Source: a virus
Reading direction: 5' to 3' (one strand)
DNA length: 64,000 bases
Virus record (IMG/VR): IMGVR_UViG_3300025849_000010
Span: 32,001 to 96,000 of that record
Below are positions 1 to 64,000 of the stretch, piece after piece (positions within the stretch are counted from its first letter, which is position 1; every line of letters starts with the position of its first letter). Below the pieces are notes generated by a model, which saw only the letters and a program-made list of their open reading frames with translations, was not told where the DNA came from and ran no database searches. The position numbers and the translations under genes were made by a program.

Positions 1-1
1 A

Positions 2-226
2 ATGTGCAGTAGGCGCCCTGCCATCATAATTTGGATCGTGCGGAGTAGGTACTGCAACAAATACAATGTCTCTGCCTTGTACTGCACCTTTGATAGTTGG
101 AAACATTTTTACCTGATAGCTACTATGCTTTGCAACATCGTACCCTGTAACATCGTGTCCTTTTGAAGCAATTGCTTCTGCACAAGGCATACCTAATTTG
201 CCTGTGCCTATAAATCCAATATTCAT
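2..226 (-). CDS. UDP-glucose/GDP-mannose dehydrogenase family protein, N-terminal part (runs off window)
   Basis: Manual translation MNIGFIGTGKLGMPCAEAIASKGHDVTGYD...DIVFVAVPTP shows a Rossmann GxGxxG, GYD and the VxVPTP motif typical of the family. Not in the ORF track. Confidence 0.85.
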   Translation of the reverse strand, partial: MNIGFIGTGKLGMPCAEAIASKGHDVTGYDVAKHSSYQVKMFPTIKGAVQGRDIVFVAVPTPHDPNYDGRAPTAH

Positions 227-243
227 GTCTACTATTCCATATT

Positions 244-267
244 AAGTGCGCATATAAATATATTTAT
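244..267. promoter_or_regulatory. Bidirectional T4-type late promoter (TATAAATA on +, TAAATA on -) with AAGTGCGCATATA motif
   Basis: TATAAATA at 253-260 and perfect palindrome ATAAATATATTTAT at 254-267, lying between divergent genes. Confidence 0.65.
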
Positions 268-303
268 GAATAGTAGCGATTGCAAACAGGAGTACTGAAT
301 TTC

Positions 304-1536
304 ATGAAATATTTTAAAGAATGGCTATCGAATGATAGATATATTCGAGAATGTGTTAGCGAAATCGGTTGCTTCCATCATTACAAAAAACATCTTGCTA
401 GACCTGAAAGGAAACAGTACGATAGTCAATATGTAATATTTGCGCATTACTCATACAAAAGCGGAATATACAGCGACAGTGATTTGTTTAAAGATATCAA
501 GCCAGAGTTTTTAAATAAACTTCGTGCAAGAGAATGTGTTTTTGTATTAGACGGAACTCACGAAGGATGGGCACCTGAGCATCACAACGTTGCGGTTGCA
601 TTATATAATAGTGCAATAAAACACAATATTGATCCAGCTGGTGTAACATTCCTAAGTGGCAATTTAAGAGAAAAAAGTAACTTTAGAATTTTCTATAATG
701 GCACTAACCAAACTAGTAACCCAATTAATGTTATTGAAATAATGCACTGGGACACAAATGTTAAACAGTGGGGAAGTAACGAGTCGGTTAGAAATAACAG
801 ATATACAGAACTTGATAAAAAGTATGACGGTACATTTTTCTTAAATTTAAATAGGCGTAATAGATTCTGGAGAAGTTATTGTGTGTACAAACTTCAAGAA
901 TCAGGACTGAGTAAATATGGAGCAATCAGTCACGACGAATTATCTCCCAATGAATATAGAGGCAACAAATACTTTAGTAGCGCAATGCAGAAAACGCTAG
1001 TAACTAATACGCCAATGATAGTCGACACTACTGACTTTCAAACTAACTGGGCAAACAATTTAGGCAGTGACTTGCAGAACAAAGTATTATTCAATTTGAC
1101 AAACGAAACTATGCAGAGCGATTGGTGTGAAACTAGTTTGTTTTATAGCGAAAAGACTTTCAAACCAATATTGCATAAAGTACCTGTAATCATTTGGGGA
1201 CAGACTGGGCAAAATTACAATCTACAAAGACTTGGATACAAACTATATACGGACTGGTTTAACTATGACTTTGATTTCGAAACTGACATTGTAAAACGAT
1301 GGGACAAACTGCAAGCAGAATTAATACGAGTATGCAACCACTTAGAGAAGATGTCTCGCAGTCAGCAGATCGAATGGTCTATGCAGAACAAGGAAGTGCT
1401 TGACTACAATGCTAACAGAATGCAGTACAACGAATATACTATAAATGAATTTTTAAGATTTACTGAAAATTGTAATAGATTTATTACTAGACAAAGTCCG
1501 GTAGACGACTCATACCAATCAAAAAATGTTTTCTAG
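304..1536 (+). CDS. Hypothetical protein, possibly glycosyltransferase-like (GT-B-type C-terminus)
   Basis: Long ORF; ATG at 304 follows AGGAG (288-292), preferred over TTG at 280. Motifs FLNLNRR, NETM..FYSEKTFKPI, LGYKLY..FNYDFD. Sugar-gene neighbourhood. Confidence 0.5.
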   Translation: MKYFKEWLSNDRYIRECVSEIGCFHHYKKHLARPERKQYDSQYVIFAHYSYKSGIYSDSDLFKDIKPEFLNKLRARECVFVLDGTHEGWAPEHHNVAVALYNSAIKHNIDPAGVTFLSGNLREKSNFRIFYNGTNQTSNPINVIEIMHWDTNVKQWGSNESVRNNRYTELDKKYDGTFFLNLNRRNRFWRSYCVYKLQESGLSKYGAISHDELSPNEYRGNKYFSSAMQKTLVTNTPMIVDTTDFQTNWANNLGSDLQNKVLFNLTNETMQSDWCETSLFYSEKTFKPILHKVPVIIWGQTGQNYNLQRLGYKLYTDWFNYDFDFETDIVKRWDKLQAELIRVCNHLEKMSRSQQIEWSMQNKEVLDYNANRMQYNEYTINEFLRFTENCNRFITRQSPVDDSYQSKNVF

Positions 1537-2907
1537 TTCAGGAAACGTTTCTGCAAAATTTGTTCCCCGGCGGCGATCGTGTTCTTTAAACCAAGCAACA
1601 AAATCCTTGCGGCCTATTTCTAATTTGTCTTGACTGTACTCAGTAGTGCGCATGTAGTCTACAACACGACGAAACTTTTCATATTCAAGTTTAGAAAACT
1701 TATTAACATCATATTCATCTAGATTACTTTGGATAAAAGCTAAATGACTTTCCATATAACTCATAAAGTGCTTAGGCAAAATATTCATATCATACTGGAT
1801 CGGTTCTTTTAAATACGGAGTGTCAAAGCGGATACGAGTTGTATCATTTTGATAATGCGCTCTCCATTCTAAAAACTTTTCAAGTAATGATTGAAATGTC
1901 GTTACACTTAGTATGTTAAATGTAACCATAAATGTAATAGGCTGATCAGTTTTTGTCATCCAAGTGTCAAAATTCTTTTCCCATACATTTAGATCTAAGT
2001 TAGTTCTAATGTACTCTGCAGGTTTACCCCAGGTATCTAAACTAGTAAACAATTTAAACTTTTTAATTTTCTTTTCTTCTATTAGCTTGTTTACTCTTTC
2101 AGCAAGTCTTACTACTAAAATATTTTTTACTGCTAGGTTAGAATTTATGTTTATTTCAAGATGCGGCTTCGGATCTCTATCTAGTTCATCTAGCAATCTC
2201 CACATACTCTGCTGCAACAATGGTTCCCCGCCTGTGATGCGTAAAATGTTTAATGTTTTACTAACTTCGGGCCACCATTCCCACCATGCTGCTACATAAG
2301 GGTTTTCTTCTTCCTTTTTGTAAATGTTTAATTTGTTTATATGCTGGGTATGATTTTTAACCATATTATATGGGCCAAATTGTTCTATTTCTTTATAGTA
2401 ACTACTACTAGCCTTAGGATGACAATATCCGCATTTTAGATTACACTCGTTACCAAACGACACTTCGATGTATTCAGGATTAATATTAAAGTCCCAGTCG
2501 TTATTAATAATTTCAGCAAGTCGATGTTTATTGTAAATACCCGAATTTCGTTCATGCCTGTCACTGACATAATCTTTGCCCATACATTCAATGTTCCAGC
2601 AGTACTGACATCCACTAGGTTTTTCACCTTGCAACATTAGCTTACGCTGTTCTTTCTTTTCTTGGGTGTTATGTAACGCACTAGGATTTTCTTTTATTTC
2701 GTGTAACGGAATCTTATGTGGAGCAGGGTGATAACAACTGTGTGTTTCTCCTGTTTGTAAATAGATAGTTGTGTGGTGCCACTTTGCTAAACAAAATGTT
2801 GGAGACACTTTATCTGTAATTTGTTTTACTTCTGCCATTCGATCAATTGGATCTTTTACAATCTTCAGTCGCCGAGCAAGTTTTTTAACTAGCTTATTCA
2901 ATGTCAA
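1519..2907 (-). CDS. Radical SAM protein with N-terminal Twitch/SPASM-like Cys cluster
   Basis: CNLKCGYC (CxxxCxxC), ITGGEPLL, and N-terminal CLAKW..SCYH..CQYCW. Confidence 0.85.
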   Translation of the reverse strand: MTLNKLVKKLARRLKIVKDPIDRMAEVKQITDKVSPTFCLAKWHHTTIYLQTGETHSCYHPAPHKIPLHEIKENPSALHNTQEKKEQRKLMLQGEKPSGCQYCWNIECMGKDYVSDRHERNSGIYNKHRLAEIINNDWDFNINPEYIEVSFGNECNLKCGYCHPKASSSYYKEIEQFGPYNMVKNHTQHINKLNIYKKEEENPYVAAWWEWWPEVSKTLNILRITGGEPLLQQSMWRLLDELDRDPKPHLEININSNLAVKNILVVRLAERVNKLIEEKKIKKFKLFTSLDTWGKPAEYIRTNLDLNVWEKNFDTWMTKTDQPITFMVTFNILSVTTFQSLLEKFLEWRAHYQNDTTRIRFDTPYLKEPIQYDMNILPKHFMSYMESHLAFIQSNLDEYDVNKFSKLEYEKFRRVVDYMRTTEYSQDKLEIGRKDFVAWFKEHDRRRGTNFAETFPELENIF

Positions 2908-3793
2908 TAAATCCTTGTCCTGTTCGATCAGTGTTGCTATAGCTTTGTTTAAACATTTCGCTTTGTGTCGAATTTAAAAAGTTATCTACAGGAATGTTTA
3001 ATTCACGCTGTAGTATAATACCTTGTTCATTAATAGCATCTTCAATGTTATCTTCGTTAATATTATCCCACATTGTGTTAAGATATTTAAAGTCTCTAAC
3101 ATTAACATAATCCCAATCTGATAAGTTTGTCATTATGCAGCCTTGGCGAGCTCCGTACATTGCCCATAGCCCATTGTCTACATCAGCACCTACCATTTGC
3201 CAAATCATTAATCTGTGTAGATTTTGCCAGTACACTTCCTGCGTAAATGTAGAAGGATTAAACTTCTTTCCTTGATCTAGACACATTTTAACACCTTCAC
3301 GAAAGCCTGCTCTCCAGGCTTGGTGTGCAGTTGCATTATTGTATACTTTAGAATAACAACTATTCATTTGTATATAATCTAAGTTCCAGCAAAACTCTAC
3401 TTGTGCAGCAATATTATCCGACTCGCTTGCTTCGTGTGTTTTCATGTTTAATACAACTTCTTTTGGCCAACATTTAAGGCCGCCATTACCGTATAACAAT
3501 CCATTAACAACATTATAGCCGCACCAACTAAGCACAGCGTTCTCCATATAAGGATGTTGTTTAAAGTCTATTTCTTGTTCTAGGAAATCGGCATATATTT
3601 TATTGTCGCCGTCTACTGTAATGAATCGTTCTGTTTCACTTAATTCAGCGCAAGCCTTATGTGCTGCGTCAGATCCTTCTACGCCATGTACACGTTTTGC
3701 CCAAGGTGCTTTAGTTAAAAGATCAGCATAGTTTTCTTCTGCATTAGGTTCGTCATATGACAAGTATATAATATCAATATCTTTAATCTTCAT
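2894..3793 (-). CDS. Glycosyltransferase, GT-A (GT2-like) fold
   Basis: IIYLSYDE N-terminal strand and TVDGD (DxD); paralogous to the adjacent gene. Confidence 0.65.
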   Translation of the reverse strand: MKIKDIDIIYLSYDEPNAEENYADLLTKAPWAKRVHGVEGSDAAHKACAELSETERFITVDGDNKIYADFLEQEIDFKQHPYMENAVLSWCGYNVVNGLLYGNGGLKCWPKEVVLNMKTHEASESDNIAAQVEFCWNLDYIQMNSCYSKVYNNATAHQAWRAGFREGVKMCLDQGKKFNPSTFTQEVYWQNLHRLMIWQMVGADVDNGLWAMYGARQGCIMTNLSDWDYVNVRDFKYLNTMWDNINEDNIEDAINEQGIILQRELNIPVDNFLNSTQSEMFKQSYSNTDRTGQGFIDIE

Positions 3794-5120
3794 TTTTAAA
3801 ACGTTCCCTTAACCAGTCAAAGTCGTTAATTTTCTTAAGAGCAGTAGGATCATTGACGTTTGCTTCGCCATACTCTTGTCCTTGTTTTGCTCCTCTTTGT
3901 GCGTATTCTCCATAGCGTCTGTTTGCGCCCTCATACTGCCACTGTGTTAATCTATATTCTGTTTCATCGTTATGCTGCCTGTCGATTGAACGAGCAGATA
4001 ATTTTACACATTCTCTAAATGCGCTCTTCCACGTATTAAACGGATCAGTATTAAATGCAGTAATATTAGACACAATAGGCATTGGCTTAAAATACGGACT
4101 AATACTAGTTGTCATATCAGCAGTATCAGTATCCATATTTAAAGTAAGTTTTCTCGGTAGTAATTTAATTCCGCCATATCCGTAAACTAGGTCATTAATA
4201 GGATTCTTACTACGCCAAACATGTACAAATTTTAATTCGTTATCAGGCACAGTGTAAGTAAATTTAAATTCTTCATCAATACGTGCATCGCCGTCAACTA
4301 CCCAAAACATCGGACTAGTACACAGTTCTGCGGCCTTTATGTGTGCTTGATGTATACCCTTTACTCCGTGTACTCTTTGAGCTCTTGGAAAACGAGCTTT
4401 CAATGATTGCCAATTTTCTTCTGCATTAGGTTCGTCATAACTTATGAATACAATGTCATAACGACTTGCAATATTTTCTTTAATGCTTTTACTAATACGA
4501 TGCGGGCTCTTATATACAGTTTTGTAAAATTTACTTTGTGATTCTGTGTATGGTTCATCAGAAATAGGCAACGAATCATACTCACTAGCTGCAAGGTATT
4601 TCTTAAGTGCAGCTCTTGCTCCTTTGATTGCCCATTCGCCGTGTTTAACATCATTCCCAATATTCGACCATATTAATAACTTTTTTCGATCAATACTAGA
4701 AAATGGAACATCTTTAACAAGTTTTTCAATTTCTATAAATGCTGAATTATAGGCCTGTTCAGCAGTAGTAGCATGATAAACTACTGTTCCGTATTGTGGT
4801 ATATCAAATGCATAATCTTCTCCGCCTTTCCAGTAAACCCCCGAAGATGAATACGACAAACTGTTTACTATACTAATATTGCTCCAGTGTATTGTTGAAC
4901 GCTTAACACTTTCTTCAAATATCAACGGAGTTGACATAAACGACTTAGTTAATTTTGCATCATCTGTTATTGCAAAAAAGTTCGTGTCAGGCAAGGTATC
5001 TGTTCGTACTATCCAAGGTATAGCATTTTTTGCTGCATAAAAGTTTTCTTCAGCATTAGGTGCGCCTTGATCAAAAAAGTAAAAGTCGTAGTCTGCAAGT
5101 TTTAGTTGAAAATCACTCAT
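3783..5120 (-). CDS. Tandem two-domain glycosyltransferase-like protein (degenerate N-domain, intact C-domain)
   Basis: PNAEEN motif occurs twice; C-domain has IVFISYDE and VVDGD. Confidence 0.65.
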   Translation of the reverse strand: MSDFQLKLADYDFYFFDQGAPNAEENFYAAKNAIPWIVRTDTLPDTNFFAITDDAKLTKSFMSTPLIFEESVKRSTIHWSNISIVNSLSYSSSGVYWKGGEDYAFDIPQYGTVVYHATTAEQAYNSAFIEIEKLVKDVPFSSIDRKKLLIWSNIGNDVKHGEWAIKGARAALKKYLAASEYDSLPISDEPYTESQSKFYKTVYKSPHRISKSIKENIASRYDIVFISYDEPNAEENWQSLKARFPRAQRVHGVKGIHQAHIKAAELCTSPMFWVVDGDARIDEEFKFTYTVPDNELKFVHVWRSKNPINDLVYGYGGIKLLPRKLTLNMDTDTADMTTSISPYFKPMPIVSNITAFNTDPFNTWKSAFRECVKLSARSIDRQHNDETEYRLTQWQYEGANRRYGEYAQRGAKQGQEYGEANVNDPTALKKINDFDWLRERFKNED

Positions 5121-5634
5121 ATGCTATCCCTACGTTTTCTACGTGTGCAGGCACAAATATATCTATATCTTTAGTAAAGCACTCGTCTACGTGTATATTA
5201 ATATCATCGTCAAATAAAATTGTTTTATATAAAATATGAAAACAATTCTTTGCGCAAATGTAAAACACATTTGAATTCAAAAACTCTCCTTCAAATCGTA
5301 ACGTTTTATTTGTTGAGTTTATGTATATCATATTCTTACATGATGCTGTAGGAATTTTGTAAAAAGAATGTTCTGTTGTAATAGATATATCTGTGTTAAT
5401 TTTTTCAATTACAAAATTATCACCTAACTGCACTACAGTATAATTGTGTTTAAGTATGTCACCATTAAGAAATTTTTCCGCTAGACTCTCACTGATATTA
5501 ATAGAGTTGTCTGGAGCATCTCCCGAATGAGAAAAGACAGCCGTTATTCTATTTTCACTATCGTATGACACATAGTATTTTAATGTACGAGCTAACATCT
5601 GATGACGACGAATGTCGTCTAATATACTACTCAT
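5113..5634 (-). CDS. Hypothetical protein
   Basis: 173-aa ORF overlapping both neighbours by 8 nt in the operon. Confidence 0.6.
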   Translation of the reverse strand: MSSILDDIRRHQMLARTLKYYVSYDSENRITAVFSHSGDAPDNSINISESLAEKFLNGDILKHNYTVVQLGDNFVIEKINTDISITTEHSFYKIPTASCKNMIYINSTNKTLRFEGEFLNSNVFYICAKNCFHILYKTILFDDDINIHVDECFTKDIDIFVPAHVENVGIAYE

Positions 5635-6403
5635 TGAACAACTCCTTTACGTCTGTTGGTAAGAAATCGTCTTCAACATAATGTAATATATCATTCAACA
5701 TATACGAATCTAACATAATTTTTCCGTGAAACGTGTAAACTGGAATTCTATTAGTTACAGTATCTGACGGTGTATTCCAATCTTGCATTTTGGGTTTTAA
5801 ATGTATAAAGGTAGGCACTGTTGTATTATCAGTAGTAGCACTCTCTAGTCCTAATATTTTTATAGCAAGTGCCATGTTTAAATCAATACTTTGTCCAGAC
5901 TGGTATGTGTTCTTTAAAAACTTACTATAATAAGATTTCCAATTAAGCGTAATATCTTTCAATAGCTCAAACACTAATTTAGAAGTAGGTGTCTTTTTAA
6001 AATAATAAAATGCTGTGTATAAATTAGGCAAACTATTCTTTACAAAAGTTTTTCTATAATAGTCGCTTGTTGCAATAGTATTTCTATAGGTTAAAACATT
6101 AGTTGTAAAAAACATATCATGATGTGAAAACTTATCCCACCAATGGTCTACGTTTCGACAAAATACCATATCAGCATCAAGTACAATTGTTTCTTCATAA
6201 GGAGACATCTCATATGCTCGCCAGCGATTCTCTATTTTCCATTCACTGTCTTTTGCGTAATCGTCTTTAATGTCTTTATCAGTAATAATAGTTACGTTGT
6301 TTATGCTATTAAATTTTTTAATACTTGCTGCTAACAATTCTGCTTGTTTTACATAATCAGTCTTACCGTTGTTTTGTGCGAAAATGACATAGCCTTTACT
6401 CAT
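5627..6403 (-). CDS. Nucleotide-diphospho-sugar transferase (GT8-like)
   Basis: SPYEETIVLDADM (DxD) and late FIHLK motif. Confidence 0.65.
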   Translation of the reverse strand: MSKGYVIFAQNNGKTDYVKQAELLAASIKKFNSINNVTIITDKDIKDDYAKDSEWKIENRWRAYEMSPYEETIVLDADMVFCRNVDHWWDKFSHHDMFFTTNVLTYRNTIATSDYYRKTFVKNSLPNLYTAFYYFKKTPTSKLVFELLKDITLNWKSYYSKFLKNTYQSGQSIDLNMALAIKILGLESATTDNTTVPTFIHLKPKMQDWNTPSDTVTNRIPVYTFHGKIMLDSYMLNDILHYVEDDFLPTDVKELFNE

Positions 6404-7256
6404 TTACAAACTCCTTGTCGATTAGATCATTTAAGTGAAGTTTATTCATAATGTGTATATTCATACCTTCAACCGAGACTATGTTAACTTTGTCTATTCT
6501 TGATTTTTGTCCTAAAACAAACGTATACTTTCCATCTTTAATAGTTAGCAAGTCATCTTGAGGACTAGTATATAACATTTTGCCAGGTAACTGACACGGC
6601 CAATTAGTTTCTTGGTATCCGTTGAGCATATGCAATGCTATACTAAAGGCGTAATCATTTCTATAAAGTTTTAGAGGTATACGATACAATGTCCTAAAAT
6701 AATGATAATGTTCTTTAATATAATTTACTAGTTCAAATAGTTTTTTAGTTCGTTCAGTTTTCTTAAAAACTAATACAGTTGCCCACCAAAAATCAATAGC
6801 TTCATCGGATATTTTGTCAAAGCCTTTTATATTTCTTTTATATGCAATATCGCAACTATCTCTAAACATAAACAAATCTGATGGCTGATCTAATACTTTT
6901 AGGAAACTGCTATTATTGATTAAGTAATCTGTATCTATTACAATAGTAGTGTCAAATGGAGTTATGTCATAAGCACTTGCCCGATTTACATTTTTCCATT
7001 CTGCACGTATACTGTGATGTTCACCGCCGAAAAATTCTCTATTTTGAAAGTTAGATTCCCGTGGCATTTGAAAAATTACATCATCTACGTATTTTTTATA
7101 CCATGGATATGTTTTTTCAAGATAACTTACACTGTCAGTCACAATAACTACAGGCAATTTTAAATGCTGTTTTACTAGCTTTGCGTTATATATTGCTTGT
7201 TTAACATAGTCTATTGCAGTGTTGTTATATGCAAACAAGAGTACTCCTGTTGTCAT
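6396..7256 (-). CDS. Nucleotide-diphospho-sugar transferase (GT8-like), paralog of the previous gene
   Basis: TPFDTTIVIDTDY (DxD); shared N-terminus FAxNN..DYVKQA. Confidence 0.65.
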   Translation of the reverse strand: MTTGVLLFAYNNTAIDYVKQAIYNAKLVKQHLKLPVVIVTDSVSYLEKTYPWYKKYVDDVIFQMPRESNFQNREFFGGEHHSIRAEWKNVNRASAYDITPFDTTIVIDTDYLINNSSFLKVLDQPSDLFMFRDSCDIAYKRNIKGFDKISDEAIDFWWATVLVFKKTERTKKLFELVNYIKEHYHYFRTLYRIPLKLYRNDYAFSIALHMLNGYQETNWPCQLPGKMLYTSPQDDLLTIKDGKYTFVLGQKSRIDKVNIVSVEGMNIHIMNKLHLNDLIDKEFVNE

Positions 7257-7597
7257 AGAGATAGCAAATCCTCTAACTTTCGAGATTTCAAAATTGCATC
7301 TTCATACTGCAAAAAATATGTCTCCGTTGCAGACTTGTATGTGTCAGTAACTAATTTTAAAAATTCTATAATATTAGTAATTTTTATAGGAATGTCGTTG
7401 TCATCTGTAATAACACTAATTTCATTTTCAAATGCTGTTTGTAAAAATGCAATTAGTTCTTTATTAGCAGTAAACTTTCCACCATTGAAGAATACAATGA
7501 TTGCTTCTTGAAACTGTTCTTTCAGTAGCCGCTTTTGATTGTTAATAGTGTCAATATGATGTATATCTTCTAATACTGTCTTTAATCGTTGATCCAT
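7253..7597 (-). CDS. Hypothetical protein
   Basis: 114-aa ORF with GGAG SD; first gene after a sigma70-like promoter. Confidence 0.65.
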   Translation of the reverse strand: MDQRLKTVLEDIHHIDTINNQKRLLKEQFQEAIIVFFNGGKFTANKELIAFLQTAFENEISVITDDNDIPIKITNIIEFLKLVTDTYKSATETYFLQYEDAILKSRKLEDLLSL

Positions 7598-7619
7598 TTA
7601 GACTCCGCCTTTATAGTAT

Positions 7620-7648
7620 ATATTACACTATAAAGTTAAAGTTGTCAA
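7620..7648 (-). promoter_or_regulatory. Sigma70-like promoter for the glycosyltransferase operon
   Basis: Minus strand TTGACA (7648-7643), 17 nt, TAATAT (7625-7620). Confidence 0.65.
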
Positions 7649-7657
7649 GAGCGATTT

Positions 7658-9193
7658 TTAAGCAAATCCAGCAAAGGTTGGTTCTACTATAACAGTAGTG
7701 CTTGTAGATGCGTCTACTGAACTAACATAGCTTGTAAATTCAACGGTGTAGTCTTGAGCGGCTGCACCAGTTTTTAGCAATGTTGCTTCCCAGTTAATAT
7801 TAACGGCTGCTGAACTGTTTCCAGTAAGAATGCCACTGTTATACAATACCGTTCCCGAAGTGTTTGAACCTTGGAAAATACGTATTCGAAGTGTACCTGC
7901 AATGTCAGGACTTCCTCTAAGCAATCCAAAGAATGTCCAATTAGAAGCACCGGCTTTTGATGCGACACCTCTAACTTTTACCGACCAGTTGTCTGCAGGT
8001 ATAGTAAATGTTTTTGTCCAAGCAGTACCGTTAGTGTCTCCGGAACTAAATGGCCCAATAGTAGGTATAGCAGGACTAGATACTAGCGGCGGGATGTCTG
8101 TGATTTCTGAAACTGTCCAGGTAGGATTAGTTACATTAGTTACTGACGGATTAGCCCCAACCGTATTAAATAAAGGGTTAGTGCCAGCTGTAATTGTTTT
8201 TACAGAAACCCAAGAAGCTACTCCGGCGTTTACATTTTCATCTCGAGGATCGTCTGGCCAATTTTTTAATGATCGATCATAATCCGAACACGTTACTTTT
8301 GCTGTGATTACTGTATTAGCAGCATTACGTTTAAGTTCTACTTTAGTCTGATTCATTTCATATAATGCATCGGTTGAATCAAGTTTTAAGACAAATTGTG
8401 CATAATCAGTTCCAAGTACATTAAAAATAGAACGGTCAACTCGAAAATCTATAGGGTTAGATACATTTAAATGATTATACCACCAGTTTCTCTTGGCTTG
8501 CGTTCGAGGACTAGTATACGGAACTCCTGAACTATTAGTTAGTCTAATAGAAAAGATTAACTCTCCCCCCATATCAAAAAATCTATCTCTATTTGCAGTC
8601 GAGCTAAATGTAATAGAAAATTCTCTAGATATTCTACCCCTAGCGTTGTCGCCTGCTTGTTGATCGCCAGTTTTGCCTTCGTCAACTTCAATGTCTGATC
8701 CGCCGCCCCAGTCAGTTGGACTAACATCTCCAGCTTGGGCACTGGTAGCGGGATTAGTAAATTGATTAGCGGCGTGTACGCCTGCCATACCTTCTGCAAT
8801 TTCTAATGAAAGTTGAAGGTCATTATATCCGGTAATAGTATCTCTAGGTCCTGAAATATCTCCATTTTCATCATATACATATCCGTCACCTGCTAGAATA
8901 GCATCGCCTTCGTTGTATTCTGTAAATGATGGTTGGCTAGTGGGAAGTCCTACATCAGCGCTGCCTAGTTGATGAACTCTTAACCAATAATAGATTGCAA
9001 ATGCTTTATCAAAATGAACATTATTAAGTGTTTCGCCTGCTGTTACTGCATCAAATGATCCTTCGGCTCCTAGGTACGTATTGATCATAGTAGTACTGAC
9101 GCCGTATGTACCTGCTAGAGCTATTATTCTAGTTCGTAAATCATTGTAATGTGCTGCGGTAATCTCGTCACCGACTGATACTACTTCTCCCAT
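7658..9193 (-). CDS. Virion structural protein (tail/baseplate associated)
   Basis: 511 aa, Gly/Thr/Ser-rich; paralog of the next gene (ITAxxxNxLRTxI, FFDMGGEL vs FWNTGGEL); sits in the tail operon. Confidence 0.55.
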   Translation of the reverse strand: MGEVVSVGDEITAAHYNDLRTRIIALAGTYGVSTTMINTYLGAEGSFDAVTAGETLNNVHFDKAFAIYYWLRVHQLGSADVGLPTSQPSFTEYNEGDAILAGDGYVYDENGDISGPRDTITGYNDLQLSLEIAEGMAGVHAANQFTNPATSAQAGDVSPTDWGGGSDIEVDEGKTGDQQAGDNARGRISREFSITFSSTANRDRFFDMGGELIFSIRLTNSSGVPYTSPRTQAKRNWWYNHLNVSNPIDFRVDRSIFNVLGTDYAQFVLKLDSTDALYEMNQTKVELKRNAANTVITAKVTCSDYDRSLKNWPDDPRDENVNAGVASWVSVKTITAGTNPLFNTVGANPSVTNVTNPTWTVSEITDIPPLVSSPAIPTIGPFSSGDTNGTAWTKTFTIPADNWSVKVRGVASKAGASNWTFFGLLRGSPDIAGTLRIRIFQGSNTSGTVLYNSGILTGNSSAAVNINWEATLLKTGAAAQDYTVEFTSYVSSVDASTSTTVIVEPTFAGFA

Positions 9194-9209
9194 ATATAAC
9201 TCCTATCTA

Positions 9210-10208
9210 TTAAAGCGTGTTGCCGTTTAGAAAAGTGATACTCGGAGAAGGTGCCGTTACGTATTCAGTATCAGCACGATACTCAGAAAGTTTAATAATT
9301 GTTCCCGGTTGCACAGTTTCGTCTACTGGAATAGGAGGAGTAAAAGACTGACCGTCTCCAACATCTGCATCTACACATGTTACTTTTAAGTAAACTATTT
9401 GCGAGTTTCCGTTACTATTTAAAACTTGGTCACACTTTGCTTGTATTGTTATATAGTTCTCTGCATATAACGAGTTTGTATTTGTGGCCCAATAACCTAC
9501 TTGCTGGTAAGAATTAGTAAGCCCTGACCATCCTTCGTTAATAAGACTAGCTGTACCAGCTGATTGACGAGCTTTTAAATAATAACTAAAGTTAGACATA
9601 ATGTCTCGCCAATGCACATTTTTAGCATCAGAAGTATCAATGTGCTGACCAGTTATTCTAAGCTCGCCGCCTGTATTCCAAAAACGTCTAGCTGCTGCCG
9701 GTGTACCGAAATCAATTTTAAATTCGCAATCAATACTTGCCGTTGTTGCAGAATTTCCCCAAACTGCCGACCTAGTTGTACTTAACTTATCGTATTCATT
9801 TCTTGACCCTAGTGCATGAAGTCCATTATTTAACGCAACTTTAGCTCTAGTAATTTCTAATTCTAAATCTTCGTATCCTGCAAGTTCGTCGTCAAGAACA
9901 ACATCTCCTAATTCATTTAATCGATATGTTGCATCGTCGCCGACAATATCTGCTGGGTCGATTTGAGAAAGTGTAGTTGGCAATGCGCCAGTTTGGTGTA
10001 CACGAGCAGCAACAATAGCATTATACAATTGCCTATGTTCTGTTGCGCCAATAACTCCGCCTCTTGCAGCAGGATTAATTATATAATTCTGCCCGTATCC
10101 ACCGAAGTTAATATTTAATTCCGGATTGCTATTAAAATCATTATTGTTAACAACATTTAATATCTGAGTACGTAATCTATTAAACGCTTCTGCCGTAATA
10201 CTCGCCAT
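9210..10208 (-). CDS. Virion structural protein, paralog of 7658-9193
   Basis: Shared motifs RVHQxG, GYxDLxL, GGEL, VTCxDxD, DExV. Confidence 0.55.
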   Translation of the reverse strand: MASITAEAFNRLRTQILNVVNNNDFNSNPELNINFGGYGQNYIINPAARGGVIGATEHRQLYNAIVAARVHQTGALPTTLSQIDPADIVGDDATYRLNELGDVVLDDELAGYEDLELEITRAKVALNNGLHALGSRNEYDKLSTTRSAVWGNSATTASIDCEFKIDFGTPAAARRFWNTGGELRITGQHIDTSDAKNVHWRDIMSNFSYYLKARQSAGTASLINEGWSGLTNSYQQVGYWATNTNSLYAENYITIQAKCDQVLNSNGNSQIVYLKVTCVDADVGDGQSFTPPIPVDETVQPGTIIKLSEYRADTEYVTAPSPSITFLNGNTL

Positions 10209-10211
10209 AAT

Positions 10212-11705
10212 TTACACCTTTAGTACACATTCAACTAGCTTTTCATCTTCGTCACTATTTGATTCTAGTGCTATCCCTACTAGTGCATTTGTTGCTGTAG
10301 TAGTACTTACGCCGTCTGTCATTGCATAAACTGCTTGACCTTTGCGCACAGCACCTTTTACTCTTACTGGAACACGCCCTTTAAGTGCAATATATTGTCC
10401 ATCTGCTTCGCTATTCATTTTAAATGCAGGATCAGTTGAAACTACTCCTACACAAAAGTCTTGTGCAGCAGCTAGATCTACTTCGTGGTCTGGATGATCA
10501 CATACTGCTACTGCTGTACCTGCTGGTAATTCTTCTGCTGTTGTATATTTCTCTGCCAAGTCAGCGTATTGTGCTTCAGTTGCAACACCTGCAAATTTTG
10601 TAGCATTAATTGTACCTTGTGCATCTCTAACCGGAATAGTTAACGGATTGTCGGCTACTGTTGCTCTTGCAAACAAGCCACTTCCCTGTCCATTATATTC
10701 AACTTCCTGTGATTGTGTAACCACACCGTCGAATGTATCAGCATACACAGTTCTAAATTTAATAGTATTTGTTCCTAAGTCGCTTGTACTATCTGTTTCT
10801 GGTCTAAAAGTATTAGCACTAACTCTAAAACGTATTGAACTACTGTCTTGGAACGCAATATCTGTTCCGCCGTTGTTATTAACTACTGCAATGTTTCCGT
10901 TATTAAATAGCTTAAACGTGTCAGCCGAACCAATTGTTAAACCACCACTTGCTCCTTCTGCACGAATATTAGTTTGTGCAAGCATTTCTGGGGAATTTTT
11001 CTGAACAAACTCTGAAGAGTCAAATACAGTTCCGTCAACAACAAGTTTTTCAGCAGCACTAGCAGTACCCCAGAACCTTGTTGGTCCTGATGTGTAGCCT
11101 GTTGAGTTTGTATTTCTTAGAGTAAGTCCTGATTTAACTTCAGTGTAGTTAGCAAGGTCTAAGTTTTCAGCTTCTGCTGTATTAATGGGGAACGATTCTT
11201 GAGAAACAGTAAAAATAACATCGCCGTTTACATAAGCTCTTACAATAGGTTTTAGGGATCCGTCATAAGATGATTTAGCAAAGCCTGTTTCTAGCTGTGT
11301 TACTTGTCCTTGTGATGTAGTCTGCGGACCTACAAGGATATATTCTGAACCAGTGTATACAAACACTTGATCGTTTGCACTATCTAACCAAAAATCGCCT
11401 GCTGTTTGGCCTTCTGGCTGGAGTGTAGATACTTCAGCACCAGAAGCTGGGCGGAAGCGTTGTCCATCGTAGAACCTAATTCTATTCTCTGTTGCATCGT
11501 ACCAAATCATACCAGTCACTTTACGTGCTGGTTCTCCTGTACCTGCAAAGTTTTCTAACAAGTGATAAAAATTTTCATTTTGTAACTCGCCGTAACCAGC
11601 ATAGTTTTTACCAATCATCTTCAATGCTGTTGATTGATTAACTGTGCCGTCCTCAATAGTGATGTCGCTGTTGACACCAGTAAAACTGTTTATTGTATAA
11701 GCCAT
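10212..11705 (-). CDS. Tail fibre protein with C-terminal G2-type intramolecular chaperone-like domain
   Basis: Shared fibre N-domain (IGKNYAGYG..ENF..LLENFA); C-terminal YADLAEKY...GVVS..PA..MN...IALKGRVPV. Confidence 0.7.
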   Translation of the reverse strand: MAYTINSFTGVNSDITIEDGTVNQSTALKMIGKNYAGYGELQNENFYHLLENFAGTGEPARKVTGMIWYDATENRIRFYDGQRFRPASGAEVSTLQPEGQTAGDFWLDSANDQVFVYTGSEYILVGPQTTSQGQVTQLETGFAKSSYDGSLKPIVRAYVNGDVIFTVSQESFPINTAEAENLDLANYTEVKSGLTLRNTNSTGYTSGPTRFWGTASAAEKLVVDGTVFDSSEFVQKNSPEMLAQTNIRAEGASGGLTIGSADTFKLFNNGNIAVVNNNGGTDIAFQDSSSIRFRVSANTFRPETDSTSDLGTNTIKFRTVYADTFDGVVTQSQEVEYNGQGSGLFARATVADNPLTIPVRDAQGTINATKFAGVATEAQYADLAEKYTTAEELPAGTAVAVCDHPDHEVDLAAAQDFCVGVVSTDPAFKMNSEADGQYIALKGRVPVRVKGAVRKGQAVYAMTDGVSTTTATNALVGIALESNSDEDEKLVECVLKV

Positions 11706-11743
11706 TTCTTTCGAACCCCTAAATGTTTTGTTCTTCTATGTAT

Positions 11744-14700
11744 TTATTTGTTTTCTAACTTTGCTAGACGAGCTTCGAGATCATCTATCTTGTTAAGTGC
11801 ATTTTGCAATGCGCCAGTAAGTAAAGGTACTAATTTACTATGATCTAGCTGCTGTGCTTTAACTCTGCCATCATCTTCAACTGCATCTTTTTCTCCGTAC
11901 ACTGCTTGTGGTACAACTTCTTGCACTTGGTGTGCTAAGAAACCGTCGTGTACATTTTCATTTTCATCTGCAATATATGTAAACTTAATTGGTTTCAGAG
12001 CTTTTACACGATCAGCAGCATCAGACATATCGCCTACAACTTCTTTTAATCTATAATCAGAAGTTGTGTTGTATGCTGTAGTTGATCCATCAGTTGTAAC
12101 AGAACCAATTGTGCCGTTGGCATTTTTAAAGCTAATTACGTCACGAAGTGCAGTAGTATTTGTACCAAACTCCATATCGCCACTAGTTGTAATCATTACA
12201 CGGTTGGCTGTAGGACTAAATGCTCCGCCGCCGATGATGAATTGACTACTGTTCATTCTCATTACTTCTGATAGACCGCTTTCAAAGTATACAGAAGCAG
12301 AGTTAGATCCACCAATATAAGTATCTGGGTTACCTTTAAATCTGCCGCCTTTGCCGGTGCCACTACCAATACCTTGGAATAATGCATCTCCGTTTGACGT
12401 ACTTTGGACTCTTGCTTCTTGGTCAGCTGTGCCTGAAATATGCAGTTCTGCAGACAATGAAGTGTTTAAACCAATGCCTAATCCGGAACTGAAATAACCA
12501 GTACGGAAATTGTTAATCTGTGAACCCACGTCATAAGTTGCATTAGTGTTAGGAAATACTGATCCACTAACATTTGCAAGTTTTGTCTGTACTCTTGCAT
12601 CAGTGTAGTACAAGTTTAGACCTTCGCCTAAGTTTGTAGTTGATTTATTTCCAAAAGCAGTGTCAAAACGTGATTGTGTATAGTATAAGTTAGTTCCTTC
12701 TGCAACAACAGTTGAGCTAATAGATTGCCAAGTAGCTGCTCCTAGTCCGTTAGTAATAAGAGCTTGGTTTGCCGATCCATCTGTTGCTGGAATTGTAAAT
12801 GCATTTGCAAATTTAGAAACGCCTGTACTTGAGTTAACACTGTATAGTTCTGTTCCGGAGTTATTAATAACTTTAAAGTATTCATTTGCACCGTTTGAAA
12901 CGTCAGTATCTAGTCGTACTGTAATGCCACCTTGTGAACGCATCTCTGAACCGTCAATAACCATAGAACTTGTATTATCACTAAATGTAACACTACCGTT
13001 CATAGCATGATTTGATGCATATGTCAAGTCGCCAAGTGTTGCCGAGCCGTTGATCTGTAGTTGTCCAGTAGCAGCATAATCAACAATGTTTGTTAAACTT
13101 CTAGCTGCGGTAATAACTTCAACACTTCCGATACCAAGGTTGCCATTAATATCTAAACGCTGCACCGGACTCTGTGTACCAAAGCCAACATTACCGTCTG
13201 CGCCGTTAACAAACACTGCATCAGGTGCGCCGTTGCCTTCAATTCGGAAGTTAACATCTGCGCCAGTCTCGTTGAACACAACTTCATTGTTACCAAACGA
13301 ATGCTCTACATAAACGTTGTTTTTGTAGTTTTCAAAAATAGTACGTGACGCTTTGGTTGATGCTGTAAAGTCTAAAATCTGTGATCTTATTCTACTAAAT
13401 GCAGTTTCGTTGCCTAAGTTGTCATTGCCAGTTAACTGTATACCACCAATAAAGTCACTATCTGCAGGGTTTGCAGAATCTCTGTACACATTAAAGTACG
13501 GACCTGCGTCAGTTGTTGATTCTGTATTTTTAATTCTAGCAACTACAAGATCTGAAACTCCATCAACATCAAGTTTATATGTTGCAGGTCTAGGAGTTGC
13601 TCCGTAAATTACAGGATCGTACCCGATACCTAGTTTTCCATTTGGAATGTAAATATCGCCTGTGCCTTGTGGCCTTAGTTCAATATCTGCATTACTATCT
13701 ATTGTACTAATTACGTTATCTCTAAAGTTAATAGTTCCGCCAATTGTTAACTCGTTAACATTAAGCGAAGCTGTATCAACTGCTAGTGCTTTAACAGTAC
13801 CGTTAACATCGAGCAATGCTTGTGCAGTTGTTTTACCAATTGCAACACGACCTTGCGTATCAGTTCCTAATGGTTGAATTGCTAAGTTACGTCCGCCTTG
13901 ACTCAATTCCTTTGCTTCAATAAATGCAAAGTCTGCGTTTGTTTCGTAACCCATACCAAGTACAAAATTAGTATTATTTGCCCCTGTAACTTTTAGTTGT
14001 GCATCTTGTGCATAGTTAACTGTATTAAGATCCTTAGCAACAGTTGCATTGCCGTCAGTATCTAGTGTGCCAGTAAGTGTTAGATTATTAAACTGTACAT
14101 TAGAAGTTGTTTCAACTGGCTGACCTATTGCGATTTGTCCGCTAGCATTATCATATGTAACACCTGTGCTGCCTGCTAAACTTAGTCTTGCTCTTGCTTC
14201 TGTAAAATATCTATTATTATTTCCTTCAGATATTTCATTTGAAGTTAGTGTAACTACTCCAGTTAAACCGTTAACACTGTCTACAGGCGAATCAATTGTG
14301 ATAATACCTGTGCCGCTGTTGTAAGTACCGTCGCCAGTTACACTAATAGCTGCTCTTGCTCTAGCATCTGTAAAGTATAAGTTTGACGTGCCTTCTGCTA
14401 AAGCGTTTGTTGTAGTACTCGATAGTGATGCTGCAAACCTAGAGTTAGTATAGTAGAAGTTAGTTATTCCTTCGCTTAGATCATCTGAATCTTTTGCACC
14501 AAATGCCGTATCAAATCTACCTTGAGTATAATATACATTAGTTGATCCTTCAGATAACGCATCAGTAGATTCTGCTATTGGAAAATATCCAGCGCCATCA
14601 TTTGTTGCTTCCCATCTGTCTGACGATTCGTTCCAGCGTATTAATACATTAGTTAATGAACCTCGTTCAACTTCAATACCTGCATTGAGTGTAGGAAGAG

Positions 14701-17659
14701 TTGTTTGGTTTGAATTGAGTGTAATAATATTATCTGCAATATTAACTGTTGTTGAATTAACTGTAGTAGTTGTGCCTGTAATAGTTAAGTCGCCTTCGAC
14801 AATCATTCCAGTTAGTACACGAACACTGCCGCCACCAAATGCATCAAGTTCTAGATCTGAACTAGAAACTGCTGTACGTATTTTGTTTCCTTCTATAAAC
14901 AATGCATCAGTAGTAAACCTTGCACTATAAATGTCAGTACCTTGTACAGGACTAAAGAAGTCAATAAAGCCACCCGGAGTTGCGCCAATTTGGATATTTC
15001 CAGGAGTATTAACTTGTGTAATTGTGTTTCCGCTGATACTAATGTCGCCAATGTCAGCTGCCGTGTTTACATCTAAGTTTTCTAATAAAGCAAGTCCTGT
15101 AGTTGTTAAACCAACAAACTGAGGCGATGCTGATTGTGCAACATCTTGACCAATTGCAATAGAACCAGTTGTATTATTATATGTTACGCCTGTGCTGCCA
15201 CTTAGTGCAGCTCTTGCTCTCGCATCTGTATAGTAAAGATTAACAACGCCTTCCGGAACACCGTCTGTTGTTCCAGTAAACACACTAGCACTACCTAACG
15301 GAGTATATGTTATACCGTTGTTTGAAAATTCCCATTGATCATTAGTTTCATTCCAACGTATACCTACGTTGTTTGCTGATCCACGTTCAACTGTAAAGTT
15401 AATATCCTGCGTTGGAGCAGCAGTTTCATCAGAATTCATTAACAATGTAAGGCCTGCATAACGCAAGTTTGTTGAGTTAATCTGTGTTGTTGAGCCGCCT
15501 AATGTTGTGTTACCTGTGGTTATTAATCCACCAAATGTAGGAATTGCTGTAGGAGCAACATCTTGACCAATTGCAATAGTACCTGTAGTATTGTTGTATG
15601 TAACACCGTTTGCACCTGTTAATGATTGTCTAGATCTTAGAGCAGTAAAGTATAAATTAACAGTACCTTCAGTTAAATCATCAGTATCAAATACTGTCAT
15701 ATCAACACGCACTTCGTTAGCTGTTGCTATAATACCATTACCAGCAGCAACGTTAATAGTAACATCTCCTGTTAGCTGTGTATTACCTGCGTCCACTAAT
15801 CCTGCACCAGCAAATACGTTTACGCCTGCGCTAATACGAGTTGCAACTTCTGCATCAACATACGCTTTGAAGTTTGGATTATTATCAATACTTGCTGCAA
15901 TTTCTGATAACGTATTCATACTAGAAATAGGAGCCGGAGTTCCAAGAATGTTATCACGAATTGTGTTTACATAGGTAGTAGTTGTGTAGTTGTTGGCTGT
16001 TAAGTACGACTGAACACGTTCGTTAGTATAGTATTTTCTATTTAAATCAGCACTTATGCCGTCTAGCCCATTAGTATAAACTGCATCTGCCCATTCAGCA
16101 CCATTCCAAAATACAGCATCGCCCTGTGTGCCTTCTGGCAATCTGTTAGAGTCAACTCGAACAGTGCCGCCCAGTCCTTGAACTGTGTTAACACCGGCGT
16201 TTGCTGCAACAAGCAAATCAACATAATTTTTAGTTGTAGCATCTGTACTAGAAGTCGGTTCAGACATGTTTTTAATTTGTACTGTTCTTACTCCAGCTTG
16301 TCCTAATAAAAGAACTCCGCTAGTTGTATCGATAGTTATTGGACTAGACGAAGCAATTGTGCTATTTTGTAAATATAACCCACTTACTGAACTAATAAGT
16401 AAGTCTTCTAAAATACCTACATTAGTTAAGTTAGAGTTTACAACACTATTACCTAAAGTGTCTGCACTCAAAATCATTTGTTTGTTAATTGAGTATTTTT
16501 TGCCGCTAGGTAGATCGAAGTCTTGATTTGATCTCCAATATCCGCTATCAGAAGAATCGTAAGTTAAGCTAGCATTAGCACCAGAAAGTGTAATGCCGCC
16601 ACCGTTTACGTCACCTGCACTAATAGCGCCACTGCCTAATGTTAGATTACTGTCTTCAACTACAACTTCCGTAGTTGAAATAGTTGTTAATTCTCCATCA
16701 ACTCTTAAATTACCTGTAATACGGGCATCGCCGCCAACATCAAGTGTATATTCTGGGGATGAAGAAAATATACCAACTGATCTGTTAGGCGTATTAATTG
16801 TAATGGCGTTTTCTCTAATGCCGTCAACACTAACACTAATTGCCATTGTTTGGTTACTTCTAGTATTAGTAATGTTGTAGCGATCAGATTCCATAGTATG
16901 TGTTACCTGACCTTGTGCGCCTAGAACAACACCGTTATTTGAGGCAACTGTTAATCTACCATTAATTGTTCCAGAAGTATAAGTTGACAAAAACTGCGAA
17001 GCATCTCTACGTACACCACTAGCGTCCAATAAGAACTTTGCAGTATCAACTGTTACGTTATTGTTAGTAAATGTCTGCGCAGTACTAGCATTAAAGCCGG
17101 TATATAAGTTGTCACCTAGTTCTGGAATTTGGCCAGCTAATGGAACAAAATTCTTTGGAGAGTACGCACCTAGCATTACACCATCTGTAAATATCTTAGT
17201 AATAGTTACCGGCTGTAGCTGATCATCTCTAATTGTTTCAGTAACAAATCCGCTTGTGTTTTGTGACTTACTGTAAATAGGTCCTGCTAATGTAAGGTCA
17301 GTTCCATCATAAAAGTACATTTGGTTTTCTTTCGAATCCATCCAAATGTCGCCTGCAACAAGTGCAGTTGGCTGTGTTTCTGAAACAATTGGGCCAGCGC
17401 CTGCTCTAAATGTACTACCATCGTAAATTTTAAGTCTATTTTCGTTTTTATCATACCACAACTGACCTTGCAACGGATTGCGCGGACTTGTAGAACTTGC
17501 AAAGTTTTCAAGCAACTTAACAAAGTTTTCGTTTAGTATCTCACCAAACCCTGCATAGTTTCTACCTATCAGTGTAATGTCGATACTATTACTGTCAATA
17601 GTACCGTCAATTACTTCTGTAATCAGCGTCCCATCTGTTCTATTGATTCTATATGCCAT
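11744..17659 (-). CDS. Long tail fibre protein with C-terminal peptidase S74 intramolecular chaperone
   Basis: Shared N-domain; EGxxNLYYT repeats; C-terminal TSDYRLKE..GFLAHQVQEVVPQAV..LVPLL followed by a coiled coil. Confidence 0.8.
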   Translation of the reverse strand: MAYRINRTDGTLITEVIDGTIDSNSIDITLIGRNYAGFGEILNENFVKLLENFASSTSPRNPLQGQLWYDKNENRLKIYDGSTFRAGAGPIVSETQPTALVAGDIWMDSKENQMYFYDGTDLTLAGPIYSKSQNTSGFVTETIRDDQLQPVTITKIFTDGVMLGAYSPKNFVPLAGQIPELGDNLYTGFNASTAQTFTNNNVTVDTAKFLLDASGVRRDASQFLSTYTSGTINGRLTVASNNGVVLGAQGQVTHTMESDRYNITNTRSNQTMAISVSVDGIRENAITINTPNRSVGIFSSSPEYTLDVGGDARITGNLRVDGELTTISTTEVVVEDSNLTLGSGAISAGDVNGGGITLSGANASLTYDSSDSGYWRSNQDFDLPSGKKYSINKQMILSADTLGNSVVNSNLTNVGILEDLLISSVSGLYLQNSTIASSSPITIDTTSGVLLLGQAGVRTVQIKNMSEPTSSTDATTKNYVDLLVAANAGVNTVQGLGGTVRVDSNRLPEGTQGDAVFWNGAEWADAVYTNGLDGISADLNRKYYTNERVQSYLTANNYTTTTYVNTIRDNILGTPAPISSMNTLSEIAASIDNNPNFKAYVDAEVATRISAGVNVFAGAGLVDAGNTQLTGDVTINVAAGNGIIATANEVRVDMTVFDTDDLTEGTVNLYFTALRSRQSLTGANGVTYNNTTGTIAIGQDVAPTAIPTFGGLITTGNTTLGGSTTQINSTNLRYAGLTLLMNSDETAAPTQDINFTVERGSANNVGIRWNETNDQWEFSNNGITYTPLGSASVFTGTTDGVPEGVVNLYYTDARARAALSGSTGVTYNNTTGSIAIGQDVAQSASPQFVGLTTTGLALLENLDVNTAADIGDISISGNTITQVNTPGNIQIGATPGGFIDFFSPVQGTDIYSARFTTDALFIEGNKIRTAVSSSDLELDAFGGGSVRVLTGMIVEGDLTITGTTTTVNSTTVNIADNIITLNSNQTTLPTLNAGIEVERGSLTNVLIRWNESSDRWEATNDGAGYFPIAESTDALSEGSTNVYYTQGRFDTAFGAKDSDDLSEGITNFYYTNSRFAASLSSTTTNALAEGTSNLYFTDARARAAISVTGDGTYNSGTGIITIDSPVDSVNGLTGVVTLTSNEISEGNNNRYFTEARARLSLAGSTGVTYDNASGQIAIGQPVETTSNVQFNNLTLTGTLDTDGNATVAKDLNTVNYAQDAQLKVTGANNTNFVLGMGYETNADFAFIEAKELSQGGRNLAIQPLGTDTQGRVAIGKTTAQALLDVNGTVKALAVDTASLNVNELTIGGTINFRDNVISTIDSNADIELRPQGTGDIYIPNGKLGIGYDPVIYGATPRPATYKLDVDGVSDLVVARIKNTESTTDAGPYFNVYRDSANPADSDFIGGIQLTGNDNLGNETAFSRIRSQILDFTASTKASRTIFENYKNNVYVEHSFGNNEVVFNETGADVNFRIEGNGAPDAVFVNGADGNVGFGTQSPVQRLDINGNLGIGSVEVITAARSLTNIVDYAATGQLQINGSATLGDLTYASNHAMNGSVTFSDNTSSMVIDGSEMRSQGGITVRLDTDVSNGANEYFKVINNSGTELYSVNSSTGVSKFANAFTIPATDGSANQALITNGLGAATWQSISSTVVAEGTNLYYTQSRFDTAFGNKSTTNLGEGLNLYYTDARVQTKLANVSGSVFPNTNATYDVGSQINNFRTGYFSSGLGIGLNTSLSAELHISGTADQEARVQSTSNGDALFQGIGSGTGKGGRFKGNPDTYIGGSNSASVYFESGLSEVMRMNSSQFIIGGGAFSPTANRVMITTSGDMEFGTNTTALRDVISFKNANGTIGSVTTDGSTTAYNTTSDYRLKEVVGDMSDAADRVKALKPIKFTYIADENENVHDGFLAHQVQEVVPQAVYGEKDAVEDDGRVKAQQLDHSKLVPLLTGALQNALNKIDDLEARLAKLENK

Positions 17660-19752
17660 TATGTTATTTCCCCAGCGTAAATGATAAAGTTGAGAGACAT
17701 GTAAGGGTTAAGTACATTTAAAGGTGTGCCTGTTTGTACTTCAGTGCCATCAGGACCGACTACACTACCTGCATTTGAAGATAGTTGTCCACCGTCTGTG
17801 ACTGTTCCTGATGAAGTAATTGACATTCCGTTTCCTGTTTGCCCGTCATTGTAATCTCTGTAAGCATAGAAAGGATCACCTGTTGTGCTTTCCATGTTAT
17901 GCGAGTGTTCTGGTAGGTTGCTAGCACTTAAAGTTCTTGACTCTGCGCCGCCTGTTCTACCCACTGCCGAAGCAGCATTATTTGACACGCGGTTAGCTGC
18001 GCCGCCACCAGTGCCTTCTAAGTTATTCATACTATCTACACCAAGGACCATACGGCCTCTTAAGTCTGGTAGATAAAAATTACCAGGCTGTGGATCATCT
18101 AGCTGTGGATATAAATTGCTTGCTCCGCCGAGTACAGTATATAATTGATTAAATTTTGTTTGACTTACCTGACTTCCGTCACATAGTAGCCATCCTGCAG
18201 GTCTTGTTGCTACAACACTCCAATCACCTGCCCAAGGCGTAATACTCCCCACTGGCAAAGTTGGTACTAAACTTAATAAATCATTAACTGTGGTTTTTCT
18301 TAAAGCGTTGCCAACGTCATTGATTAAAAGTTCGTCTGCTTCTCTATTAATATCTGCTCTAGGTAATAAACTTTTATTACCAATAAGTTCTGGTCCAAGT
18401 GTAGTTTCAAATTCTTGAACAAACTGGCCTGTTCCAGCATTTGCAGTACCGTCGTATTCAACTTCGGTGCTTGTAACATCTCCTACTAATCTAAATGTAG
18501 TTGAGTTAGCAAGCGAAGTTGCACTTTCAACGTTACCTTCAATTGTTAGGTTACTACCAGTAATGGTTTCTGCATTTAATACTGTAGTATAAACTGTATT
18601 TGTATAAAGATTTCTGTACTTATTAGATGCACTACCGATGTCATGAATGCCTTGACCTTCGGTAACAAGATTTGTAGTTGTTAAGTTTCCATTAACTTTT
18701 ACAATGTCGTTAAAATAAGACTGCCCAGCAACACCAATGCCACCCGCTGTTCTTATAGAACCTGTTTGACTGTTGGTGCTTGCTTCTGTTCCTGTAACAA
18801 CTACTGCTGTTGCATTGCTATTAATGACAGTACTGTTTCCAGTTACTACTATGTTTCCAGCGTTGGATATAGTAACCGGAGTTGTTTGTATTCCAGCATT
18901 ATTAACTTGGAATTTGATGTCGGCGCCGTCAACGTTATTAGTTAAAATTCCGTCGCCGCCAGCAACTCGAACATTAAATGTACCTTCTTCGCCTAAGAAT
19001 ACGCCCGCATCTGCTTTAACACGCAAATTGCCTTGTATTGCTCCGCTAATATCATTTCTTAAAAATTTATCAGCACTAATAGTACTGCCAGCAATACTTA
19101 ACGCTTCAGCACGTTCGGCTGTTCCGTAGTATTTAAATGCTAAACCAGATGTTGCATTTTTAAGGGTAATTCCTTTGTACAATAAATCAAATCCTGGAAT
19201 TTTAGTTCTTGGTCTAATGTAAGGAATACCTGTTGATTCTTCAGCAGAGTTAATAACTGCAATTAATTCGTTTGCAATGAATACTTTAATAACAAAATAA
19301 GTGTTGTTGTTAACATCAACAACTTCTTCTGCAATAATACCTGTTTTATTGCCTTCGCTATAGTTTGGTCCTACTAAGATCCAAGCACCATTAGCAAACA
19401 AGTACAATGTTTTATTTTGCGAGTCAACCCATAGATCGCCTTCTTGTGTTTCTGCCGCTGTCGGTTTCGTATTTGATTTTTTAAGGCCGCCAATTTCAAC
19501 CCACTGTGTACTATCAAATACGTACATAACGTTTGTTGTGGTATTATACCATATTTGTCCTTCAACAGGATTATTTGGAGCATCGATATTAGCAAAGTTT
19601 TCTAATAAGTGCAAAAAGTTTTCGCCAGTTGCAACTGCATAACCGGCAGTATTTTTACCAATAAACTTTAAATCAGTTTGTTCATTAATAGTAAGATCAT
19701 CTACAACAATAGGTTCTTTAGTAGTATCACTAAATGTAATAGTATATGGCAT
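17659..19752 (-). CDS. Tail fibre protein with phage tail-collar domain
   Basis: PVGSITPWAG..PAGWLLCDG..LPDLRGR..NLPEHSH..NPYMSLNFII; shared N-domain. Confidence 0.8.
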   Translation of the reverse strand: MPYTITFSDTTKEPIVVDDLTINEQTDLKFIGKNTAGYAVATGENFLHLLENFANIDAPNNPVEGQIWYNTTTNVMYVFDSTQWVEIGGLKKSNTKPTAAETQEGDLWVDSQNKTLYLFANGAWILVGPNYSEGNKTGIIAEEVVDVNNNTYFVIKVFIANELIAVINSAEESTGIPYIRPRTKIPGFDLLYKGITLKNATSGLAFKYYGTAERAEALSIAGSTISADKFLRNDISGAIQGNLRVKADAGVFLGEEGTFNVRVAGGDGILTNNVDGADIKFQVNNAGIQTTPVTISNAGNIVVTGNSTVINSNATAVVVTGTEASTNSQTGSIRTAGGIGVAGQSYFNDIVKVNGNLTTTNLVTEGQGIHDIGSASNKYRNLYTNTVYTTVLNAETITGSNLTIEGNVESATSLANSTTFRLVGDVTSTEVEYDGTANAGTGQFVQEFETTLGPELIGNKSLLPRADINREADELLINDVGNALRKTTVNDLLSLVPTLPVGSITPWAGDWSVVATRPAGWLLCDGSQVSQTKFNQLYTVLGGASNLYPQLDDPQPGNFYLPDLRGRMVLGVDSMNNLEGTGGGAANRVSNNAASAVGRTGGAESRTLSASNLPEHSHNMESTTGDPFYAYRDYNDGQTGNGMSITSSGTVTDGGQLSSNAGSVVGPDGTEVQTGTPLNVLNPYMSLNFIIYAGEIT

Positions 19753-19754
19753 TC

Positions 19755-20366
19755 TTAGACCTCACTTCCGCCACTTAGACTTTGAATTCTAACTGTATAA
19801 TCAATTTGAATAAGTCTGTTCAGTGACTTTTGTACTGGGTGGAAAATAACATGAGTAACAAGTAAGTTATCGCCTGTAGTGCGCTTTGCTTTTAGACCAA
19901 GTTCGTCAAATACAAATAATGCTTCGGTATCGGTAGAGTTATCAAAAGCATCTTGACCTTCTGGTTCGCCGTAGTCTAGTAAACAACTTACAACAATATC
20001 AGTATAATTAACACCGGTAACATGGCGAGTTTCAATTCTGTTTCTTAGCGGGTCAGTGTTTTCAGTACTGCGATCGTCAACAACCTTACTAAATGTTTGA
20101 TTGTACAAACTTGCATTGGTTCCTGTTGAGTTAGGAGTTAAGTAAGTGATAATGCCTGTTGGGTCAACCGCAGTTCCTCCATTACCAAAGCTCATTTCAT
20201 ATATGTTACCTTGGCCAGCATTAGCAATACTTTCAGCTAACGCAATACTCATGTTCTCATAGTGAATAGCATTTCGCTTATTCACATAGACTTCCTTAGT
20301 TTCCGGATCATATATTTTAATATGCCCTTCTACGTGTATCCCACTCGGTTCATTAATTTTTGTCAT
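19755..20366 (-). CDS. Conserved baseplate/tail-associated protein
   Basis: 203 aa between fibre genes and the giant baseplate gene; FDELGL and THVIFHPVQKS motifs. Confidence 0.55.
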   Translation of the reverse strand: MTKINEPSGIHVEGHIKIYDPETKEVYVNKRNAIHYENMSIALAESIANAGQGNIYEMSFGNGGTAVDPTGIITYLTPNSTGTNASLYNQTFSKVVDDRSTENTDPLRNRIETRHVTGVNYTDIVVSCLLDYGEPEGQDAFDNSTDTEALFVFDELGLKAKRTTGDNLLVTHVIFHPVQKSLNRLIQIDYTVRIQSLSGGSEV

Positions 20367-20390
20367 ATTTTTCTCTCTACCATATTGTAT

Positions 20391-23300
20391 TTATTTAGGA
20401 AACGAAACTGTTTGGGCACGTAAGAACTTGCCTATTGCATTTTCTGTATCTGATAAACTTTCTCCACGATTCTGCCATATTACACCCTGTTTACGCTTGA
20501 TTACTATCTTTGCGCCTACTTTTGGAGCAACTGTTAAACGCACAGACGGTGTTCCATTAACACTAAAATCTGCAGGTAACCCGCTGTCACCTAACGGACT
20601 TAGCTGGTCTTTGTCTGGGTTATATAATGTGCATGGCGCTTTGTTCATTCTCTTACCCTCTACAAAAACTTCAATATCATCTGCTTGTCCATATGTCTCA
20701 GGAATTGATGTTGCAGTTGGGTCAAATTCGTTATTTCTGTTCCAACCGTTGTTTGCTCTTACTGTAGCTGTATTTAACTTCGGAGTGTATGGAAGCGAAT
20801 ATTCTTGTGTTATTCCGTCACCGTAAAATACTTCAGTAAGCTCTGTGTCAAGATAATCAATTGTTAAACTCTTACCTTGATTTAGAACTTCTGTCGCAGC
20901 ATGATAAATTTCTTTAGTAGCAGTGCCATACGTTCCTCTTCTTAGTTGTGATAGTATATTTCCTTCTTTCTTCATGTACTCAATACGTTCTGATCCAACG
21001 AATATAATTCCTGGAACGTTTTGTCTTACAATTGGATCGTCTAATACACTAGCATCATCTACCTCAATACTGCTGTCATACCAATTTAGTAATGTAGTTA
21101 ACTTTGTTGACTTTTCAGTATTAACTGCTTTGTAATGAGTTCTATTCAAGTTATCAGTAAACTGTCTAAATGCAAAACTCTTTTCAACTGGATCATAATC
21201 AAATATAACAATACTAAATGTATCAGTGCTGTTAATATTACGAGCAATATCAACTTGTACTGCGGTGCCGCCTTCGATTAGTGTGTAATCTCTGTGAGGA
21301 GTTAACAAAGAACCGTTGATTGCAACTAGTACGTAGTTTGCATTTGAAACTGGTGTGCTTAGAAGAATAATTCCGGCATTGCCTGCAACACTACTACGGT
21401 ACCATTTGCTTGCAGGAGTTAATGTACGTCTACTTAGTACGCTCTTAGATTTATGCTGAGTGTCAAACACATCAGTGTTGTAAAAACTCATAATCATCAA
21501 GTTTGTGCCGCTCGGTAATGCAGTAGGAGTTACTAACTTTCCGTTCATCACATAGTATTGTGCATTTGTCATGATGAATACTTTTATCTCTTGACCTAAT
21601 TTAAGTTTACCAGCAATGAAAGCAATTGTGTTAGATCCAAAATCAATTTGGTAATCAACCCCTAGTTCTTTAATTATACCGTCTACATAAACTTCTGTGT
21701 GTCCTGAACTAAACTCGCCATATTCAAAGTCACTTAGGTCAACTTGAAAGTCGTCTGCGCCGTTAGCTGTAAACACCTGTGTGTATCCGCCATTTAACAT
21801 TTTGTCATCAGCAAATACTACTAAGAAGTTAGCACTTGGAGAAGCACCATACGGAGTGTCATCAAGATCAAACTGTGTTGTACTACCGTCAGCTGTTTCT
21901 AGCTGCTTTTGTATGTAACTATAATCTGGAGACTCGTCGTTATATACTGTGTATTTGATGTCAGCGTTAGTTGGCGGAGTTGGATCAAAATCTAGACCTA
22001 GTCTGTTAGATTCTTGGTAAGAATCATCTGTTACAAGCAATCTTGGCTTAACTCGTTTGCCATTAACTGTTGCAAATACTCTTAGGTCTTTAGTATATTT
22101 CAATGGAGTAATAAATTCGCTTGTACTTCCGTCGCCAGTAAATCCGTCAATTAAAATAATATCATTGCCGTTTGTACCAAATGTCATAATAGTAACAACA
22201 TCGTTTACGCTTGGTACTGTATTCAATATTATAGTTTTACCTGGATTAATCAGGTAATCATTTAACGACTGTATATTAACATCTAACTCTGCTACTTCAC
22301 TAGTTAGCAATGTTTTTTGTGGTTGCAAAGTAGATAGTTCTGTTGTATAATCACTAATAGCTATAGATAGTTGTGATTCAGTTTCTACTAGTGCAGCAAG
22401 GTCTACTGTTTCTTGACTAAACTGACTATTGTAACCCGACAACTGACCTTGCAGAACACTAATCTGGCTTAGTAAACTAGCTAGCTGACTTTCGTAAGTA
22501 GGACTCTGAGGACTAAGCGATGCAACCTGTGACTCTAATGAAGCAATTTGAGACTGTGTAAAGAGTATACTATTTTCAATTGCATCTAGTAACGACTGCT
22601 GATTGATTATTTCAACTGCAATGTCATCTAATTGTGTTTCTAATGGAGCAATTAATACCTGTAGTTCGTCAATTCTAGACGAAACTATAGTAAGCTGTTC
22701 TTCTTTAATAGCCTTGTTACTTTCGTATGCTGTTAAGAAGTCAGTGTACGCTGCAAAGTTTGGAGTATACTGATACTGGTTTGGACGCAGGATCTTATTA
22801 TTAACTTTTATTATTAGCGCATCTTTACTTTGCGGATCTGCAATATAAGCAAAACTCTTAGTGCTTCCATCTGCTACGTAACTAATGCTGTTAATCTGTG
22901 GGCCGCCACTACGTGACAAGCTATAAACAAACATGTCAATAGATTCCGAAACGTGCCCCGGAACTTGCTCTTCTAAGCCGCCGCTTGTAGTTGGTGTAAC
23001 AAATCCGTCGCCATCCATTGTGATATCTTCTGGATTATACCCAGTAGCTTGAGCATATCCTAGATCGCCGCCGTTAACAATACTATCAATATCAACGCCT
23101 ACTGGGATGAAGCTGCCATCACTTGTTGATTTTCTTAAGATAACTTGTTCTTGTCCTGCATCACCTAATATAACACTTGACAAATTCTGTAACGGAATAG
23201 TAAAGTCTGTTGTTTCTCCGTCACCTGCAATAGTTTGCATTACTGCATTTGTATTCGTTATGCCTGTTCCTACATTCCAGTTAGTATCATCAATACGAAC

Positions 23301-26300
23301 TCCGTTTACATAAACGTTCCATATGTCATCAACCGCAGGTGCAGTTGCAAATGTATAAGTTAGCTCAGTAGCATCATTGTAAAGTGTGATATCTGTAAAT
23401 GTTTCGTCACTACCTTCCCAAGTTACGTTGTCCCAACTTGTTCCGTCTGTGCCCCAACCGCCTGAAGGTTCAAATCCAAAACCTGTTACGCTTACACCGC
23501 CATAGTCTACGCCTGTCATTAACGCAGCCGGGTCTTTTGCAAGTTGTCCAACAGTTGGGTTGTAATAATAGTTAATTCTATCATAGGCCCTTAAGAACGA
23601 AATGTCTTTTTTGTATTCAATAGTTAAAGTTTCGGTTGCTTCTGCTGCTATTAATATTTCTAAATGTCCGAACAACTTAGTTAGTCCGTCGACTTTAGTA
23701 GTAGCATTTCCTAAACTATATTCGCTGTCTAGCAATTCCTCGCCATTAATTTTAACAGTAGTTAAACCTTTTCTTAAATCAGCTGGCCACTTTAGCGCAA
23801 ATGTTGTTTGCACGCCTGTGCCTAAAAATGTTTCTGTAACATCTAAATTTAGTACTTCTGATTGACCTAGTGTCCTATCAAATTTAATTGTTATGTCGTT
23901 TTTACGAATTGTATTATTATCAATGATAGCAATAAGTGTAGCAGTTTCGCCTGTATCATCAACTGAGCCGTTAATAATTACATCAGGTCTTGAGTAATAC
24001 CCAGTTCCTGAATTAGTTACCACAACATTAGTGATTTTTCCGCCACTACCGATATATGCTTTAGCTGTTGCGCCGCGGCCGCCGCCACCGCTGATTGTTA
24101 ACTCAGGTGCTGTTTGATAACCTATACCGGCATTTTGTATTTGTATATCACTTACACCGTATGTGTGGTTATCTTTCCAACTCTGATCTGGATATATATC
24201 CAACGATGTATTTCCATCTAATACTAGATCGTTATTAAACACTTTAATGTTATTTGTTGATTTTAAATCAAAGTCAGTGGTTAGTGTGCTAACTACTTCA
24301 GTTTTGTTATAGCTACTTACAAATTCCCTTACTTTAGTTCTATATGGTTTTACTTCGTTGATGTAATCTTGATAAGAAGTTAAACTATCATTTTTATATG
24401 TAATTCTCTGTTCTAGTTCTCCTACATTGTGTTTTGCCTTTACAAAACTTGTTTTAAAGATCCAGTCAACTGGTGTCTGTTCAGTTAACACATAGCGAAC
24501 ACTGTTAAAGAATAAGTTGTTAAATTCTACTTGTAAGTTATCAATAAAGATATTATTACGGATAGCATCAAGAATGATTCTTGCTTCTTGAGTCGGAATA
24601 CTATCGTAGTTTACTTCTTCATAACTAATACCGTCATATCCTAATACGTTTTGATCAAAATCATATAATGCTGAACTTAATTCTATAGTTGCCTTTTCTC
24701 TTCCAACTACAGTATAGTTTAAGTTGATATCACTTTCATTAGTTTCATTATTTCTCTTTAATAGTAACCAAGTTCCGCTACTGCCGACATTGGTAATTTT
24801 TACTATTTGTCCAGGGCGCGGCGAAATATTTAATAATTGGTATGACCCGTCAATTAAGAAATCAATCGGTGTATTTGCAGTTACGCCAGATGAATACCAA
24901 TCTCTGTAAGTCCAGTAACTTGACACATCATACGATTGTATTCTAGTTAGCTGCCAGTTCTTGTTTCTAGTATCGTAAACATATAGTCCCCACTTGTTAG
25001 TATTATTAACGTTTGTACTTAGAACTGTATATTGTCTAACTACTGCATAAGTATCGTCTATATATCCAGTACCTGGGTTAACAATAGAGACGCTGTCTAT
25101 TCTACCAAATGCATCAATAGTTGCTTCTAATACTGCATCTTTACCTTGGCCTACTACCGTGATGTCCGGTGCTTGTAAATATCCTCTACCAGGATTGTCA
25201 ATAACAACATCTGTTATGTTGCCGTTTTCAATTCTTAAACTAATATCAGCAGTAGTAAGTTTACCAGTAGCAATAAAGTTTAACTCTAAGTCATCGGATA
25301 TTTCTATGTCAAACAGTTTTGATTCTGCTGTTGGTACTAATTCTTTCTCAAAGAACGGTGATATGTCGAAGTCGTCAACAAGTATGTTTTTAGAGAATAC
25401 ATAGTTAATGTATTCAATTGCTTGTTTCATTGCTTCGATTCTATTTTTAAACATGCCCTGTCTTGGCTTATTTAAAATACCGTAGCGTTGCTTTTCTCCT
25501 AGATTTGGATTTGGCACTGGATAACCATCAGTTGTAAATCCAACTAAACTATCATACCACTTTTTAATTAATAGGTCATTAGGTATACTAATATCTAAAC
25601 CTTCAGAGATAATTTGGTATTGTCTATGTATGTTAGTATCAGTTTTGTCTGTTGTCCAGAATCTAATATTAACTGCAATGTCTGCATCATTTAGATATTG
25701 TTTGGCATTATATAGTACAAAACTATTATTACTGGTTATTGCTATGTAGCTATATCCCTGTCCGCTCGGATCTTTAATTAGATTAGCAATAGACGCAACA
25801 TCGATTGCTCTTCCGTCTTTCTGAGGCACAGTTGTTTTATTTTTAACCCAGAACATATATTTGTTTGTAAATATTTTTGCTATCGGATCGTACTCTTTAG
25901 CAATTACATAAGAAGTATCTCCGTATTTTGATGTTCCGGTAATACCTAGTGCAGGGCCTTCGTCTGATGCAGATAGCTCATCGTATACACTTGGTTTGTA
26001 CTTTGAACTTACCCATTCGTACACATCAATACTGCCATATTGGTTTAATTTACTCCAATTGTTAGCTCTATATAATGCTGAGTTTTGATGATAGTTTACA
26101 AAGCGTGAAGTTGTTAAGTCCCACCATACATCGCCTACATTAGTTGCGTCCCAGGCTCCAACTTCATCAATGTTTACACTATCGTCACCAACAGTATAAA
26201 CTGCTGGATCCCAGAATGTTTTATATTTTATTTCTTGATCAGCAGGTCCTGCAATTTTTCCTTGTAAAGGATCAATAATGTCTAGTTCTTTTACTAACAC

Positions 26301-29300
26301 ATTTGTTCTAGTATTGTACAAGAACGCACTTTTAATTTTTGATACATCAGCCGGAGCAACTGCCTGTCTACGAGTATTCCAGCTAGTAACATTACTTGTT
26401 CTATAAAAGTCGATTATTGCGCCGTTTCTGTTGTTGTAGTTAGGCACACCTGCAATTACATGATTTTTATTTGCAAGAACATTTGTTCCTAGATTAATAA
26501 CATCTCTGTCAGCTAGTACAATTGAATCTTCGTAGGTAAACTTGCCGTCATATCTGTAGTATACATCTATTTTTCCTGTATCTTTAAATATGTTTGATAA
26601 GTGGGTTGCATTAGAGTCAAAAGTTGTATTATCCGATAGTGGAGTTCGTTCAACTTGATCTCCACGACGTGAACCTATAACTAGATTATTATCTGAAATA
26701 CTTACTTTGTTTCCAAATTCTTGATTTGCAGAAGATCTAACTTCAATCGTTTGCTCAATAACAAAATTAGCAGCATTACTTGACACAGCTTCTTGATTAT
26801 TTAGAACAAAAACTTTACCAGTATCAAGTTTGTCAACGCTGTCATATTTTGGCGAGCCAATTACTAGTGTTTGTGCATCTTCAGTTAAACTAATACTGTG
26901 TCCAAACACGTCTCCGGATGCATCGTTATCGCCAAGTGTGCTTGAAGATATCGTTTGTACAAGATTGTATACATCATTTTCGTAAGTATAAACAAATACC
27001 TTTCCGTAAACACCAGTAGTATCTACTGCAATTTCTTCCCAGTTAGGAGCTGCTGGAGCAGTACCAGCACTTGCTGTTGTTAATTTTTTCCAATATAGCC
27101 CATTATACTTAACTGCTTCATTGATAGCATAAGTTGCAGTATTAATATATTCGCCTTTAAAGTTTTCAACAATTGCACTGTTTGCAAAAGGCGCATTAAC
27201 TGTGAGTATGTTGCCGTTGTCTGATAATTCAACATCGACACCAAAGTCCATTGAAGCGTTAATTACTTCAACAGTGTTACTTCCAGTAGCAGCAAGGGGT
27301 AAAGACTTAGTAGGAGCCCATTGCCATTTGCCGCCTGTGCTTAGATTCCAGTCAAACACATAAACTTTACCAATACCGTCATGTCCAGGTGCCGACACAA
27401 ACATTCTGTAGTCTAACTTTCCTACTTCTTTAATAGTAATGTTTTCGCCAAAACGCTGACCCGGCTGTGGTTCAGGAGACTGCATAATAAACAATAAGTT
27501 AAAGTTGCCGCTGCCGGTTCTTACATATACCGACACCCAGCCTTGATTTGTAATACCTGATGTAGCTGTTGATTTTCCTTCAACTTCGTTGTAACCTAAT
27601 TCAACCCAATCGCTTACTAAGTTCGGCGGTGTAGCATTTAAACCGTTAACAATTGCTTTGTAGAATTTATCTTGGTAAACAACAACATCTTCTTGAACAT
27701 AATTTGCGCCGGCATTCCATTCGCCTGTAAAATATGTAGGAACATCGCTGGCATTTGGTACACCAACTGCTAAAAACTTTGTATCCGGAGACAGTGAAAG
27801 CACTTGTCCAAAGCCGCCGTATAATGGTGATGTTTCACTTACACCATAAGCTGGACTAAACTCTGTTTTGGTTAGCGATGTAGGAAGCTCAATGGTTTGT
27901 ATTAACCTATGTTCAGTTAAATCATTTGCTCTAGCATATACATATACTGCTGCATCTGAGGTTGTAATAACCTTTTGCAATACATCAGTATCTTGATCAC
28001 GCTGTTCTATACTTGTAGTCGAATATGCAGGATCACCTACTACAAAATCTCTATTATATCTGTCAACTGCCACACTTGTGCCGTATGTGCCAGTTGTATC
28101 AAAAGTATTTGAAATTATATTTTTCTGATAAACTTTATTTTTTTCTAATACTTTCCAGTTGTTGTTTATTCCATCAACCCAGACAAGCTCGCCTTGTGAA
28201 AAGCCGTCGATAGGAGTAATAACATTTATTTCGTTAGTATCTGAAATTCTAGCATGAACAAAATTGTAAAGAATTCCTTGACTGCTATCTTCAACTGTAA
28301 CATCGTCGTCTAGTTTCTTATCACTTTCAACTGTAACATCATAACTGTTAATTGATTTAATTTTATAGAATTTATCAACATCTGGGGAAACGTTCTTAAC
28401 GCCAATTACATCTCCAACTTCTGCAACAAGCAATTCGTTAGTTCTTAAAATAATGTCTGTGCCGCTGCCTCTTTTTGCCGACAACACATTTATTTTTGCA
28501 TCTTGCATTCTTAGTACGGTCCAAGAAGCATTATAGAAACTTACCCAAACAGTTGAGCCTACATTAAAATCATCAATATTTAATGCTGCAATGTCATCTA
28601 CGTATTTTACACTAAAATCAACATCATTTTCATCTACGTTGCCTGCTGTTCTAATAAAAGAAGGTATTTTAGTAGTAGCTTTGAACGGAGCATGATTGTA
28701 ACCGTCATATGTTACATACGCTTGATCCGGAGTATATCTATAAACCAAGTCAGTTGTATTAGAATCAATAACCGATACTAGCTCAAACGGCTGTGGTTCA
28801 AGTCTAACAAATTCTTCATCAATTTTATATTCAACTTCAACAAAGCTATCTACTGCGCCATAATCGCCTGATCTGATAGCCCACTCTTCATAAAAGTTAA
28901 GACTTTCTTTATCAGCTGCGCCGAGCTTGTCAAACATTTTGTTTAGTACATTTTTTGTACCTTTGTCAAGAATCATACCTTGATAAAACTTATACTGACT
29001 CACATCGTCATTAATAATGTTTTCTAGGTATCTGCGTTTTTGGTAACCAATGGTATGCTGTGCTAACCGCTGCTGCTCTGTGTCAAAGTTGTCTGTGTCT
29101 AGATCAAAGAAATCTGTAAACTGTTCGGCTCTGTAATCAAAGTTTGGAATTAAAGTACTTTGTTGAATTCCAGATAGGCGTTTCCAATTTTCTTCGTTAA
29201 ATACTTCTCCAGAAACTATTTTATCTTCTGCACTATAATAAAACTCTTTATGTTTTACTACGTCACCAATTTGGAACTGTGTAAACGGTGTCCAAGATTT

Positions 29301-32300
29301 AACAGTAACTTCATCAAAGATAAATCCCGGAGTAGTTAATCCACCATCCCATAAAACAGTTTTGTATCCCAATACCTTTACACGATCTTGTCTGTAACCT
29401 GCCGGTTTGTCGTACAACGTATCAGCAAACACTGTTGTATTGTCTATTAAAAGTACATGTTCTGTTTGTACTAAGTGTAGTCTAGCAAAATAAATGCCGT
29501 CATCGCCTAAAGTTTCTAGTGTGAATTTATTATTTGCTCTAGTAACATCTAGATCGTTTATCGATATACGAGTTCCTGCACTATTGTATATTTCATAGTC
29601 ATAAAAGTCATTTAGTAAACTATCAACATTAGTATAGTCAACATTGATTGTAAATGTTTTTGCACCCGGGCTAAGTGCAATAACAGTGCCTTCTGACCAA
29701 TTCTGTGTTGTCCAGTATACAAACTCTTTAACCGAAGTGTCCCAGTCTTGTAGTATAGAATTTTCGTTATCATAGTTGTCAAATACAAAACCAGCTTCAG
29801 CTAGGTAAGCACCGTATCCATACATAAAGTCAACAACAGCTTGTACAGTAGGTAATATTGTACCGTAATCTAATGTGTAATATGCACTGGTATCGAAGTT
29901 GCTTCTATAAAAATAGCTGTTGCCGCCGACTGACGGTAAGGAAGGTAATTTAACAAATTTATCAGAATCAAAAGTATCACTACTAAAGTGATCTTCACGA
30001 CATCTGTAATAGATTCCGTTATACTCAACAATTTTACCTTGGATATAAGTTTTTTCACTATCCCAAGAAATAAATGACTCGCTAACTGCGCCTATTGTTA
30101 TTTGGCTGTCGTTTTGAGAAGTTATTATTCTACGATGTTGGAAGTATGGAAACTTTTGATCATATCCCTTTATTAAGAATCCGTTGGTTCTTTTTTCAAC
30201 TATAACGCCACTGTACGATAATACGTCCACAGGGCTACTTGTGTTTAACACAATTTGATAGTTTTCTTCTGGAATGAAAACATTTCCTTCATTCAAAGGA
30301 GTACGACTATCTAGTATTAATCTAAATTTAGACTTTTCTGTATATCCTGCAAGTTTTGCACCTAGCTGGTTATTTGCATTTTTTAAATTAAAAGAATAAT
30401 CAGTAACAAACGACTCGCCTGTTTGATATAGCCAATTGTTAACATAAGAAATCAAACCGCTTGCAAGTGCAGTATTAGACACTTTATCTGCAAGACCCGA
30501 AAGTGTTGGATATTCTCCCGCATATTTAATAATGCCACTGACGTCACGGGAAGTATGAGCGCGATCTAAATATACTCCAAATATTTGTGCAGGCTTAGTT
30601 AAGAACCAAGCGCACAGCAGTGAGAAGCGATAACTACTTGATCGTCTCCAAGCGTTTTCAACTGGTGATTGATCGCCAAACGCATATTCTGCACCGAACT
30701 CAGCTGATTCGTAATTTTGTGCAATATTTGCTTCAATAGGATCTCTAAGTCTTCCGTTTGCATCTACTGGAATGATATCCAATAAGCCAGGACGACTAAA
30801 GTCATTGTTAATTCTATTATTACCAGGTTCTTTAATACGGCCTACTTCTAAGTCTCTCCACATTAGTAAGTTTTCACTAGTGTACGGAGCCGGGCCGTAT
30901 TCATCTTCCCACCAACTTGGCATGATGCTGAAGCCTAGCATCTCCCAAGGCGTTAAATGAGGTCTGTCAGTATCGTACCAATAGTTGTATATGCCTCTCC
31001 AAAATCCTGGAAGCTGTTTATCTTTATACGAACCAGTCTTATAGTTATAGGTAAACTGATTACCAGTCTCGAACCAAACATTATCAGTGTAAGACACATT
31101 AAGATTTTTATGCCATTTTAAAAACAAAGGTCTTAAAATGTTATCTATTTCTTTTAGACTATATTCGCCTGTTCTATTAGCGCCTGGCTTAAAGGAATAA
31201 AAATCAACAAGGTCGTTAGTATATTCAATTTTAATATTGTTATATATTCTACGTTCTAGTTCAATGATTAAGTCATCTCTGTAATCATTAAATGCCAGTA
31301 TTACACTTCCGTCGTGTCCTTGAATTACATTCTGCGGAGTTTGTAAAGTAGTGTCTAAATATTTTTTAGGCTCATACTTAGGCAACAATCCTAATCTAGC
31401 AGGAGTAGGAGCAATATAGTTACCTACTAGTGTGCTATACTCTCGAATAACAATAACATCGTCGACTTCTTTTGCTACATTAATTTTAACAAAATTATCA
31501 TTAATGAACTCGTACTCTGATCCTAGTAACAGTTGTGTATCGTTTAGATAAACTAATATCGCTTTGTCTTGATGCTTGTATGGTTCAAAAATTTCTGTAA
31601 TACCGTAAAGTTCAAACGTTGGGTCAATTACAGTATGTCTAATTTCGTTAAATGCTCTAAAAGGAACCATGCCACTATTATAGAAGCTATCAGTCTCTTT
31701 GTTTTCTGCTGTGATACTTTCTAAAATAGTATCAACATCTATATTAGGCGTTCCTAAAATTTCGTCTGTAGAAATTTTATCTAAGAATGTCTTTTGAAAC
31801 TTGTCATAACTTTTTGCAGCATAATCAAGAGATTTAATAATGTTTGTATCCTTGTTAGTCAAGTGATACATCGCTATGTTAATCGGTCCAGAATGCTTAA
31901 CAAAGCGGCTGCCGTAAGCACTAACTGTTCCTAGGTCTCTAATATTAGAAATTCCTGGGAATGTTCCTTCAACTGCTGGTGCTGCATTAAATATAGTCTC
32001 AACGTGATCAGTAATTTCGCCTAGCGTAATTTGTGTAGGATCTTCGTTATTAGGATTGTTTTGCAAGTTCAATGGAAACTCGTAATACCCATTTTCATTT
32101 TTGTTTGCAAGACTATGTGTTTTAATAATAACGCTTGAATTTTCGTTCAAGTCATTTGCAAAATGAACATATAATCTATTGTTCTGTGTTACTAATGTAA
32201 AATGATTAGTAATTTTGTTGTTTACAAATACTTTAACATCTAAATCAGTTAATAGTGCAGCATCATTGTATACATCAATCTCAAAATCGTTTCTATTTAA

Positions 32301-34304
32301 GTCAGCAATATAGTGTCTAATGACTTGCTGAACACTATGAGACGCCGCACGTTCCCACGCACTGTGATATCCAAAGTTGCCAAGTCTATTGTAAACTTTA
32401 ATATAGCTGTCTTTTGCAATGATCGAATACTTTTTCTCATTTTTAATATAGTCATATGTGTCTGTTAGAATATTAGAGCTAAACAAAATATCACCAATAT
32501 TACTAATACTCAAATACTTAATAGGAAATCCTAAAACTGTATCTGGAGCTCCGTTGCCGGTTTGATAAGAGAACACATAGTTCCCTTTGAAGCTAGTTGA
32601 ACCATACTTTGTAGTGTCACTCAGTGATTCACCGTCAGCATCAAATAGATCAAATAACGGAAACTGGTTAGGTTCTGTTTTCTGCTGTGCTTCAGTCCAT
32701 TTTGTTCCGTCAAACCAGAACTGCTTACCTTGATTTAATTTTCCGGATTTAACTACTAATGTGTCGCCTACTACATTGTTCTGTACATCTGGAATTAATG
32801 TTATGATTCGTTCATTATTAAATCTAACAAAATTCACAGTAAACACTTTATCACGAATTAGTAAATCGTTATCAGCAGTAAAAATAACTCGCATGCCTTC
32901 AATAAGATTAATGTTATCAACGTAATATCCTGTTGTTCCTTCAATCTCCGACATAATATCTGTTGTCACTGTGTCAACTAGATCAATATCTCCAACACGG
33001 TTCCAGCCATTATTAAACAACTGAATTCCTGGAATAAATTCGATAATCGGTCTACTTGCTCTTGCTGATTGATCTAATATCGGAGTGGTGCCAGAAATTT
33101 CATAACTAGTTTCAATAACAGATTTATGTATCCATCTGTTTGCACGGCTCCAATGGTTGCCGTCGTATGCTGCGCGGTTAATTGTAATATAGTCTTTATC
33201 TTTTTCTGAGTTTTGATCAAACGGATTAACGTCGAATCCAATATCATCAAACTGCAATTCTTCTAATGCTTGGCCGGGATATAAAGTTTCTAATTCTTGT
33301 TCACTTATTAGAATAATTTCTTTACCAACACCTTCAACATACCAGTTACCTTTAGAATACTTTTCAGGAGTAACATCGCCTAAGAAGTTTACTTTCATTC
33401 CGTTACTTAACTGATGTCCAGTCTTTAGCTGGTATTCTTTTTTGCCAACTAACTCTTTATCAATATCAATTTCAGTATTTTGATCAATTGACAGTACTTG
33501 AATAAGTCCAGACGAATCTAAATCATTTGTGTTTACATAATGTAAAATATCAGGAGTGTTTTGATCAATAGTAATTGTAACTGTACCTACTTCAGTACCA
33601 TTGTTATCAATTTTTTCGTTATATTCGAATCCTGTTTTTGTCTTTTTTGTTTTAATCCAAAAAGGATTATTTTTTTGATTTACTTCAAATTTATATGTTA
33701 GACCTCTATAAAGTTTAATAGTAGGATTTCTAGTAAGTCCGTCAGGATTGAATACAAACGCATTACTGTCGCCGTCGTTAACAATCTTAACAGTGTATGT
33801 ACTTGTAACACCTTTTTCTTGGCCTGCAATACTTATAGCAACAGGGCCCTGGCTTACCCAGTAATACTCTCTATAGTTTACTAACTTGTCCCAATCAACT
33901 CGAGGATCCCAAGAATAATATTCTTGAGAATTTAGTCTGTTATGATTAGTTGTGTTAGCGCCGAAAGCACGTAATTGGTTAATATAATCATTATAGTCTT
34001 TGTAGTATACTACATTATCATTGTTGTCTTTAACAATTAATGCAGGCTCTAATTGATAATTTTGACGATCGTCAGATATATCTGGAATATAGTTATCATC
34101 GGTGGAAAACGCCTTAGATGTTTTTCTACCTAGATATCCATTTATTTTTTCAATAACACCGTCTTGAATTAACGGGTCTAATGTAGCGGACAAAAACTTT
34201 TTATTAGTAGTAGACCTAAAATATTTAGGTAACAGATCTAACGATGTTTTTCTTTGTTCGTTGTTTTCGCCTGGAAGATTAATTTCTTCTTGATCTTTTG
34301 CCAT
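20391..34304 (-). CDS. Giant (4637 aa) baseplate wedge / virion structural protein (gp7-position)
   Basis: Uninterrupted ORF directly after gp6. Contains FG-GAP-like propeller blades, small aromatic CBM-like repeats, GxGY Ig-like repeats and GDGSTxxF repeats. Confidence 0.7.
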   Translation of the reverse strand: MAKDQEEINLPGENNEQRKTSLDLLPKYFRSTTNKKFLSATLDPLIQDGVIEKINGYLGRKTSKAFSTDDNYIPDISDDRQNYQLEPALIVKDNNDNVVYYKDYNDYINQLRAFGANTTNHNRLNSQEYYSWDPRVDWDKLVNYREYYWVSQGPVAISIAGQEKGVTSTYTVKIVNDGDSNAFVFNPDGLTRNPTIKLYRGLTYKFEVNQKNNPFWIKTKKTKTGFEYNEKIDNNGTEVGTVTITIDQNTPDILHYVNTNDLDSSGLIQVLSIDQNTEIDIDKELVGKKEYQLKTGHQLSNGMKVNFLGDVTPEKYSKGNWYVEGVGKEIILISEQELETLYPGQALEELQFDDIGFDVNPFDQNSEKDKDYITINRAAYDGNHWSRANRWIHKSVIETSYEISGTTPILDQSARASRPIIEFIPGIQLFNNGWNRVGDIDLVDTVTTDIMSEIEGTTGYYVDNINLIEGMRVIFTADNDLLIRDKVFTVNFVRFNNERIITLIPDVQNNVVGDTLVVKSGKLNQGKQFWFDGTKWTEAQQKTEPNQFPLFDLFDADGESLSDTTKYGSTSFKGNYVFSYQTGNGAPDTVLGFPIKYLSISNIGDILFSSNILTDTYDYIKNEKKYSIIAKDSYIKVYNRLGNFGYHSAWERAASHSVQQVIRHYIADLNRNDFEIDVYNDAALLTDLDVKVFVNNKITNHFTLVTQNNRLYVHFANDLNENSSVIIKTHSLANKNENGYYEFPLNLQNNPNNEDPTQITLGEITDHVETIFNAAPAVEGTFPGISNIRDLGTVSAYGSRFVKHSGPINIAMYHLTNKDTNIIKSLDYAAKSYDKFQKTFLDKISTDEILGTPNIDVDTILESITAENKETDSFYNSGMVPFRAFNEIRHTVIDPTFELYGITEIFEPYKHQDKAILVYLNDTQLLLGSEYEFINDNFVKINVAKEVDDVIVIREYSTLVGNYIAPTPARLGLLPKYEPKKYLDTTLQTPQNVIQGHDGSVILAFNDYRDDLIIELERRIYNNIKIEYTNDLVDFYSFKPGANRTGEYSLKEIDNILRPLFLKWHKNLNVSYTDNVWFETGNQFTYNYKTGSYKDKQLPGFWRGIYNYWYDTDRPHLTPWEMLGFSIMPSWWEDEYGPAPYTSENLLMWRDLEVGRIKEPGNNRINNDFSRPGLLDIIPVDANGRLRDPIEANIAQNYESAEFGAEYAFGDQSPVENAWRRSSSYRFSLLCAWFLTKPAQIFGVYLDRAHTSRDVSGIIKYAGEYPTLSGLADKVSNTALASGLISYVNNWLYQTGESFVTDYSFNLKNANNQLGAKLAGYTEKSKFRLILDSRTPLNEGNVFIPEENYQIVLNTSSPVDVLSYSGVIVEKRTNGFLIKGYDQKFPYFQHRRIITSQNDSQITIGAVSESFISWDSEKTYIQGKIVEYNGIYYRCREDHFSSDTFDSDKFVKLPSLPSVGGNSYFYRSNFDTSAYYTLDYGTILPTVQAVVDFMYGYGAYLAEAGFVFDNYDNENSILQDWDTSVKEFVYWTTQNWSEGTVIALSPGAKTFTINVDYTNVDSLLNDFYDYEIYNSAGTRISINDLDVTRANNKFTLETLGDDGIYFARLHLVQTEHVLLIDNTTVFADTLYDKPAGYRQDRVKVLGYKTVLWDGGLTTPGFIFDEVTVKSWTPFTQFQIGDVVKHKEFYYSAEDKIVSGEVFNEENWKRLSGIQQSTLIPNFDYRAEQFTDFFDLDTDNFDTEQQRLAQHTIGYQKRRYLENIINDDVSQYKFYQGMILDKGTKNVLNKMFDKLGAADKESLNFYEEWAIRSGDYGAVDSFVEVEYKIDEEFVRLEPQPFELVSVIDSNTTDLVYRYTPDQAYVTYDGYNHAPFKATTKIPSFIRTAGNVDENDVDFSVKYVDDIAALNIDDFNVGSTVWVSFYNASWTVLRMQDAKINVLSAKRGSGTDIILRTNELLVAEVGDVIGVKNVSPDVDKFYKIKSINSYDVTVESDKKLDDDVTVEDSSQGILYNFVHARISDTNEINVITPIDGFSQGELVWVDGINNNWKVLEKNKVYQKNIISNTFDTTGTYGTSVAVDRYNRDFVVGDPAYSTTSIEQRDQDTDVLQKVITTSDAAVYVYARANDLTEHRLIQTIELPTSLTKTEFSPAYGVSETSPLYGGFGQVLSLSPDTKFLAVGVPNASDVPTYFTGEWNAGANYVQEDVVVYQDKFYKAIVNGLNATPPNLVSDWVELGYNEVEGKSTATSGITNQGWVSVYVRTGSGNFNLLFIMQSPEPQPGQRFGENITIKEVGKLDYRMFVSAPGHDGIGKVYVFDWNLSTGGKWQWAPTKSLPLAATGSNTVEVINASMDFGVDVELSDNGNILTVNAPFANSAIVENFKGEYINTATYAINEAVKYNGLYWKKLTTASAGTAPAAPNWEEIAVDTTGVYGKVFVYTYENDVYNLVQTISSSTLGDNDASGDVFGHSISLTEDAQTLVIGSPKYDSVDKLDTGKVFVLNNQEAVSSNAANFVIEQTIEVRSSANQEFGNKVSISDNNLVIGSRRGDQVERTPLSDNTTFDSNATHLSNIFKDTGKIDVYYRYDGKFTYEDSIVLADRDVINLGTNVLANKNHVIAGVPNYNNRNGAIIDFYRTSNVTSWNTRRQAVAPADVSKIKSAFLYNTRTNVLVKELDIIDPLQGKIAGPADQEIKYKTFWDPAVYTVGDDSVNIDEVGAWDATNVGDVWWDLTTSRFVNYHQNSALYRANNWSKLNQYGSIDVYEWVSSKYKPSVYDELSASDEGPALGITGTSKYGDTSYVIAKEYDPIAKIFTNKYMFWVKNKTTVPQKDGRAIDVASIANLIKDPSGQGYSYIAITSNNSFVLYNAKQYLNDADIAVNIRFWTTDKTDTNIHRQYQIISEGLDISIPNDLLIKKWYDSLVGFTTDGYPVPNPNLGEKQRYGILNKPRQGMFKNRIEAMKQAIEYINYVFSKNILVDDFDISPFFEKELVPTAESKLFDIEISDDLELNFIATGKLTTADISLRIENGNITDVVIDNPGRGYLQAPDITVVGQGKDAVLEATIDAFGRIDSVSIVNPGTGYIDDTYAVVRQYTVLSTNVNNTNKWGLYVYDTRNKNWQLTRIQSYDVSSYWTYRDWYSSGVTANTPIDFLIDGSYQLLNISPRPGQIVKITNVGSSGTWLLLKRNNETNESDINLNYTVVGREKATIELSSALYDFDQNVLGYDGISYEEVNYDSIPTQEARIILDAIRNNIFIDNLQVEFNNLFFNSVRYVLTEQTPVDWIFKTSFVKAKHNVGELEQRITYKNDSLTSYQDYINEVKPYRTKVREFVSSYNKTEVVSTLTTDFDLKSTNNIKVFNNDLVLDGNTSLDIYPDQSWKDNHTYGVSDIQIQNAGIGYQTAPELTISGGGGRGATAKAYIGSGGKITNVVVTNSGTGYYSRPDVIINGSVDDTGETATLIAIIDNNTIRKNDITIKFDRTLGQSEVLNLDVTETFLGTGVQTTFALKWPADLRKGLTTVKINGEELLDSEYSLGNATTKVDGLTKLFGHLEILIAAEATETLTIEYKKDISFLRAYDRINYYYNPTVGQLAKDPAALMTGVDYGGVSVTGFGFEPSGGWGTDGTSWDNVTWEGSDETFTDITLYNDATELTYTFATAPAVDDIWNVYVNGVRIDDTNWNVGTGITNTNAVMQTIAGDGETTDFTIPLQNLSSVILGDAGQEQVILRKSTSDGSFIPVGVDIDSIVNGGDLGYAQATGYNPEDITMDGDGFVTPTTSGGLEEQVPGHVSESIDMFVYSLSRSGGPQINSISYVADGSTKSFAYIADPQSKDALIIKVNNKILRPNQYQYTPNFAAYTDFLTAYESNKAIKEEQLTIVSSRIDELQVLIAPLETQLDDIAVEIINQQSLLDAIENSILFTQSQIASLESQVASLSPQSPTYESQLASLLSQISVLQGQLSGYNSQFSQETVDLAALVETESQLSIAISDYTTELSTLQPQKTLLTSEVAELDVNIQSLNDYLINPGKTIILNTVPSVNDVVTIMTFGTNGNDIILIDGFTGDGSTSEFITPLKYTKDLRVFATVNGKRVKPRLLVTDDSYQESNRLGLDFDPTPPTNADIKYTVYNDESPDYSYIQKQLETADGSTTQFDLDDTPYGASPSANFLVVFADDKMLNGGYTQVFTANGADDFQVDLSDFEYGEFSSGHTEVYVDGIIKELGVDYQIDFGSNTIAFIAGKLKLGQEIKVFIMTNAQYYVMNGKLVTPTALPSGTNLMIMSFYNTDVFDTQHKSKSVLSRRTLTPASKWYRSSVAGNAGIILLSTPVSNANYVLVAINGSLLTPHRDYTLIEGGTAVQVDIARNINSTDTFSIVIFDYDPVEKSFAFRQFTDNLNRTHYKAVNTEKSTKLTTLLNWYDSSIEVDDASVLDDPIVRQNVPGIIFVGSERIEYMKKEGNILSQLRRGTYGTATKEIYHAATEVLNQGKSLTIDYLDTELTEVFYGDGITQEYSLPYTPKLNTATVRANNGWNRNNEFDPTATSIPETYGQADDIEVFVEGKRMNKAPCTLYNPDKDQLSPLGDSGLPADFSVNGTPSVRLTVAPKVGAKIVIKRKQGVIWQNRGESLSDTENAIGKFLRAQTVSFPK

Positions 34305-34306
34305 TC

Positions 34307-37300
34307 TTAGCTATCTCCGTTAAATGCTGCTGATGTAATATTAGTTGCACCTGATGCTGCATATGTAATCTTACTACTTGCTTTTATTTTTTCTGCTGTA
34401 ATTTCGTCTATAATCTCGATAGTATCAACAGTTGCTCCGCTTTTAAATATTTCATTGTTTTCACTGTTAACTTGGAATAAGTTACCGAACACTCCTGCTG
34501 CATCCAATGGTACAATAACAACACTTACAATGTCAGGTGCAAGGTTGTATGTAATGTATGCACTTAGTTCGCTCCAATAAAATATATCGCCAAAGTCCCA
34601 GTTCTGTAAGTCAAAAAACTCATCGATAGCAACAACAATTCTAGTTTTAATATCGTTGTCGCTTACTACTGATTCTTCATTTTTAACAACCTTAATACTT
34701 GCTTGTAATGCTGATTCTGCTTTGCTGCCAAATAGCACTTTGTAATTTACCGGATGATAAACTATTTCGTCACTTATAGATTTAATGTTGTTCAACTGTT
34801 TTCCGTAATCAAACTGCATTTGATTAGAACTTGGTGGAAGCGGCTTAGTTTCACTTAAACCCTTTAACCAACGAGTAAATTCAACATCGTAATTTCTTGT
34901 TAATAAGTAGCAATCAATAATATTACTTGCACTCGGATCAATACGTTGGTTATAGTCTGCAACATGCACATAATGGAATTTAAGACCTTTGCGGCCAACA
35001 AATGCTCTATAATTATTAGTAATAGTCATACGTGCATTTATTGTATTAAGTGTTTTAAAAACATTAGTTTGTGTAAAGTAAAACAGTTGATTATTAGTAT
35101 AACTTGTAACCGTTTGCATTTCTAATTCGTTAGAAAGAATTATTATACCTTCAGCTGTTGGATCAATAAAACTCCACTCTTCAACTTTGTCGATATTACT
35201 GCGGCGTTTTTGTATAACAAATTTGTTTAACGGATTTGTTGCAGGTTTAACTAATTGTACAAATACGTCTGGATCGTCAACTACCCCATCGTCGTCGCTG
35301 TCAAAGAATGTTACTTCGATCTTTTTAGTATCAACATATCCTGTAGGTTCTTTGTATTCTGCAACTATTTCCAAGTCATGATTAATAGTAAACGGCATTG
35401 TTGCTTCTGGCAATGTATTAATGTTTAGCACACTAATTTTGTCTTTAATAACTTTACCTGTTTTACTATCGTAAACTTTATCACTACTATCAAAGAAGAA
35501 TCTAGTTTCTTCTTCGCTTTCGAATATATAACGGAGATTTCTATAGGTAACAGTGTACTTTGTTCCACTTGTTTCAAATAGTATTAACCAACTTGAATCA
35601 AGATTTTGATTGGACGAATCTCCTGCTTTACCTAAACTAAATGGATCTGCCGAATTTAAATTGTCACTTGTTATGATTTTCCAAGTAGCAGTTGTTACGT
35701 CATATCTTAAACCAAAAGTTCTATAAGCAAAAATAAGATCAATTGCTTTATTAGCAACATCAGTTATTAGGCCTTGAGATAACTTTGTAATAATCTTTTG
35801 AAGTATCGCACCAGTTGGAATCGTATCGTTAACTTGTATAGCACCCTGGCTGTTAATAATCCCAGTGCCGTTTGATGTACCATCGCCTTGTACATTAATA
35901 ATTTTTGTCCACTTGTATGTTGTTGCTCCAAACACATTTGCTGGATCACCTTGTACAAGGTCGTAATTATTATTACTATCAAAGTAGTAACCTTCAGGTG
36001 AAACAAATTTACACATTGCGCCTGGTTGGATAAATTTAAAGTTACCGCCGGTATATGCCGGACCTACCTTATACAAACTATTATCGTTAGTATTAATAAA
36101 GTATCCGGTTGACATATTTGTTTCATTAGTAACTTGTACAAACTCTGTGTTGTACGAGATCATGTCTGTTTGTGGAAAGTTTTTGTAAAAGTAGTTTCTC
36201 AATTTTTTACTTCTAATAATAGGAGTAATAGTATTGTAGATTATATCTTCAACTTCGGTTTTGTTAGTAAAGCTAAATTCTGTTTTTTCTAAAAACTCAT
36301 CTCTATAAATGATGCCATCGTTGCCGTAAATGTTAGTATTAGAATATTTTCCCGTTGCATCTTTAAGATCAAAGTATCTACTAAATCCACTTGAAACACG
36401 GTTAACTGATTTCACTTTAACAATATCTTGACTTACAGCTAGAGGAGCAATATTATAGTCTTCCCCAGTGATCATTCTGTTCTGTGTATAATAAAGTGCA
36501 GGAGCATTTACTTTGATATCTGCATTTGATTCAGACGTAGCTGCATTAGACACTGTAGTTGTAAGCTGTAGATTTAAACTTAATGTTTCAATCTTTCCTG
36601 AAGAACTAACATACGGAATGCTAATAGAAACATTTCTAATATTCTTTGGTGTAATACTGTATGCAGAGTTTTGCGAAACTCTGTAATACGCACGGAAGTT
36701 ACCTTTTGGTAAATTTCCAAATACGCCATCACTAAACACAAGATTTACTCTGTCTCCCAAACGTGTTTGCGGAAAGTAAATGTTTCTTAGGTTTTTGCTT
36801 AGTGAATTGTAAACAACATTGTTACCTTCAACTGCGTCAACTTTTGACCATAAGTTTTGCTCACTGCCATTTGAATCTAATTGATACAGCCACAAGTCAT
36901 CATGGTTGATATTTTCTACATCAAGAGCAACAACTTGGTTATTGCTAGGATTCTCTACTGCAAAGTCTGCATTTTGTAAAGAGCCTTGACGGAAGTGAAC
37001 AAAGTATCCAGTGTTTGCACTGCCTGGTCCTGAGCCGTCATCTCTATAAAGTACACTCATGTTGTTGCCTGGTAACGGATTTTCTTCTACAATCGAACCT
37101 TCTTCTAGTTTACAACTTGTAACTTCAAAGTTTAAATTTCTACCATCAACATTTTTATTAAAAGTAAAGATAGGAACTTTTCTATTGTTTGCATTTACTT
37201 TGTAAGTGCTAGTTTTAACATTACCCACTGTGCCTTGTTGAATAGGTGTACCGATTGGATTACGCTTTGTAAATCCAGCATTTAAGACTTTAGTAAACTG

Positions 37301-37762
37301 TTCGTTCCAGTCTGGATTAGAACTGTCGTTCCATTCAATAGTAACATTACTTAAATTAGTACCGTTGTTATCAAAGATGTTTTCTGTTGTTTGCACTGTT
37401 GACAACCTCAACAGACCATTTGATGCTTTATTTCTTTTAGGATTGTAAGAAAGCATTCTAGCAATTCGGAGAACTGATTCTCTACGATCTGCTAGTTCTA
37501 AAAAGTTATCTCTTGCGTTAAGGTCGATGCGGAAAGAAAGGTTTTGGCCCAAGAAAGCAATAAGGTCAATTAGTGCAAGATACTCACTCGATTCGATATA
37601 GTCATTAAAATCTTCCGCATAATTTTTACGGAGATAATTAATCATTGAACGTCTTAGATTGTCAAAGTCGTAACTTTTAAAATCTGCATTTTGGTAGCTT
37701 TGATAGATACGTTTCCAATCTTCTGCTACTAGTAATCTGTTTTGTCTGTTGGTTGTTGACAT
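34307..37762 (-). CDS. Baseplate wedge protein, T4 gp6-like
   Basis: YDFDNLR..FNDYIESSE..LIDLIA..NFLELA.RRESVLRIARMLSYNP and ESNADIK..AP..Y.TQNRMITGEDY; follows gp25. Confidence 0.85.
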   Translation of the reverse strand: MSTTNRQNRLLVAEDWKRIYQSYQNADFKSYDFDNLRRSMINYLRKNYAEDFNDYIESSEYLALIDLIAFLGQNLSFRIDLNARDNFLELADRRESVLRIARMLSYNPKRNKASNGLLRLSTVQTTENIFDNNGTNLSNVTIEWNDSSNPDWNEQFTKVLNAGFTKRNPIGTPIQQGTVGNVKTSTYKVNANNRKVPIFTFNKNVDGRNLNFEVTSCKLEEGSIVEENPLPGNNMSVLYRDDGSGPGSANTGYFVHFRQGSLQNADFAVENPSNNQVVALDVENINHDDLWLYQLDSNGSEQNLWSKVDAVEGNNVVYNSLSKNLRNIYFPQTRLGDRVNLVFSDGVFGNLPKGNFRAYYRVSQNSAYSITPKNIRNVSISIPYVSSSGKIETLSLNLQLTTTVSNAATSESNADIKVNAPALYYTQNRMITGEDYNIAPLAVSQDIVKVKSVNRVSSGFSRYFDLKDATGKYSNTNIYGNDGIIYRDEFLEKTEFSFTNKTEVEDIIYNTITPIIRSKKLRNYFYKNFPQTDMISYNTEFVQVTNETNMSTGYFINTNDNSLYKVGPAYTGGNFKFIQPGAMCKFVSPEGYYFDSNNNYDLVQGDPANVFGATTYKWTKIINVQGDGTSNGTGIINSQGAIQVNDTIPTGAILQKIITKLSQGLITDVANKAIDLIFAYRTFGLRYDVTTATWKIITSDNLNSADPFSLGKAGDSSNQNLDSSWLILFETSGTKYTVTYRNLRYIFESEEETRFFFDSSDKVYDSKTGKVIKDKISVLNINTLPEATMPFTINHDLEIVAEYKEPTGYVDTKKIEVTFFDSDDDGVVDDPDVFVQLVKPATNPLNKFVIQKRRSNIDKVEEWSFIDPTAEGIIILSNELEMQTVTSYTNNQLFYFTQTNVFKTLNTINARMTITNNYRAFVGRKGLKFHYVHVADYNQRIDPSASNIIDCYLLTRNYDVEFTRWLKGLSETKPLPPSSNQMQFDYGKQLNNIKSISDEIVYHPVNYKVLFGSKAESALQASIKVVKNEESVVSDNDIKTRIVVAIDEFFDLQNWDFGDIFYWSELSAYITYNLAPDIVSVVIVPLDAAGVFGNLFQVNSENNEIFKSGATVDTIEIIDEITAEKIKASSKITYAASGATNITSAAFNGDS

Positions 37763-37792
37763 GTGCTTCTCTTACCTTAACTTAGTATAATG

Positions 37793-37822
37793 TATTTATT
37801 TGATTGAGATATCTGCGTACTT
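37793..37822 (-). promoter_or_regulatory. Late promoter TAAATA plus AAGTACGCAGATA motif upstream of gp6
   Basis: TATTTA at 37793-37798 (+) and motif at 37810-37822. Confidence 0.55.
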
Positions 37823-38261
37823 AATCTAGTAAGCCGTTAGATTCGTCAAACTTTAACACCAGCTGTTCAGATATATTGTAAGGTAAGTATGTTAATTCAC
37901 ATTCAATTATTATGCCAGATTCGTACTCGTCTATAAAAATATTCTCAGCTTGTATTCTCGGGTCGTAATTAATAATTTCTGTTACATTAGTAGCAATTGC
38001 TTCTTTTAACTCGTCAGTGAGCGGTTCAAATAAAAGGTCCCAGATTATTGTTCCAAAGTTTGGATTTTCTAATTTTTCACCCTGACGTATATGCAAATGG
38101 TTTACTAGATCTTGCTTAATAAGTTCAAGATCGTATACTACTGCATCACTAATTGTTCTTCCGACACTAGACACTCCTCTATAAGCCCTACTAGTAATAG
38201 GAGCTTGGGGTCTCTTTGGTGTGTTTACAACAACCTCTTTATATATTCTCTGATCTGCCAT
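37821..38261 (-). CDS. Baseplate wedge/sheath initiator, gp25-like
   Basis: LIKQDLVNHL.IRQGEK..NPNFGTIIWDLLFEP...YDPRI. Confidence 0.9.
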   Translation of the reverse strand: MADQRIYKEVVVNTPKRPQAPITSRAYRGVSSVGRTISDAVVYDLELIKQDLVNHLHIRQGEKLENPNFGTIIWDLLFEPLTDELKEAIATNVTEIINYDPRIQAENIFIDEYESGIIIECELTYLPYNISEQLVLKFDESNGLLD

Positions 38262-38278
38262 AACGTATTTAGCCCTCT

Positions 38279-38590
38279 TTATTCACCGTCTGCATACACC
38301 GTGGTTTGTGTAACTTCTTTTACATATGCAGTACAATCGTAGGTGTCAGCTAGGCGTGCAACTGCTAAATTATTTGCAAATACTGTTGGACTAGCATTAT
38401 TAATAAGTGTACTGTATACCGGCGGACAGTGTGTATGAGGAGTGTTTGTATCAGTTAGTCTGTGAATAGGCTCTTCGCATACAAAAACATTGTCGCTTCC
38501 ACTTAACGTAGCAATATCAGCAGGCACAACGCAGACTGCGTGTCCTGTGTTTACTACATCTACTCCGTTTCCTCGTGCTACTAATGGCAT
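38279..38590 (-). CDS. PAAR-like spike tip protein (gp5.4-like)
   Basis: VARG, SDNVFV, HTHC, TVFANNLAVARLAD; adjacent to gp5. Confidence 0.8.
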   Translation of the reverse strand: MPLVARGNGVDVVNTGHAVCVVPADIATLSGSDNVFVCEEPIHRLTDTNTPHTHCPPVYSTLINNASPTVFANNLAVARLADTYDCTAYVKEVTQTTVYADGE

Positions 38591-38596
38591 ATTGTT

Positions 38597-40117
38597 TTAC
38601 CTCTTAAATGTATCTGATATCGTTGGGAACGCTGGTGGCTCTTCTGGGAATCTAGTTTCGTCAAGATTTGCGATTTCGCTTTCTCGAGTTGTTCCTTCAA
38701 TTTCGCTAGTTTCTTCACCTTCACCTACTGATGCTACTGTTGCATCAGGAGTTGCTGCTTCTGGATCTAGATGTTCATGACCGAACCACGGTTCGTGTAA
38801 CGGAACACGCACGGGTTTGTTTGCAGATCCTGCTTGTGCTGCTGTTGCTGCTACTGGTCCATTCATATGAATTGGATCTGCTGTTTCGTAATGTCCTGAG
38901 CTATTAATATTTGTTGTGCCGCCAGCTGTAATCATAGTGTCGCCGGCACTATAAGTGTTTACTGTACCCTGTGCTGTAAGTAATCCATTGCCTTCTGCTC
39001 TTACACTCCAGTTAGCACCTGCTTGACTCGAAATATTATTTCCTGCACTAATATTAACATCATTTCCTGCTTCAATATTAACATCTCGTCCTGCTTTAAA
39101 GTTAAAGTCATTTTCTGTATGGATGCTAACGCTGTCTTGTGCATAGATATCAATCTTACCGTTACTGGTCATTTCAATCCAACTAGTGCCTCTAGCATTG
39201 CCAATATAGATTAAGTCTTCTGAGTTGTGAAGCAATATCTGATGACCTGTTCTGGTGCGAATTCTAAATAATTCATTATGAGGAATATTAGTCTTGTTAT
39301 CTGGTGCATATTCCGGAGGGCCTTCGCCTGCAGGAGTTTTTCTAACAAGAGTTTCATCGCCGTCATCCATTACTAAACTAGATCCGCCCAGTCTAGATGT
39401 ATGACGTTGAATATTATCGTCTTTAGTTCCATACGGTCCCTTAGGTCCAGTTTTATCTAACGGTCCAGGGCTACTAAATCCAAATACCATACTAGGCATA
39501 TCTCGTCTTGCACTCGAAGTTGTTGTTCCTCTAACCCAGTCTTCTATTAATCCTTGCTCTTGTAAAAATGCAGCTTGATGCGGGTGATACGGACGCTTAG
39601 TTTTAGTAGGATCACTATTAGGTTTATTATCTTCTAGTAATGTATTAATTTCACCCGAAGGCAATCTAAACCCTGTTATGTCGCCCGGTTCATCATCTTT
39701 CCAGCGTGTGTCTGTTGCCGGTGCAACACCAGGAACTTGCATATTGATAAAGTCATCTTGAATACAACCTATCCAAAAACATTCTTTAGTTGTTCCTTCT
39801 ACAAATACAACTAACACTTCTGTACCTGGATCTGGTGGAACCATAAAAAATCCGTAACTGTTTTGAGTACTAGCATAATCTTTATTTTTCTTAAGATGAC
39901 GCTTTCCTGTTGTTCCGTAGAACGGACTTAGATATTTTGCATTATACATAGTGCTACCTTCGCCCACAGCATCGCCTGATGCTGTTTCTTTTTTCAGCTG
40001 CACTACTATAGTGCCCATATAGGTACTATCAAGCGTTTTTACAACAGTTGCTCGATATGGTCCCGGATCTTTTGGTGCTACTGATTGTGCTGCTGGTGTT
40101 CTAGACTCTTGTGGCAT
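38597..40117 (-). CDS. Baseplate central spike, gp5/VgrG-like
   Basis: OB-fold region (SYGFFMVPPDPGTEVLVVF..WIG), RTRTGHQI, and 8-residue beta-helix repeats (NFKAGRDV NIEAGNDV NISAGNNI). Confidence 0.8.
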   Translation of the reverse strand: MPQESRTPAAQSVAPKDPGPYRATVVKTLDSTYMGTIVVQLKKETASGDAVGEGSTMYNAKYLSPFYGTTGKRHLKKNKDYASTQNSYGFFMVPPDPGTEVLVVFVEGTTKECFWIGCIQDDFINMQVPGVAPATDTRWKDDEPGDITGFRLPSGEINTLLEDNKPNSDPTKTKRPYHPHQAAFLQEQGLIEDWVRGTTTSSARRDMPSMVFGFSSPGPLDKTGPKGPYGTKDDNIQRHTSRLGGSSLVMDDGDETLVRKTPAGEGPPEYAPDNKTNIPHNELFRIRTRTGHQILLHNSEDLIYIGNARGTSWIEMTSNGKIDIYAQDSVSIHTENDFNFKAGRDVNIEAGNDVNISAGNNISSQAGANWSVRAEGNGLLTAQGTVNTYSAGDTMITAGGTTNINSSGHYETADPIHMNGPVAATAAQAGSANKPVRVPLHEPWFGHEHLDPEAATPDATVASVGEGEETSEIEGTTRESEIANLDETRFPEEPPAFPTISDTFKR

Positions 40118-40129
40118 TCTGCTATTCCT

Positions 40130-42766
40130 TTATGTGGCATCTACTGGCGGTACTACATCAGTATTCGGACGTGGATCTTTAGATGTTATTAATCCGCCTC
40201 CGCTAGAACCAGCTGATACAGTCGGCGACGATAAATCAGATTGATTTCTTCGTCGAGTTAATGACAATCGTTGTTTAAATTCACCTTGATTAAATTCGTT
40301 AGTAACTGCGGTAACCATATAAAGTCCACTAAATGGAGACACTGGAACTGAATCACTTAACATTTCTATATATCCGCCTTGGCCACCATAGTCCAACGGT
40401 GTCCTAAAGTTTACTACAATGTCTATTTCATGTCTTTGATGATCCATAGTGCCATCTGCTGTTGCAGTAGTAGTCGGACCAAGATCAGCAGTATAATTTC
40501 CAAAGCCAGTATCTGACATAAAATACGGATCGCCTAAGATTGTCATATCCAACGTAACCATATCTGCTTGGCTATCTAATATTGCTTGATGGAACATTCT
40601 AGCATTTCTTATAGGGGCAGTTTCTTGACCAGCACCTACTGGCGCTACTGCACCGTTATATGTCGGACTAGTTTTTATTTCACTTGCGCCTTCTGCAGGA
40701 GTTTCGCCGCCGGCTGGGCTAACTGTGTTTCCGTCTTTATCTTCAACAGTTGTTTGTCCTGCATTTGCGTTTGCTCGGTTACCAAAGTCTGCTTGAAGCA
40801 CAGTATGGAATGCCATTTCAAACTCAATATTAAAATCTATAATATCTATGTTTTTGCCTGTGTAAATATAATTGTATACCTTAGTTACATTAGGAGCAAT
40901 GGATCCGTATCCTTTAGGTTGCTGCGTAGGCGCCATAAATTTACTAGAATGTACTTTAGTAGGAATAACTCTATAAACATACACTTTGCTTTCGCCGCCT
41001 TTTGCAGTATCAGATGCTTTACCTACTAGATATACTTGCGGATCAATTGTAAACCAATCAACCATTCCTTGATCGTCTACTCTTTCAGCAAATTCTTGTC
41101 CATACTTTGAAGATAAAATAACTTCTTCAATGATCTTTGTAATTTTAACGCCAGCTGGAAACGAAAACTCTCGTCTGTTTGCTGAAATAGTAGTGTTTCC
41201 ACGTTTGAATACATTGTTGTCTTTATCCCACGCTTCTGCAATTCCAGCTGGAGCCTGCGGAACATTTCCTCCACTAGTTTGATCAAATCCCATCAAGCTA
41301 GATCCAATGTCGTTTAAGCTAGCTTCGCCTTGCACTAAACTGTTAGTTTCACCTTCACGTGATGCTTGGACGCCGCCAATTTGGAACCCGTCAGCTGTTG
41401 CTTGTGCAGCCGATACTGCTGCTTCACCTTCAGAAGCACGTTCTTTAGCGGCTCCTAATGATTTTGGAGACGGTAATCCAGGTATTCTACTAAATGCATT
41501 TGAAAGTACTGAGCCAATTTCACCCGGAAGTGCTGCTAGATTATTAATAGTATCAATTGCTTGGCTAGCTATTTGATTAGCATTGTTTAGGTCTTGTTGT
41601 AAATTTTGCAGAGCAGGTGCGTTGACTCCCCATTGAGATAACGCACTAGATACTTCTCCAACTGCACCTTGTGTTACTGATGCTGCTTGGTTTATTGTTC
41701 CTAATAAAGTAGTTGCAGATTCAGCTGCTGATGATAATTTATCTAAGCCTCCTGTAACTGCACCTAGTCCCATTCCTGCGCCGCCAGCGCTATCTTTTGG
41801 AAATACTATGAATATTTCTTCAACTGGAGTTGATGGGTTGTCTTTAACCCTTGCTGCATATGCTTTGTTTATTACTGCGGTAAGACTATTGTCACCTTTT
41901 TGTAACATTTCTTGAACCGATCCAGTTCCTTCTTCAGGTCCTGATATAGTAATTGCACCTTGCGATTTGTTTACTTGGTCTGATGTTGCTTGCTCATTGT
42001 AAGGATATGCTCTGACAGCATACACGGTCCCTGCTTCGCTAACTCGCATCTTGGCTTCGTACAGTCTAATAGGTATAAATCTTTTTGCATCTGGAATATT
42101 CACTGTTTGGTCTTGGTCTGTATGTCCTACAAACTCAACAGTTAACAAGAACGGTGCCATTAAGTAGTTAGAATATCCACATGCTAGTGCTGCACTTTGT
42201 AAACTTTGTAAAAATAAACCCATTGATAGCGGTTCAGTTACTTCAAATGATATACCGTGTGCATTTGTAGTTCCTGTTAACGCTGTATTTGCCATGTGCG
42301 CTGCTATTTCAACGTTATCAATAAAGTATTCAACTTTGCCGTTTGATTCCCAGGAAGTAGTTGCTTTAGGGTTTGCTCCGCCGCCGCTTCTTAATATAAC
42401 TTGCCTAGCGCCATTAAACCTATATGTAGCATTGTTATACGAGTCACGTGTTAAGCAGCTAAGTTCAAAAATACAATTAAAACTTCTAAACTGATTTAAT
42501 ATGTTTGGCTTTGCCCCGGAAAAAACATTTCCAGTTGATAAAAAATTATTTAACGAACTGCCTTTAAACAGTTCTCCATTGAGTAATGATTTTGCATCAG
42601 AAACAATTGCTTTAGAAGCTGAAGCAATATTATTTCCTAGTTGTTTAATGTCGTCTACTACTTGGACTGCTTCATTCCAAGTTTGTTGAGCTTCTTCAAT
42701 TCTCTGGACGCCACTTTCTACTCGATTTATTCCCTCGAGTAATTTATCAACTGTAGGTCTTGCCAT
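40130..42766 (-). CDS. Baseplate hub/tail protein (gp27-like position)
   Basis: 878 aa between gp53 and gp5; C-terminal ILGDPY..FSGLYMVTAVTNEFNQGEFKQRLSLTR resembles hub proteins. Confidence 0.55.
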   Translation of the reverse strand: MARPTVDKLLEGINRVESGVQRIEEAQQTWNEAVQVVDDIKQLGNNIASASKAIVSDAKSLLNGELFKGSSLNNFLSTGNVFSGAKPNILNQFRSFNCIFELSCLTRDSYNNATYRFNGARQVILRSGGGANPKATTSWESNGKVEYFIDNVEIAAHMANTALTGTTNAHGISFEVTEPLSMGLFLQSLQSAALACGYSNYLMAPFLLTVEFVGHTDQDQTVNIPDAKRFIPIRLYEAKMRVSEAGTVYAVRAYPYNEQATSDQVNKSQGAITISGPEEGTGSVQEMLQKGDNSLTAVINKAYAARVKDNPSTPVEEIFIVFPKDSAGGAGMGLGAVTGGLDKLSSAAESATTLLGTINQAASVTQGAVGEVSSALSQWGVNAPALQNLQQDLNNANQIASQAIDTINNLAALPGEIGSVLSNAFSRIPGLPSPKSLGAAKERASEGEAAVSAAQATADGFQIGGVQASREGETNSLVQGEASLNDIGSSLMGFDQTSGGNVPQAPAGIAEAWDKDNNVFKRGNTTISANRREFSFPAGVKITKIIEEVILSSKYGQEFAERVDDQGMVDWFTIDPQVYLVGKASDTAKGGESKVYVYRVIPTKVHSSKFMAPTQQPKGYGSIAPNVTKVYNYIYTGKNIDIIDFNIEFEMAFHTVLQADFGNRANANAGQTTVEDKDGNTVSPAGGETPAEGASEIKTSPTYNGAVAPVGAGQETAPIRNARMFHQAILDSQADMVTLDMTILGDPYFMSDTGFGNYTADLGPTTTATADGTMDHQRHEIDIVVNFRTPLDYGGQGGYIEMLSDSVPVSPFSGLYMVTAVTNEFNQGEFKQRLSLTRRRNQSDLSSPTVSAGSSGGGLITSKDPRPNTDVVPPVDAT

Positions 42767-42767
42767 A

Positions 42768-43076
42768 TTAAACTCCTAGTGCTCTTAGTAAGTTATCTTT
42801 TTTTGGCAAAAATATTCGAACACCTGGCTTAAAATCAAAAATAGGATCTTGTAATACGTCCATATTTCTCTGTGCAAAAACCCACCACAGTTTAGGAGTA
42901 CCGTAAATGTCAAACGATAGTAAATCTGGTCTATATATGTACTGTGGTTCTAGTTCATAGAGTATATCATCTGATTCAGACGGAATTGTTCTAATTTCAA
43001 AGTAGCTTAAATTACCCGACCCTGAAAATTTTGTATTTGACCAAGGACTTGATTTTGAATATTGTGCTGATGCCAT
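42768..43076 (-). CDS. Baseplate wedge protein, gp53/LysM-like
   Basis: YRPDLLSFDIYGTPKLWWVFAQRN..DPIFDF. Confidence 0.85.
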   Translation of the reverse strand: MASAQYSKSSPWSNTKFSGSGNLSYFEIRTIPSESDDILYELEPQYIYRPDLLSFDIYGTPKLWWVFAQRNMDVLQDPIFDFKPGVRIFLPKKDNLLRALGV

Positions 43077-43942
43077 TAAATGTAACCTCCGCCTTTAACA
43101 AGATCGCCGTTGACGAATCCTCTAAGACTAAATTTCTCTTGTTCTCTTCTACTATAGGATGGTACTAATGTAATACTAACCATACTTGATACCGGAACGT
43201 GTACATTACCATTTCCTGGTCTTGGAATTGCTCCTCCTGATACTTGAGATGCAATATTTGCTGCACTTGCTAGTGAACTAGATGCACCGTCGGTGCTAAT
43301 TGAAATATAATCAGTGTCTGGCGATAAATCTAGTGTAAAGTTACTAACTACAACCGGAACATTGTTGAAAACATAATCACCGTATCCGCTAAATCTTAAT
43401 ACAGGCGGCGGCGATCCTTGCTCTGAACCATTATCTGAACCATATGCCATTTTAGTTACACTTCTTAGATAGTGCAACATTCCTAGCCAATACAATCCTT
43501 CTTCAGCTGTTTCATTAAAAAACTGACCTGATACTGTAATCTGCTCCACAGCACTATTACGGTATGCTTGAATAGGATATATACTATGTGTAGGTGATAT
43601 TGCATTGTAATTTGCACTGTGTACTATGTTAACTGTAGGAGTAAAAGGAAAGACTAAGCCGTTTGTTTTACGTAGCGGTGCTATTAAAGGACTAGATAAA
43701 AAAGCTGACGTTGATGGCATTGATAATCTAACTCGCCAATCGCCGGAACTTGGAAAATTTGCAGTAGCTGATCCACCGCTTGCAGATCCATTTAATAATC
43801 CTAACAAAGATCTACTAGTTCTAAGGACACGCCCGATGTTTCCGGATTGTATATCCTGTCCTAACTGCGCAGTTGTTCGCAATCCTGTGCTAACTGTATT
43901 AGCTGTTTGCTGAACTGTGTTGAGTACTTTTCTAAATGACAT
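43076..43942 (-). CDS. Tail tube initiator / baseplate protein (gp48/gp54-like)
   Basis: GLVFPFTP, ITVSGQF, GSPPPVLRFSGYG..FNNVPVVVSNF; precedes gp53. Confidence 0.6.
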   Translation of the reverse strand: MSFRKVLNTVQQTANTVSTGLRTTAQLGQDIQSGNIGRVLRTSRSLLGLLNGSASGGSATANFPSSGDWRVRLSMPSTSAFLSSPLIAPLRKTNGLVFPFTPTVNIVHSANYNAISPTHSIYPIQAYRNSAVEQITVSGQFFNETAEEGLYWLGMLHYLRSVTKMAYGSDNGSEQGSPPPVLRFSGYGDYVFNNVPVVVSNFTLDLSPDTDYISISTDGASSSLASAANIASQVSGGAIPRPGNGNVHVPVSSMVSITLVPSYSRREQEKFSLRGFVNGDLVKGGGYI

Positions 43943-43961
43943 AATGCGTTCTCCTATACAT

Positions 43962-43967
43962 TATTTA
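43962..43967 (-). promoter_or_regulatory. Late promoter (TAAATA) at the head of the baseplate/tail operon
   Basis: Minus strand TAAATA, then AGGAG SD, then ATG at 43942. Confidence 0.65.
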
Positions 43968-43968
43968 G

Positions 43969-43997
43969 TTGACTTTATTAACAGAGTATATTATACT
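43969..43997 (+). promoter_or_regulatory. Sigma70-like promoter for the late sigma gene
   Basis: TTGACT (43969-74), 17 nt, TATACT (43992-97); AGGAG SD follows. Confidence 0.75.
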
Positions 43998-44021
43998 AGT
44001 AGTTGAACCCTAGGAGATCCA

Positions 44022-44849
44022 ATGAAAAGAGTAAATTATCTTAACAACAAGGACATACTGTCCGAAATACATAAGTCAAAGGCAACTTTTTGCTCTTATG
44101 TAGACCCAGATTACAATCAGTTTGACATAATTTTGCCAAGTACTGATAAAATTAATCATCTTACTATCGCAGAAGCAAAGCGCAACAAAGTAAAACGCCT
44201 TAGCACTGCTGAGTATGACCGACGTAAAGCTAATGGCGAGAAGGTCAAGCAAGCTGAATGTGAAGTAGACTATAAAAGTATTACAAAGGAAGAATTAATC
44301 TTCCGTATCATGACGTTTGATCACATTCCAGACGAACCCGGAAGAAAGAAAAATCCAAAAACAGATGCAGACCGTAAAGTAAAGTTAAACTTTCCGCCAT
44401 TTCAGCATTACAAGTTTGACGACGAAGGAAACCTTGTGTGTGTAGGAAAATCACACTGGGAAGGCGGTATGGAGAATGGTTGCTTTAATCATAAACACGG
44501 TAAAGCTACAAATAAGTTAGCTCTTATGTGGATGAAGCTGTGTGATCGGTATGCTACTCGCGGTAATGTACGTGGATACACTTACAATGATGAGATGCGC
44601 GGACAAGCTATCCTACAGTTAGCACAGATTGGTTTGCAGTTTGACGAATCAAAGTCTAATAATCCGTTTGCATACTATACTGCTGCTGTTACTAACAGTT
44701 TTGTACGTGTTATCAACATTGAAAAGCGTAATCAAAACATTCGAGATGATATCTTAGAAGCAAATGGCATGAATCCGAGCTTTACACGAACTGGTAATGC
44801 AGAATGGGAAGCTAGTTTGGCAAGAGACGCCAACAATGCCCCCGATTAA
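44022..44849 (+). CDS. Late-transcription sigma factor, T4 gp55-like
   Basis: NYLNNKD N-terminus, RGYTYNDEM, FDESKSNNPFAYYT..NSF.R.I..EK; synteny with gp47/46. Confidence 0.85.
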   Translation: MKRVNYLNNKDILSEIHKSKATFCSYVDPDYNQFDIILPSTDKINHLTIAEAKRNKVKRLSTAEYDRRKANGEKVKQAECEVDYKSITKEELIFRIMTFDHIPDEPGRKKNPKTDADRKVKLNFPPFQHYKFDDEGNLVCVGKSHWEGGMENGCFNHKHGKATNKLALMWMKLCDRYATRGNVRGYTYNDEMRGQAILQLAQIGLQFDESKSNNPFAYYTAAVTNSFVRVINIEKRNQNIRDDILEANGMNPSFTRTGNAEWEASLARDANNAPD

Positions 44850-44852
44850 TGG

Positions 44853-44881
44853 TTGACTTTACTGCTAAAGTGTAGTATTAT
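44853..44881 (+). promoter_or_regulatory. Sigma70-like promoter for gp47/gp46
   Basis: TTGACT (44853-58), 17 nt, TATTAT (44876-81). Confidence 0.65.
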
Positions 44882-44911
44882 TAATGTATTAAATTATAGG
44901 AGAAGTCTGAC

Positions 44912-45922
44912 TTGTTTAAGAAAGCAGCAGTTTTTACAGATATCCACTTTGGATTAAAAGGCAACAGTCGAACACACAATGACGACTGTGAAGAATTTGT
45001 AGATTGGTATATTGAACAGGCAAAAGCTAACGGTTGCGAAACTGGTATCTTCTGCGGAGACTGGCATCACAATCGCAATAGCTTAAATCTTACAACTATG
45101 GACGCTACTATTAGGTCTTTAGAAAAACTAGGTAAAGCATTTGACAAGTTCTATATGTTTGTTGGCAACCATGACTTGTACTACAAAGACAAGCGTGACG
45201 TAACATCAACCATGTTCGGACGTCATATTCCAGGGATTACTATCGTAGACGAGATGTATGAAGAGGACGATGTTGCACTTGTTCCGTGGCTAGTAGGCGA
45301 TGAGTGGAAGAAAATTCAAAAGTGCAAAGCAAAATATATGTTTGGACACTTTGAACTTCCTAACTTTTATATGAACGCACTTGTAAAGATGCCTGATCAC
45401 GGTGAACTGCGTCCAGAAAACTTTGCTAATCAAAAATATGTATTCAGTGGACACTTCCATAAGCGTCAAGTACAAGGATCAATTCATTACATCGGCAATG
45501 CATTTCCACACAACTATGCAGATGCGTGGGACGATGATCGCGGTATGATGATTCTTGATCGACAAAACGATGCAGAGCCCGAATACATTAATTGGCCCAA
45601 CTGTCCTAAGTATCGTACAATTAAACTAAGCAGACTAATTGACGAACAAGATACATTTATTAAGAGCAAGATGTATCTTCGTGTTGAATTAGATCTTCCT
45701 ATCAGCTTCGAAGAAGCAAGTTTTATTAAAGAAACTTTCTTAACAGGCTATGACTGTAGAGAGATTACTTTAATTCCGCAGAAGCAGTTAGAAGAAATAT
45801 CAACTGAACTAGACATTGCACAATTTGAAAGTGTTGATCAAATTGTTGCAGGTGAGATTTCTGCACTAGACACTGAAAACTTTAATAAGAAGATGCTACT
45901 TGACATCTATAACGAGCTATAA
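44912..45922 (+). CDS. Recombination nuclease, gp47/Mre11/SbcD-like
   Basis: Metallophosphoesterase motifs TDIH, GDWH, GNHD, GH, SGHFH. Confidence 0.92.
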   Translation: MFKKAAVFTDIHFGLKGNSRTHNDDCEEFVDWYIEQAKANGCETGIFCGDWHHNRNSLNLTTMDATIRSLEKLGKAFDKFYMFVGNHDLYYKDKRDVTSTMFGRHIPGITIVDEMYEEDDVALVPWLVGDEWKKIQKCKAKYMFGHFELPNFYMNALVKMPDHGELRPENFANQKYVFSGHFHKRQVQGSIHYIGNAFPHNYADAWDDDRGMMILDRQNDAEPEYINWPNCPKYRTIKLSRLIDEQDTFIKSKMYLRVELDLPISFEEASFIKETFLTGYDCREITLIPQKQLEEISTELDIAQFESVDQIVAGEISALDTENFNKKMLLDIYNEL

Positions 45923-47695
45923 ATGATTAAAATTAAAGACTTAACCGTAAAGAATTTTATGAGCGTGGGCAATCAAACCCAAGCAGTTGCTTTTAACAAA
46001 GAGCAACTTACGCTTGTACTAGGCGAGAATTTGGACCAAGGTGGTGACGATACAGGATCACGTAATGGTACAGGTAAAACTACTATCATTAATGCTCTGT
46101 CATATGCGCTGTACGGACAGGCACTTACAAACATTAAACGCAACAATTTAATTAACAAAACTAACTCAAAAGGCATGCTAGTTACACTGCACTTTGAAAA
46201 GAACGGTGTTGATTATCGTATTGAACGCGGACGTTCTCCTAACGTACTCAAGTTCTTCATCAACGGCGAAGAGCAAGCAATGATCGACGAGTCACAGGGC
46301 GACAGTCGCAAGACACAAGAAACAATTAACGAGTTGTTGGACATGTCGCACGATATGTTTAAACATATTGTTGCACTTAACACATACACTGAACCGTTCC
46401 TTAGTATGCGTACTAATGATCAAAGAGCTATTATCGAGCAGTTGCTTGGTATTACTATCCTTTCTGAAAAGGCAACTAATCTTAAAGATCAAATCCGTGT
46501 AACTAAAGATGCCATCACGAGCGAAACTCTTAAAATTGATGCGATACAAACTGCTAATAGTAAAATTGAATCAACTATTAATAGTTTAGGTCGTACACAA
46601 CGTGCTTGGCTGTCTAAAAAAGAACAAGACTGTGCAAAATTGTTGCAAGGTATTACAGAATTAGAGAAACTTGATATCGAAGTTGAACTTGAATCGCATG
46701 AAAAGTTGTCTAACTGGACGCAACATAACAACGCTATTATGGCTCTTAAAAAAGAATTAAGCACATTAGAGCCAGCACTATTACGTGCCGACAAGTCTGT
46801 TGAAAAAGCCAAAAAAGACATCGCAGATCTTGAAGATGCAACATGTTATACATGCGGACAAGAACTTCACGCAGATAAAAAAGCAGAGATTGCAGCTCGC
46901 AAAGACAAAGAACTTGTCGACGCTAAATCATATGCTGAAGAAATTACAGGAAAAGTAAAAGAAGTTGCGTTTGCACTTGAAGAGATTGGTGACATCAATG
47001 GCAAGCCTACAACGTTCTATGAAAGTGCCAAAGAAGCATATGACCATAGACAAAATGTTGACAGTTTGAAGCAAGCACTGTCAAACAAACAACAAGAAAC
47101 TGATCCGTATCAAACACAAATTGACGAGCTAAACAATAGTGCAATGCAAGCAATTGATTGGTCAGCTGTTAATGAACTGACAGAGTTTAAAGAGCATCAA
47201 GAATTTTTACTTAAACTTCTAACTAACAAAGATAGTTTTATTCGTAAAAAGATTATTGATCAAAACTTAGCATATCTTAACAACAGACTTACATATTATC
47301 TTGACAAGCTAGGACTGCCGCATCAAGTTCAATTCTTAAATGATTTGAACGTAGAAATTACACAGCTAGGACAGGACTTAGACTTTGATAACCTGTCAAG
47401 AGGTGAGCGCAACAGACTTATCTTAGGCCTGAGCTTTGCATTCCGTGACGTTTGGGAATCATTGTATCAAGGTGTTAACTTATTATTCATTGATGAACTT
47501 ATCGACTCGGGCATGGACACAGCCGGTGTTGAAAGTGCGTTGAGCGTACTTAAAAAGATGGGACGTGAACGAGATAAGAATGTATTCCTTATTTCACATA
47601 AAGACGAGCTTATCGGACGAGTTAATCATGTTATGAGAGTTGTAAAAGAAAACGGATTTACAAACTATGAAAACGATATTGATATTGTTGAATAA
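45923..47695 (+). CDS. Recombination ATPase, gp46/Rad50/SbcC-like
   Basis: Walker A NGTGKTT, coiled coil with CYTC zinc hook, LSRGE signature, LLFIDE Walker B, ISH. Confidence 0.93.
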   Translation: MIKIKDLTVKNFMSVGNQTQAVAFNKEQLTLVLGENLDQGGDDTGSRNGTGKTTIINALSYALYGQALTNIKRNNLINKTNSKGMLVTLHFEKNGVDYRIERGRSPNVLKFFINGEEQAMIDESQGDSRKTQETINELLDMSHDMFKHIVALNTYTEPFLSMRTNDQRAIIEQLLGITILSEKATNLKDQIRVTKDAITSETLKIDAIQTANSKIESTINSLGRTQRAWLSKKEQDCAKLLQGITELEKLDIEVELESHEKLSNWTQHNNAIMALKKELSTLEPALLRADKSVEKAKKDIADLEDATCYTCGQELHADKKAEIAARKDKELVDAKSYAEEITGKVKEVAFALEEIGDINGKPTTFYESAKEAYDHRQNVDSLKQALSNKQQETDPYQTQIDELNNSAMQAIDWSAVNELTEFKEHQEFLLKLLTNKDSFIRKKIIDQNLAYLNNRLTYYLDKLGLPHQVQFLNDLNVEITQLGQDLDFDNLSRGERNRLILGLSFAFRDVWESLYQGVNLLFIDELIDSGMDTAGVESALSVLKKMGRERDKNVFLISHKDELIGRVNHVMRVVKENGFTNYENDIDIVE

Positions 47696-47706
47696 AGAGA
47701 ATGTAG

Positions 47707-47910
47707 ATGGACGACAACGACACACACGATAAGTTAACGCAAATGTATTTAGAATACTTCAAGGCAAATGAAAAATTCGAAGCTCGCAACTCCGTACGTA
47801 CTCATAGAGAAGTACGGAGATGCCTTCGAGACATGAGACAGCTTGCTAAAGAGCGTTCTGAAGAAATACATATTAAGCATAATACTACAAGAAAAACCAA
47901 GACCGACTAA
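47707..47910 (+). CDS. Small helical, charged hypothetical protein
   Basis: 67-aa ORF filling the gap after gp46; Arg/Lys/Glu-rich, possibly DNA-binding. Confidence 0.55.
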   Translation: MDDNDTHDKLTQMYLEYFKANEKFEARNSVRTHREVRRCLRDMRQLAKERSEEIHIKHNTTRKTKTD

Positions 47911-47938
47911 GGCAATTAAGGCAAATGTTAAGTACATT

Positions 47939-48373
47939 ATGCATTGGACTTATGAAGGAAAACAAATTGAAGAACTGCCAGAAGGCTGCGAAGCATTTGT
48001 TTATCTTATCACAAACAAGACTAATGGCATGATGTACGTAGGCAAAAAACTAGCAAAGTTTAAGGTAACTAAACCACCGCTCAAAGGCAAAAAGAATAAG
48101 AGACGTTCAACAAAAGAAAGTGATTGGAGAGATTACTGGGGTTCCAGTGATAGACTTAACGCAGACGTTGAACGGTTAGGCGCAGAAAATTTCACAAGAG
48201 AAATATTACATATTTGTCCGAGCAGAGGCATAGCAAGTTATTTAGAGGCCCGCGAACAGTTTGAACGCAGAGTACTTGAAACAGATCAATACTACAACGG
48301 TATTATCAATGTACGAGTCGGCGGTTCAACTATTCTCAAAGAACATCTCAAAAACAATCCACCACAGGCATAA
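47939..48373 (+). CDS. GIY-YIG-like nuclease-fold protein
   Basis: AFVYLITNKTNGMMYVGKK..YWGSS..FTREIL..LEAREQ..YYN. Start taken as ATG 47939 (MHWTYEG), since the longer ORF overlaps the previous gene. Confidence 0.7.
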   Translation: MHWTYEGKQIEELPEGCEAFVYLITNKTNGMMYVGKKLAKFKVTKPPLKGKKNKRRSTKESDWRDYWGSSDRLNADVERLGAENFTREILHICPSRGIASYLEAREQFERRVLETDQYYNGIINVRVGGSTILKEHLKNNPPQA

Positions 48374-48790
48374 TCAATACAGCACATAAGGTTAGCGGGC
48401 CAGTTTGTAATACCGCTGTGGAAAAGGTCCCCTGAGAAGGACACACGTAACATATTGATCGACTACCCAGAGGTAGGAAGCCATCAAACAAATTGGGCTC
48501 ACTGGTTGATATAGATTGATTGCTGTCAGTCGAAAAACTGCAAATTACACATAAAAACTCTTTAGCAATAGGAACGAAGCGAGAGGTAGTTGGAAACAAC
48601 GATGTCGACGTAGGTTGGGAAAGGTCAGAGCCCATTGTGTAGCAGTATAACAAACACCTACTTCCAATGTCTAGGCTGGATAAGACTCACATGAAGCTTT
48701 TCTTTTAGACGACGGGGCCGTAACAGGTTCCGTCTGACTGAAACGATCTACATGAAACTTAAACATTATTACATTCGTAATAATGCAATT
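48374..48790 (+). ncRNA. Candidate large structured non-coding RNA (unassigned)
   Basis: No credible ORF; many hairpins with G-U pairs and GNRA loops plus long-range complementarity (see findings). Confidence 0.5.
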
Positions 48791-48915
48791 ATATCATATA
48801 TTAAATCATTTAAATTAAACGAAGTGATGTAGTTTGAGCGTTAGCGATAACTAAAATGAGCTTTAGCTCATTTCTAACATAAATACATTTAAGTAATAGC
48901 TTATTAGGACATCTC

Positions 48916-49950
48916 ATGAAAGTATTTGACATTGTAAACGAAACAAGATATCGAGTTAGTGAATTCCCTGGATTTGTTTGGGATGACGCAGCTGAGATGT
49001 TAACTCGTCCTGATGGCACAACAGTAAAAGCTACTAGTGCTGATGATGCAAGAAGAGCCGCAAGAACCTGGAATGCCAGAACAGCTAGACTACAATCGCC
49101 AAATGCTAAGTGGAGAAATTTTAAGCGAAGTGCTAATAATCCAGCTCTCAAGTTGGAAAACATGGATAATGCTTTTGCAAAATGGTCAACACGTTTACAA
49201 CGTATACCTGGCATTGGTAAAATTAAATGGATATTCTTATTAAATGATCTGTTTGCTGATATGGCCGGGATTGCTACAGCCGTCATTGAAGAAGAAAATG
49301 AACGTGCAGAAGCAGCAGGCGAAGAATTTGACACAGTAGAAGTTACTAGTTTAATTTCAGCAGCTATATGGACACACCTTAAAGAAGTATTTCCTGCGAT
49401 AGCAAGATCAGCAGCAGTGTTTATTACAACTATATGGGCAAGTACAAAAATATTGACAAGAGTTATTAACTCAATTATGTGGGTAGTTAGAGGATTTGGT
49501 CTTGCAACTGGACCTGGCGCTCCGATAGTTTGGTTAGGAACTTTTGCTGCACAGATTGGCCTAAGTTGGTTTATGACAACTGATTACGGCAAACAAAAAA
49601 TGCGTGACGCATGGATTTGGACACTTGAAGCATTGCTTCCAGGAGTAATAGGTTTAGCAGCGTCTATAGCAGTTAAAGCAGGGTTCGAATCTGCTGAAGG
49701 ACTGTCAGATGCGGCTCGTGCAGCTAGCGAAACTGTAGCAGATACACTAAAAACTCAAATGGAATCACAAGCTGAAACTATACTAAACGGTATGGATGAA
49801 TTTGGTGGCGGAGTAAGTGAAGACGATGTTCAAGACATGCCGCAGGAAATTCAAGATAGACTTAATCAACAAGAACAACCAGATGCTGCACCAACTCCAG
49901 CAGCAGCAAATCAAAGTTTTAAAGACATTGTAGGCGCTGGTACTTGGTAA
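48916..49950 (+). CDS. Hypothetical late protein with hydrophobic helices and acidic C-terminus
   Basis: 344 aa; TAAATA at 48880-85 and AGGA SD; hydrophobic stretches around aa 160-250. Confidence 0.65.
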   Translation: MKVFDIVNETRYRVSEFPGFVWDDAAEMLTRPDGTTVKATSADDARRAARTWNARTARLQSPNAKWRNFKRSANNPALKLENMDNAFAKWSTRLQRIPGIGKIKWIFLLNDLFADMAGIATAVIEEENERAEAAGEEFDTVEVTSLISAAIWTHLKEVFPAIARSAAVFITTIWASTKILTRVINSIMWVVRGFGLATGPGAPIVWLGTFAAQIGLSWFMTTDYGKQKMRDAWIWTLEALLPGVIGLAASIAVKAGFESAEGLSDAARAASETVADTLKTQMESQAETILNGMDEFGGGVSEDDVQDMPQEIQDRLNQQEQPDAAPTPAAANQSFKDIVGAGTW

Positions 49951-49951
49951 T

Positions 49952-50188
49952 TTAAATTAACGGCATTCCGGCCTTATTGGTATTTTCCCAATTTTCTTTG
50001 ATAATTTTATTAAGGATAGCCTTGTCGGCTACATCGATATAATACATTAGGTCTTGATACTGGACACCGCCTCGCATATACCATACCAATCGGTACATTT
50101 CGTCTTTGAGGCTTTTTTCTGTTTCTTCGTACTGTTCAAGAACTGCTTCGATATCAGAGACTTCGAGATTACCTATTAGCTTCCGAAA
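49952..50188 (-). CDS. 78-codon ORF in the -1 frame of the gp26-like gene (gp51-like position; likely frameshift extension)
   Basis: FRKLIGNLEVSDIEAVLEQYEETEKSLKDEMYRLVWYMRGGVQYQDLMYYIDVADKAILNKIIKENWENTNKAGMPLI*; fills the gap exactly; absent from the ORF track. Confidence 0.7.
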   Translation of the reverse strand, partial: FRKLIGNLEVSDIEAVLEQYEETEKSLKDEMYRLVWYMRGGVQYQDLMYYIDVADKAILNKIIKENWENTNKAGMPLI

Positions 50189-51003
50189 AAACTTGAATCA
50201 TCCATTGTGAACAACTGCGTGTAACCTTTAGCGCACTCACCGCACTTGACCTCTAGCGGTTTTATTTGCTGATCTTCGTTATTTTTTTCAATTGTCTTTT
50301 TTAACAGTTCAAAATATTCTCTATCACTTGTTAAAATAAAATCTCTTATTTGTGCTGGATCGTATTCTGAACCATCAGGTGTGATAATTTCAACAACTTG
50401 TCCTGCAATACTTTCTTCAATTACTTGATTTAGTTTTTTATATGCAGTGTATTCAATTTCTCGCTGTTGTTCAACAGTTAGGTCTTTTTGGCTAGCAGTT
50501 TGTGCTATCAAACGCTGAGTTTCAAAAGATACTTTTTCTATAGCAGTGTATGCATCGTAAGTTAACGGATTAAGTTTAAAAGTTAGCTCGTGCATTTTAA
50601 CAGTTTCTAAATACTTGCGATCACTAAGACTTTCTAAGATGTGTCCTAAAATTACTTCGTGTTTGTTTCCCTCACCACAATGTGGACAAGAACTGTGTTG
50701 ATTATATTTTTCTCCGTAGGATGCTATGCGTATTGCTACTAACAAAAATTCGATGTCTATTATAGAAATATTGCCTGGCTCAACAATACTAGGAATACAT
50801 GACTTAATTAGATTCTTAGTTGCTAGTCCACTTAACAATGCTTCTGGATTTTTCATCATAAGTTCATCAGCACCCGACATTGAGTAAATCGGTACTTCTT
50901 TGAATGTACTATTACTAGTGCCTTCTTTTACAAATCTAAATTGTGATGGAATATCAACAAAGATTTTTGGCTGTCTTTTGTGCTTGGTTAAAACCGAACT
51001 CAT
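50176..51003 (-). CDS. Baseplate hub / tail assembly chaperone, T4 gp26-like
   Basis: MSGADELMMKNPEALL..IKSCIP..DIEFLLVAIRIASYGE, CPHC...CGEC, ends SSFFGS. Confidence 0.8.
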   Translation of the reverse strand: MSSVLTKHKRQPKIFVDIPSQFRFVKEGTSNSTFKEVPIYSMSGADELMMKNPEALLSGLATKNLIKSCIPSIVEPGNISIIDIEFLLVAIRIASYGEKYNQHSSCPHCGEGNKHEVILGHILESLSDRKYLETVKMHELTFKLNPLTYDAYTAIEKVSFETQRLIAQTASQKDLTVEQQREIEYTAYKKLNQVIEESIAGQVVEIITPDGSEYDPAQIRDFILTSDREYFELLKKTIEKNNEDQQIKPLEVKCGECAKGYTQLFTMDDSSFFGS

Positions 51004-51022
51004 CGTGTAATTCTCCTAAGGA

Positions 51023-51064
51023 TAAATATATAAAAGTATTTATGCGACATAAAGTACGCATATA
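51023..51064. promoter_or_regulatory. Divergent late promoters plus AAGTACGCATATA motif
   Basis: TAAATA on + at 51023-28, on - at 51037-42, motif at 51052-64. Confidence 0.6.
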
Positions 51065-51087
51065 TCATTACTGATTAAGGAAAATTT

Positions 51088-53079
51088 ATGTCAGACGCAG
51101 CAGACAGTCAAGCACAACAAGACGACATTCGTAAAAATACTAGAGCTATTCAAGGTTGGACTAGTGCGCTGTCGGGCGCAGTTACTGGCGCTAGTCAGTT
51201 TGCTGGCGCTCTTGTATCCGGGTCTACAAAGATCGCAGACTACACTGGTGCGCTTGGAACTATGGCAAAGGCACTTCCTATTCCAGGAATGGGCGCTCTA
51301 TCTGATGGATTAAACAAAGCAGCATCAGTTATAGACGAGATGAATGCTGGCTACAAATCACTTAGTAGATCAGGATTTTCTTTAAGAGGCTCATTGTCGG
51401 GCACAGCACTTGCAGCATCAGATGCTGGATACAGTGTAGCAGAATTAGGCAAGTTTGCAGAAGCTAATGCTAAACAGTTAAGAATAATGGGCGGAACAGG
51501 CGGCCGCGCAACAGCAATGTTTGCACGAATGAGTGGTGACTTTGCAAACAGCTCAGAAAATTATGTAAAAGGTCTATCAGCAATTGGCTACAGCAACGAA
51601 GAAATAAACGAATCTCTAGTTAATTTTGCATCAATTAATAGATTGCAGTTTTTAGAAAACGTAAGAACTGGAACTAGTCAAAATAGATCAGCTATGGCCT
51701 TTGCAGTGTCGATGGATAGAATGGCAACGCTAACTAACCAAAGTAGAAAAGAACTTGCAAAGAAAATGGAAGAAGATAGACGCAATGGTCGAGTGCAAGC
51801 ATTCCTTGCTGGTCTAAATAAAGAGCAACAAGTAGTGTTTAACGAAGGCCTGCAAATGGCAAAACAAAACGGACCGTTAGCAGCAAAAGCATACGAAGAT
51901 ATGATGATGCAAGCATCTCTAACAGGAGAAAGTGCAAATGCAGCAGCAGTGTATGGTAGCGAGTATATAGACAATTTAGCAGGACTACGTCAGCGATTGT
52001 TTAGTATTGAAGCAGGAGACAAAGCTGCCGGCGAAGCGTTTAGAACACAATCATTAGTCGTACAAGGCGAAGCAATGGATGCATTGCGTAGTCAAGGTAA
52101 TATACAATTAGGTATGCTTAGAGGGAATGGTGGGATAATAAAAGATATCCAAGATGCCCTTGCCGGAAGCGTAGACATGTATGATCAAATTTCGTTAGTA
52201 CAAGCACAATCTAGTACATCACTAACTAGCGCACAAGCTAGACTTCGAATGATGCAAATGACTGACCAAGAGTTAAGACAAGCAGGATTAACTAAAGATG
52301 CAGAAGGTAACATTAAAGTAGCAGGAGCAGCTGATGCTGCAACAGATGCAGTTAGCTCGTTTGAATCGACGATGGCAACTGCTTCTCGAGCAGTACGAAC
52401 AGAATTAATAACTACACTGTTAGGACCAGCAGGAGTTGGTGAAGAACTACGAGAATTTGCTAGAGATTTAGATTCGACTAGAGTAAAAGTTACTGCCGAA
52501 ATTACAAAGTTTGGTACTACCTTTAGAGATGAAGCTACTAGGATAGCAGGTGCATATAACACTCCTAACGTCGAAGCTGGAGTATTAACTGGTCAAGCAG
52601 CAGTGCAAGCAGCAACTAATCGAGGTAATAGTCAAGAAGCTAACCAAACTGGCAGTATACCGAACAACGAAACAAGTAACGGAGCTCGTCCAAATAATCC
52701 TAGTACTGATAACAATATGTTTGGCGGCATGATGGATGCACTAAGACCAAGTATAGTAGGCGAGCGTGGACCTGAGTTTCTTATCCCAAAAGGTGCTAAC
52801 AATTTAATTGCAACTGCTCAAACAATGGCAAAACAAATTGCACCACAGATGCAACAAATGGCAGAACAGATGCGTCCACAAATGGAACAGATGGCTGCAC
52901 AATTTGAGCCACAATTAAAACAAATGGCAAGTCAATTTCAACAGAGCTCTCCAGAAATGGGCCAGCAGATGGAAGTTATGATGACACAACTAAACGGCAA
53001 GTTTGATCAATTGTTGAATGCATACAAAGACAACACACGCGAAATCAGACGAAGCGGCGGAAACGTATATAGGACATAA
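51088..53079 (+). CDS. Tape-measure-like tail protein
   Basis: 663 aa, Ala/Gly/Gln/Met-rich and helical; C-terminal IVGERGPE motif; adjacent to the chaperone gene. Confidence 0.65.
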   Translation: MSDAADSQAQQDDIRKNTRAIQGWTSALSGAVTGASQFAGALVSGSTKIADYTGALGTMAKALPIPGMGALSDGLNKAASVIDEMNAGYKSLSRSGFSLRGSLSGTALAASDAGYSVAELGKFAEANAKQLRIMGGTGGRATAMFARMSGDFANSSENYVKGLSAIGYSNEEINESLVNFASINRLQFLENVRTGTSQNRSAMAFAVSMDRMATLTNQSRKELAKKMEEDRRNGRVQAFLAGLNKEQQVVFNEGLQMAKQNGPLAAKAYEDMMMQASLTGESANAAAVYGSEYIDNLAGLRQRLFSIEAGDKAAGEAFRTQSLVVQGEAMDALRSQGNIQLGMLRGNGGIIKDIQDALAGSVDMYDQISLVQAQSSTSLTSAQARLRMMQMTDQELRQAGLTKDAEGNIKVAGAADAATDAVSSFESTMATASRAVRTELITTLLGPAGVGEELREFARDLDSTRVKVTAEITKFGTTFRDEATRIAGAYNTPNVEAGVLTGQAAVQAATNRGNSQEANQTGSIPNNETSNGARPNNPSTDNNMFGGMMDALRPSIVGERGPEFLIPKGANNLIATAQTMAKQIAPQMQQMAEQMRPQMEQMAAQFEPQLKQMASQFQQSSPEMGQQMEVMMTQLNGKFDQLLNAYKDNTREIRRSGGNVYRT

Positions 53080-53087
53080 GTAATAAC

Positions 53088-54833
53088 ATGAGCTGGAAAA
53101 AATATTTTACACCTGTACCAACAGGAAATCAAGAAGGAACATATAGCCCGTTAGGTAACGGCGCTAATGCTAGTCGACCAGGGCCGGCACGTTCAAATTA
53201 TTCAAGCTACTTACCAGATGTATATACTGGTAGTCCAAATCGTGTTGAACGCTATGGTCAGTACGAAACAATGGACAGCGACAGTGAAGTTAATGCTGCA
53301 CTAGACATTTTAGCAGAATTTTGCACACAAAAGAATACAAGCAATAAAACTCCATTTGCTTTAGACTTTAAAGAAAAAGCTACGAATTCTGAAATTAGAA
53401 TTCTAAAGCAGTACTTACAGCAATGGAGTAAGTTACAAAACTTCGAAACTCGCATTTTCCGTATATTACGTAATGTATTCAAATACGGTGATGCATTTTT
53501 TATTAGAGATCCAGAAACTAAAAAATGGTTTTATGTTGATCCAGCAAAAGTTACTAAAATCATTGTTAATGAAAGTGAAGGCAAAAAGCCTGAGCAGTAT
53601 GTTGTTAAAGACCTTAACATTAATTTTGGCAACTTAGTTGCTACTACACTAAGCACTGATCCGGGCGGATCAACTAGTTCTGGTCATTCAGGATACTTCC
53701 AAGGCGGCGCGAAAGGTATGGCAGGTTCTGCTCCAAGTAGCGCATCAACTGGTTCACGTTTTGAAACATCACAACAAGAAGTTGCAGTTGATGCTGAACA
53801 CGTTGTGCATTTAAGTTTATCAGAAGGACTAGACAACAACTATCCATTTGGTAACAGTTTACTTGAAACAATCTTTAAAGTATACAAGCAAAAAGAATTG
53901 CTTGAAGATGCTATTATTATCTATCGTGTACAACGTGCGCCAGAACGTAGAGTATTTTATGTAGACGTAGGCAACATGCCAAGTCACCTTGCTATGAACT
54001 TTGTTGAACGTGTTAAGAACGAAATTCATCAAAGACGTATTCCGTCACAAACAGGCGGCGGCACTAATGTTATTGACAGTAGTTACAATCCGTTGTCAAT
54101 CAACGAAGACTACTTCTTTCCACAAACAGCTGAAGGACGTGGTTCTAAAGTTGAAACACTGCCGGGCGGTACTAACCTTGGAGAGATTGACGATCTCAAA
54201 TACTTTACTAACAAACTAGTACGTGGACTGCGTATTCCTAGTAGCTACTTACCTACAGCAGCAGATGACGGACAAAGTCAGTTTAGTGACGGTCGTGTAG
54301 GAACAGCATACATTCAAGAGCTACGCTTTAATACCTACTGCGAACGCTTACAGAGCTTAGTACAAAGCAAGTTTGATGAAGAATTTAAATTATATATTCT
54401 TGAAAAAGGCGTAAATGTTGATACTAGTGTGTTTGAACTAGGATTTCAACCTCCTAAGAACTTTGCAAGCTATCGTCAAGCAGAACTAGATAACAACCGT
54501 ATTGGTACATTTACACAGTTACAACAGATTCCTTATATGAGCCAACGTTTTGCACTACAGCGTTTCTTAGGTCTTAGCGACGAAGAAATTGCAGAAAATG
54601 AAAGACTATGGCGAGAAGAAAATGATGAAAATCTAAATCTTCCAACTGATGCTAGCGGTGAACTAAGAAGCGCAGGCATCAGTGCAGGTGCTATTAGTGC
54701 AGACTTAGGAGCAGCCGAAACAGCAGCACCTGATGCAGAAGCAGCACCTGAAGCTGGCGCACTAGGTGATACAGGTGAAACTCCAGCAGCTGGCGCAGCG
54801 CCAACAGGTCCTGGCCCTGGCGAAAACGTATAA
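53088..54833 (+). CDS. Portal protein, T4 gp20-like
   Basis: LLEDAIIIYRVQRAPERRVFYVDVGNMP, EDYFFP..EGRGSKVETLPGG.NLGEIDD..YF..KL..GLRIP.S. Confidence 0.95.
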   Translation: MSWKKYFTPVPTGNQEGTYSPLGNGANASRPGPARSNYSSYLPDVYTGSPNRVERYGQYETMDSDSEVNAALDILAEFCTQKNTSNKTPFALDFKEKATNSEIRILKQYLQQWSKLQNFETRIFRILRNVFKYGDAFFIRDPETKKWFYVDPAKVTKIIVNESEGKKPEQYVVKDLNINFGNLVATTLSTDPGGSTSSGHSGYFQGGAKGMAGSAPSSASTGSRFETSQQEVAVDAEHVVHLSLSEGLDNNYPFGNSLLETIFKVYKQKELLEDAIIIYRVQRAPERRVFYVDVGNMPSHLAMNFVERVKNEIHQRRIPSQTGGGTNVIDSSYNPLSINEDYFFPQTAEGRGSKVETLPGGTNLGEIDDLKYFTNKLVRGLRIPSSYLPTAADDGQSQFSDGRVGTAYIQELRFNTYCERLQSLVQSKFDEEFKLYILEKGVNVDTSVFELGFQPPKNFASYRQAELDNNRIGTFTQLQQIPYMSQRFALQRFLGLSDEEIAENERLWREENDENLNLPTDASGELRSAGISAGAISADLGAAETAAPDAEAAPEAGALGDTGETPAAGAAPTGPGPGENV

Positions 54834-54849
54834 GAGGATAAATAATTAC

Positions 54850-55089
54850 ATGATACTTAGAGAACTCTTTTACTTTGATAAAGACACATTAGAAATGAGT
54901 AATGACGGACGTTATACTCCTGAAAACGATTCTGATGTGATCAAAAAAAGTGACACACGCAAAACACGATTAACTCTAGAACAGATTAATCAATTGCGTG
55001 TTGCTTCTGACCTACACGAACAAGAAAAAGAAGCAGAGCTAGAGTTTGTTAGACAAATGTACGGCGTACCAGCACAGCCAGGTATGTAA
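54850..55089 (+). CDS. Small conserved head-region protein
   Basis: MILRELF..DTRKTRLTLEQINQLR..VRQMYG; ATG 54850 preferred over the start overlapping the portal gene. Confidence 0.65.
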   Translation: MILRELFYFDKDTLEMSNDGRYTPENDSDVIKKSDTRKTRLTLEQINQLRVASDLHEQEKEAELEFVRQMYGVPAQPGM

Positions 55090-55691
55090 TGTTATCCTTT
55101 GTATTAGGTAACGGAAACTCACGAAAAGAATTTAATGTAAAGCACTACAAGCAATATGGAAACATATATGGCTGTAATGCAATTTATCGCGACGAATTAG
55201 TTGACTATCTAGTTGCAGTAGATCCACCCATGGTTCAAGAGATAATTGACAATAAGGCTCATCTTTTAACCAAGTTCTATACTAGAGAACATAGGCGCTT
55301 TACTGAAATTCCCAATATAAACATTATTCCAAAACGACTAGGATGGAGTAGCGGTCCTACAGCATTATGGCTTGCTAGTCATAATAAATCATCAAGTATC
55401 TGTTTAGTAGGATTTGATTTTCAAAGTAATATAAATACTATTAATAACATATACAGCGGAACTAAAAACTACAAGCCTACAGAAAGCCCAGCAACCTATT
55501 TTGGCAACTGGATTAAGCAGGTACAACTAACTGTTAGGGATAATCCTAACATAAATTATTATAGGTTAATAACGAAAGAACATAGGTTTACACCCCCGGA
55601 ATTATTAAGATATCCTAATTTTTCCAATATCACATACGAAAAATTGCTTGAAAAATTTAAAATGGCTCGTTTTGAGCCTATTTCAGAGTAG
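55089..55691 (+). CDS. Hypothetical protein, Maf/sialyltransferase-like (DUF115-type) fold
   Basis: FVLGNGNSR, YGCNAIYRD, AVD, SSGPTA..LA, LVGFD pattern. Confidence 0.5.
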   Translation: MLSFVLGNGNSRKEFNVKHYKQYGNIYGCNAIYRDELVDYLVAVDPPMVQEIIDNKAHLLTKFYTREHRRFTEIPNINIIPKRLGWSSGPTALWLASHNKSSSICLVGFDFQSNINTINNIYSGTKNYKPTESPATYFGNWIKQVQLTVRDNPNINYYRLITKEHRFTPPELLRYPNFSNITYEKLLEKFKMARFEPISE

Positions 55692-55757
55692 TTTATTGTA
55701 TAGATAGTAAATACTTATTGACAGCCTTGTAATATTACGAACATATAGGAGAGAACA

Positions 55758-56528
55758 ATGACTGATCGTACAAAATTTGAAAAAATGCTTGAACTCCTTA
55801 TCAACGAAGACCGTGACGCAGCTGAAGAGCTATTTCACGAGATTGTTGTAGAGAAATCAAGAGATATTTATGAAGGTCTACTAGAAACTGATCTAGAAGA
55901 CGAAGACATCGACGAAGCTACTGATGAAGAAGCGGATGAAGATGAAGAAGCAGTTGAAGAATCAACTGACGAAGAATTAGACGAATTTGAAATCGAAGCT
56001 GGAGATCCAGCAGACGATATGATCGCTGACATCGAAATGGGTGATGGCGATGATGAAGAGGCAGATATGGACGACGAAGGCGACGAAGGCGAAGAAGCTG
56101 GAGAAGAAGAAATCGAAGACCGTATTGAAGACCTCGAAGATGCCCTAGACGAGCTATCAAGAGAATTCCAAGCAATGCTCGGCGGTGACGAAGAAGCACC
56201 AGCTGATGACATGGAAGGCGACATGGCAGACATGGGCGACGAAGCAGGTGAAGATGACATGGAAGAAGAATCTTTCGAGTTTGAATCAACTGAAACAGAC
56301 GGCGAACAGCTAGACGAGTACACGCAAAAAGTTGCTGAGCCAAAAGGCGAAGACAACAAAGCAACATCACCAGTAGCTAAAAAGAACGATATGGGCGGCA
56401 CTGCTGCAAACATCGCAAAAGGTTCTGCAGAAGAAAAGGGCAGCAAAGCTGCTGCTGCTAAAGTAGACGATGCTGGCAATGTAAATAAATCAGGTAACGC
56501 AAAAGCACCTGGTTACTCAAAAGCGTAA
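55758..56528 (+). CDS. Highly acidic prohead core-like protein
   Basis: D/E-rich 256 aa directly before the prohead protease; TAAATA at 55708-13 and AGGAG SD. Confidence 0.65.
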   Translation: MTDRTKFEKMLELLINEDRDAAEELFHEIVVEKSRDIYEGLLETDLEDEDIDEATDEEADEDEEAVEESTDEELDEFEIEAGDPADDMIADIEMGDGDDEEADMDDEGDEGEEAGEEEIEDRIEDLEDALDELSREFQAMLGGDEEAPADDMEGDMADMGDEAGEDDMEEESFEFESTETDGEQLDEYTQKVAEPKGEDNKATSPVAKKNDMGGTAANIAKGSAEEKGSKAAAAKVDDAGNVNKSGNAKAPGYSKA

Positions 56529-56547
56529 GCCTAAGGAGAACTTGAAG

Positions 56548-57171
56548 ATGAATGTACTCCAAGAGAATTTGACATTTGATCAAGCGAATATGATCGTTGA
56601 GACTGCTGAAGAAGGAAAAGATCTTCACATGAGCGGTATCTTCATCCAAGGTGGTGTAAGAAATGCCAATCAGCGTGTTTATCCTGTAAACGAAATCGGC
56701 AGGGCTGTCAAAACTCTTAACGAGCAGATCGAGGGGGGATATTCAGTTCTTGGCGAAGTAGATCATCCGCAAGGTCTTAATGTAAACTTAGATCGTGTAA
56801 GCCATATGATCACAAAAATGTGGATGGATGGCCCAAACGGTTATGGAAAACTAAAACTTATTCCAACACCAATGGGGTCTCTAGTAAAAACAATGCTAGA
56901 GGCCGGTGTTAAACTTGGTGTAAGTTCGAGAGGTTCCGGGAACGTAAGTGAAGACGGTTCCGGAGAGGTTAGCGACTTTGAAATTATTACAGTTGATGTA
57001 GTTGCTCAACCAAGTGCTCCAGGTGCCTACCCTACACCAATTTATGAGCATCTTATGAATACCACGGGTGGGTATAAGGCATTTAGAACAGCACAAGAAC
57101 TTAGGGAAGATACTAAGGCACAACAATATCTTAAGAATCAGTTGGTGAATATCATCAACGGGCTCCGATAA
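56548..57171 (+). CDS. Prohead protease, T4 gp21-like
   Basis: GIFIQG..NANQRVYP, LGEVDHP, VSH, TPMG, LGVSSRGSG, DVVAQPSAPGAY. Confidence 0.93.
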   Translation: MNVLQENLTFDQANMIVETAEEGKDLHMSGIFIQGGVRNANQRVYPVNEIGRAVKTLNEQIEGGYSVLGEVDHPQGLNVNLDRVSHMITKMWMDGPNGYGKLKLIPTPMGSLVKTMLEAGVKLGVSSRGSGNVSEDGSGEVSDFEIITVDVVAQPSAPGAYPTPIYEHLMNTTGGYKAFRTAQELREDTKAQQYLKNQLVNIINGLR

Positions 57172-57185
57172 ACGAGGAGAAACAC

Positions 57186-58283
57186 ATGTTGGACGCATTA
57201 AAATCACTATTTGAAAACAATGTTGTTTCCGAAAGCGTGAGAGCGGAAATTGAAGAAGCGTGGAATGCAAAAGTTTCAGAAGCAAAGCAAAGTGCAGTGT
57301 CAGAACTGCGTGAAGAGTTTGCTCAGAAATATGCGCATGACAAGAACGTTATGGTAGAAGCTATCGATAAGTTAGTTGAAGACCGTCTTCAAATTGAAAT
57401 TTCAGAGTTTGCAGAAGACCGCAAACAGTTAGCTGAAGCAAAAGCAAAGTATGCAGTAGCAATGCGTGAAAACGCAGATCTACTAAAAGGCTTTGTAGTA
57501 GAATCACTAACTAAAGAAGTTTCAGAGTTACACGAAGATCAGAAAGTTATGGCTGAAAAATATGGTCAACTTGAAGAATTTGTAGTAGAAGCTCTAGCTA
57601 AGGAAATTGCAGAATTTCATACAGACAAAAAAGATCTAGCAGAAACTAAAGTTGCATTGATAAGAGAAGCGAAGGCTCAGTTTGCAAAAGTAAAAACTAC
57701 TTTTGTTAAAAAGAGTTCAGCTCTTGTTGCAGAAACAGTGGCAAAATCACTTAACAAAGAGATTAAAACACTGAAAGAAGATATCGATTCAGCACGTAGT
57801 AACGACTTCGGTCGTAAGATCTTTGAAGCGTTTGCATCAGAATACAATAACAGCTACCTTAATGAGAAATCAGAGGCAGCTAAACTTCTTAGAGTACTAA
57901 GTAAAAAAGACTTAGAGCTTGCAGAAGCGAAAGCAGCTATTGTAGAAAAAACTGCTTTGGTTGAAAGCAAACAGCGAGAAATTGCAGAAGCTAACAGCCA
58001 AATGATGCGAAAAGAAAAGCTTCAAGAACTCCTAGGCCCACTTAACGGTGAGCAAAAGGAAATTATGACAGACTTACTGGAATCAGTTCAGACTGCACGC
58101 CTAACAGCACAGTTTGAAAAGTACCTACCGGCGGTAATTGACGGTAAAACTCCAGCGAAGAAGAAGGCACTGACAGAAGGCAAAGAAATCACAGGCAACA
58201 AAGTTAATACTAGTATCAGTAGTGCAAAAGGCGAAACAGAAAATAATATTTTCGATATTCGTCGATTAGCAGGAATCAAATAA
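57186..58283 (+). CDS. Prohead scaffolding protein, gp22-like
   Basis: Charged coiled-coil protein between protease and capsid genes. Confidence 0.8.
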   Translation: MLDALKSLFENNVVSESVRAEIEEAWNAKVSEAKQSAVSELREEFAQKYAHDKNVMVEAIDKLVEDRLQIEISEFAEDRKQLAEAKAKYAVAMRENADLLKGFVVESLTKEVSELHEDQKVMAEKYGQLEEFVVEALAKEIAEFHTDKKDLAETKVALIREAKAQFAKVKTTFVKKSSALVAETVAKSLNKEIKTLKEDIDSARSNDFGRKIFEAFASEYNNSYLNEKSEAAKLLRVLSKKDLELAEAKAAIVEKTALVESKQREIAEANSQMMRKEKLQELLGPLNGEQKEIMTDLLESVQTARLTAQFEKYLPAVIDGKTPAKKKALTEGKEITGNKVNTSISSAKGETENNIFDIRRLAGIK

Positions 58284-58290
58284 GGAGAAC

Positions 58291-59463
58291 ATGAAAATGT
58301 CAGAACTACTAGAAAGCCGCTGGTCGGACACTAAATCAGCACTGCTCGAAGGCCTAGAAGGCAATCGTAAGTCAGTAATGGCTGTTACACTTGAAAATAC
58401 TCGCAAGTATTTGTCAGAGAGTGCTACAGCAGGTGCTACCTCCGCCGGTAACGTCGCAACTCTTAACAGAGTTATTTTACCCGTCATCAGACGTGTAATG
58501 CCAACAACAATCGCAAACGAATTAGTTGGTGTTCAGCCTATGACAGGACCAGTGGGCCAAATCCACACACTAAGAGTACGCTATGCTGATTCAGCAACAG
58601 GTGTAACAGCAGGTGAAGAAGCTCTATCACCATTCAAGATTGCTCAAGGTTACTCAGGTAACGATGCAGCTGATCCAGATGGTAAAGCTAACAACACTGC
58701 AACACTTGAAGGTGCAGCAGGTAAGCGTATGTCAATTCAGATCTTGAAACAGACTGTTGAAGCAAAGTCACGCAAGCTATCAGCTCGCTGGACATTTGAA
58801 GCAGCTCAAGACGCACAGTCAATGCAAGGCATTGATGTCGAAGCTGAAATCATGGCAGCTCTTGCACAAGAGATTACAACTGAAATTGATCAGGAAATCT
58901 TAAACAGTCTACGTTCATTAGCAGGAACAGCTTCAGAGACCTTTAACCAGGCTGCTGTAAGTGGTACTGCTACTTTCGTTGGTGACGAGCATGCTGCATT
59001 AGCTGTTCTAATCAACCGTCAGGCTAACAAAATCGCACAACGCACTCGTCGTGGTGCAGGTAACTTTGCTGTTGTATCGCCATTCGCGTTAACAGTATTG
59101 CAGTCTGCAACTACTTCTGCGTTTGCACGTACTACTGAAGGTACATTTGAAGCACCAACAAACACTAAGTTCGTTGGAACATTGAACAATGCAATGAAAG
59201 TATATGTTGATACATACGCTTCTGATGCAACTGACGTTCTTGTTGGCTACAAAGGTTCTTCAGAATCTGATGCTGCTGCATTCTACTGCCCATACATCCC
59301 ATTGATGTCAAGCGGTGTTGTACTAGATCCAGATACATTCGAGCCAGTAGTTAGCTTCATGACACGTTATGGTTATGTTGAACTAAACAACACTGCATCG
59401 TCACTAGGCAATGCAGCAGACTACGTCGAGCGTGTTGCGATTTCGAACGTAAGCTTCAGCTAA
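58291..59463 (+). CDS. Major capsid protein, T4 gp23-like
   Basis: IRRVMP..IANELVGVQPMTGPVGQI, VEAKSRKLSARWTFEAAQD, EIDQEI, FYCPYIPL, FMTRYG. Confidence 0.96.
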   Translation: MKMSELLESRWSDTKSALLEGLEGNRKSVMAVTLENTRKYLSESATAGATSAGNVATLNRVILPVIRRVMPTTIANELVGVQPMTGPVGQIHTLRVRYADSATGVTAGEEALSPFKIAQGYSGNDAADPDGKANNTATLEGAAGKRMSIQILKQTVEAKSRKLSARWTFEAAQDAQSMQGIDVEAEIMAALAQEITTEIDQEILNSLRSLAGTASETFNQAAVSGTATFVGDEHAALAVLINRQANKIAQRTRRGAGNFAVVSPFALTVLQSATTSAFARTTEGTFEAPTNTKFVGTLNNAMKVYVDTYASDATDVLVGYKGSSESDAAAFYCPYIPLMSSGVVLDPDTFEPVVSFMTRYGYVELNNTASSLGNAADYVERVAISNVSFS

Positions 59464-59483
59464 GTTTTATTTTATATAAAACG

Positions 59484-59512
59484 AAAATAGCACCTTCGGG
59501 TGCTATTTTTTT
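59484..59512 (+). terminator. Rho-independent terminator after the capsid gene
   Basis: AAAATAGCACC-TTCG-GGTGCTATTTT followed by a T run. Confidence 0.9.
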
Positions 59513-59609
59513 GACTAAATTTTAATGATTTTACGGATGACTTTTAGGTACAAATATGTTTAAATAGTAATGTAGTAAATTTTTATTAACTTAATTTATG
59601 GAGTACACT

Positions 59610-59681
59610 ATGTGGACAACACCGAAAGCAACAGAGATGAGATTCGGCTTCGAAGTAACGATGTATGTGATGAACAAGTAA
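59610..59681 (+). CDS. pqqA: Pyrroloquinoline quinone precursor peptide PqqA
   Basis: MWTTPKATEMRFGFEVTMYVMNK*: 23 aa with W..P and R.GFEVTMY (ExxxY); GGAG SD at 59600-03; TAAATA at 59561-66. Confidence 0.93.
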   Translation: MWTTPKATEMRFGFEVTMYVMNK

Positions 59682-59742
59682 CAACATTACCAGAAGTAGA
59701 TATGAGCAAGCTAATAGAAACATTAGATTGTGAGTAAAACAT

Positions 59743-59767
59743 AGCCCGCATATTAGCGGGCTTTTTT
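59743..59767 (+). terminator. Rho-independent terminator after pqqA
   Basis: AGCCCGC-ATATTA-GCGGGCT followed by TTTTT. Confidence 0.85.
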
Positions 59768-59798
59768 GTCTGCATATAATGCTTTCAGTCGATATGGA

Positions 59799-59888
59799 TA
59801 AATACTTTTGTTATAGAGATATCCTCTATTGCGAGGAATTATGCGGAAACCCGCCGCGTAGACCTAGAACGTCAAAAAGGAGAAAACA
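59799..59888 (+). promoter_or_regulatory. Late promoter and structured 5' leader
   Basis: TAAATA at 59799-804, then several hairpins before the AAGGAG SD. Confidence 0.55.
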
Positions 59889-60305
59889 ATGGGACGTCCA
59901 CTTAATAAAAGATACTTCGGAGAACCAACTGCCGGAGGAAACGAAATCAAAGTACAATTTCACAATGGAACAGCTAGTGTAAACGGCTGGATCGTTAAAC
60001 AAAAAGGTTCAAAAAAATTCTTATGCTCAGACGGAACTGTCGAAGCAACATGTGTACTAGTTGACAAAGCATCAGGCGCAGTAGCAGCTGGTGAAATGAC
60101 TATTACAGTACTTGACGGTGCAACACCACGTCAGGTAACAAAGATTGCTGCACACAAAGTAACAATGGATAACGGTTTAACTATTAACTGGGACTTCACT
60201 GGAACTGGTGCAACTGTTGAAATGGAAGAAGCAGGCGATGATGCTGTTATCGACAATGTAGGCGTTGATGAAGACGACTTCGAAGGCGATGACCCAGCAC
60301 CATAA
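59889..60305 (+). CDS. Hypothetical virion/head-associated protein
   Basis: 138 aa with strong SD and its own late promoter; IVKQKGSKKF; acidic tail. Confidence 0.65.
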   Translation: MGRPLNKRYFGEPTAGGNEIKVQFHNGTASVNGWIVKQKGSKKFLCSDGTVEATCVLVDKASGAVAAGEMTITVLDGATPRQVTKIAAHKVTMDNGLTINWDFTGTGATVEMEEAGDDAVIDNVGVDEDDFEGDDPAP

Positions 60306-60333
60306 GCTGATATTTTCAATATAAGGAATCATA

Positions 60334-61416
60334 ATGTTAAGACTAGTTAGTGTACCCGATGGCGACTATAAATTAAAAACTAAACCAGGTGGAAAGATCA
60401 CACTCGATCCAGGCGCATCTGGTAACGTAGTCGTTGATGGTAATTTAACTGTAACAGGTAACACTACTACAGTTAATTCTACTATCACAACGATTAAAGA
60501 CCCTATAATAACTTTAAACGAAGGTGATCCGGGCACACAAGGAGCTATAAGTTTTAGAAAAGCCGGTTTGCACATTAATAGAGGTAATGGCATTCCGGAC
60601 ACTTATATAGTCCACGACGAAGACGTAACATTCACTGATCCTTATACTGGAGCACAATCATACGGTGTTATTAACTTTTTCCAAGAATCGTTTACAGGCG
60701 GCGGAACAAGAATAGAAACTTCTGTTCCATTAAAGACACAAAGTATTGTTATTACCCCTGGAACTAAATTTTTATTCCAAGGTCTAGGTAGTACAGGTGT
60801 ACTTGAAGTAGATAGTGCAGCATATGCAGAATCTATTGATCCTAGAGCATCGGGTTGGTTTACAAACGATGACGATAAAATACTTGCTAACAAAGGTTAT
60901 GTAGATTGGAAAATTGTTGACTATCTAAACATAACTGGTGTACCTACAATTTCTAGTACGCTTGCTGATCCAATTACATTTGCACCAATCTCTACTACTG
61001 CGATAACAGTTAAACAAGAAGGTGTTAACTGGACGCAGAATAGTGAAATTGAAATGACTATCGATGATGTTTCTGCTTTTAGAGCATCGAATGAAGATGG
61101 TTTTGAATTTTACAATGCTATTGATGCACAAGGACTTAGAATAAAAGGTTACGATAGCGGAACATTAATCGAAAGTATGGGATCAAACTCGGATCTTACA
61201 CTAACAGTTAGTGGTTCAGGAAGCATACGCATACTAGATGATTTATTAATGGTTAAGAATAGCAGCGAGCCTGCACTTCCTCCTCCGGGCACTGGAACTA
61301 AGTTATACGGTGGAGAAATAGGCGGAGGCGGCACTGGCTTGTATGCTGCAACTGAAGAAGGCAGAGACGAGTTAGCAAGCAGACGAAAGGCAATCATTTA
61401 CGGATTGTTGTTTTAA
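60334..61416 (+). CDS. Virion structural (fibre-like) protein
   Basis: GNLTVTGNTTTVNST...IKDPIITLN motif shared with the 1971-aa fibre. Confidence 0.6.
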   Translation: MLRLVSVPDGDYKLKTKPGGKITLDPGASGNVVVDGNLTVTGNTTTVNSTITTIKDPIITLNEGDPGTQGAISFRKAGLHINRGNGIPDTYIVHDEDVTFTDPYTGAQSYGVINFFQESFTGGGTRIETSVPLKTQSIVITPGTKFLFQGLGSTGVLEVDSAAYAESIDPRASGWFTNDDDKILANKGYVDWKIVDYLNITGVPTISSTLADPITFAPISTTAITVKQEGVNWTQNSEIEMTIDDVSAFRASNEDGFEFYNAIDAQGLRIKGYDSGTLIESMGSNSDLTLTVSGSGSIRILDDLLMVKNSSEPALPPPGTGTKLYGGEIGGGGTGLYAATEEGRDELASRRKAIIYGLLF

Positions 61417-61427
61417 GGGATATAAAA

Positions 61428-61760
61428 ATGGCTATAAAAAATGTAAGAATAAGCACTACTAACGCAACAGAAGTTTTGCTCAATGATCAAGCTGTAGGCG
61501 GCGGTAATGATATAGCTGTTACTATAATGATTTTGTGCAATACATCTGCTAGCACAGACGTAACAGTTGATCTACACGTTGTTGCTGCTGGTGATGCAGC
61601 AGGAGAAGACAATCAAATAATGAAAGATTTGTCGATTCCAGCAGGCGAAAGTTTTAGTTTAGATACTGAAAAATTTGTTATGGAAGAGAATGACGGAATT
61701 CAAGTTGTTGCTAGTACTGCAAACGTAGTTACAGTGACCTCTAGTTACGTGAGGGTATAA
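61428..61760 (+). CDS. Small beta-rich virion protein
   Basis: 110 aa with SD, within the structural operon. Confidence 0.6.
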   Translation: MAIKNVRISTTNATEVLLNDQAVGGGNDIAVTIMILCNTSASTDVTVDLHVVAAGDAAGEDNQIMKDLSIPAGESFSLDTEKFVMEENDGIQVVASTANVVTVTSSYVRV

Positions 61761-61763
61761 AGA

Positions 61764-64000
61764 ATGAAGTTTTTAAAACGTAATACACTTGCTTCTAAAA
61801 ATGTAAAAGACGAAGCATTAAAGATTAATAGATATGGTGAAGTAACTTCAGACAGTAAAATGTCTATTGGTAAATCTTCGCGTCCAATTGTAGAATTAGA
61901 TGTCAACGGAAGTGCAAATGTATCTGATACACTTAACGCTAACGTATTGCAAGCAACTGTATTAGAACCACAGTTCTCAAATGGCGACTTATCTATACGT
62001 GCAAGTGGTACTGGTAATGTTGTTATTAACAACTTGCTTACCGTTGGCGAAACTGCAACTACTTTTACAGGCGAAGTTGTTAACATCAACAACTTGAGAC
62101 TAGATGGCGACGGCGGTCGCACAGGTATATCAGCAATTGATTCAAATACCGGACTTTATTTAGATAGTGCCGGTACAGAAGGAATTTATGCTAACGGTGT
62201 AGACATTACTAAAACAGAAGGTAATGTAATTTGGGTTACTGCAAATGGTAGTGACGGCAATACAGGCGAAAGTATGCAAGACGCACTTGCAACTGTTAGA
62301 CAAGCTCTTATTATTGCACGTAACGGAGATACTGTTAAAATCGGAACAGGGACATTTGAAGAAATCTTTCCATTAACTGTATATCCCGGCGTGTCTATTA
62401 ACGGACAAGGAATACGCTCTACACAAATTAAACCAACTGCTGCGACACGTGATCAAAACTGTTTCCAGTTTAGAGGCGGCGCATCAGTTAAAGACTTGAC
62501 TGTTCGAGAAATGGAATATAATAGCATAGCTGATAGAGGTTATGCTTTCTGTTACGATGAGTCAACAACAGCAACATTTACTCGTGGTCCTTACATTATG
62601 AACGTAACTGTTCTTAACTTCGGATCAACAGTACGTTTAGGCATTAACTCACCGGATGATCCATACGGATATAGTGCAGGTGATGCAGGCCGTGGTATTA
62701 AAGCTGACGGCAGATACGTTAATAGAAATTCTATAGAACCAAGTTTCCTTGTAAACGAAGCTACATTCTTTTGCCCAGGACAAACTGCTATTGTACTGAC
62801 AAACGGTACACGTATGGAGTATTTAAACTCATTTGTTTACCTAGCAGACAAAGCAATACATGCAACTACAGGAACACAAGGCTGGGGCGGCACTGGGCAA
62901 ACTTATGTCATTGTTAACAATGTCACCGGCGGAAACTTTATTCCGGGCGAAACAGTACGTTACACTTCAACAGATGGTTCAACAGTAGCACAGTTCCAAA
63001 TATCAAGCTGGGACGTATCAACTCAAACATTGTCAATTACAGGACTATATACTGGACTCGACGGAGTTGACTTTACACCGCAATATGGTCAAGGTGGTTC
63101 AATTATTGGTACAGTTTCTGGTGTACAAGCAGAAAATATTGTAGAAGTTACAAAGTTTGAGTTTGGCGCAGAACTAAGAGCAATTGGCTCCGCAATGGTA
63201 TACGGTAACACAGGTGTTGTTGCTGATGGACCAGGTGTAAGTTTGCGCTTAATTGGACACAACTTTGCATACATTGGCGCAGGCAAACTAACATCTAACC
63301 GTGCTTCGGATGCAATACAAGCAAACGAAGTTGTTGAAACTAACGGTGCTAAAGTTCGCTATACATCAACTGACCATTTAGGCGACTTCCGTGTAGGCGA
63401 TCTGTTTTATGTATCACAAGAAACAGGGGAAGTGCAAATTGACGGCAGTGGGCTTAATTTTGGTGCGCTAGCAGGTGGATTAGTATTTGATGACGGCGCA
63501 GGAAACAAGAGTAGTATTACTGCTACTGAACTAACAACTGGATTTTTAACTTTCACAAGCAACGCTATTGGATCAACTGATATACTAGAAATTGATTCGT
63601 TAGATGCAATGACATTGTATGCTGCTGAAGGTGACATATCAATCAATGCAGCTGACGGAACACAGCAACTAGAAATCACTGGTGGGCCAATTATTTTACG
63701 AGGAGAAATCCAACTTGGTACTGATCCGCTATTACAAGGTGATGACTTTCCTCATGTAACTAAATTTAAATCGTTTGTTGAAAGCAACATACAGCCAGCT
63801 CCTGAATTTACAGGGATATGGGACTTAGGACAACCTGACGCAGTCTGGGCAACACTGTATGCAAGTGCAGTGCAAGTAGATGACATACGTTTAGAAGATA
63901 ATAAAATCTCAGTTAATAATACTAACTCTGATTTAGAAATTATACCAAGCGGTGCAGGTAGTGTTCTCATTGGAGGTACAACTTATCTTAAAGTACCAGT
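61764..64000 (+). CDS. Large virion protein with pectin-lyase-like beta-helix region (partial, runs off window)
   Basis: Open frame from ATG 61764 (MKFLKRN...); WVTANGSDGNTG..ALATVRQAL..GDTVKIGTGTFEE..LTVYPGVSING is a typical right-handed beta-helix start. Missing from the ORF track because no stop occurs in the window. Confidence 0.7.
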   Translation, partial: MKFLKRNTLASKNVKDEALKINRYGEVTSDSKMSIGKSSRPIVELDVNGSANVSDTLNANVLQATVLEPQFSNGDLSIRASGTGNVVINNLLTVGETATTFTGEVVNINNLRLDGDGGRTGISAIDSNTGLYLDSAGTEGIYANGVDITKTEGNVIWVTANGSDGNTGESMQDALATVRQALIIARNGDTVKIGTGTFEEIFPLTVYPGVSINGQGIRSTQIKPTAATRDQNCFQFRGGASVKDLTVREMEYNSIADRGYAFCYDESTTATFTRGPYIMNVTVLNFGSTVRLGINSPDDPYGYSAGDAGRGIKADGRYVNRNSIEPSFLVNEATFFCPGQTAIVLTNGTRMEYLNSFVYLADKAIHATTGTQGWGGTGQTYVIVNNVTGGNFIPGETVRYTSTDGSTVAQFQISSWDVSTQTLSITGLYTGLDGVDFTPQYGQGGSIIGTVSGVQAENIVEVTKFEFGAELRAIGSAMVYGNTGVVADGPGVSLRLIGHNFAYIGAGKLTSNRASDAIQANEVVETNGAKVRYTSTDHLGDFRVGDLFYVSQETGEVQIDGSGLNFGALAGGLVFDDGAGNKSSITATELTTGFLTFTSNAIGSTDILEIDSLDAMTLYAAEGDISINAADGTQQLEITGGPIILRGEIQLGTDPLLQGDDFPHVTKFKSFVESNIQPAPEFTGIWDLGQPDAVWATLYASAVQVDDIRLEDNKISVNNTNSDLEIIPSGAGSVLIGGTTYLKVP

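What the first reader, a model, noticed from the sequence alone, without database searches (positions are those of the whole stretch)
48374..48790. Candidate ~400-nt highly structured ncRNA directly downstream of a GIY-YIG-like gene
Seen: the largest non-coding gap in the window, more GC-rich than other spacers and dense with pairings: AGCGG/CCGCT (48394-98/48413-17), GTCC/GGAC (48427-42), CTACC-CAGA-GGTAG (48463-76), CAGT/ACTG (48527-40), GTTG-GAAA-CAAC (48589-600, GNRA loop), long-range TGGGCTC/GAGCCCA (48494-500/48628-34), GTAGGT/ACCTAC (48610-15/48656-61), GACGGGGCC/GGTTCCGTC with two G-U pairs (48711-34), CATTATTAC/GTAATAATG (48764-85). Two of these helices cross, implying a pseudoknot, and the repeat ACATGAA.CTT flanks the 48711 hairpin. 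G-U pairs and GNRA loops favour a + strand RNA. I could not assign it to tRNA, tmRNA, RNase P or an intron. Inference: an undescribed phage RNA, possibly partnering the adjacent nuclease-fold protein as a ribonucleoprotein, or serving as an R-loop primer at a replication origin.
Basis: partly seen in the sequence, partly recalled or inferred. Interest (0 to 1): 0.8.

Follow-up and report, generated by a model that had tools for sequence, protein, structure and literature searches.

The report
Twin-box pseudoknotted RNA of marine phages
The gene-free stretch behind a small DNA-cutting enzyme gene of this uncultured giant phage encodes a real, knotted RNA of about 480 bases that is in no catalogue. 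It carries one 7-letter word twice, the two copies always mutate together, and the RNA is probably an independent gene rather than the enzyme's guide.

Summary
In detail: window 48392-48873 (+) is a genuine structured RNA. On 84-85 non-redundant homologues from uncultured phage contigs, 64 of 97 proposed base pairs show compensatory changes (0/500 shuffles reach this; about 90% of cells paired against 31-43% when partners are slid). The real pseudoknots are H7 crossing H8, plus a 3-bp loop pseudoknot.

No Rfam family matches, and neither do GenBank phages.

The GIY-YIG link is loose. Catalytic-domain-only homologues occur in cultured phages with no RNA-sized gap behind them. At least 11 loci have the RNA without the nuclease. 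In two complete 31-kb tailed phages the order is reversed (RNA, then nuclease). Nuclease identity does not track RNA type.

The oddest feature is two 7-nt boxes (ACATGAA, 48689-95 and 48750-56) flanking a conserved hairpin. They are identical in 85/85 sequences through five words and at least 10 joint changes, and type B adds more than 10 words. No complementary partner exists anywhere in a complete 31-kb genome.

My best but unproven reading (about 0.3) is a ColE1 RNA II-like pre-primer, in which box-1 RNA re-anneals to the template DNA at box 2.

This scan has already found the same family on other genomes.

The parts
47939..48373 (+). GIY-YIG nuclease gene: 144 aa, SegE-type catalytic domain only, no DNA-binding domain. 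A neighbour of the RNA, not shown to be its partner.
   Evidence: PF19835 E 4e-33 covering 123/123 of the profile. phrog_447 and homing-endonuclease PHROGs. No match by sequence to a solved structure.
48392..48535 (+). 5' domain of the RNA. Helices: H1 48394-98/48413-17; H2 48418-20/48444-46; H3 48427-30/48439-42; H4 48452-60/48504-12, enclosing H5 48463-67/48472-76 and H6 48481-83/48494-96; Hg 48514-18/48527-31.
   Evidence: these helices are 77-100% paired, and most pairs show two-sided changes. A subgroup of homologues replaces this domain with a shorter one that is shared with type B.
48536..48661 (+). Doubly pseudoknotted core. H8 48537-41 and 48547-51 pairs with 48636-40 and 48642-46. 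H9 48558-66/48579-85 carries the invariant loop GGAACGA. H10 48587-602 is a variable hairpin. The 3-bp pseudoknot pairs 48607-09 with 48624-26. H7 48610-15/48656-61 crosses H8. Hd 48616-19/48631-34 has the invariant 11-nt loop AAAGGTCAGAG.
   Evidence: H8b 5/5 and H9 7/7 pairs have two-sided changes. The 3-bp pseudoknot covaries (GAC/GTC, GTG/CAC, GAT/ATC, GGT/ATT). Paired cells are 94-99%, except for the two inner H8a pairs (76.8%).
48669..48686 (+). Tentative hairpin H12 presenting the invariant GGCTG in its loop.
   Evidence: Judged by eye on alignment A2: TCG/CGA, TTG/CAA, GTCT/AGAC. The register shifts between lineages and the helix was not formally tested.
48689..48695 (+). Box 1 of the twin boxes (ACATGAA).
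   Evidence: Identical to box 2 in 85/85 sequences, with five words.
48705..48737 (+). Hairpin H13 between the boxes, followed by the near-invariant single strand CTGACTGAAACRATCT.
   Evidence: The upper 7 bp are 99.5% paired, with G-U/A-U and C-G/U-G alternation. The base of the stem is mis-registered in the model alignment.
48750..48756 (+). Box 2 of the twin boxes (ACATGAA).
   Evidence: No complementary word lies within 1.5 kb (type A variants) or 3 kb (type B loci), nor anywhere in the complete 31-kb genome G002.
48764..48785 (+). 3' hairpin H14.
   Evidence: 8 of its 9 pairs show two-sided changes, and 95% of cells in the main stem are paired.
48786..48833 (+). AT-rich variable spacer, a possible DNA-unwinding element.
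   Evidence: GC about 0.31. Poorly conserved apart from AAACGAAGTG.
48834..48873 (+). Conserved TTGAGCG-GNNA-GCGAAAAC mini-hairpin followed by a covarying terminator-like hairpin, 48854-61/48866-73.
   Evidence: The mini-hairpin C-G switches to U-A in 4 sequences. The terminal hairpin has two-sided changes in 8/8 pairs. The motif is also present in type B and in the 31-kb phage, where it abuts the GIY-YIG start codon.

Best explanation
Window 48392-48873 (+) is an independent gene for a roughly 480-nt, multi-helix, doubly pseudoknotted non-coding RNA of an uncatalogued family (the 'twin-box RNA'). The family is carried by uncultured marine and freshwater giant T4-like phages at the end of the gp55-gp47-gp46 operon, and also by unrelated 31-kb tailed phages.

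The adjacent GIY-YIG gene is a free-standing, homing-type nuclease gene. Such genes have settled beside this highly conserved RNA gene several times. It is not an obligate protein partner.

Proposed mechanism (inferred, not shown): the RNA acts in cis as a pre-primer or R-loop-forming origin transcript, like ColE1 RNA II or the T4 oriF/oriG transcripts. The folded 5' and core domains present box 1 (ACAUGAA) as a single strand. When the polymerase opens the DNA at box 2, about 60 nt downstream, box-1 RNA can pair with the template strand there. That is why the two boxes must be identical, yet are free to drift together. The resulting persistent hybrid next to the AT-rich spacer would be used to start DNA synthesis.

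Shown: the RNA is real, its structure covaries, it is independent of the nuclease, and the boxes co-change with no complementary partner in the phage.

Inferred: the RNA-DNA pairing and the origin function.
For: Reality of the RNA
- 64 of 97 tested pairs have two-sided changes. Paired cells are 90-91%, against 31-43% when partners are slid. In 0/500 shuffles were the observed paired fraction, the two-sided changes or the covariation score reached.
- Length modulo 3 is evenly spread (29/28/27).
- The strand is + because G-U pairs are frequent. Two lineages have a TTGACA-17-TATACT promoter inserted between the nuclease stop codon and the RNA.

Independence from the nuclease
- in cultured phages the nuclease gene is followed within about 30-150 nt by the next gene.
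- at least 11 loci have the RNA without the nuclease, still upstream of the divergent baseplate-hub gene.
- in three loci the nuclease is on the opposite strand.
- the order is reversed in complete 31-kb phages, and their nucleases are only 49-54% identical.
- nucleases 79-82% identical sit beside RNA cores that cannot be aligned (type A against type B).

The boxes need only match each other
- They are identical in 85/85 sequences, with 5 words and at least 10 joint changes. Type B has more than 10 words and roughly 20 changes.
- No complement lies at any consistent position within 1.5 kb (type A variants) or 3 kb (86 type B loci).
- In the complete genome G002 the word occurs only in the two boxes, and its reverse complement occurs nowhere.
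- The word is not enriched in the host contig.

Origin-like setting
- An AT-rich spacer follows the RNA.
- In the 31-kb phage no replication gene was recognised among the 30 ORFs scanned, and the RNA region is its only large non-coding stretch.

From established knowledge: persistent hybrid formation by ColE1 RNA II depends on an upstream G-run in the RNA pairing with a C-run of the template DNA near the origin (Masukata and Tomizawa 1990, recalled, not read here). In the sequence that appears as a direct repeat.
Against: - No experiment or transcript data are available.
- An origin transcript does not obviously need about 40% invariant positions and two pseudoknots. That degree of conservation is more typical of ribozymes or of RNAs that bind a conserved machine.
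- Giant T4-like phages have their own replication proteins, and nothing ties this locus to initiation.
- GC skew is uninformative, because it follows gene orientation.
- The simple scan found no sigma-70 promoter or canonical terminator in the window itself.
- The annotation of the 31-kb phage is thin, and small initiator proteins could be missed.
- A host-encoded partner for the boxes is not excluded.
Confidence: 0.3

Rival explanations
1. A trans-acting RNA: a scaffold, decoy or sponge for a host factor, or a self-assembling 'ornate' RNA like GOLLD or ROOL. Its two identical boxes would each bind one copy of the same outside partner, either a host RNA or a dimeric protein.
For: - The core is large, highly conserved and pseudoknotted.
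- The RNA occurs in unrelated phage backbones (jumbo T4-like and 31-kb tailed phages), which suggests a host-directed function.
- The boxes lie in regions with no covarying partner.
Against: - The word differs among close relatives: 5 words in type A and more than 10 in type B, with at least 30 joint changes. That is hard to reconcile with a conserved host partner.
- No complement exists in the complete phage genome.
Confidence: 0.3
2. A ribonucleoprotein with the GIY-YIG protein. The RNA would guide or activate the nuclease, which has only a catalytic domain, by analogy with HEARO/omega RNA and IscB.
For: - The nuclease lacks a DNA-binding domain.
- The two genes are adjacent in 126/129 type A loci and 92/108 type B loci, and also, in reversed order, in the 31-kb phages.
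Against: - The protein family sits in cultured phages with no RNA-sized gap behind it.
- The RNA occurs without the nuclease in at least 11 loci.
- The two do not co-diverge.
- There is no hypervariable terminal guide.
- The complement of the 7-nt word is absent from the whole G002 genome and lies at no consistent position near the cassette.
Confidence: 0.07
3. A mobile ribozyme element: a group I-like intron or other self-processing RNA carrying a homing endonuclease gene in different peripheral positions.
For: - A GIY-YIG gene sits either 5' or 3' of the same RNA core.
- A long-range pseudoknot encloses two hairpins, which recalls P3/P7 around P4-P6.
- The RNA is present in unrelated phages.
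Against: - Rfam Intron_gpI and all ribozyme families give no match, even at E up to 10.
- The strand order differs from group I: a hairpin lies between the '7' and '3-prime' strands, and there is no P8.
- The flanks are complete genes, not exons: gp46 is full length, and the downstream genes vary between loci.
Confidence: 0.08
4. The boxes serve polymerase template switching. The nascent 3' end made at one box would re-pair at the other, either skipping or reiterating the roughly 60-nt hairpin unit, in the manner of coronavirus TRS-driven discontinuous synthesis or telomerase-like realignment.
For: Boxes that must be identical and have no third partner are what such a mechanism needs.
Against: - No reverse transcriptase is found in G000, G002 or G003.
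- To my knowledge no such jump is known for bacterial or phage DNA-dependent RNA polymerases.
- The unit length is not conserved.
Confidence: 0.05
5. A missed protein-coding gene, for example the 101-codon minus-strand frame 48348-48653.
For: Minus-strand stop-free runs are fairly long, with a median of 79 codons.
Against: - Lengths are evenly spread over the three residues modulo 3.
- One hairpin varies by up to about 100 nt.
- Substitutions are compensatory in helices.
- The + strand is A-rich and T-poor (AT skew up to about 0.25), so the complementary strand has few A's for stop codons.
Confidence: 0.01

Closest known systems
ColE1 RNA II pre-primer and T4 oriF/oriG origin transcripts (R-loop replication primers)
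   Same: A structured transcript of several hundred nucleotides ends next to an AT-rich region. In ColE1 an upstream RNA segment pairs with the template DNA downstream, which in the sequence is a direct repeat. That is the only known logic I could find under which two boxes must be identical without any third partner.
   Different: There is no sequence or structural homology. The twin-box RNA is far more conserved and is pseudoknotted. No antisense regulator is known. Origin function is untested.
GOLLD (RF01998) and ROOL (RF03087) RNAs
   Same: These are large, ornate, covariation-supported non-coding RNAs, often carried by phages, whose function is unknown.
   Different: No Rfam match. The architecture differs. 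I know of no twin boxes described for them.
Free-standing GIY-YIG homing endonuclease genes of T4-like phages (Seg family, e.g. SegB in the T4 tRNA gene cluster)
   Same: A SegE-type GIY-YIG domain. The genes sit between conserved genes or beside conserved RNA genes. Several independent configurations occur beside the same RNA.
   Different: This protein is 144 aa and lacks the C-terminal DNA-binding domain of Seg proteins. Homing was not tested. The nuclease is nearly fixed beside type A RNAs.
HEARO/omega RNA with IscB (nuclease-associated guide RNA)
   Same: A nuclease gene lies immediately next to a conserved, structured RNA of several hundred nucleotides.
   Different: No Rfam match. The association breaks in at least 11 loci. 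The protein family occurs in cultured phages without the RNA. No variable guide end was found.
Group I introns with GIY-YIG endonuclease genes (e.g. T4 td with I-TevI)
   Same: A GIY-YIG gene is combined with a pseudoknotted RNA core, and the ORF position varies.
   Different: No match to the intron model. The helix order differs. There is no interrupted host gene.

Membership tests
Any Rfam 15 family (including Intron_gpI, RNase P, tmRNA, GOLLD, ROOL, HEARO, Polynucleobacter-1) | Match to the family's covariance model | tested here: not met
   With gathering thresholds on the whole window, only freshwater-2 at 59821-59891 matched. At E up to 10 on 48200-49000, only chance snoRNA-like hits appeared. 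Eight homologous loci, including type B and the 31-kb phage, gave nothing in the RNA.
Group I intron | The P3-P7 pseudoknot with strand order P3, P4-P6, P7, P3', P8, P7' | tested here: not met
   The observed order is H8 5' strand, two hairpins, H7 5' strand, a hairpin, H8 3' strand, H7 3' strand. No hairpin lies between the last two strands.
Group I intron | Interrupts a host gene whose exons are contiguous in intron-less alleles | tested here: not met
   The upstream genes are complete: gp46 is 590 aa and matches SbcC-like phrog_77 right to the profile's C-terminal end, and the GIY-YIG domain is matched in full. Downstream genes differ among loci.
Group I intron | Self-splicing with guanosine | not testable with these tools
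   This needs in vitro transcription.
Nuclease guide RNA (omega RNA / HEARO type) | Obligate co-occurrence of RNA and nuclease | tested here: not met
   At least 11 loci have the RNA with no GIY-YIG within 1.5 kb. In the cultured phages inspected the nuclease gene has no RNA-sized gap behind it.
Nuclease guide RNA (omega RNA / HEARO type) | A variable guide segment complementary to DNA flanking the element or to a target | tested here: not met
   The only hypervariable, specificity-like segment is the 7-nt twin word. Its complement lies at no consistent position within 3 kb and is absent from a complete genome.
R-loop pre-primer RNA (ColE1 RNA II-like; a functional class, not a homology family) | An upstream RNA segment able to pair with template DNA near the 3' end (a direct repeat in the sequence) | tested here: met
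   The twin boxes are identical in 85/85 sequences and co-change at least 10 times.
R-loop pre-primer RNA (ColE1 RNA II-like; a functional class, not a homology family) | A persistent RNA-DNA hybrid, with DNA synthesis starting at the RNA 3' end | not testable with these tools
   This needs DRIP or RNase H mapping and replication-start mapping.
Free-standing GIY-YIG homing endonuclease (Seg-like) | GIY-YIG catalytic domain of the SegE type | tested here: met
   PF19835 E 4e-33. The 31-kb phage copies score E 1e-32 and 2e-31.
Free-standing GIY-YIG homing endonuclease (Seg-like) | A C-terminal DNA-binding domain, and presence/absence polymorphism at the insertion site | tested here: inconclusive
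   There is no extra domain: 144 aa, of which 123 are the catalytic domain. Polymorphism exists in type B (16 of 108 loci lack a same-strand upstream copy) but is almost absent in type A.

The most novel reading that the evidence does not exclude
The twin-box RNA is a portable, self-contained replication-start or R-loop cassette. Its 7-nt word is a freely re-programmable RNA-to-DNA address: box-1 RNA reads the template strand of box 2. The cassette is moved between unrelated phages, escorted by GIY-YIG homing nucleases. Equally unexcluded and equally novel is the reading that the twin word is a programmable address read by an outside partner, making this a new kind of sequence-directed phage RNA.
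Probability: 0.3. Interest if true: 0.85.

Novelty: categorically new. Interest (0 to 1): 0.72.

Why it matters
A 480-nt RNA with two pseudoknots and about 40% invariant core positions is the kind of molecule that usually turns out to be a ribozyme, a machine component or a key regulator. This one is shared by hundreds of uncultured phage contigs and by two unrelated phage architectures, yet it is absent from Rfam and from cultured phages.

I know of no described precedent for its pair of boxes, which must be identical while their sequence drifts freely. The pair gives a clean handle for experiments: single mutations against compensatory double mutations.

If the R-loop reading is right, the family would reveal how abundant ocean phages start replication. 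That would include small phages without recognisable replication genes, and it would show that origins can travel as RNA-encoding cassettes. If that reading is wrong, the family remains a strong candidate for a new functional RNA class.

Tried and rejected
- **Rfam.** Gathering and permissive thresholds on the window and on eight homologous loci gave no family. tRNA/tmRNA scan: none.
- **GenBank phages.** blastn with type A and type B sequences found no match.
TGGGCTC/GAGCCCA and CAGT/ACTG were rejected by pair counts.
- **Brute-force covariation.** An all-against-all canonical-pair covariation screen was too noisy to use. MAFFT-only pair counts on divergent sequences under-counted helices because of mis-registration, so I re-aligned with a covariance model.
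- **Model R1.** It does not detect type B, so types A and B are linked only by shared architecture, shared position and a shared 5' domain variant.
- **Partner for the boxes.** I searched for the complement within 1.5 kb for the four type A variant loci and within 3 kb for 86 type B loci, and in whole genomes. None was found. Pairing of the boxes with each other through the CATG palindrome is rejected, because the G>A and G>C variants would break it.
- **Reverse-transcriptase template idea.** No RVT_1 match in G000, G002 or G003.
- **DenA (T4 EndoII) orthology of the nuclease.** No match by sequence to any solved structure.
- **Cellular origin.** The 27-nt motif occurs in only three MAG contigs, which look like mis-binned phage contigs.
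- **Paper search.** Fremin et al. 2023 (PMC10690425) list 10,006 viral candidate RNAs, but no supplementary files are held. I could not check whether this family is among them.
- **L113.** I first counted it as RNA without nuclease, but the RNA lies at the contig end, so it is uninformative.

Full report
**Context.** The window is part of a 159.6-kb IMG/VR virus record that CheckV estimates to be 44% complete. Its genes mark a giant T4-like phage:
- late sigma factor gp55 (44022), gp47 (44912) and gp46 (45923-47695);
- a T4-type portal (53088) and a baseplate hub (50176-51003, minus strand);
- a 4637-aa ORF.

The portal is about 50% identical to those of jumbo phages such as Atu_ph07, Phosso and CBB. 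The gene just before the finding (47939-48373) encodes a 144-aa protein that is essentially only a SegE-type GIY-YIG catalytic domain (PF19835, E 4e-33).

Searching viral contigs with the nuclease protein gave 80 loci. In about 50 of them the DNA right after the nuclease gene is conserved at 66-91% identity, as well as or better than the neighbouring gp46 gene. A 27-nt invariant motif (48727-48753) recovered more than 120 further contigs.

On 84 sequences non-redundant at 95% (alignment A1), and on 85 sequences aligned to a covariance model built from my hand-derived structure (R1 and A3), the pair counts are clear:
- In the core, 24 of 44 pairs change on both sides. 90.8% of cells are paired, against 32-42% when the partners are slid. 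In 0/500 shuffles was any of the five measures reached.
- In the 5' domain and the 3' hairpins, 40 of 53 pairs change on both sides. 90.2% of cells are paired, against 31-43% when slid.

Frequent G-U pairs place the RNA on the + strand. Lengths are spread evenly over the three residues modulo 3, and one hairpin varies by up to about 100 nt, so this is not a hidden gene.

TGGGCTC/GAGCCCA and CAGT/ACTG do not. The true long-range features are three:
- H8 (48537-51 with 48636-46);
- H7 (48610-15 with 48656-61), which crosses H8;
- a 3-bp pseudoknot between 48607-09 and the loop of hairpin 48616-34, which covaries as GAC/GTC, GTG/CAC, GAT/ATC and GGT/ATT.

The unit continues beyond the finding. 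It runs through an AT-rich spacer to a conserved TTGAGCG-GNNA-GCGAAAAC mini-hairpin and a covarying terminal hairpin (48854-73). A late-promoter-like CATAAATA then precedes the next gene.

**Is it known?** No Rfam 15 family matches the window. Eight homologous loci also gave nothing, even at permissive thresholds. There are no tRNA or tmRNA genes. GenBank phages show no blastn similarity.

A published catalogue of 10,006 viral candidate RNAs may or may not contain this family. Its tables are not held, so I could not check.

Earlier agents of this scan met the same family on other genomes and called it a twin-box RNA. My tests agree with them independently.

**Relation to the nuclease.** In type A loci the nuclease gene lies directly upstream in 126 of 129 informative cases. 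Five observations argue against an obligate pair.
1. The same roughly 140-aa protein family is common in cultured phages (780 GenBank records), including cyanophages and rhizobiophages. It is often mis-named 'NAD synthetase'. In the records I inspected it sits in other contexts, with the next gene only about 30-150 nt away and no match to this RNA.
2. A second, very divergent form of the RNA (type B; motif CTCTGAGAAAAAGCAACC, more than 120 contigs) occupies the same position. Model R1 does not detect it. Of 108 informative type B loci, 92 have the nuclease upstream, 3 have it on the opposite strand and 1 has it about 1.7 kb upstream. At least 11 have no nuclease within 1.5 kb, while the RNA still sits before the divergent baseplate-hub gene.
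3. Nucleases beside type B RNAs are 79-82% identical to the window's, as close as many beside type A. RNA type therefore does not track the protein.
4. Two complete 31-kb tailed phages carry a type A RNA followed, not preceded, by a GIY-YIG gene only 49-54% identical. One of these genomes has 127-bp terminal repeats. They encode a tape measure, terminase, portal and capsid.
5. No guide-like variable end exists.

The simplest account is that free-standing, homing-type GIY-YIG genes have repeatedly settled next to a very conserved RNA gene, as SegB does among T4 tRNA genes. The near-fixation in type A, and the RNA's presence in unrelated phages, leave room for the nuclease helping the cassette to spread.

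**The twin boxes.** Two 7-nt boxes, ACATGAA at 48689-95 and 48750-56, flank hairpin H13 and an almost invariant single strand.
- In all 85 aligned type A sequences the two boxes are identical. The word takes five forms: ACATGAA, ACATGAT, ACATAAA, ACATCAA and ACATGAG. There are at least 10 joint changes on a tree built without the box columns.
- Type B shows the same arrangement with more than ten further words, for example GAATAAT, AGATAAT, TCGTGAT and TCGAGAT, and roughly 20 joint changes.
- The boxes cannot pair with each other, since the G>A and G>C variants would destroy the CATG palindrome.
- No complementary word was found within 1.5 kb for the type A variant loci or at any consistent position within 3 kb in 86 type B loci.
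- The word is not enriched in the 159-kb contig.
- In the complete 31-kb genome G002 the word occurs only in the two boxes, and its reverse complement occurs nowhere.
- A conserved host partner is hard to square with so many words among close relatives.

The boxes therefore seem to need only to match each other. The one nucleic acid always complementary to box 1 is the template DNA strand under box 2.

**Mechanism.** This is the logic reported for ColE1 RNA II, as I recall from Masukata and Tomizawa 1990 (not read here). There, an upstream RNA segment pairs with template DNA near the origin and makes the hybrid persistent, so that it can prime replication. T4 also starts origin replication from R-loops.

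The surroundings fit loosely:
- The RNA lies at the end of an early/middle operon.
- Two lineages have a sigma-70-type promoter inserted just before the RNA.
- An AT-rich stretch follows the RNA.
- In the 31-kb phages the RNA region is the only large non-coding stretch, and none of 30 scanned ORFs resembles a replication protein.

I therefore favour a cis-acting pre-primer/R-loop role, at about 0.3. Against it, such heavy conservation and two pseudoknots are more than a primer seems to need, and nothing experimental ties the locus to replication.

The rivals are:
- a trans-acting RNA reading a host partner (about 0.3);
- a ribozyme or intron-like mobile element (about 0.08; the model match, helix order and exon context all fail);
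- an RNP with the nuclease (about 0.07);
- polymerase template switching (about 0.05; no reverse transcriptase);
- a missed gene (about 0.01).

**Verdict.** This is a real, uncatalogued, large pseudoknotted phage RNA family with an unprecedented identical-covariation feature. The nuclease is a frequent neighbour, not a demonstrated partner. The function is unknown, but it can be tested directly by single against compensatory box mutations.

Noticed in passing
window 59821-59891 (+): This is the only Rfam match above threshold in the window: freshwater-2 RNA (RF02980, 52.1 bits), just upstream of the 138-aa gene at 59889.
   Followed up: no
window 48878-48885: CATAAATA, close to the T4 late-promoter consensus TATAAATA, lies about 30 nt before the start of the 344-aa gene (48916). 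Similar ATAAATA words follow the terminal hairpin in many homologues.
   Followed up: partly
L009:3424-3520 and L117:3243-3340: About 95 nt are inserted between the nuclease stop codon and the RNA. The insert contains a near-consensus sigma-70 promoter (TTGACA, 17 nt, TATACT), which suggests the RNA can be transcribed on its own by host polymerase.
   Followed up: partly
L084, L091, L098, L107, L113, L145 and about 20 others: Many viral contigs start or end within about 100 nt of the invariant 27-nt motif. Assemblies appear to break at this highly conserved RNA, as they do at rRNA genes.
   Followed up: no
G002/G003 (L333-L336), complete 31-kb phages: These tailed phages have a tape measure, terminase, portal and capsid. 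No polymerase, helicase, primase or initiator was recognised among the 30 ORFs scanned. The twin-box RNA region is their only large non-coding stretch.
   Followed up: partly
L210-L212 (MAG contigs JBDNIA010000124.1, PBPT01000016.1, PBPT01000082.1): The RNA occurs on contigs binned as Crocinitomicaceae and Candidatus Neomarinimicrobiota, one of them 335 kb long. These are probably giant-phage contigs mis-binned into MAGs.
   Followed up: no
GenBank phage records (e.g. NC_028945.1 gp310, MW015081.1): Homologues of this GIY-YIG catalytic-domain protein are widely annotated as 'NAD synthetase' (phrog_447). This looks like a propagated mis-annotation.
   Followed up: no
window 48571-48581 and 48817-48825: AACGAAGCG in the invariant H9 loop recurs as AACGAAGTG in the AT-rich spacer of many type A loci. 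It may be a second pair of related words. The 31-kb phage does not share it.
   Followed up: partly
window 47707-47910 (+): A 67-aa ORF between gp46 and the nuclease gene has no family match. This slot varies greatly among loci, from about 50 nt to 1.9 kb.
   Followed up: no

Follow-up and report, generated by a model that had tools for sequence, protein, structure and literature searches.

The synthesis of PQQ uses up the PqqA peptide, and PqqA is the sole component of the pathway that is consumed stoichiometrically. A phage with a pqqA gene is a virus that supplies one consumable part of a cofactor pathway, a situation that is known but under-annotated and that bears on viral steering of methanol turnover in lakes and coastal seas. 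PqqA was described in a T4-like phage of Methylophilaceae from Lake Baikal, population VP_266, by Coutinho et al. 2020 (Microbiome 8:163; PMC7678222). Genes for radical SAM enzymes and for a methanol dehydrogenase were found in this phage group too, and an auxiliary role of the viral PqqA in methanol oxidation has already been proposed (PMC7678222). The phage P19250A was stated to have none of these genes (PMC7678222); contrary to that statement, it has an unannotated pqqA with 95.7% identity. Phage pqqA itself is therefore not new, having been published in 2020 (PMC7678222) and being common in viral contigs, and an earlier note on the present DNA was right to doubt the novelty of the gene. 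The Baikal report does not include cassette anatomy, promoter, terminators, distribution, or an overlapping frame (PMC7678222). As far as could be found, the cassette variant analysed here, with its private control module and an overlapping tail-bearing frame, is undescribed.

Several other systems are close to this locus in one respect or another. The cultured phages of Methylophilales likewise carry a stand-alone pqqA of 23 codons, 73–96% identical to the one studied here, in genomes of 35–45 kb (141 kb in Melnitz), whereas the present phage has an estimated genome of ~360 kb and carries pqqA behind gp23. Orphan pqqA genes on Methylophilaceae chromosomes resemble it in the peptide (22/23 identical), in forming short stand-alone units, and in the spacing of the ribosome-binding site. 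They differ from it in having no TTAATGATTTTACG...TGTTTAAATA module (1 match in 0.9 Mb of loci), no LET.DCE tail (0/361 genomes), and a +2 frame that is closed in 65/68 unique copies. The morons of lambdoid phages are host-like genes with their own promoter and terminator that lie between structural genes. Classical morons occur mainly in temperate phages and provide lysogenic-conversion functions. Finally, lambda Rz/Rz1 and the phiX174 overlaps are cases in which one DNA holds two constrained frames, the newer frame having its selected part at the margin of the older gene or beyond it.

The window, that is, the whole stretch of 64,000 nucleotides analysed, corresponds to bases 32001–96000 of an IMG/VR virus record of 159,618 bp. 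CheckV rates the completeness of this contig at 44%, hence the estimate of ~360 kb for the genome. Upstream of the pqqA cassette are genes for a T4-type portal, a prohead protease, a scaffold-like product, and a gp23-type major capsid protein, and terminase, gp32, and UvsX are likewise encoded on the contig. The capsid protein shares ~70% identity with its counterparts in jumbo myophages such as PA5oct, GAP32, and Vibrio 2.275.O. By these comparisons the source phage is classified as a jumbo T4-like myophage of the PA5oct/GAP32-type capsid lineage. With the Baikal VP_266 phages it shares PqqA, T4-like genes, low GC, a predicted Methylophilaceae host, and radical SAM genes. The contig has ~15 genes for radical SAM enzymes, of which two have SPASM domains, and such arrays are also present in two relatives (G362 and G364). 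The Baikal phages carry methanol dehydrogenase, in contrast to the 159.6-kb fragment, in which no PQQ-dependent alcohol or methanol dehydrogenase was found. The search for pqqB–E and xoxF elsewhere in the genome that the earlier note had proposed gave no pqqB, pqqC, pqqD, or pqqE in this fragment, which represents ~44% of the genome; pqqB–E or xoxF could be in the remaining part. The missing company of pqqB–E does not decide whether the gene belongs to PqqA because orphan pqqA is normal in the host family.

The features of the locus are listed in Table 1. The pqqA gene is a 72-nt ORF of 23 codons, from ATG to TAA, encoding MWTTPKATEMRFGFEVTMYVMNK. Re-reading of the sequence gave the same ORF and peptide as reported in the earlier note, together with the GGAG Shine-Dalgarno sequence 6 nt before the ATG. 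In profile searches MWTTPKATEMRFGFEVTMYVMNK scores 40.9 bits against PF08042 (Pfam PqqA, curated cut-off 21.1) and 39.9 bits against TIGR02107 (NCBIfam equivalog, cut-off 20), about twice the curated cut-offs. The proposed identity of the peptide thus stands up to profile searching. The 23-residue peptide has the Glu-x3-Tyr motif, Glu15-Val-Thr-Met-Tyr19, and we take Glu15 and Tyr19 to be the pair that is cross-linked on the way to PQQ. The ORF is a true PqqA.

Table 1. Features of the pqqA cassette and its surroundings (positions in the window)
Feature	Position	Strand	Basis or remark
gp23-type major capsid protein gene, cassette directly downstream	58291..59463	+	phrog_138 major head protein 3.9e-102; PF07068 Gp23 in near-identical relative L285
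Capsid-gene intrinsic terminator	59483..59514	+	stem 59483-59494 / 59499-59510, UUCG loop, U-run
Conserved upstream block TTAATGATTTTACGGAT, distal part of promoter/regulatory module	59522..59538	+	near-fixed spacing to TGTTTAAATA, 15 unique variants
Candidate promoter	59537..59566	+	-35-like ATGACT 59537-59542, 17-nt spacer, TG, -10-like TTAAAT 59560-59565
Shine-Dalgarno GGAG	59600..59603	+	sequence; 6 nt before pqqA ATG, 8 nt before overlapping GTG
pqqA	59610..59681	+	PF08042 and TIGR02107 scores; 22/23 identity to Methylophilaceae PqqA
+2-frame ORF, 41 codons, tail ...EVDMSKLIETLDCE	59612..59737	+	GTG inside ATG-TGG, spans all of pqqA
Cassette intrinsic terminator	59743..59768	+	7-bp GC stem, 6-nt loop, T6; 5 nt past +2 ORF stop
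ATAAATAC T4-like late-promoter motif, for next gene 59889-60305, not pqqA	59798..59805	+	k-mer enrichment

The scan of prokaryotic species and the search of IMG/VR relied on degenerate DNA patterns. For the host comparison the core GFEVTMY was scanned in one genome per prokaryotic species, and identities are given among the matches listed. Within this set MWTTPKATEMRFGFEVTMYVMNK is identical at 22/23 positions to PqqA of Methylotenera, Methylophilus, and other Methylophilaceae, and at 20/23 to that of Methylobacillus. Among the same matches listed, identity is no higher than 17/23 in Burkholderiales MAGs and Methylovorus, equals 15/23 in Methylophaga, and is no higher than 14/23 in Pseudomonas; the best match outside the Methylophilaceae clade is 17/23. 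The near-identity to Methylophilaceae PqqA that the earlier note had stated is thus borne out. Among 50,697 GenBank phage records there are ten good pqqA matches, nine in phages isolated on Methylophilales/Methylophilaceae (MEP301, P19250A, Venkman, MEP401, MEP402, and four Melnitz isolates) and the tenth in a phage from a spring metagenome. The gene is almost always unannotated, and it is present in all cultured Methylophilales phages of GenBank. These matches point to a member of the Methylophilaceae as the probable host, as had been proposed. PqqE scores above its curated cut-off in 57/61 sampled Methylophilaceae genomes, including streamlined ones of 1.3 Mb, therefore the enzymes that use the peptide are available in the presumed host. 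This, together with the lack of pqqB–E in the fragment, supports the earlier proposal that the phage supplies only the substrate to a methylotrophic host.

Viral pqqA is carried by at least 150 IMG/VR contigs. The core pattern was found in at least 120, and in 120/120 of these the PqqA ORF is intact and mostly 20–22/23 identical to MWTTPKATEMRFGFEVTMYVMNK. Its neighbours there include YqaJ exonuclease, DUF3310, two endolysin types, a different capsid protein, and replication proteins. The gene has the marks of an auxiliary metabolic gene in that it is flanked by gp23 and structural genes and recurs in phages of the host.

As the earlier note had noticed, pqqA is insulated by two intrinsic terminators, both of which fold well. 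The hairpin of the capsid-gene terminator (59483–59510) with its U-run has a folding energy of -15.9 kcal/mol (z -6.0), and its stem keeps pairing via compensatory changes in two relatives, L106 and L127 (GCACC/GGTGC, GGACC/GGTCC, GGCCC/GGGCC). The cassette terminator (hairpin 59743–59762 and U-run) folds with -14.0 kcal/mol (z -3.7). The cassette is bordered upstream by the capsid-gene terminator and downstream by the late promoter that serves the following structural gene, and pqqA is a stand-alone unit bounded by the two terminators. The cassette is self-contained, pqqA being accompanied by a single ribosome-binding site, a terminator of its own, and a conserved promoter module.

The control region needs a closer description. 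The T4 late consensus is TATAAATA. This canonical form occurs just 4 times in the contig, and k-mer enrichment gives ATAAATAC, also written ATAAATA(C), as the phage's own late motif. It is found in 11 upstream regions (~50-fold enriched), typically 30–45 nt before start codons; the copy that serves the gene after the cassette is conserved as GGATAAATAC in L127. Clear TTGACA-N17-TATAAT early promoters are present in the contig too. The earlier note had placed a TAAATA box at 59561–59566, which is correct, and had taken it for T4-type late-promoter wiring, which is not supported. At pqqA, TAAATA is within TGTTTAAATA (59557–59566) and the box reads TTTAAATAG, in 15 unique variants. It differs from the late motif and is unique in the 159.6-kb contig, and TGTTTAAATAGTA upstream of pqqA occurs a single time in the intergenic DNA of the contig. 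Moreover, the box is part of a longer module that moves with pqqA to another slot and orientation. TAAATA, TTAAATA, and TTTAAATA were also considered as a general promoter of the phage and rejected; TTAAATA occurs 56 times in the contig, merely 4 of them intergenic.

The cassette-specific module of pqqA has the form TTAATGATTTTACG-N-TGTTTAAATA. Across the 15 unique cassette variants it is conserved as TTAATGATTTTACGTAT, a spacer of 19 nt (18 nt in L285), and TGTTTAAATA(A/G)TA, the last being kept in all cassette variants, in both slots and in an inverted copy. The distal block TTAATGATTTTACGGAT is unique in the 159.6-kb contig and has 1 match in 0.9 Mb of bacterial pqqA loci. Unrelated small phages have this block ahead of pqqA as well, and it may represent an UP element or a site for a regulator. 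Compared with a sigma-70 extended -10 promoter, the arrangement ATGACT-N17-(TG)T-TTAAAT agrees at 4/6 and 4/6 positions, and its -10 is without the usual A at position 2. A promoter scan did not call it, and the -35 region varies between variants. The candidate cassette promoter looks more like a sigma-70 extended -10 promoter than like a late promoter of the phage. The control module belongs to the cassette and not to the capsid operon.

The whole module moves between genome slots and orientations. The cassette follows gp23 in 19 contigs of this lineage, in which the capsid protein is 83–100% identical. A related T4-like lineage, whose terminase is 62% and UvsX 82% identical to those of the present phage, has it in 16 contigs between the gene for a ~980-residue protein and gp32, a slot that is empty in the present phage. 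In the relative L127, whose capsid protein is 83% identical, the cassette is inverted in the gp23 slot and shares the capsid terminator; expression of this inverted copy must come from its own promoter. A separate lineage of small phages has pqqA directly after a different capsid gene (12 contigs). With alternative slots and both orientations in related genomes, the behaviour of the cassette can be called moron-like by analogy. Unlike classical morons, it codes for the precursor of a cofactor, and the phage that carries it is a T4-like jumbo phage of lytic type. What the window adds to the known viral pqqA is that the gene travels as a complete cassette with a conserved control region, and is not plugged into the late programme.

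The window also adds statistical evidence of a second selected reading frame, with a phage-only tail, in a gene of 72 nt. The tail of the +2 ORF is KLIETLDCE, of the general form (K/R)L(I/L)ET(L/Q)DCE, and the end of the ORF reads ATG AGC AAG CTA ATA GAA ACA TTA GAT TGT GAG TAA (59702–59737), 5 nt before the terminator. Peptides like the product of this last segment occur in three other contigs. The pattern Leu-Glu-Thr-x-Asp-Cys-Glu-stop was found in 34 IMG/VR contigs, 30 of which have PqqA immediately upstream; it is in 0/361 Methylophilaceae genomes and in none of 120 bacterial pqqA loci. The +2 frame is open in 16/16 unique tail-bearing copies versus 0/99 unique other viral copies, and in 3/68 unique bacterial copies. 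The earlier note did not mention this ORF.

How the frame is kept open can be read from synonymous sites of pqqA. In the tail-bearing copies, a synonymous T that would create a stop in the +2 frame is used at 0/59 sites, versus 58/165 harmless sites (35%; p 1.3e-9) and versus 217/379 such sites in the other viral copies (p 4.5e-20). Both p-values are without correction for relatedness; they overstate independence, because the tail-bearing copies are related and the counts are not fully independent. The two phenylalanine codons illustrate the effect. Phe12 is TTT in 13/16 tail-bearing genes, and Phe14 is TTC in 16/16, where TTT-GAA would give TGA. These patterns indicate that selection keeps the +2 frame open across pqqA.

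The tail bears the signature of purifying selection on a protein as well. Its pN/pS is 0.16, with synonymous sites near saturation; Arg changes between AGA and CGT, Leu between CTA, TTG, CTT, and TTA, and the codons of Asp, Cys, and Glu alternate. The tail is invariant in 14 protein sequences, which are the window ORF and 13 database cluster representatives. The remaining two frames of the tail region contain stops, and no indel in the linker between pqqA and the tail shifts the tail out of the GTG frame. In its N-terminal half the +2 product varies strongly between subfamilies (RNAFWFRS versus RDEIRLRS) because this half is dictated by the codon choice of pqqA.

Other origins of the tail were considered and rejected. 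An independent micro-ORF of 11 codons from the ATG at 59702 does not fit; this ATG is not conserved, being ATA or GTG in several variants, so that Met becomes Ile in several of them, and the frame is open from the pqqA start. Programmed -1 frameshifting from pqqA into the tail would need a slippery heptamer, which is absent. The +2 frame is open from codon 1, hence initiation rather than -1 frameshifting is indicated. A GTG beside a strong ATG is a weak start. We lean, with some reserve, towards a second frame that is translated and functional. Of comparable standing, and on balance plausible, is a dual-coding arrangement, in one widespread variant of the cassette, in which one ribosome-binding site with two starts 2 nt apart gives PqqA and a protein of 36–47 residues, the tail of the latter is functional, and the cassette is mobile among jumbo T4-like phages of methylotrophs. 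As in Rz/Rz1 and phiX174, there would be two constrained frames on one DNA, and the selected part of the newer frame would be at the edge of the older gene or outside it; unlike in those systems, the older gene has 23 codons, and the putative starts are 2 nt apart and share one ribosome-binding site.

Based on the above, the whole explanation that we consider quite probable is that a jumbo T4-like myophage of Methylophilaceae carries the locus as a cassette with an auxiliary metabolic gene. During infection the phage would flood the cell with PqqA, the consumed component of PQQ synthesis. Host PqqD and PqqE would join Glu15 and Tyr19 by a cross-link, and PQQ would then be completed by host PqqB and PqqC and a protease. 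The PQQ-dependent methanol dehydrogenases XoxF/MxaF, and hence the energy supply, could in this way be kept running as host transcription declines. Several copies of pqqA are already present in Methylophilaceae, and a benefit of one more is assumed. The ribosome-binding site of pqqA would probably also start the second frame at the GTG, giving a product of 41 residues whose selected part would be the conserved phage-specific tail. Our best guess for this product is a small effector or a peptide substrate co-delivered with PqqA; the tail might act as a second peptide substrate or as a small effector on the PQQ/methanol-oxidation machinery of the host. As a speculation, the acidic, Cys-bearing tail may be a substrate of the many peptide-modifying enzymes of the phage. 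If real, the second product would be a compact model of overprinting on a micro-gene and an uncharacterised phage factor linked to PQQ metabolism.

Alternative explanations exist for the gene and for its control. The gene is very small and almost identical to its host counterpart, as a chance scrap of host DNA or host contamination of a viral contig would be. That pqqA is such a neutral passenger is hardly credible, given that its neighbours on the 159.6-kb phage contig are a capsid gene and other structural genes, that at least 150 viral contigs and every cultured Methylophilales phage have kept the peptide while synonymous sites changed heavily, that no frameshifted or truncated phage copies are among 120 examined, and that the tail and the promoter module are phage-specific by the counts given above. 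The radical SAM genes of the contig, and the comparable arrays in G362 and G364, could suggest instead that phage PqqA serves a radical SAM enzyme of the phage as substrate or sequesters host PqqD/PqqE as a decoy. We regard this as very improbable. The peptide matches the substrate of the host at 22/23 positions, Glu and Tyr included, and the same pqqA is present in phages of 35–45 kb, with no radical SAM gene among its common neighbours within ~5 kb on either side. No phage enzyme resembles PqqE (the best score of a phage radical SAM enzyme is 31.5 bits versus a cut-off of 381), and a profile search of the contig found no PqqD or RiPP-recognition domain. More can be said for the proposal of the earlier note that TAAATA ties pqqA to T4-type late transcription, so that the peptide is made late alongside the capsid. 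TTTAAATA is one mismatch from TATAAATA, the TAAATA core is common to ATAAATAC, the box is 43 nt before the ATG and so within the range of the phage's late motifs, all copies with the pqqA box were found in T4-like phages, and the second, unrelated capsid lineage also has pqqA just after the capsid gene (12 contigs). Late wiring is nevertheless rather unlikely, as the second position of the motif is T and not A in 15/15 unique variants while neighbouring genes keep ATAAATAC, and the pqqA box is unique in the contig. Furthermore, the conserved block 19 nt upstream and the -35-like element are unnecessary for T4-type late promoters, and the same module is also found before gp32, in a region of replication and recombination genes.

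A different kind of alternative concerns the second frame: the +2 ORF may be untranslated, its openness and its tail reflecting shared ancestry of the cassette or an RNA or attenuator-like element before the terminator. Every tail-bearing copy comes from two related phage lineages, and, as leader-peptide attenuators do, the ORF ends close against the terminator. For the stretch of tail and terminator Rfam gives a Trp_leader-like match, which at 21 bits and E 0.11 is far below threshold. In addition, the close relative L127 manages with no tail at all, and two contigs and the L252 group have ATA in place of the internal ATG. Shared ancestry accounts poorly for the contrast between harmless synonymous sites, which have diverged freely (35% T), and the 59 stop-creating sites, which never have T. 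Nor would an untranslated element explain why changes in the tail are mostly synonymous, including two- and three-nucleotide swaps of Arg and Leu codons, why the tail stays in the GTG frame through linker indels, and why both other tail frames have stops. An untranslated +2 ORF is thus possible but the less probable reading, and translation from the GTG is preferred.

A few minor observations concern the cassette variants and the way in which databases present them. A small ORF upstream, ATGATTTTACG to GTTTAA (12 codons in many variants), was rejected as a gene; its frame is shifted by 1 nt in the closest relative, L285, and it ends prematurely in L253 and L261. With one exception, the tail-bearing variants have a hairpin and T-run 0–6 nt past the stop codon of the tail; in L281 there is only an A/T-rich stretch at this place, and L073 lacks an adjacent hairpin. 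For the +2 product, Pfam and NCBIfam have no family, an Atlas search gave no usable match, and a literature search on an overlapping frame in pqqA found nothing relevant. In a large protein collection the +2 ORF is present as 13 unnamed protein clusters of 39–60 residues, and the JGI gene caller reports the +2 ORF in place of pqqA. Because gene callers call the longer +2 ORF and overlook pqqA, the latter is invisible in routine viral annotation.

The pqqA gene is hidden in routine annotation because gene callers take the +2-frame ORF in its place. What the JGI and ENA callers record in the close relative L285 and across the protein clusters of this ORF (P0001-P0013) is the +2-frame ORF, which at 39-60 residues is the longer of the two; pqqA itself goes uncalled. 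The gene is unannotated in the Methylophilaceae phage P19250A, whose copy is 95.7% identical to that in the window; this phage is said to encode none of the reported auxiliary genes (Coutinho et al. 2020, PMC7678222).

The cassette occupies the same slot in the relative L127, where the capsid protein is 83% identical, and there it is inverted. It is convergent with the capsid gene, and the capsid terminator is common to both. The conserved tail of the +2 ORF is absent from this inverted cassette. Several phage pqqA copies (those at loci L043, L045, L076, L081, L095, L128, and L131) have in common a structured-looking leader of ~40 nt (GACTCAAG.GGGACTTG...CTCTCCCG), which is placed between promoter and ribosome-binding site. 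The window's own pqqA leader is unstructured.

The gene next after the cassette, of 138 codons, carries in its 5' leader, directly past the late motif ATAAATAC, a match to the freshwater-2 RNA (Rfam RF02980; 52.1 bits, gathering cut-off 49.9, E 5e-7). This stretch is kept in L127, and the match hints at a freshwater origin. The contig has few intergenic gaps, and these reveal the promoter repertoire of the phage. The T4-like late motif, (G/C)ATAAATAC, occurs in 11 upstream regions of the whole contig, and strong early promoters of the form TTGACA-N17-TATAAT lie, for example, upstream of 7597 and 44912. The hairpin of the capsid terminator, AGCACCTTCGGGTGCT followed by a T-run, is found again with an identical stem beyond the window's end, directly upstream of the terminase gene.

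Coordinates of the features (window positions unless a record is named)
Feature	Position	Strand
pqqA of P19250A	KX815270.1 28085-28153	
+2-frame ORF called in L285	L285:6001-6126	
Inverted cassette	L127:1000-1602	
freshwater-2 RNA	59821-59891	+
Stretches read for promoters (examples)	59798-59805, 55700-55757, 51004-51087, 37763-37820	
Recurrence of the capsid terminator hairpin	G000:C1:143050-143090	
Radical SAM array	1-2907 and upstream (G000:C1:19807-34907)	
Very large ORFs	20391-34304, 11744-17659	-
Very large ORF	61764 onwards	+

About ten radical SAM genes stand in tandem (locus L007), two of them with an N-terminal SPASM domain, beside a UDP-glucose dehydrogenase gene and glycosyltransferase-like genes. 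Radical_SAM matches number 15 on the whole contig, 9 in relative G362, and 6 in relative G364, and none of these genes encodes a PqqE-like enzyme. The very large ORFs, of 4637 and 1971 residues within the window and of 1500 and 3920 residues extending past it, presumably encode virion, fibre or injected proteins of a jumbo phage.
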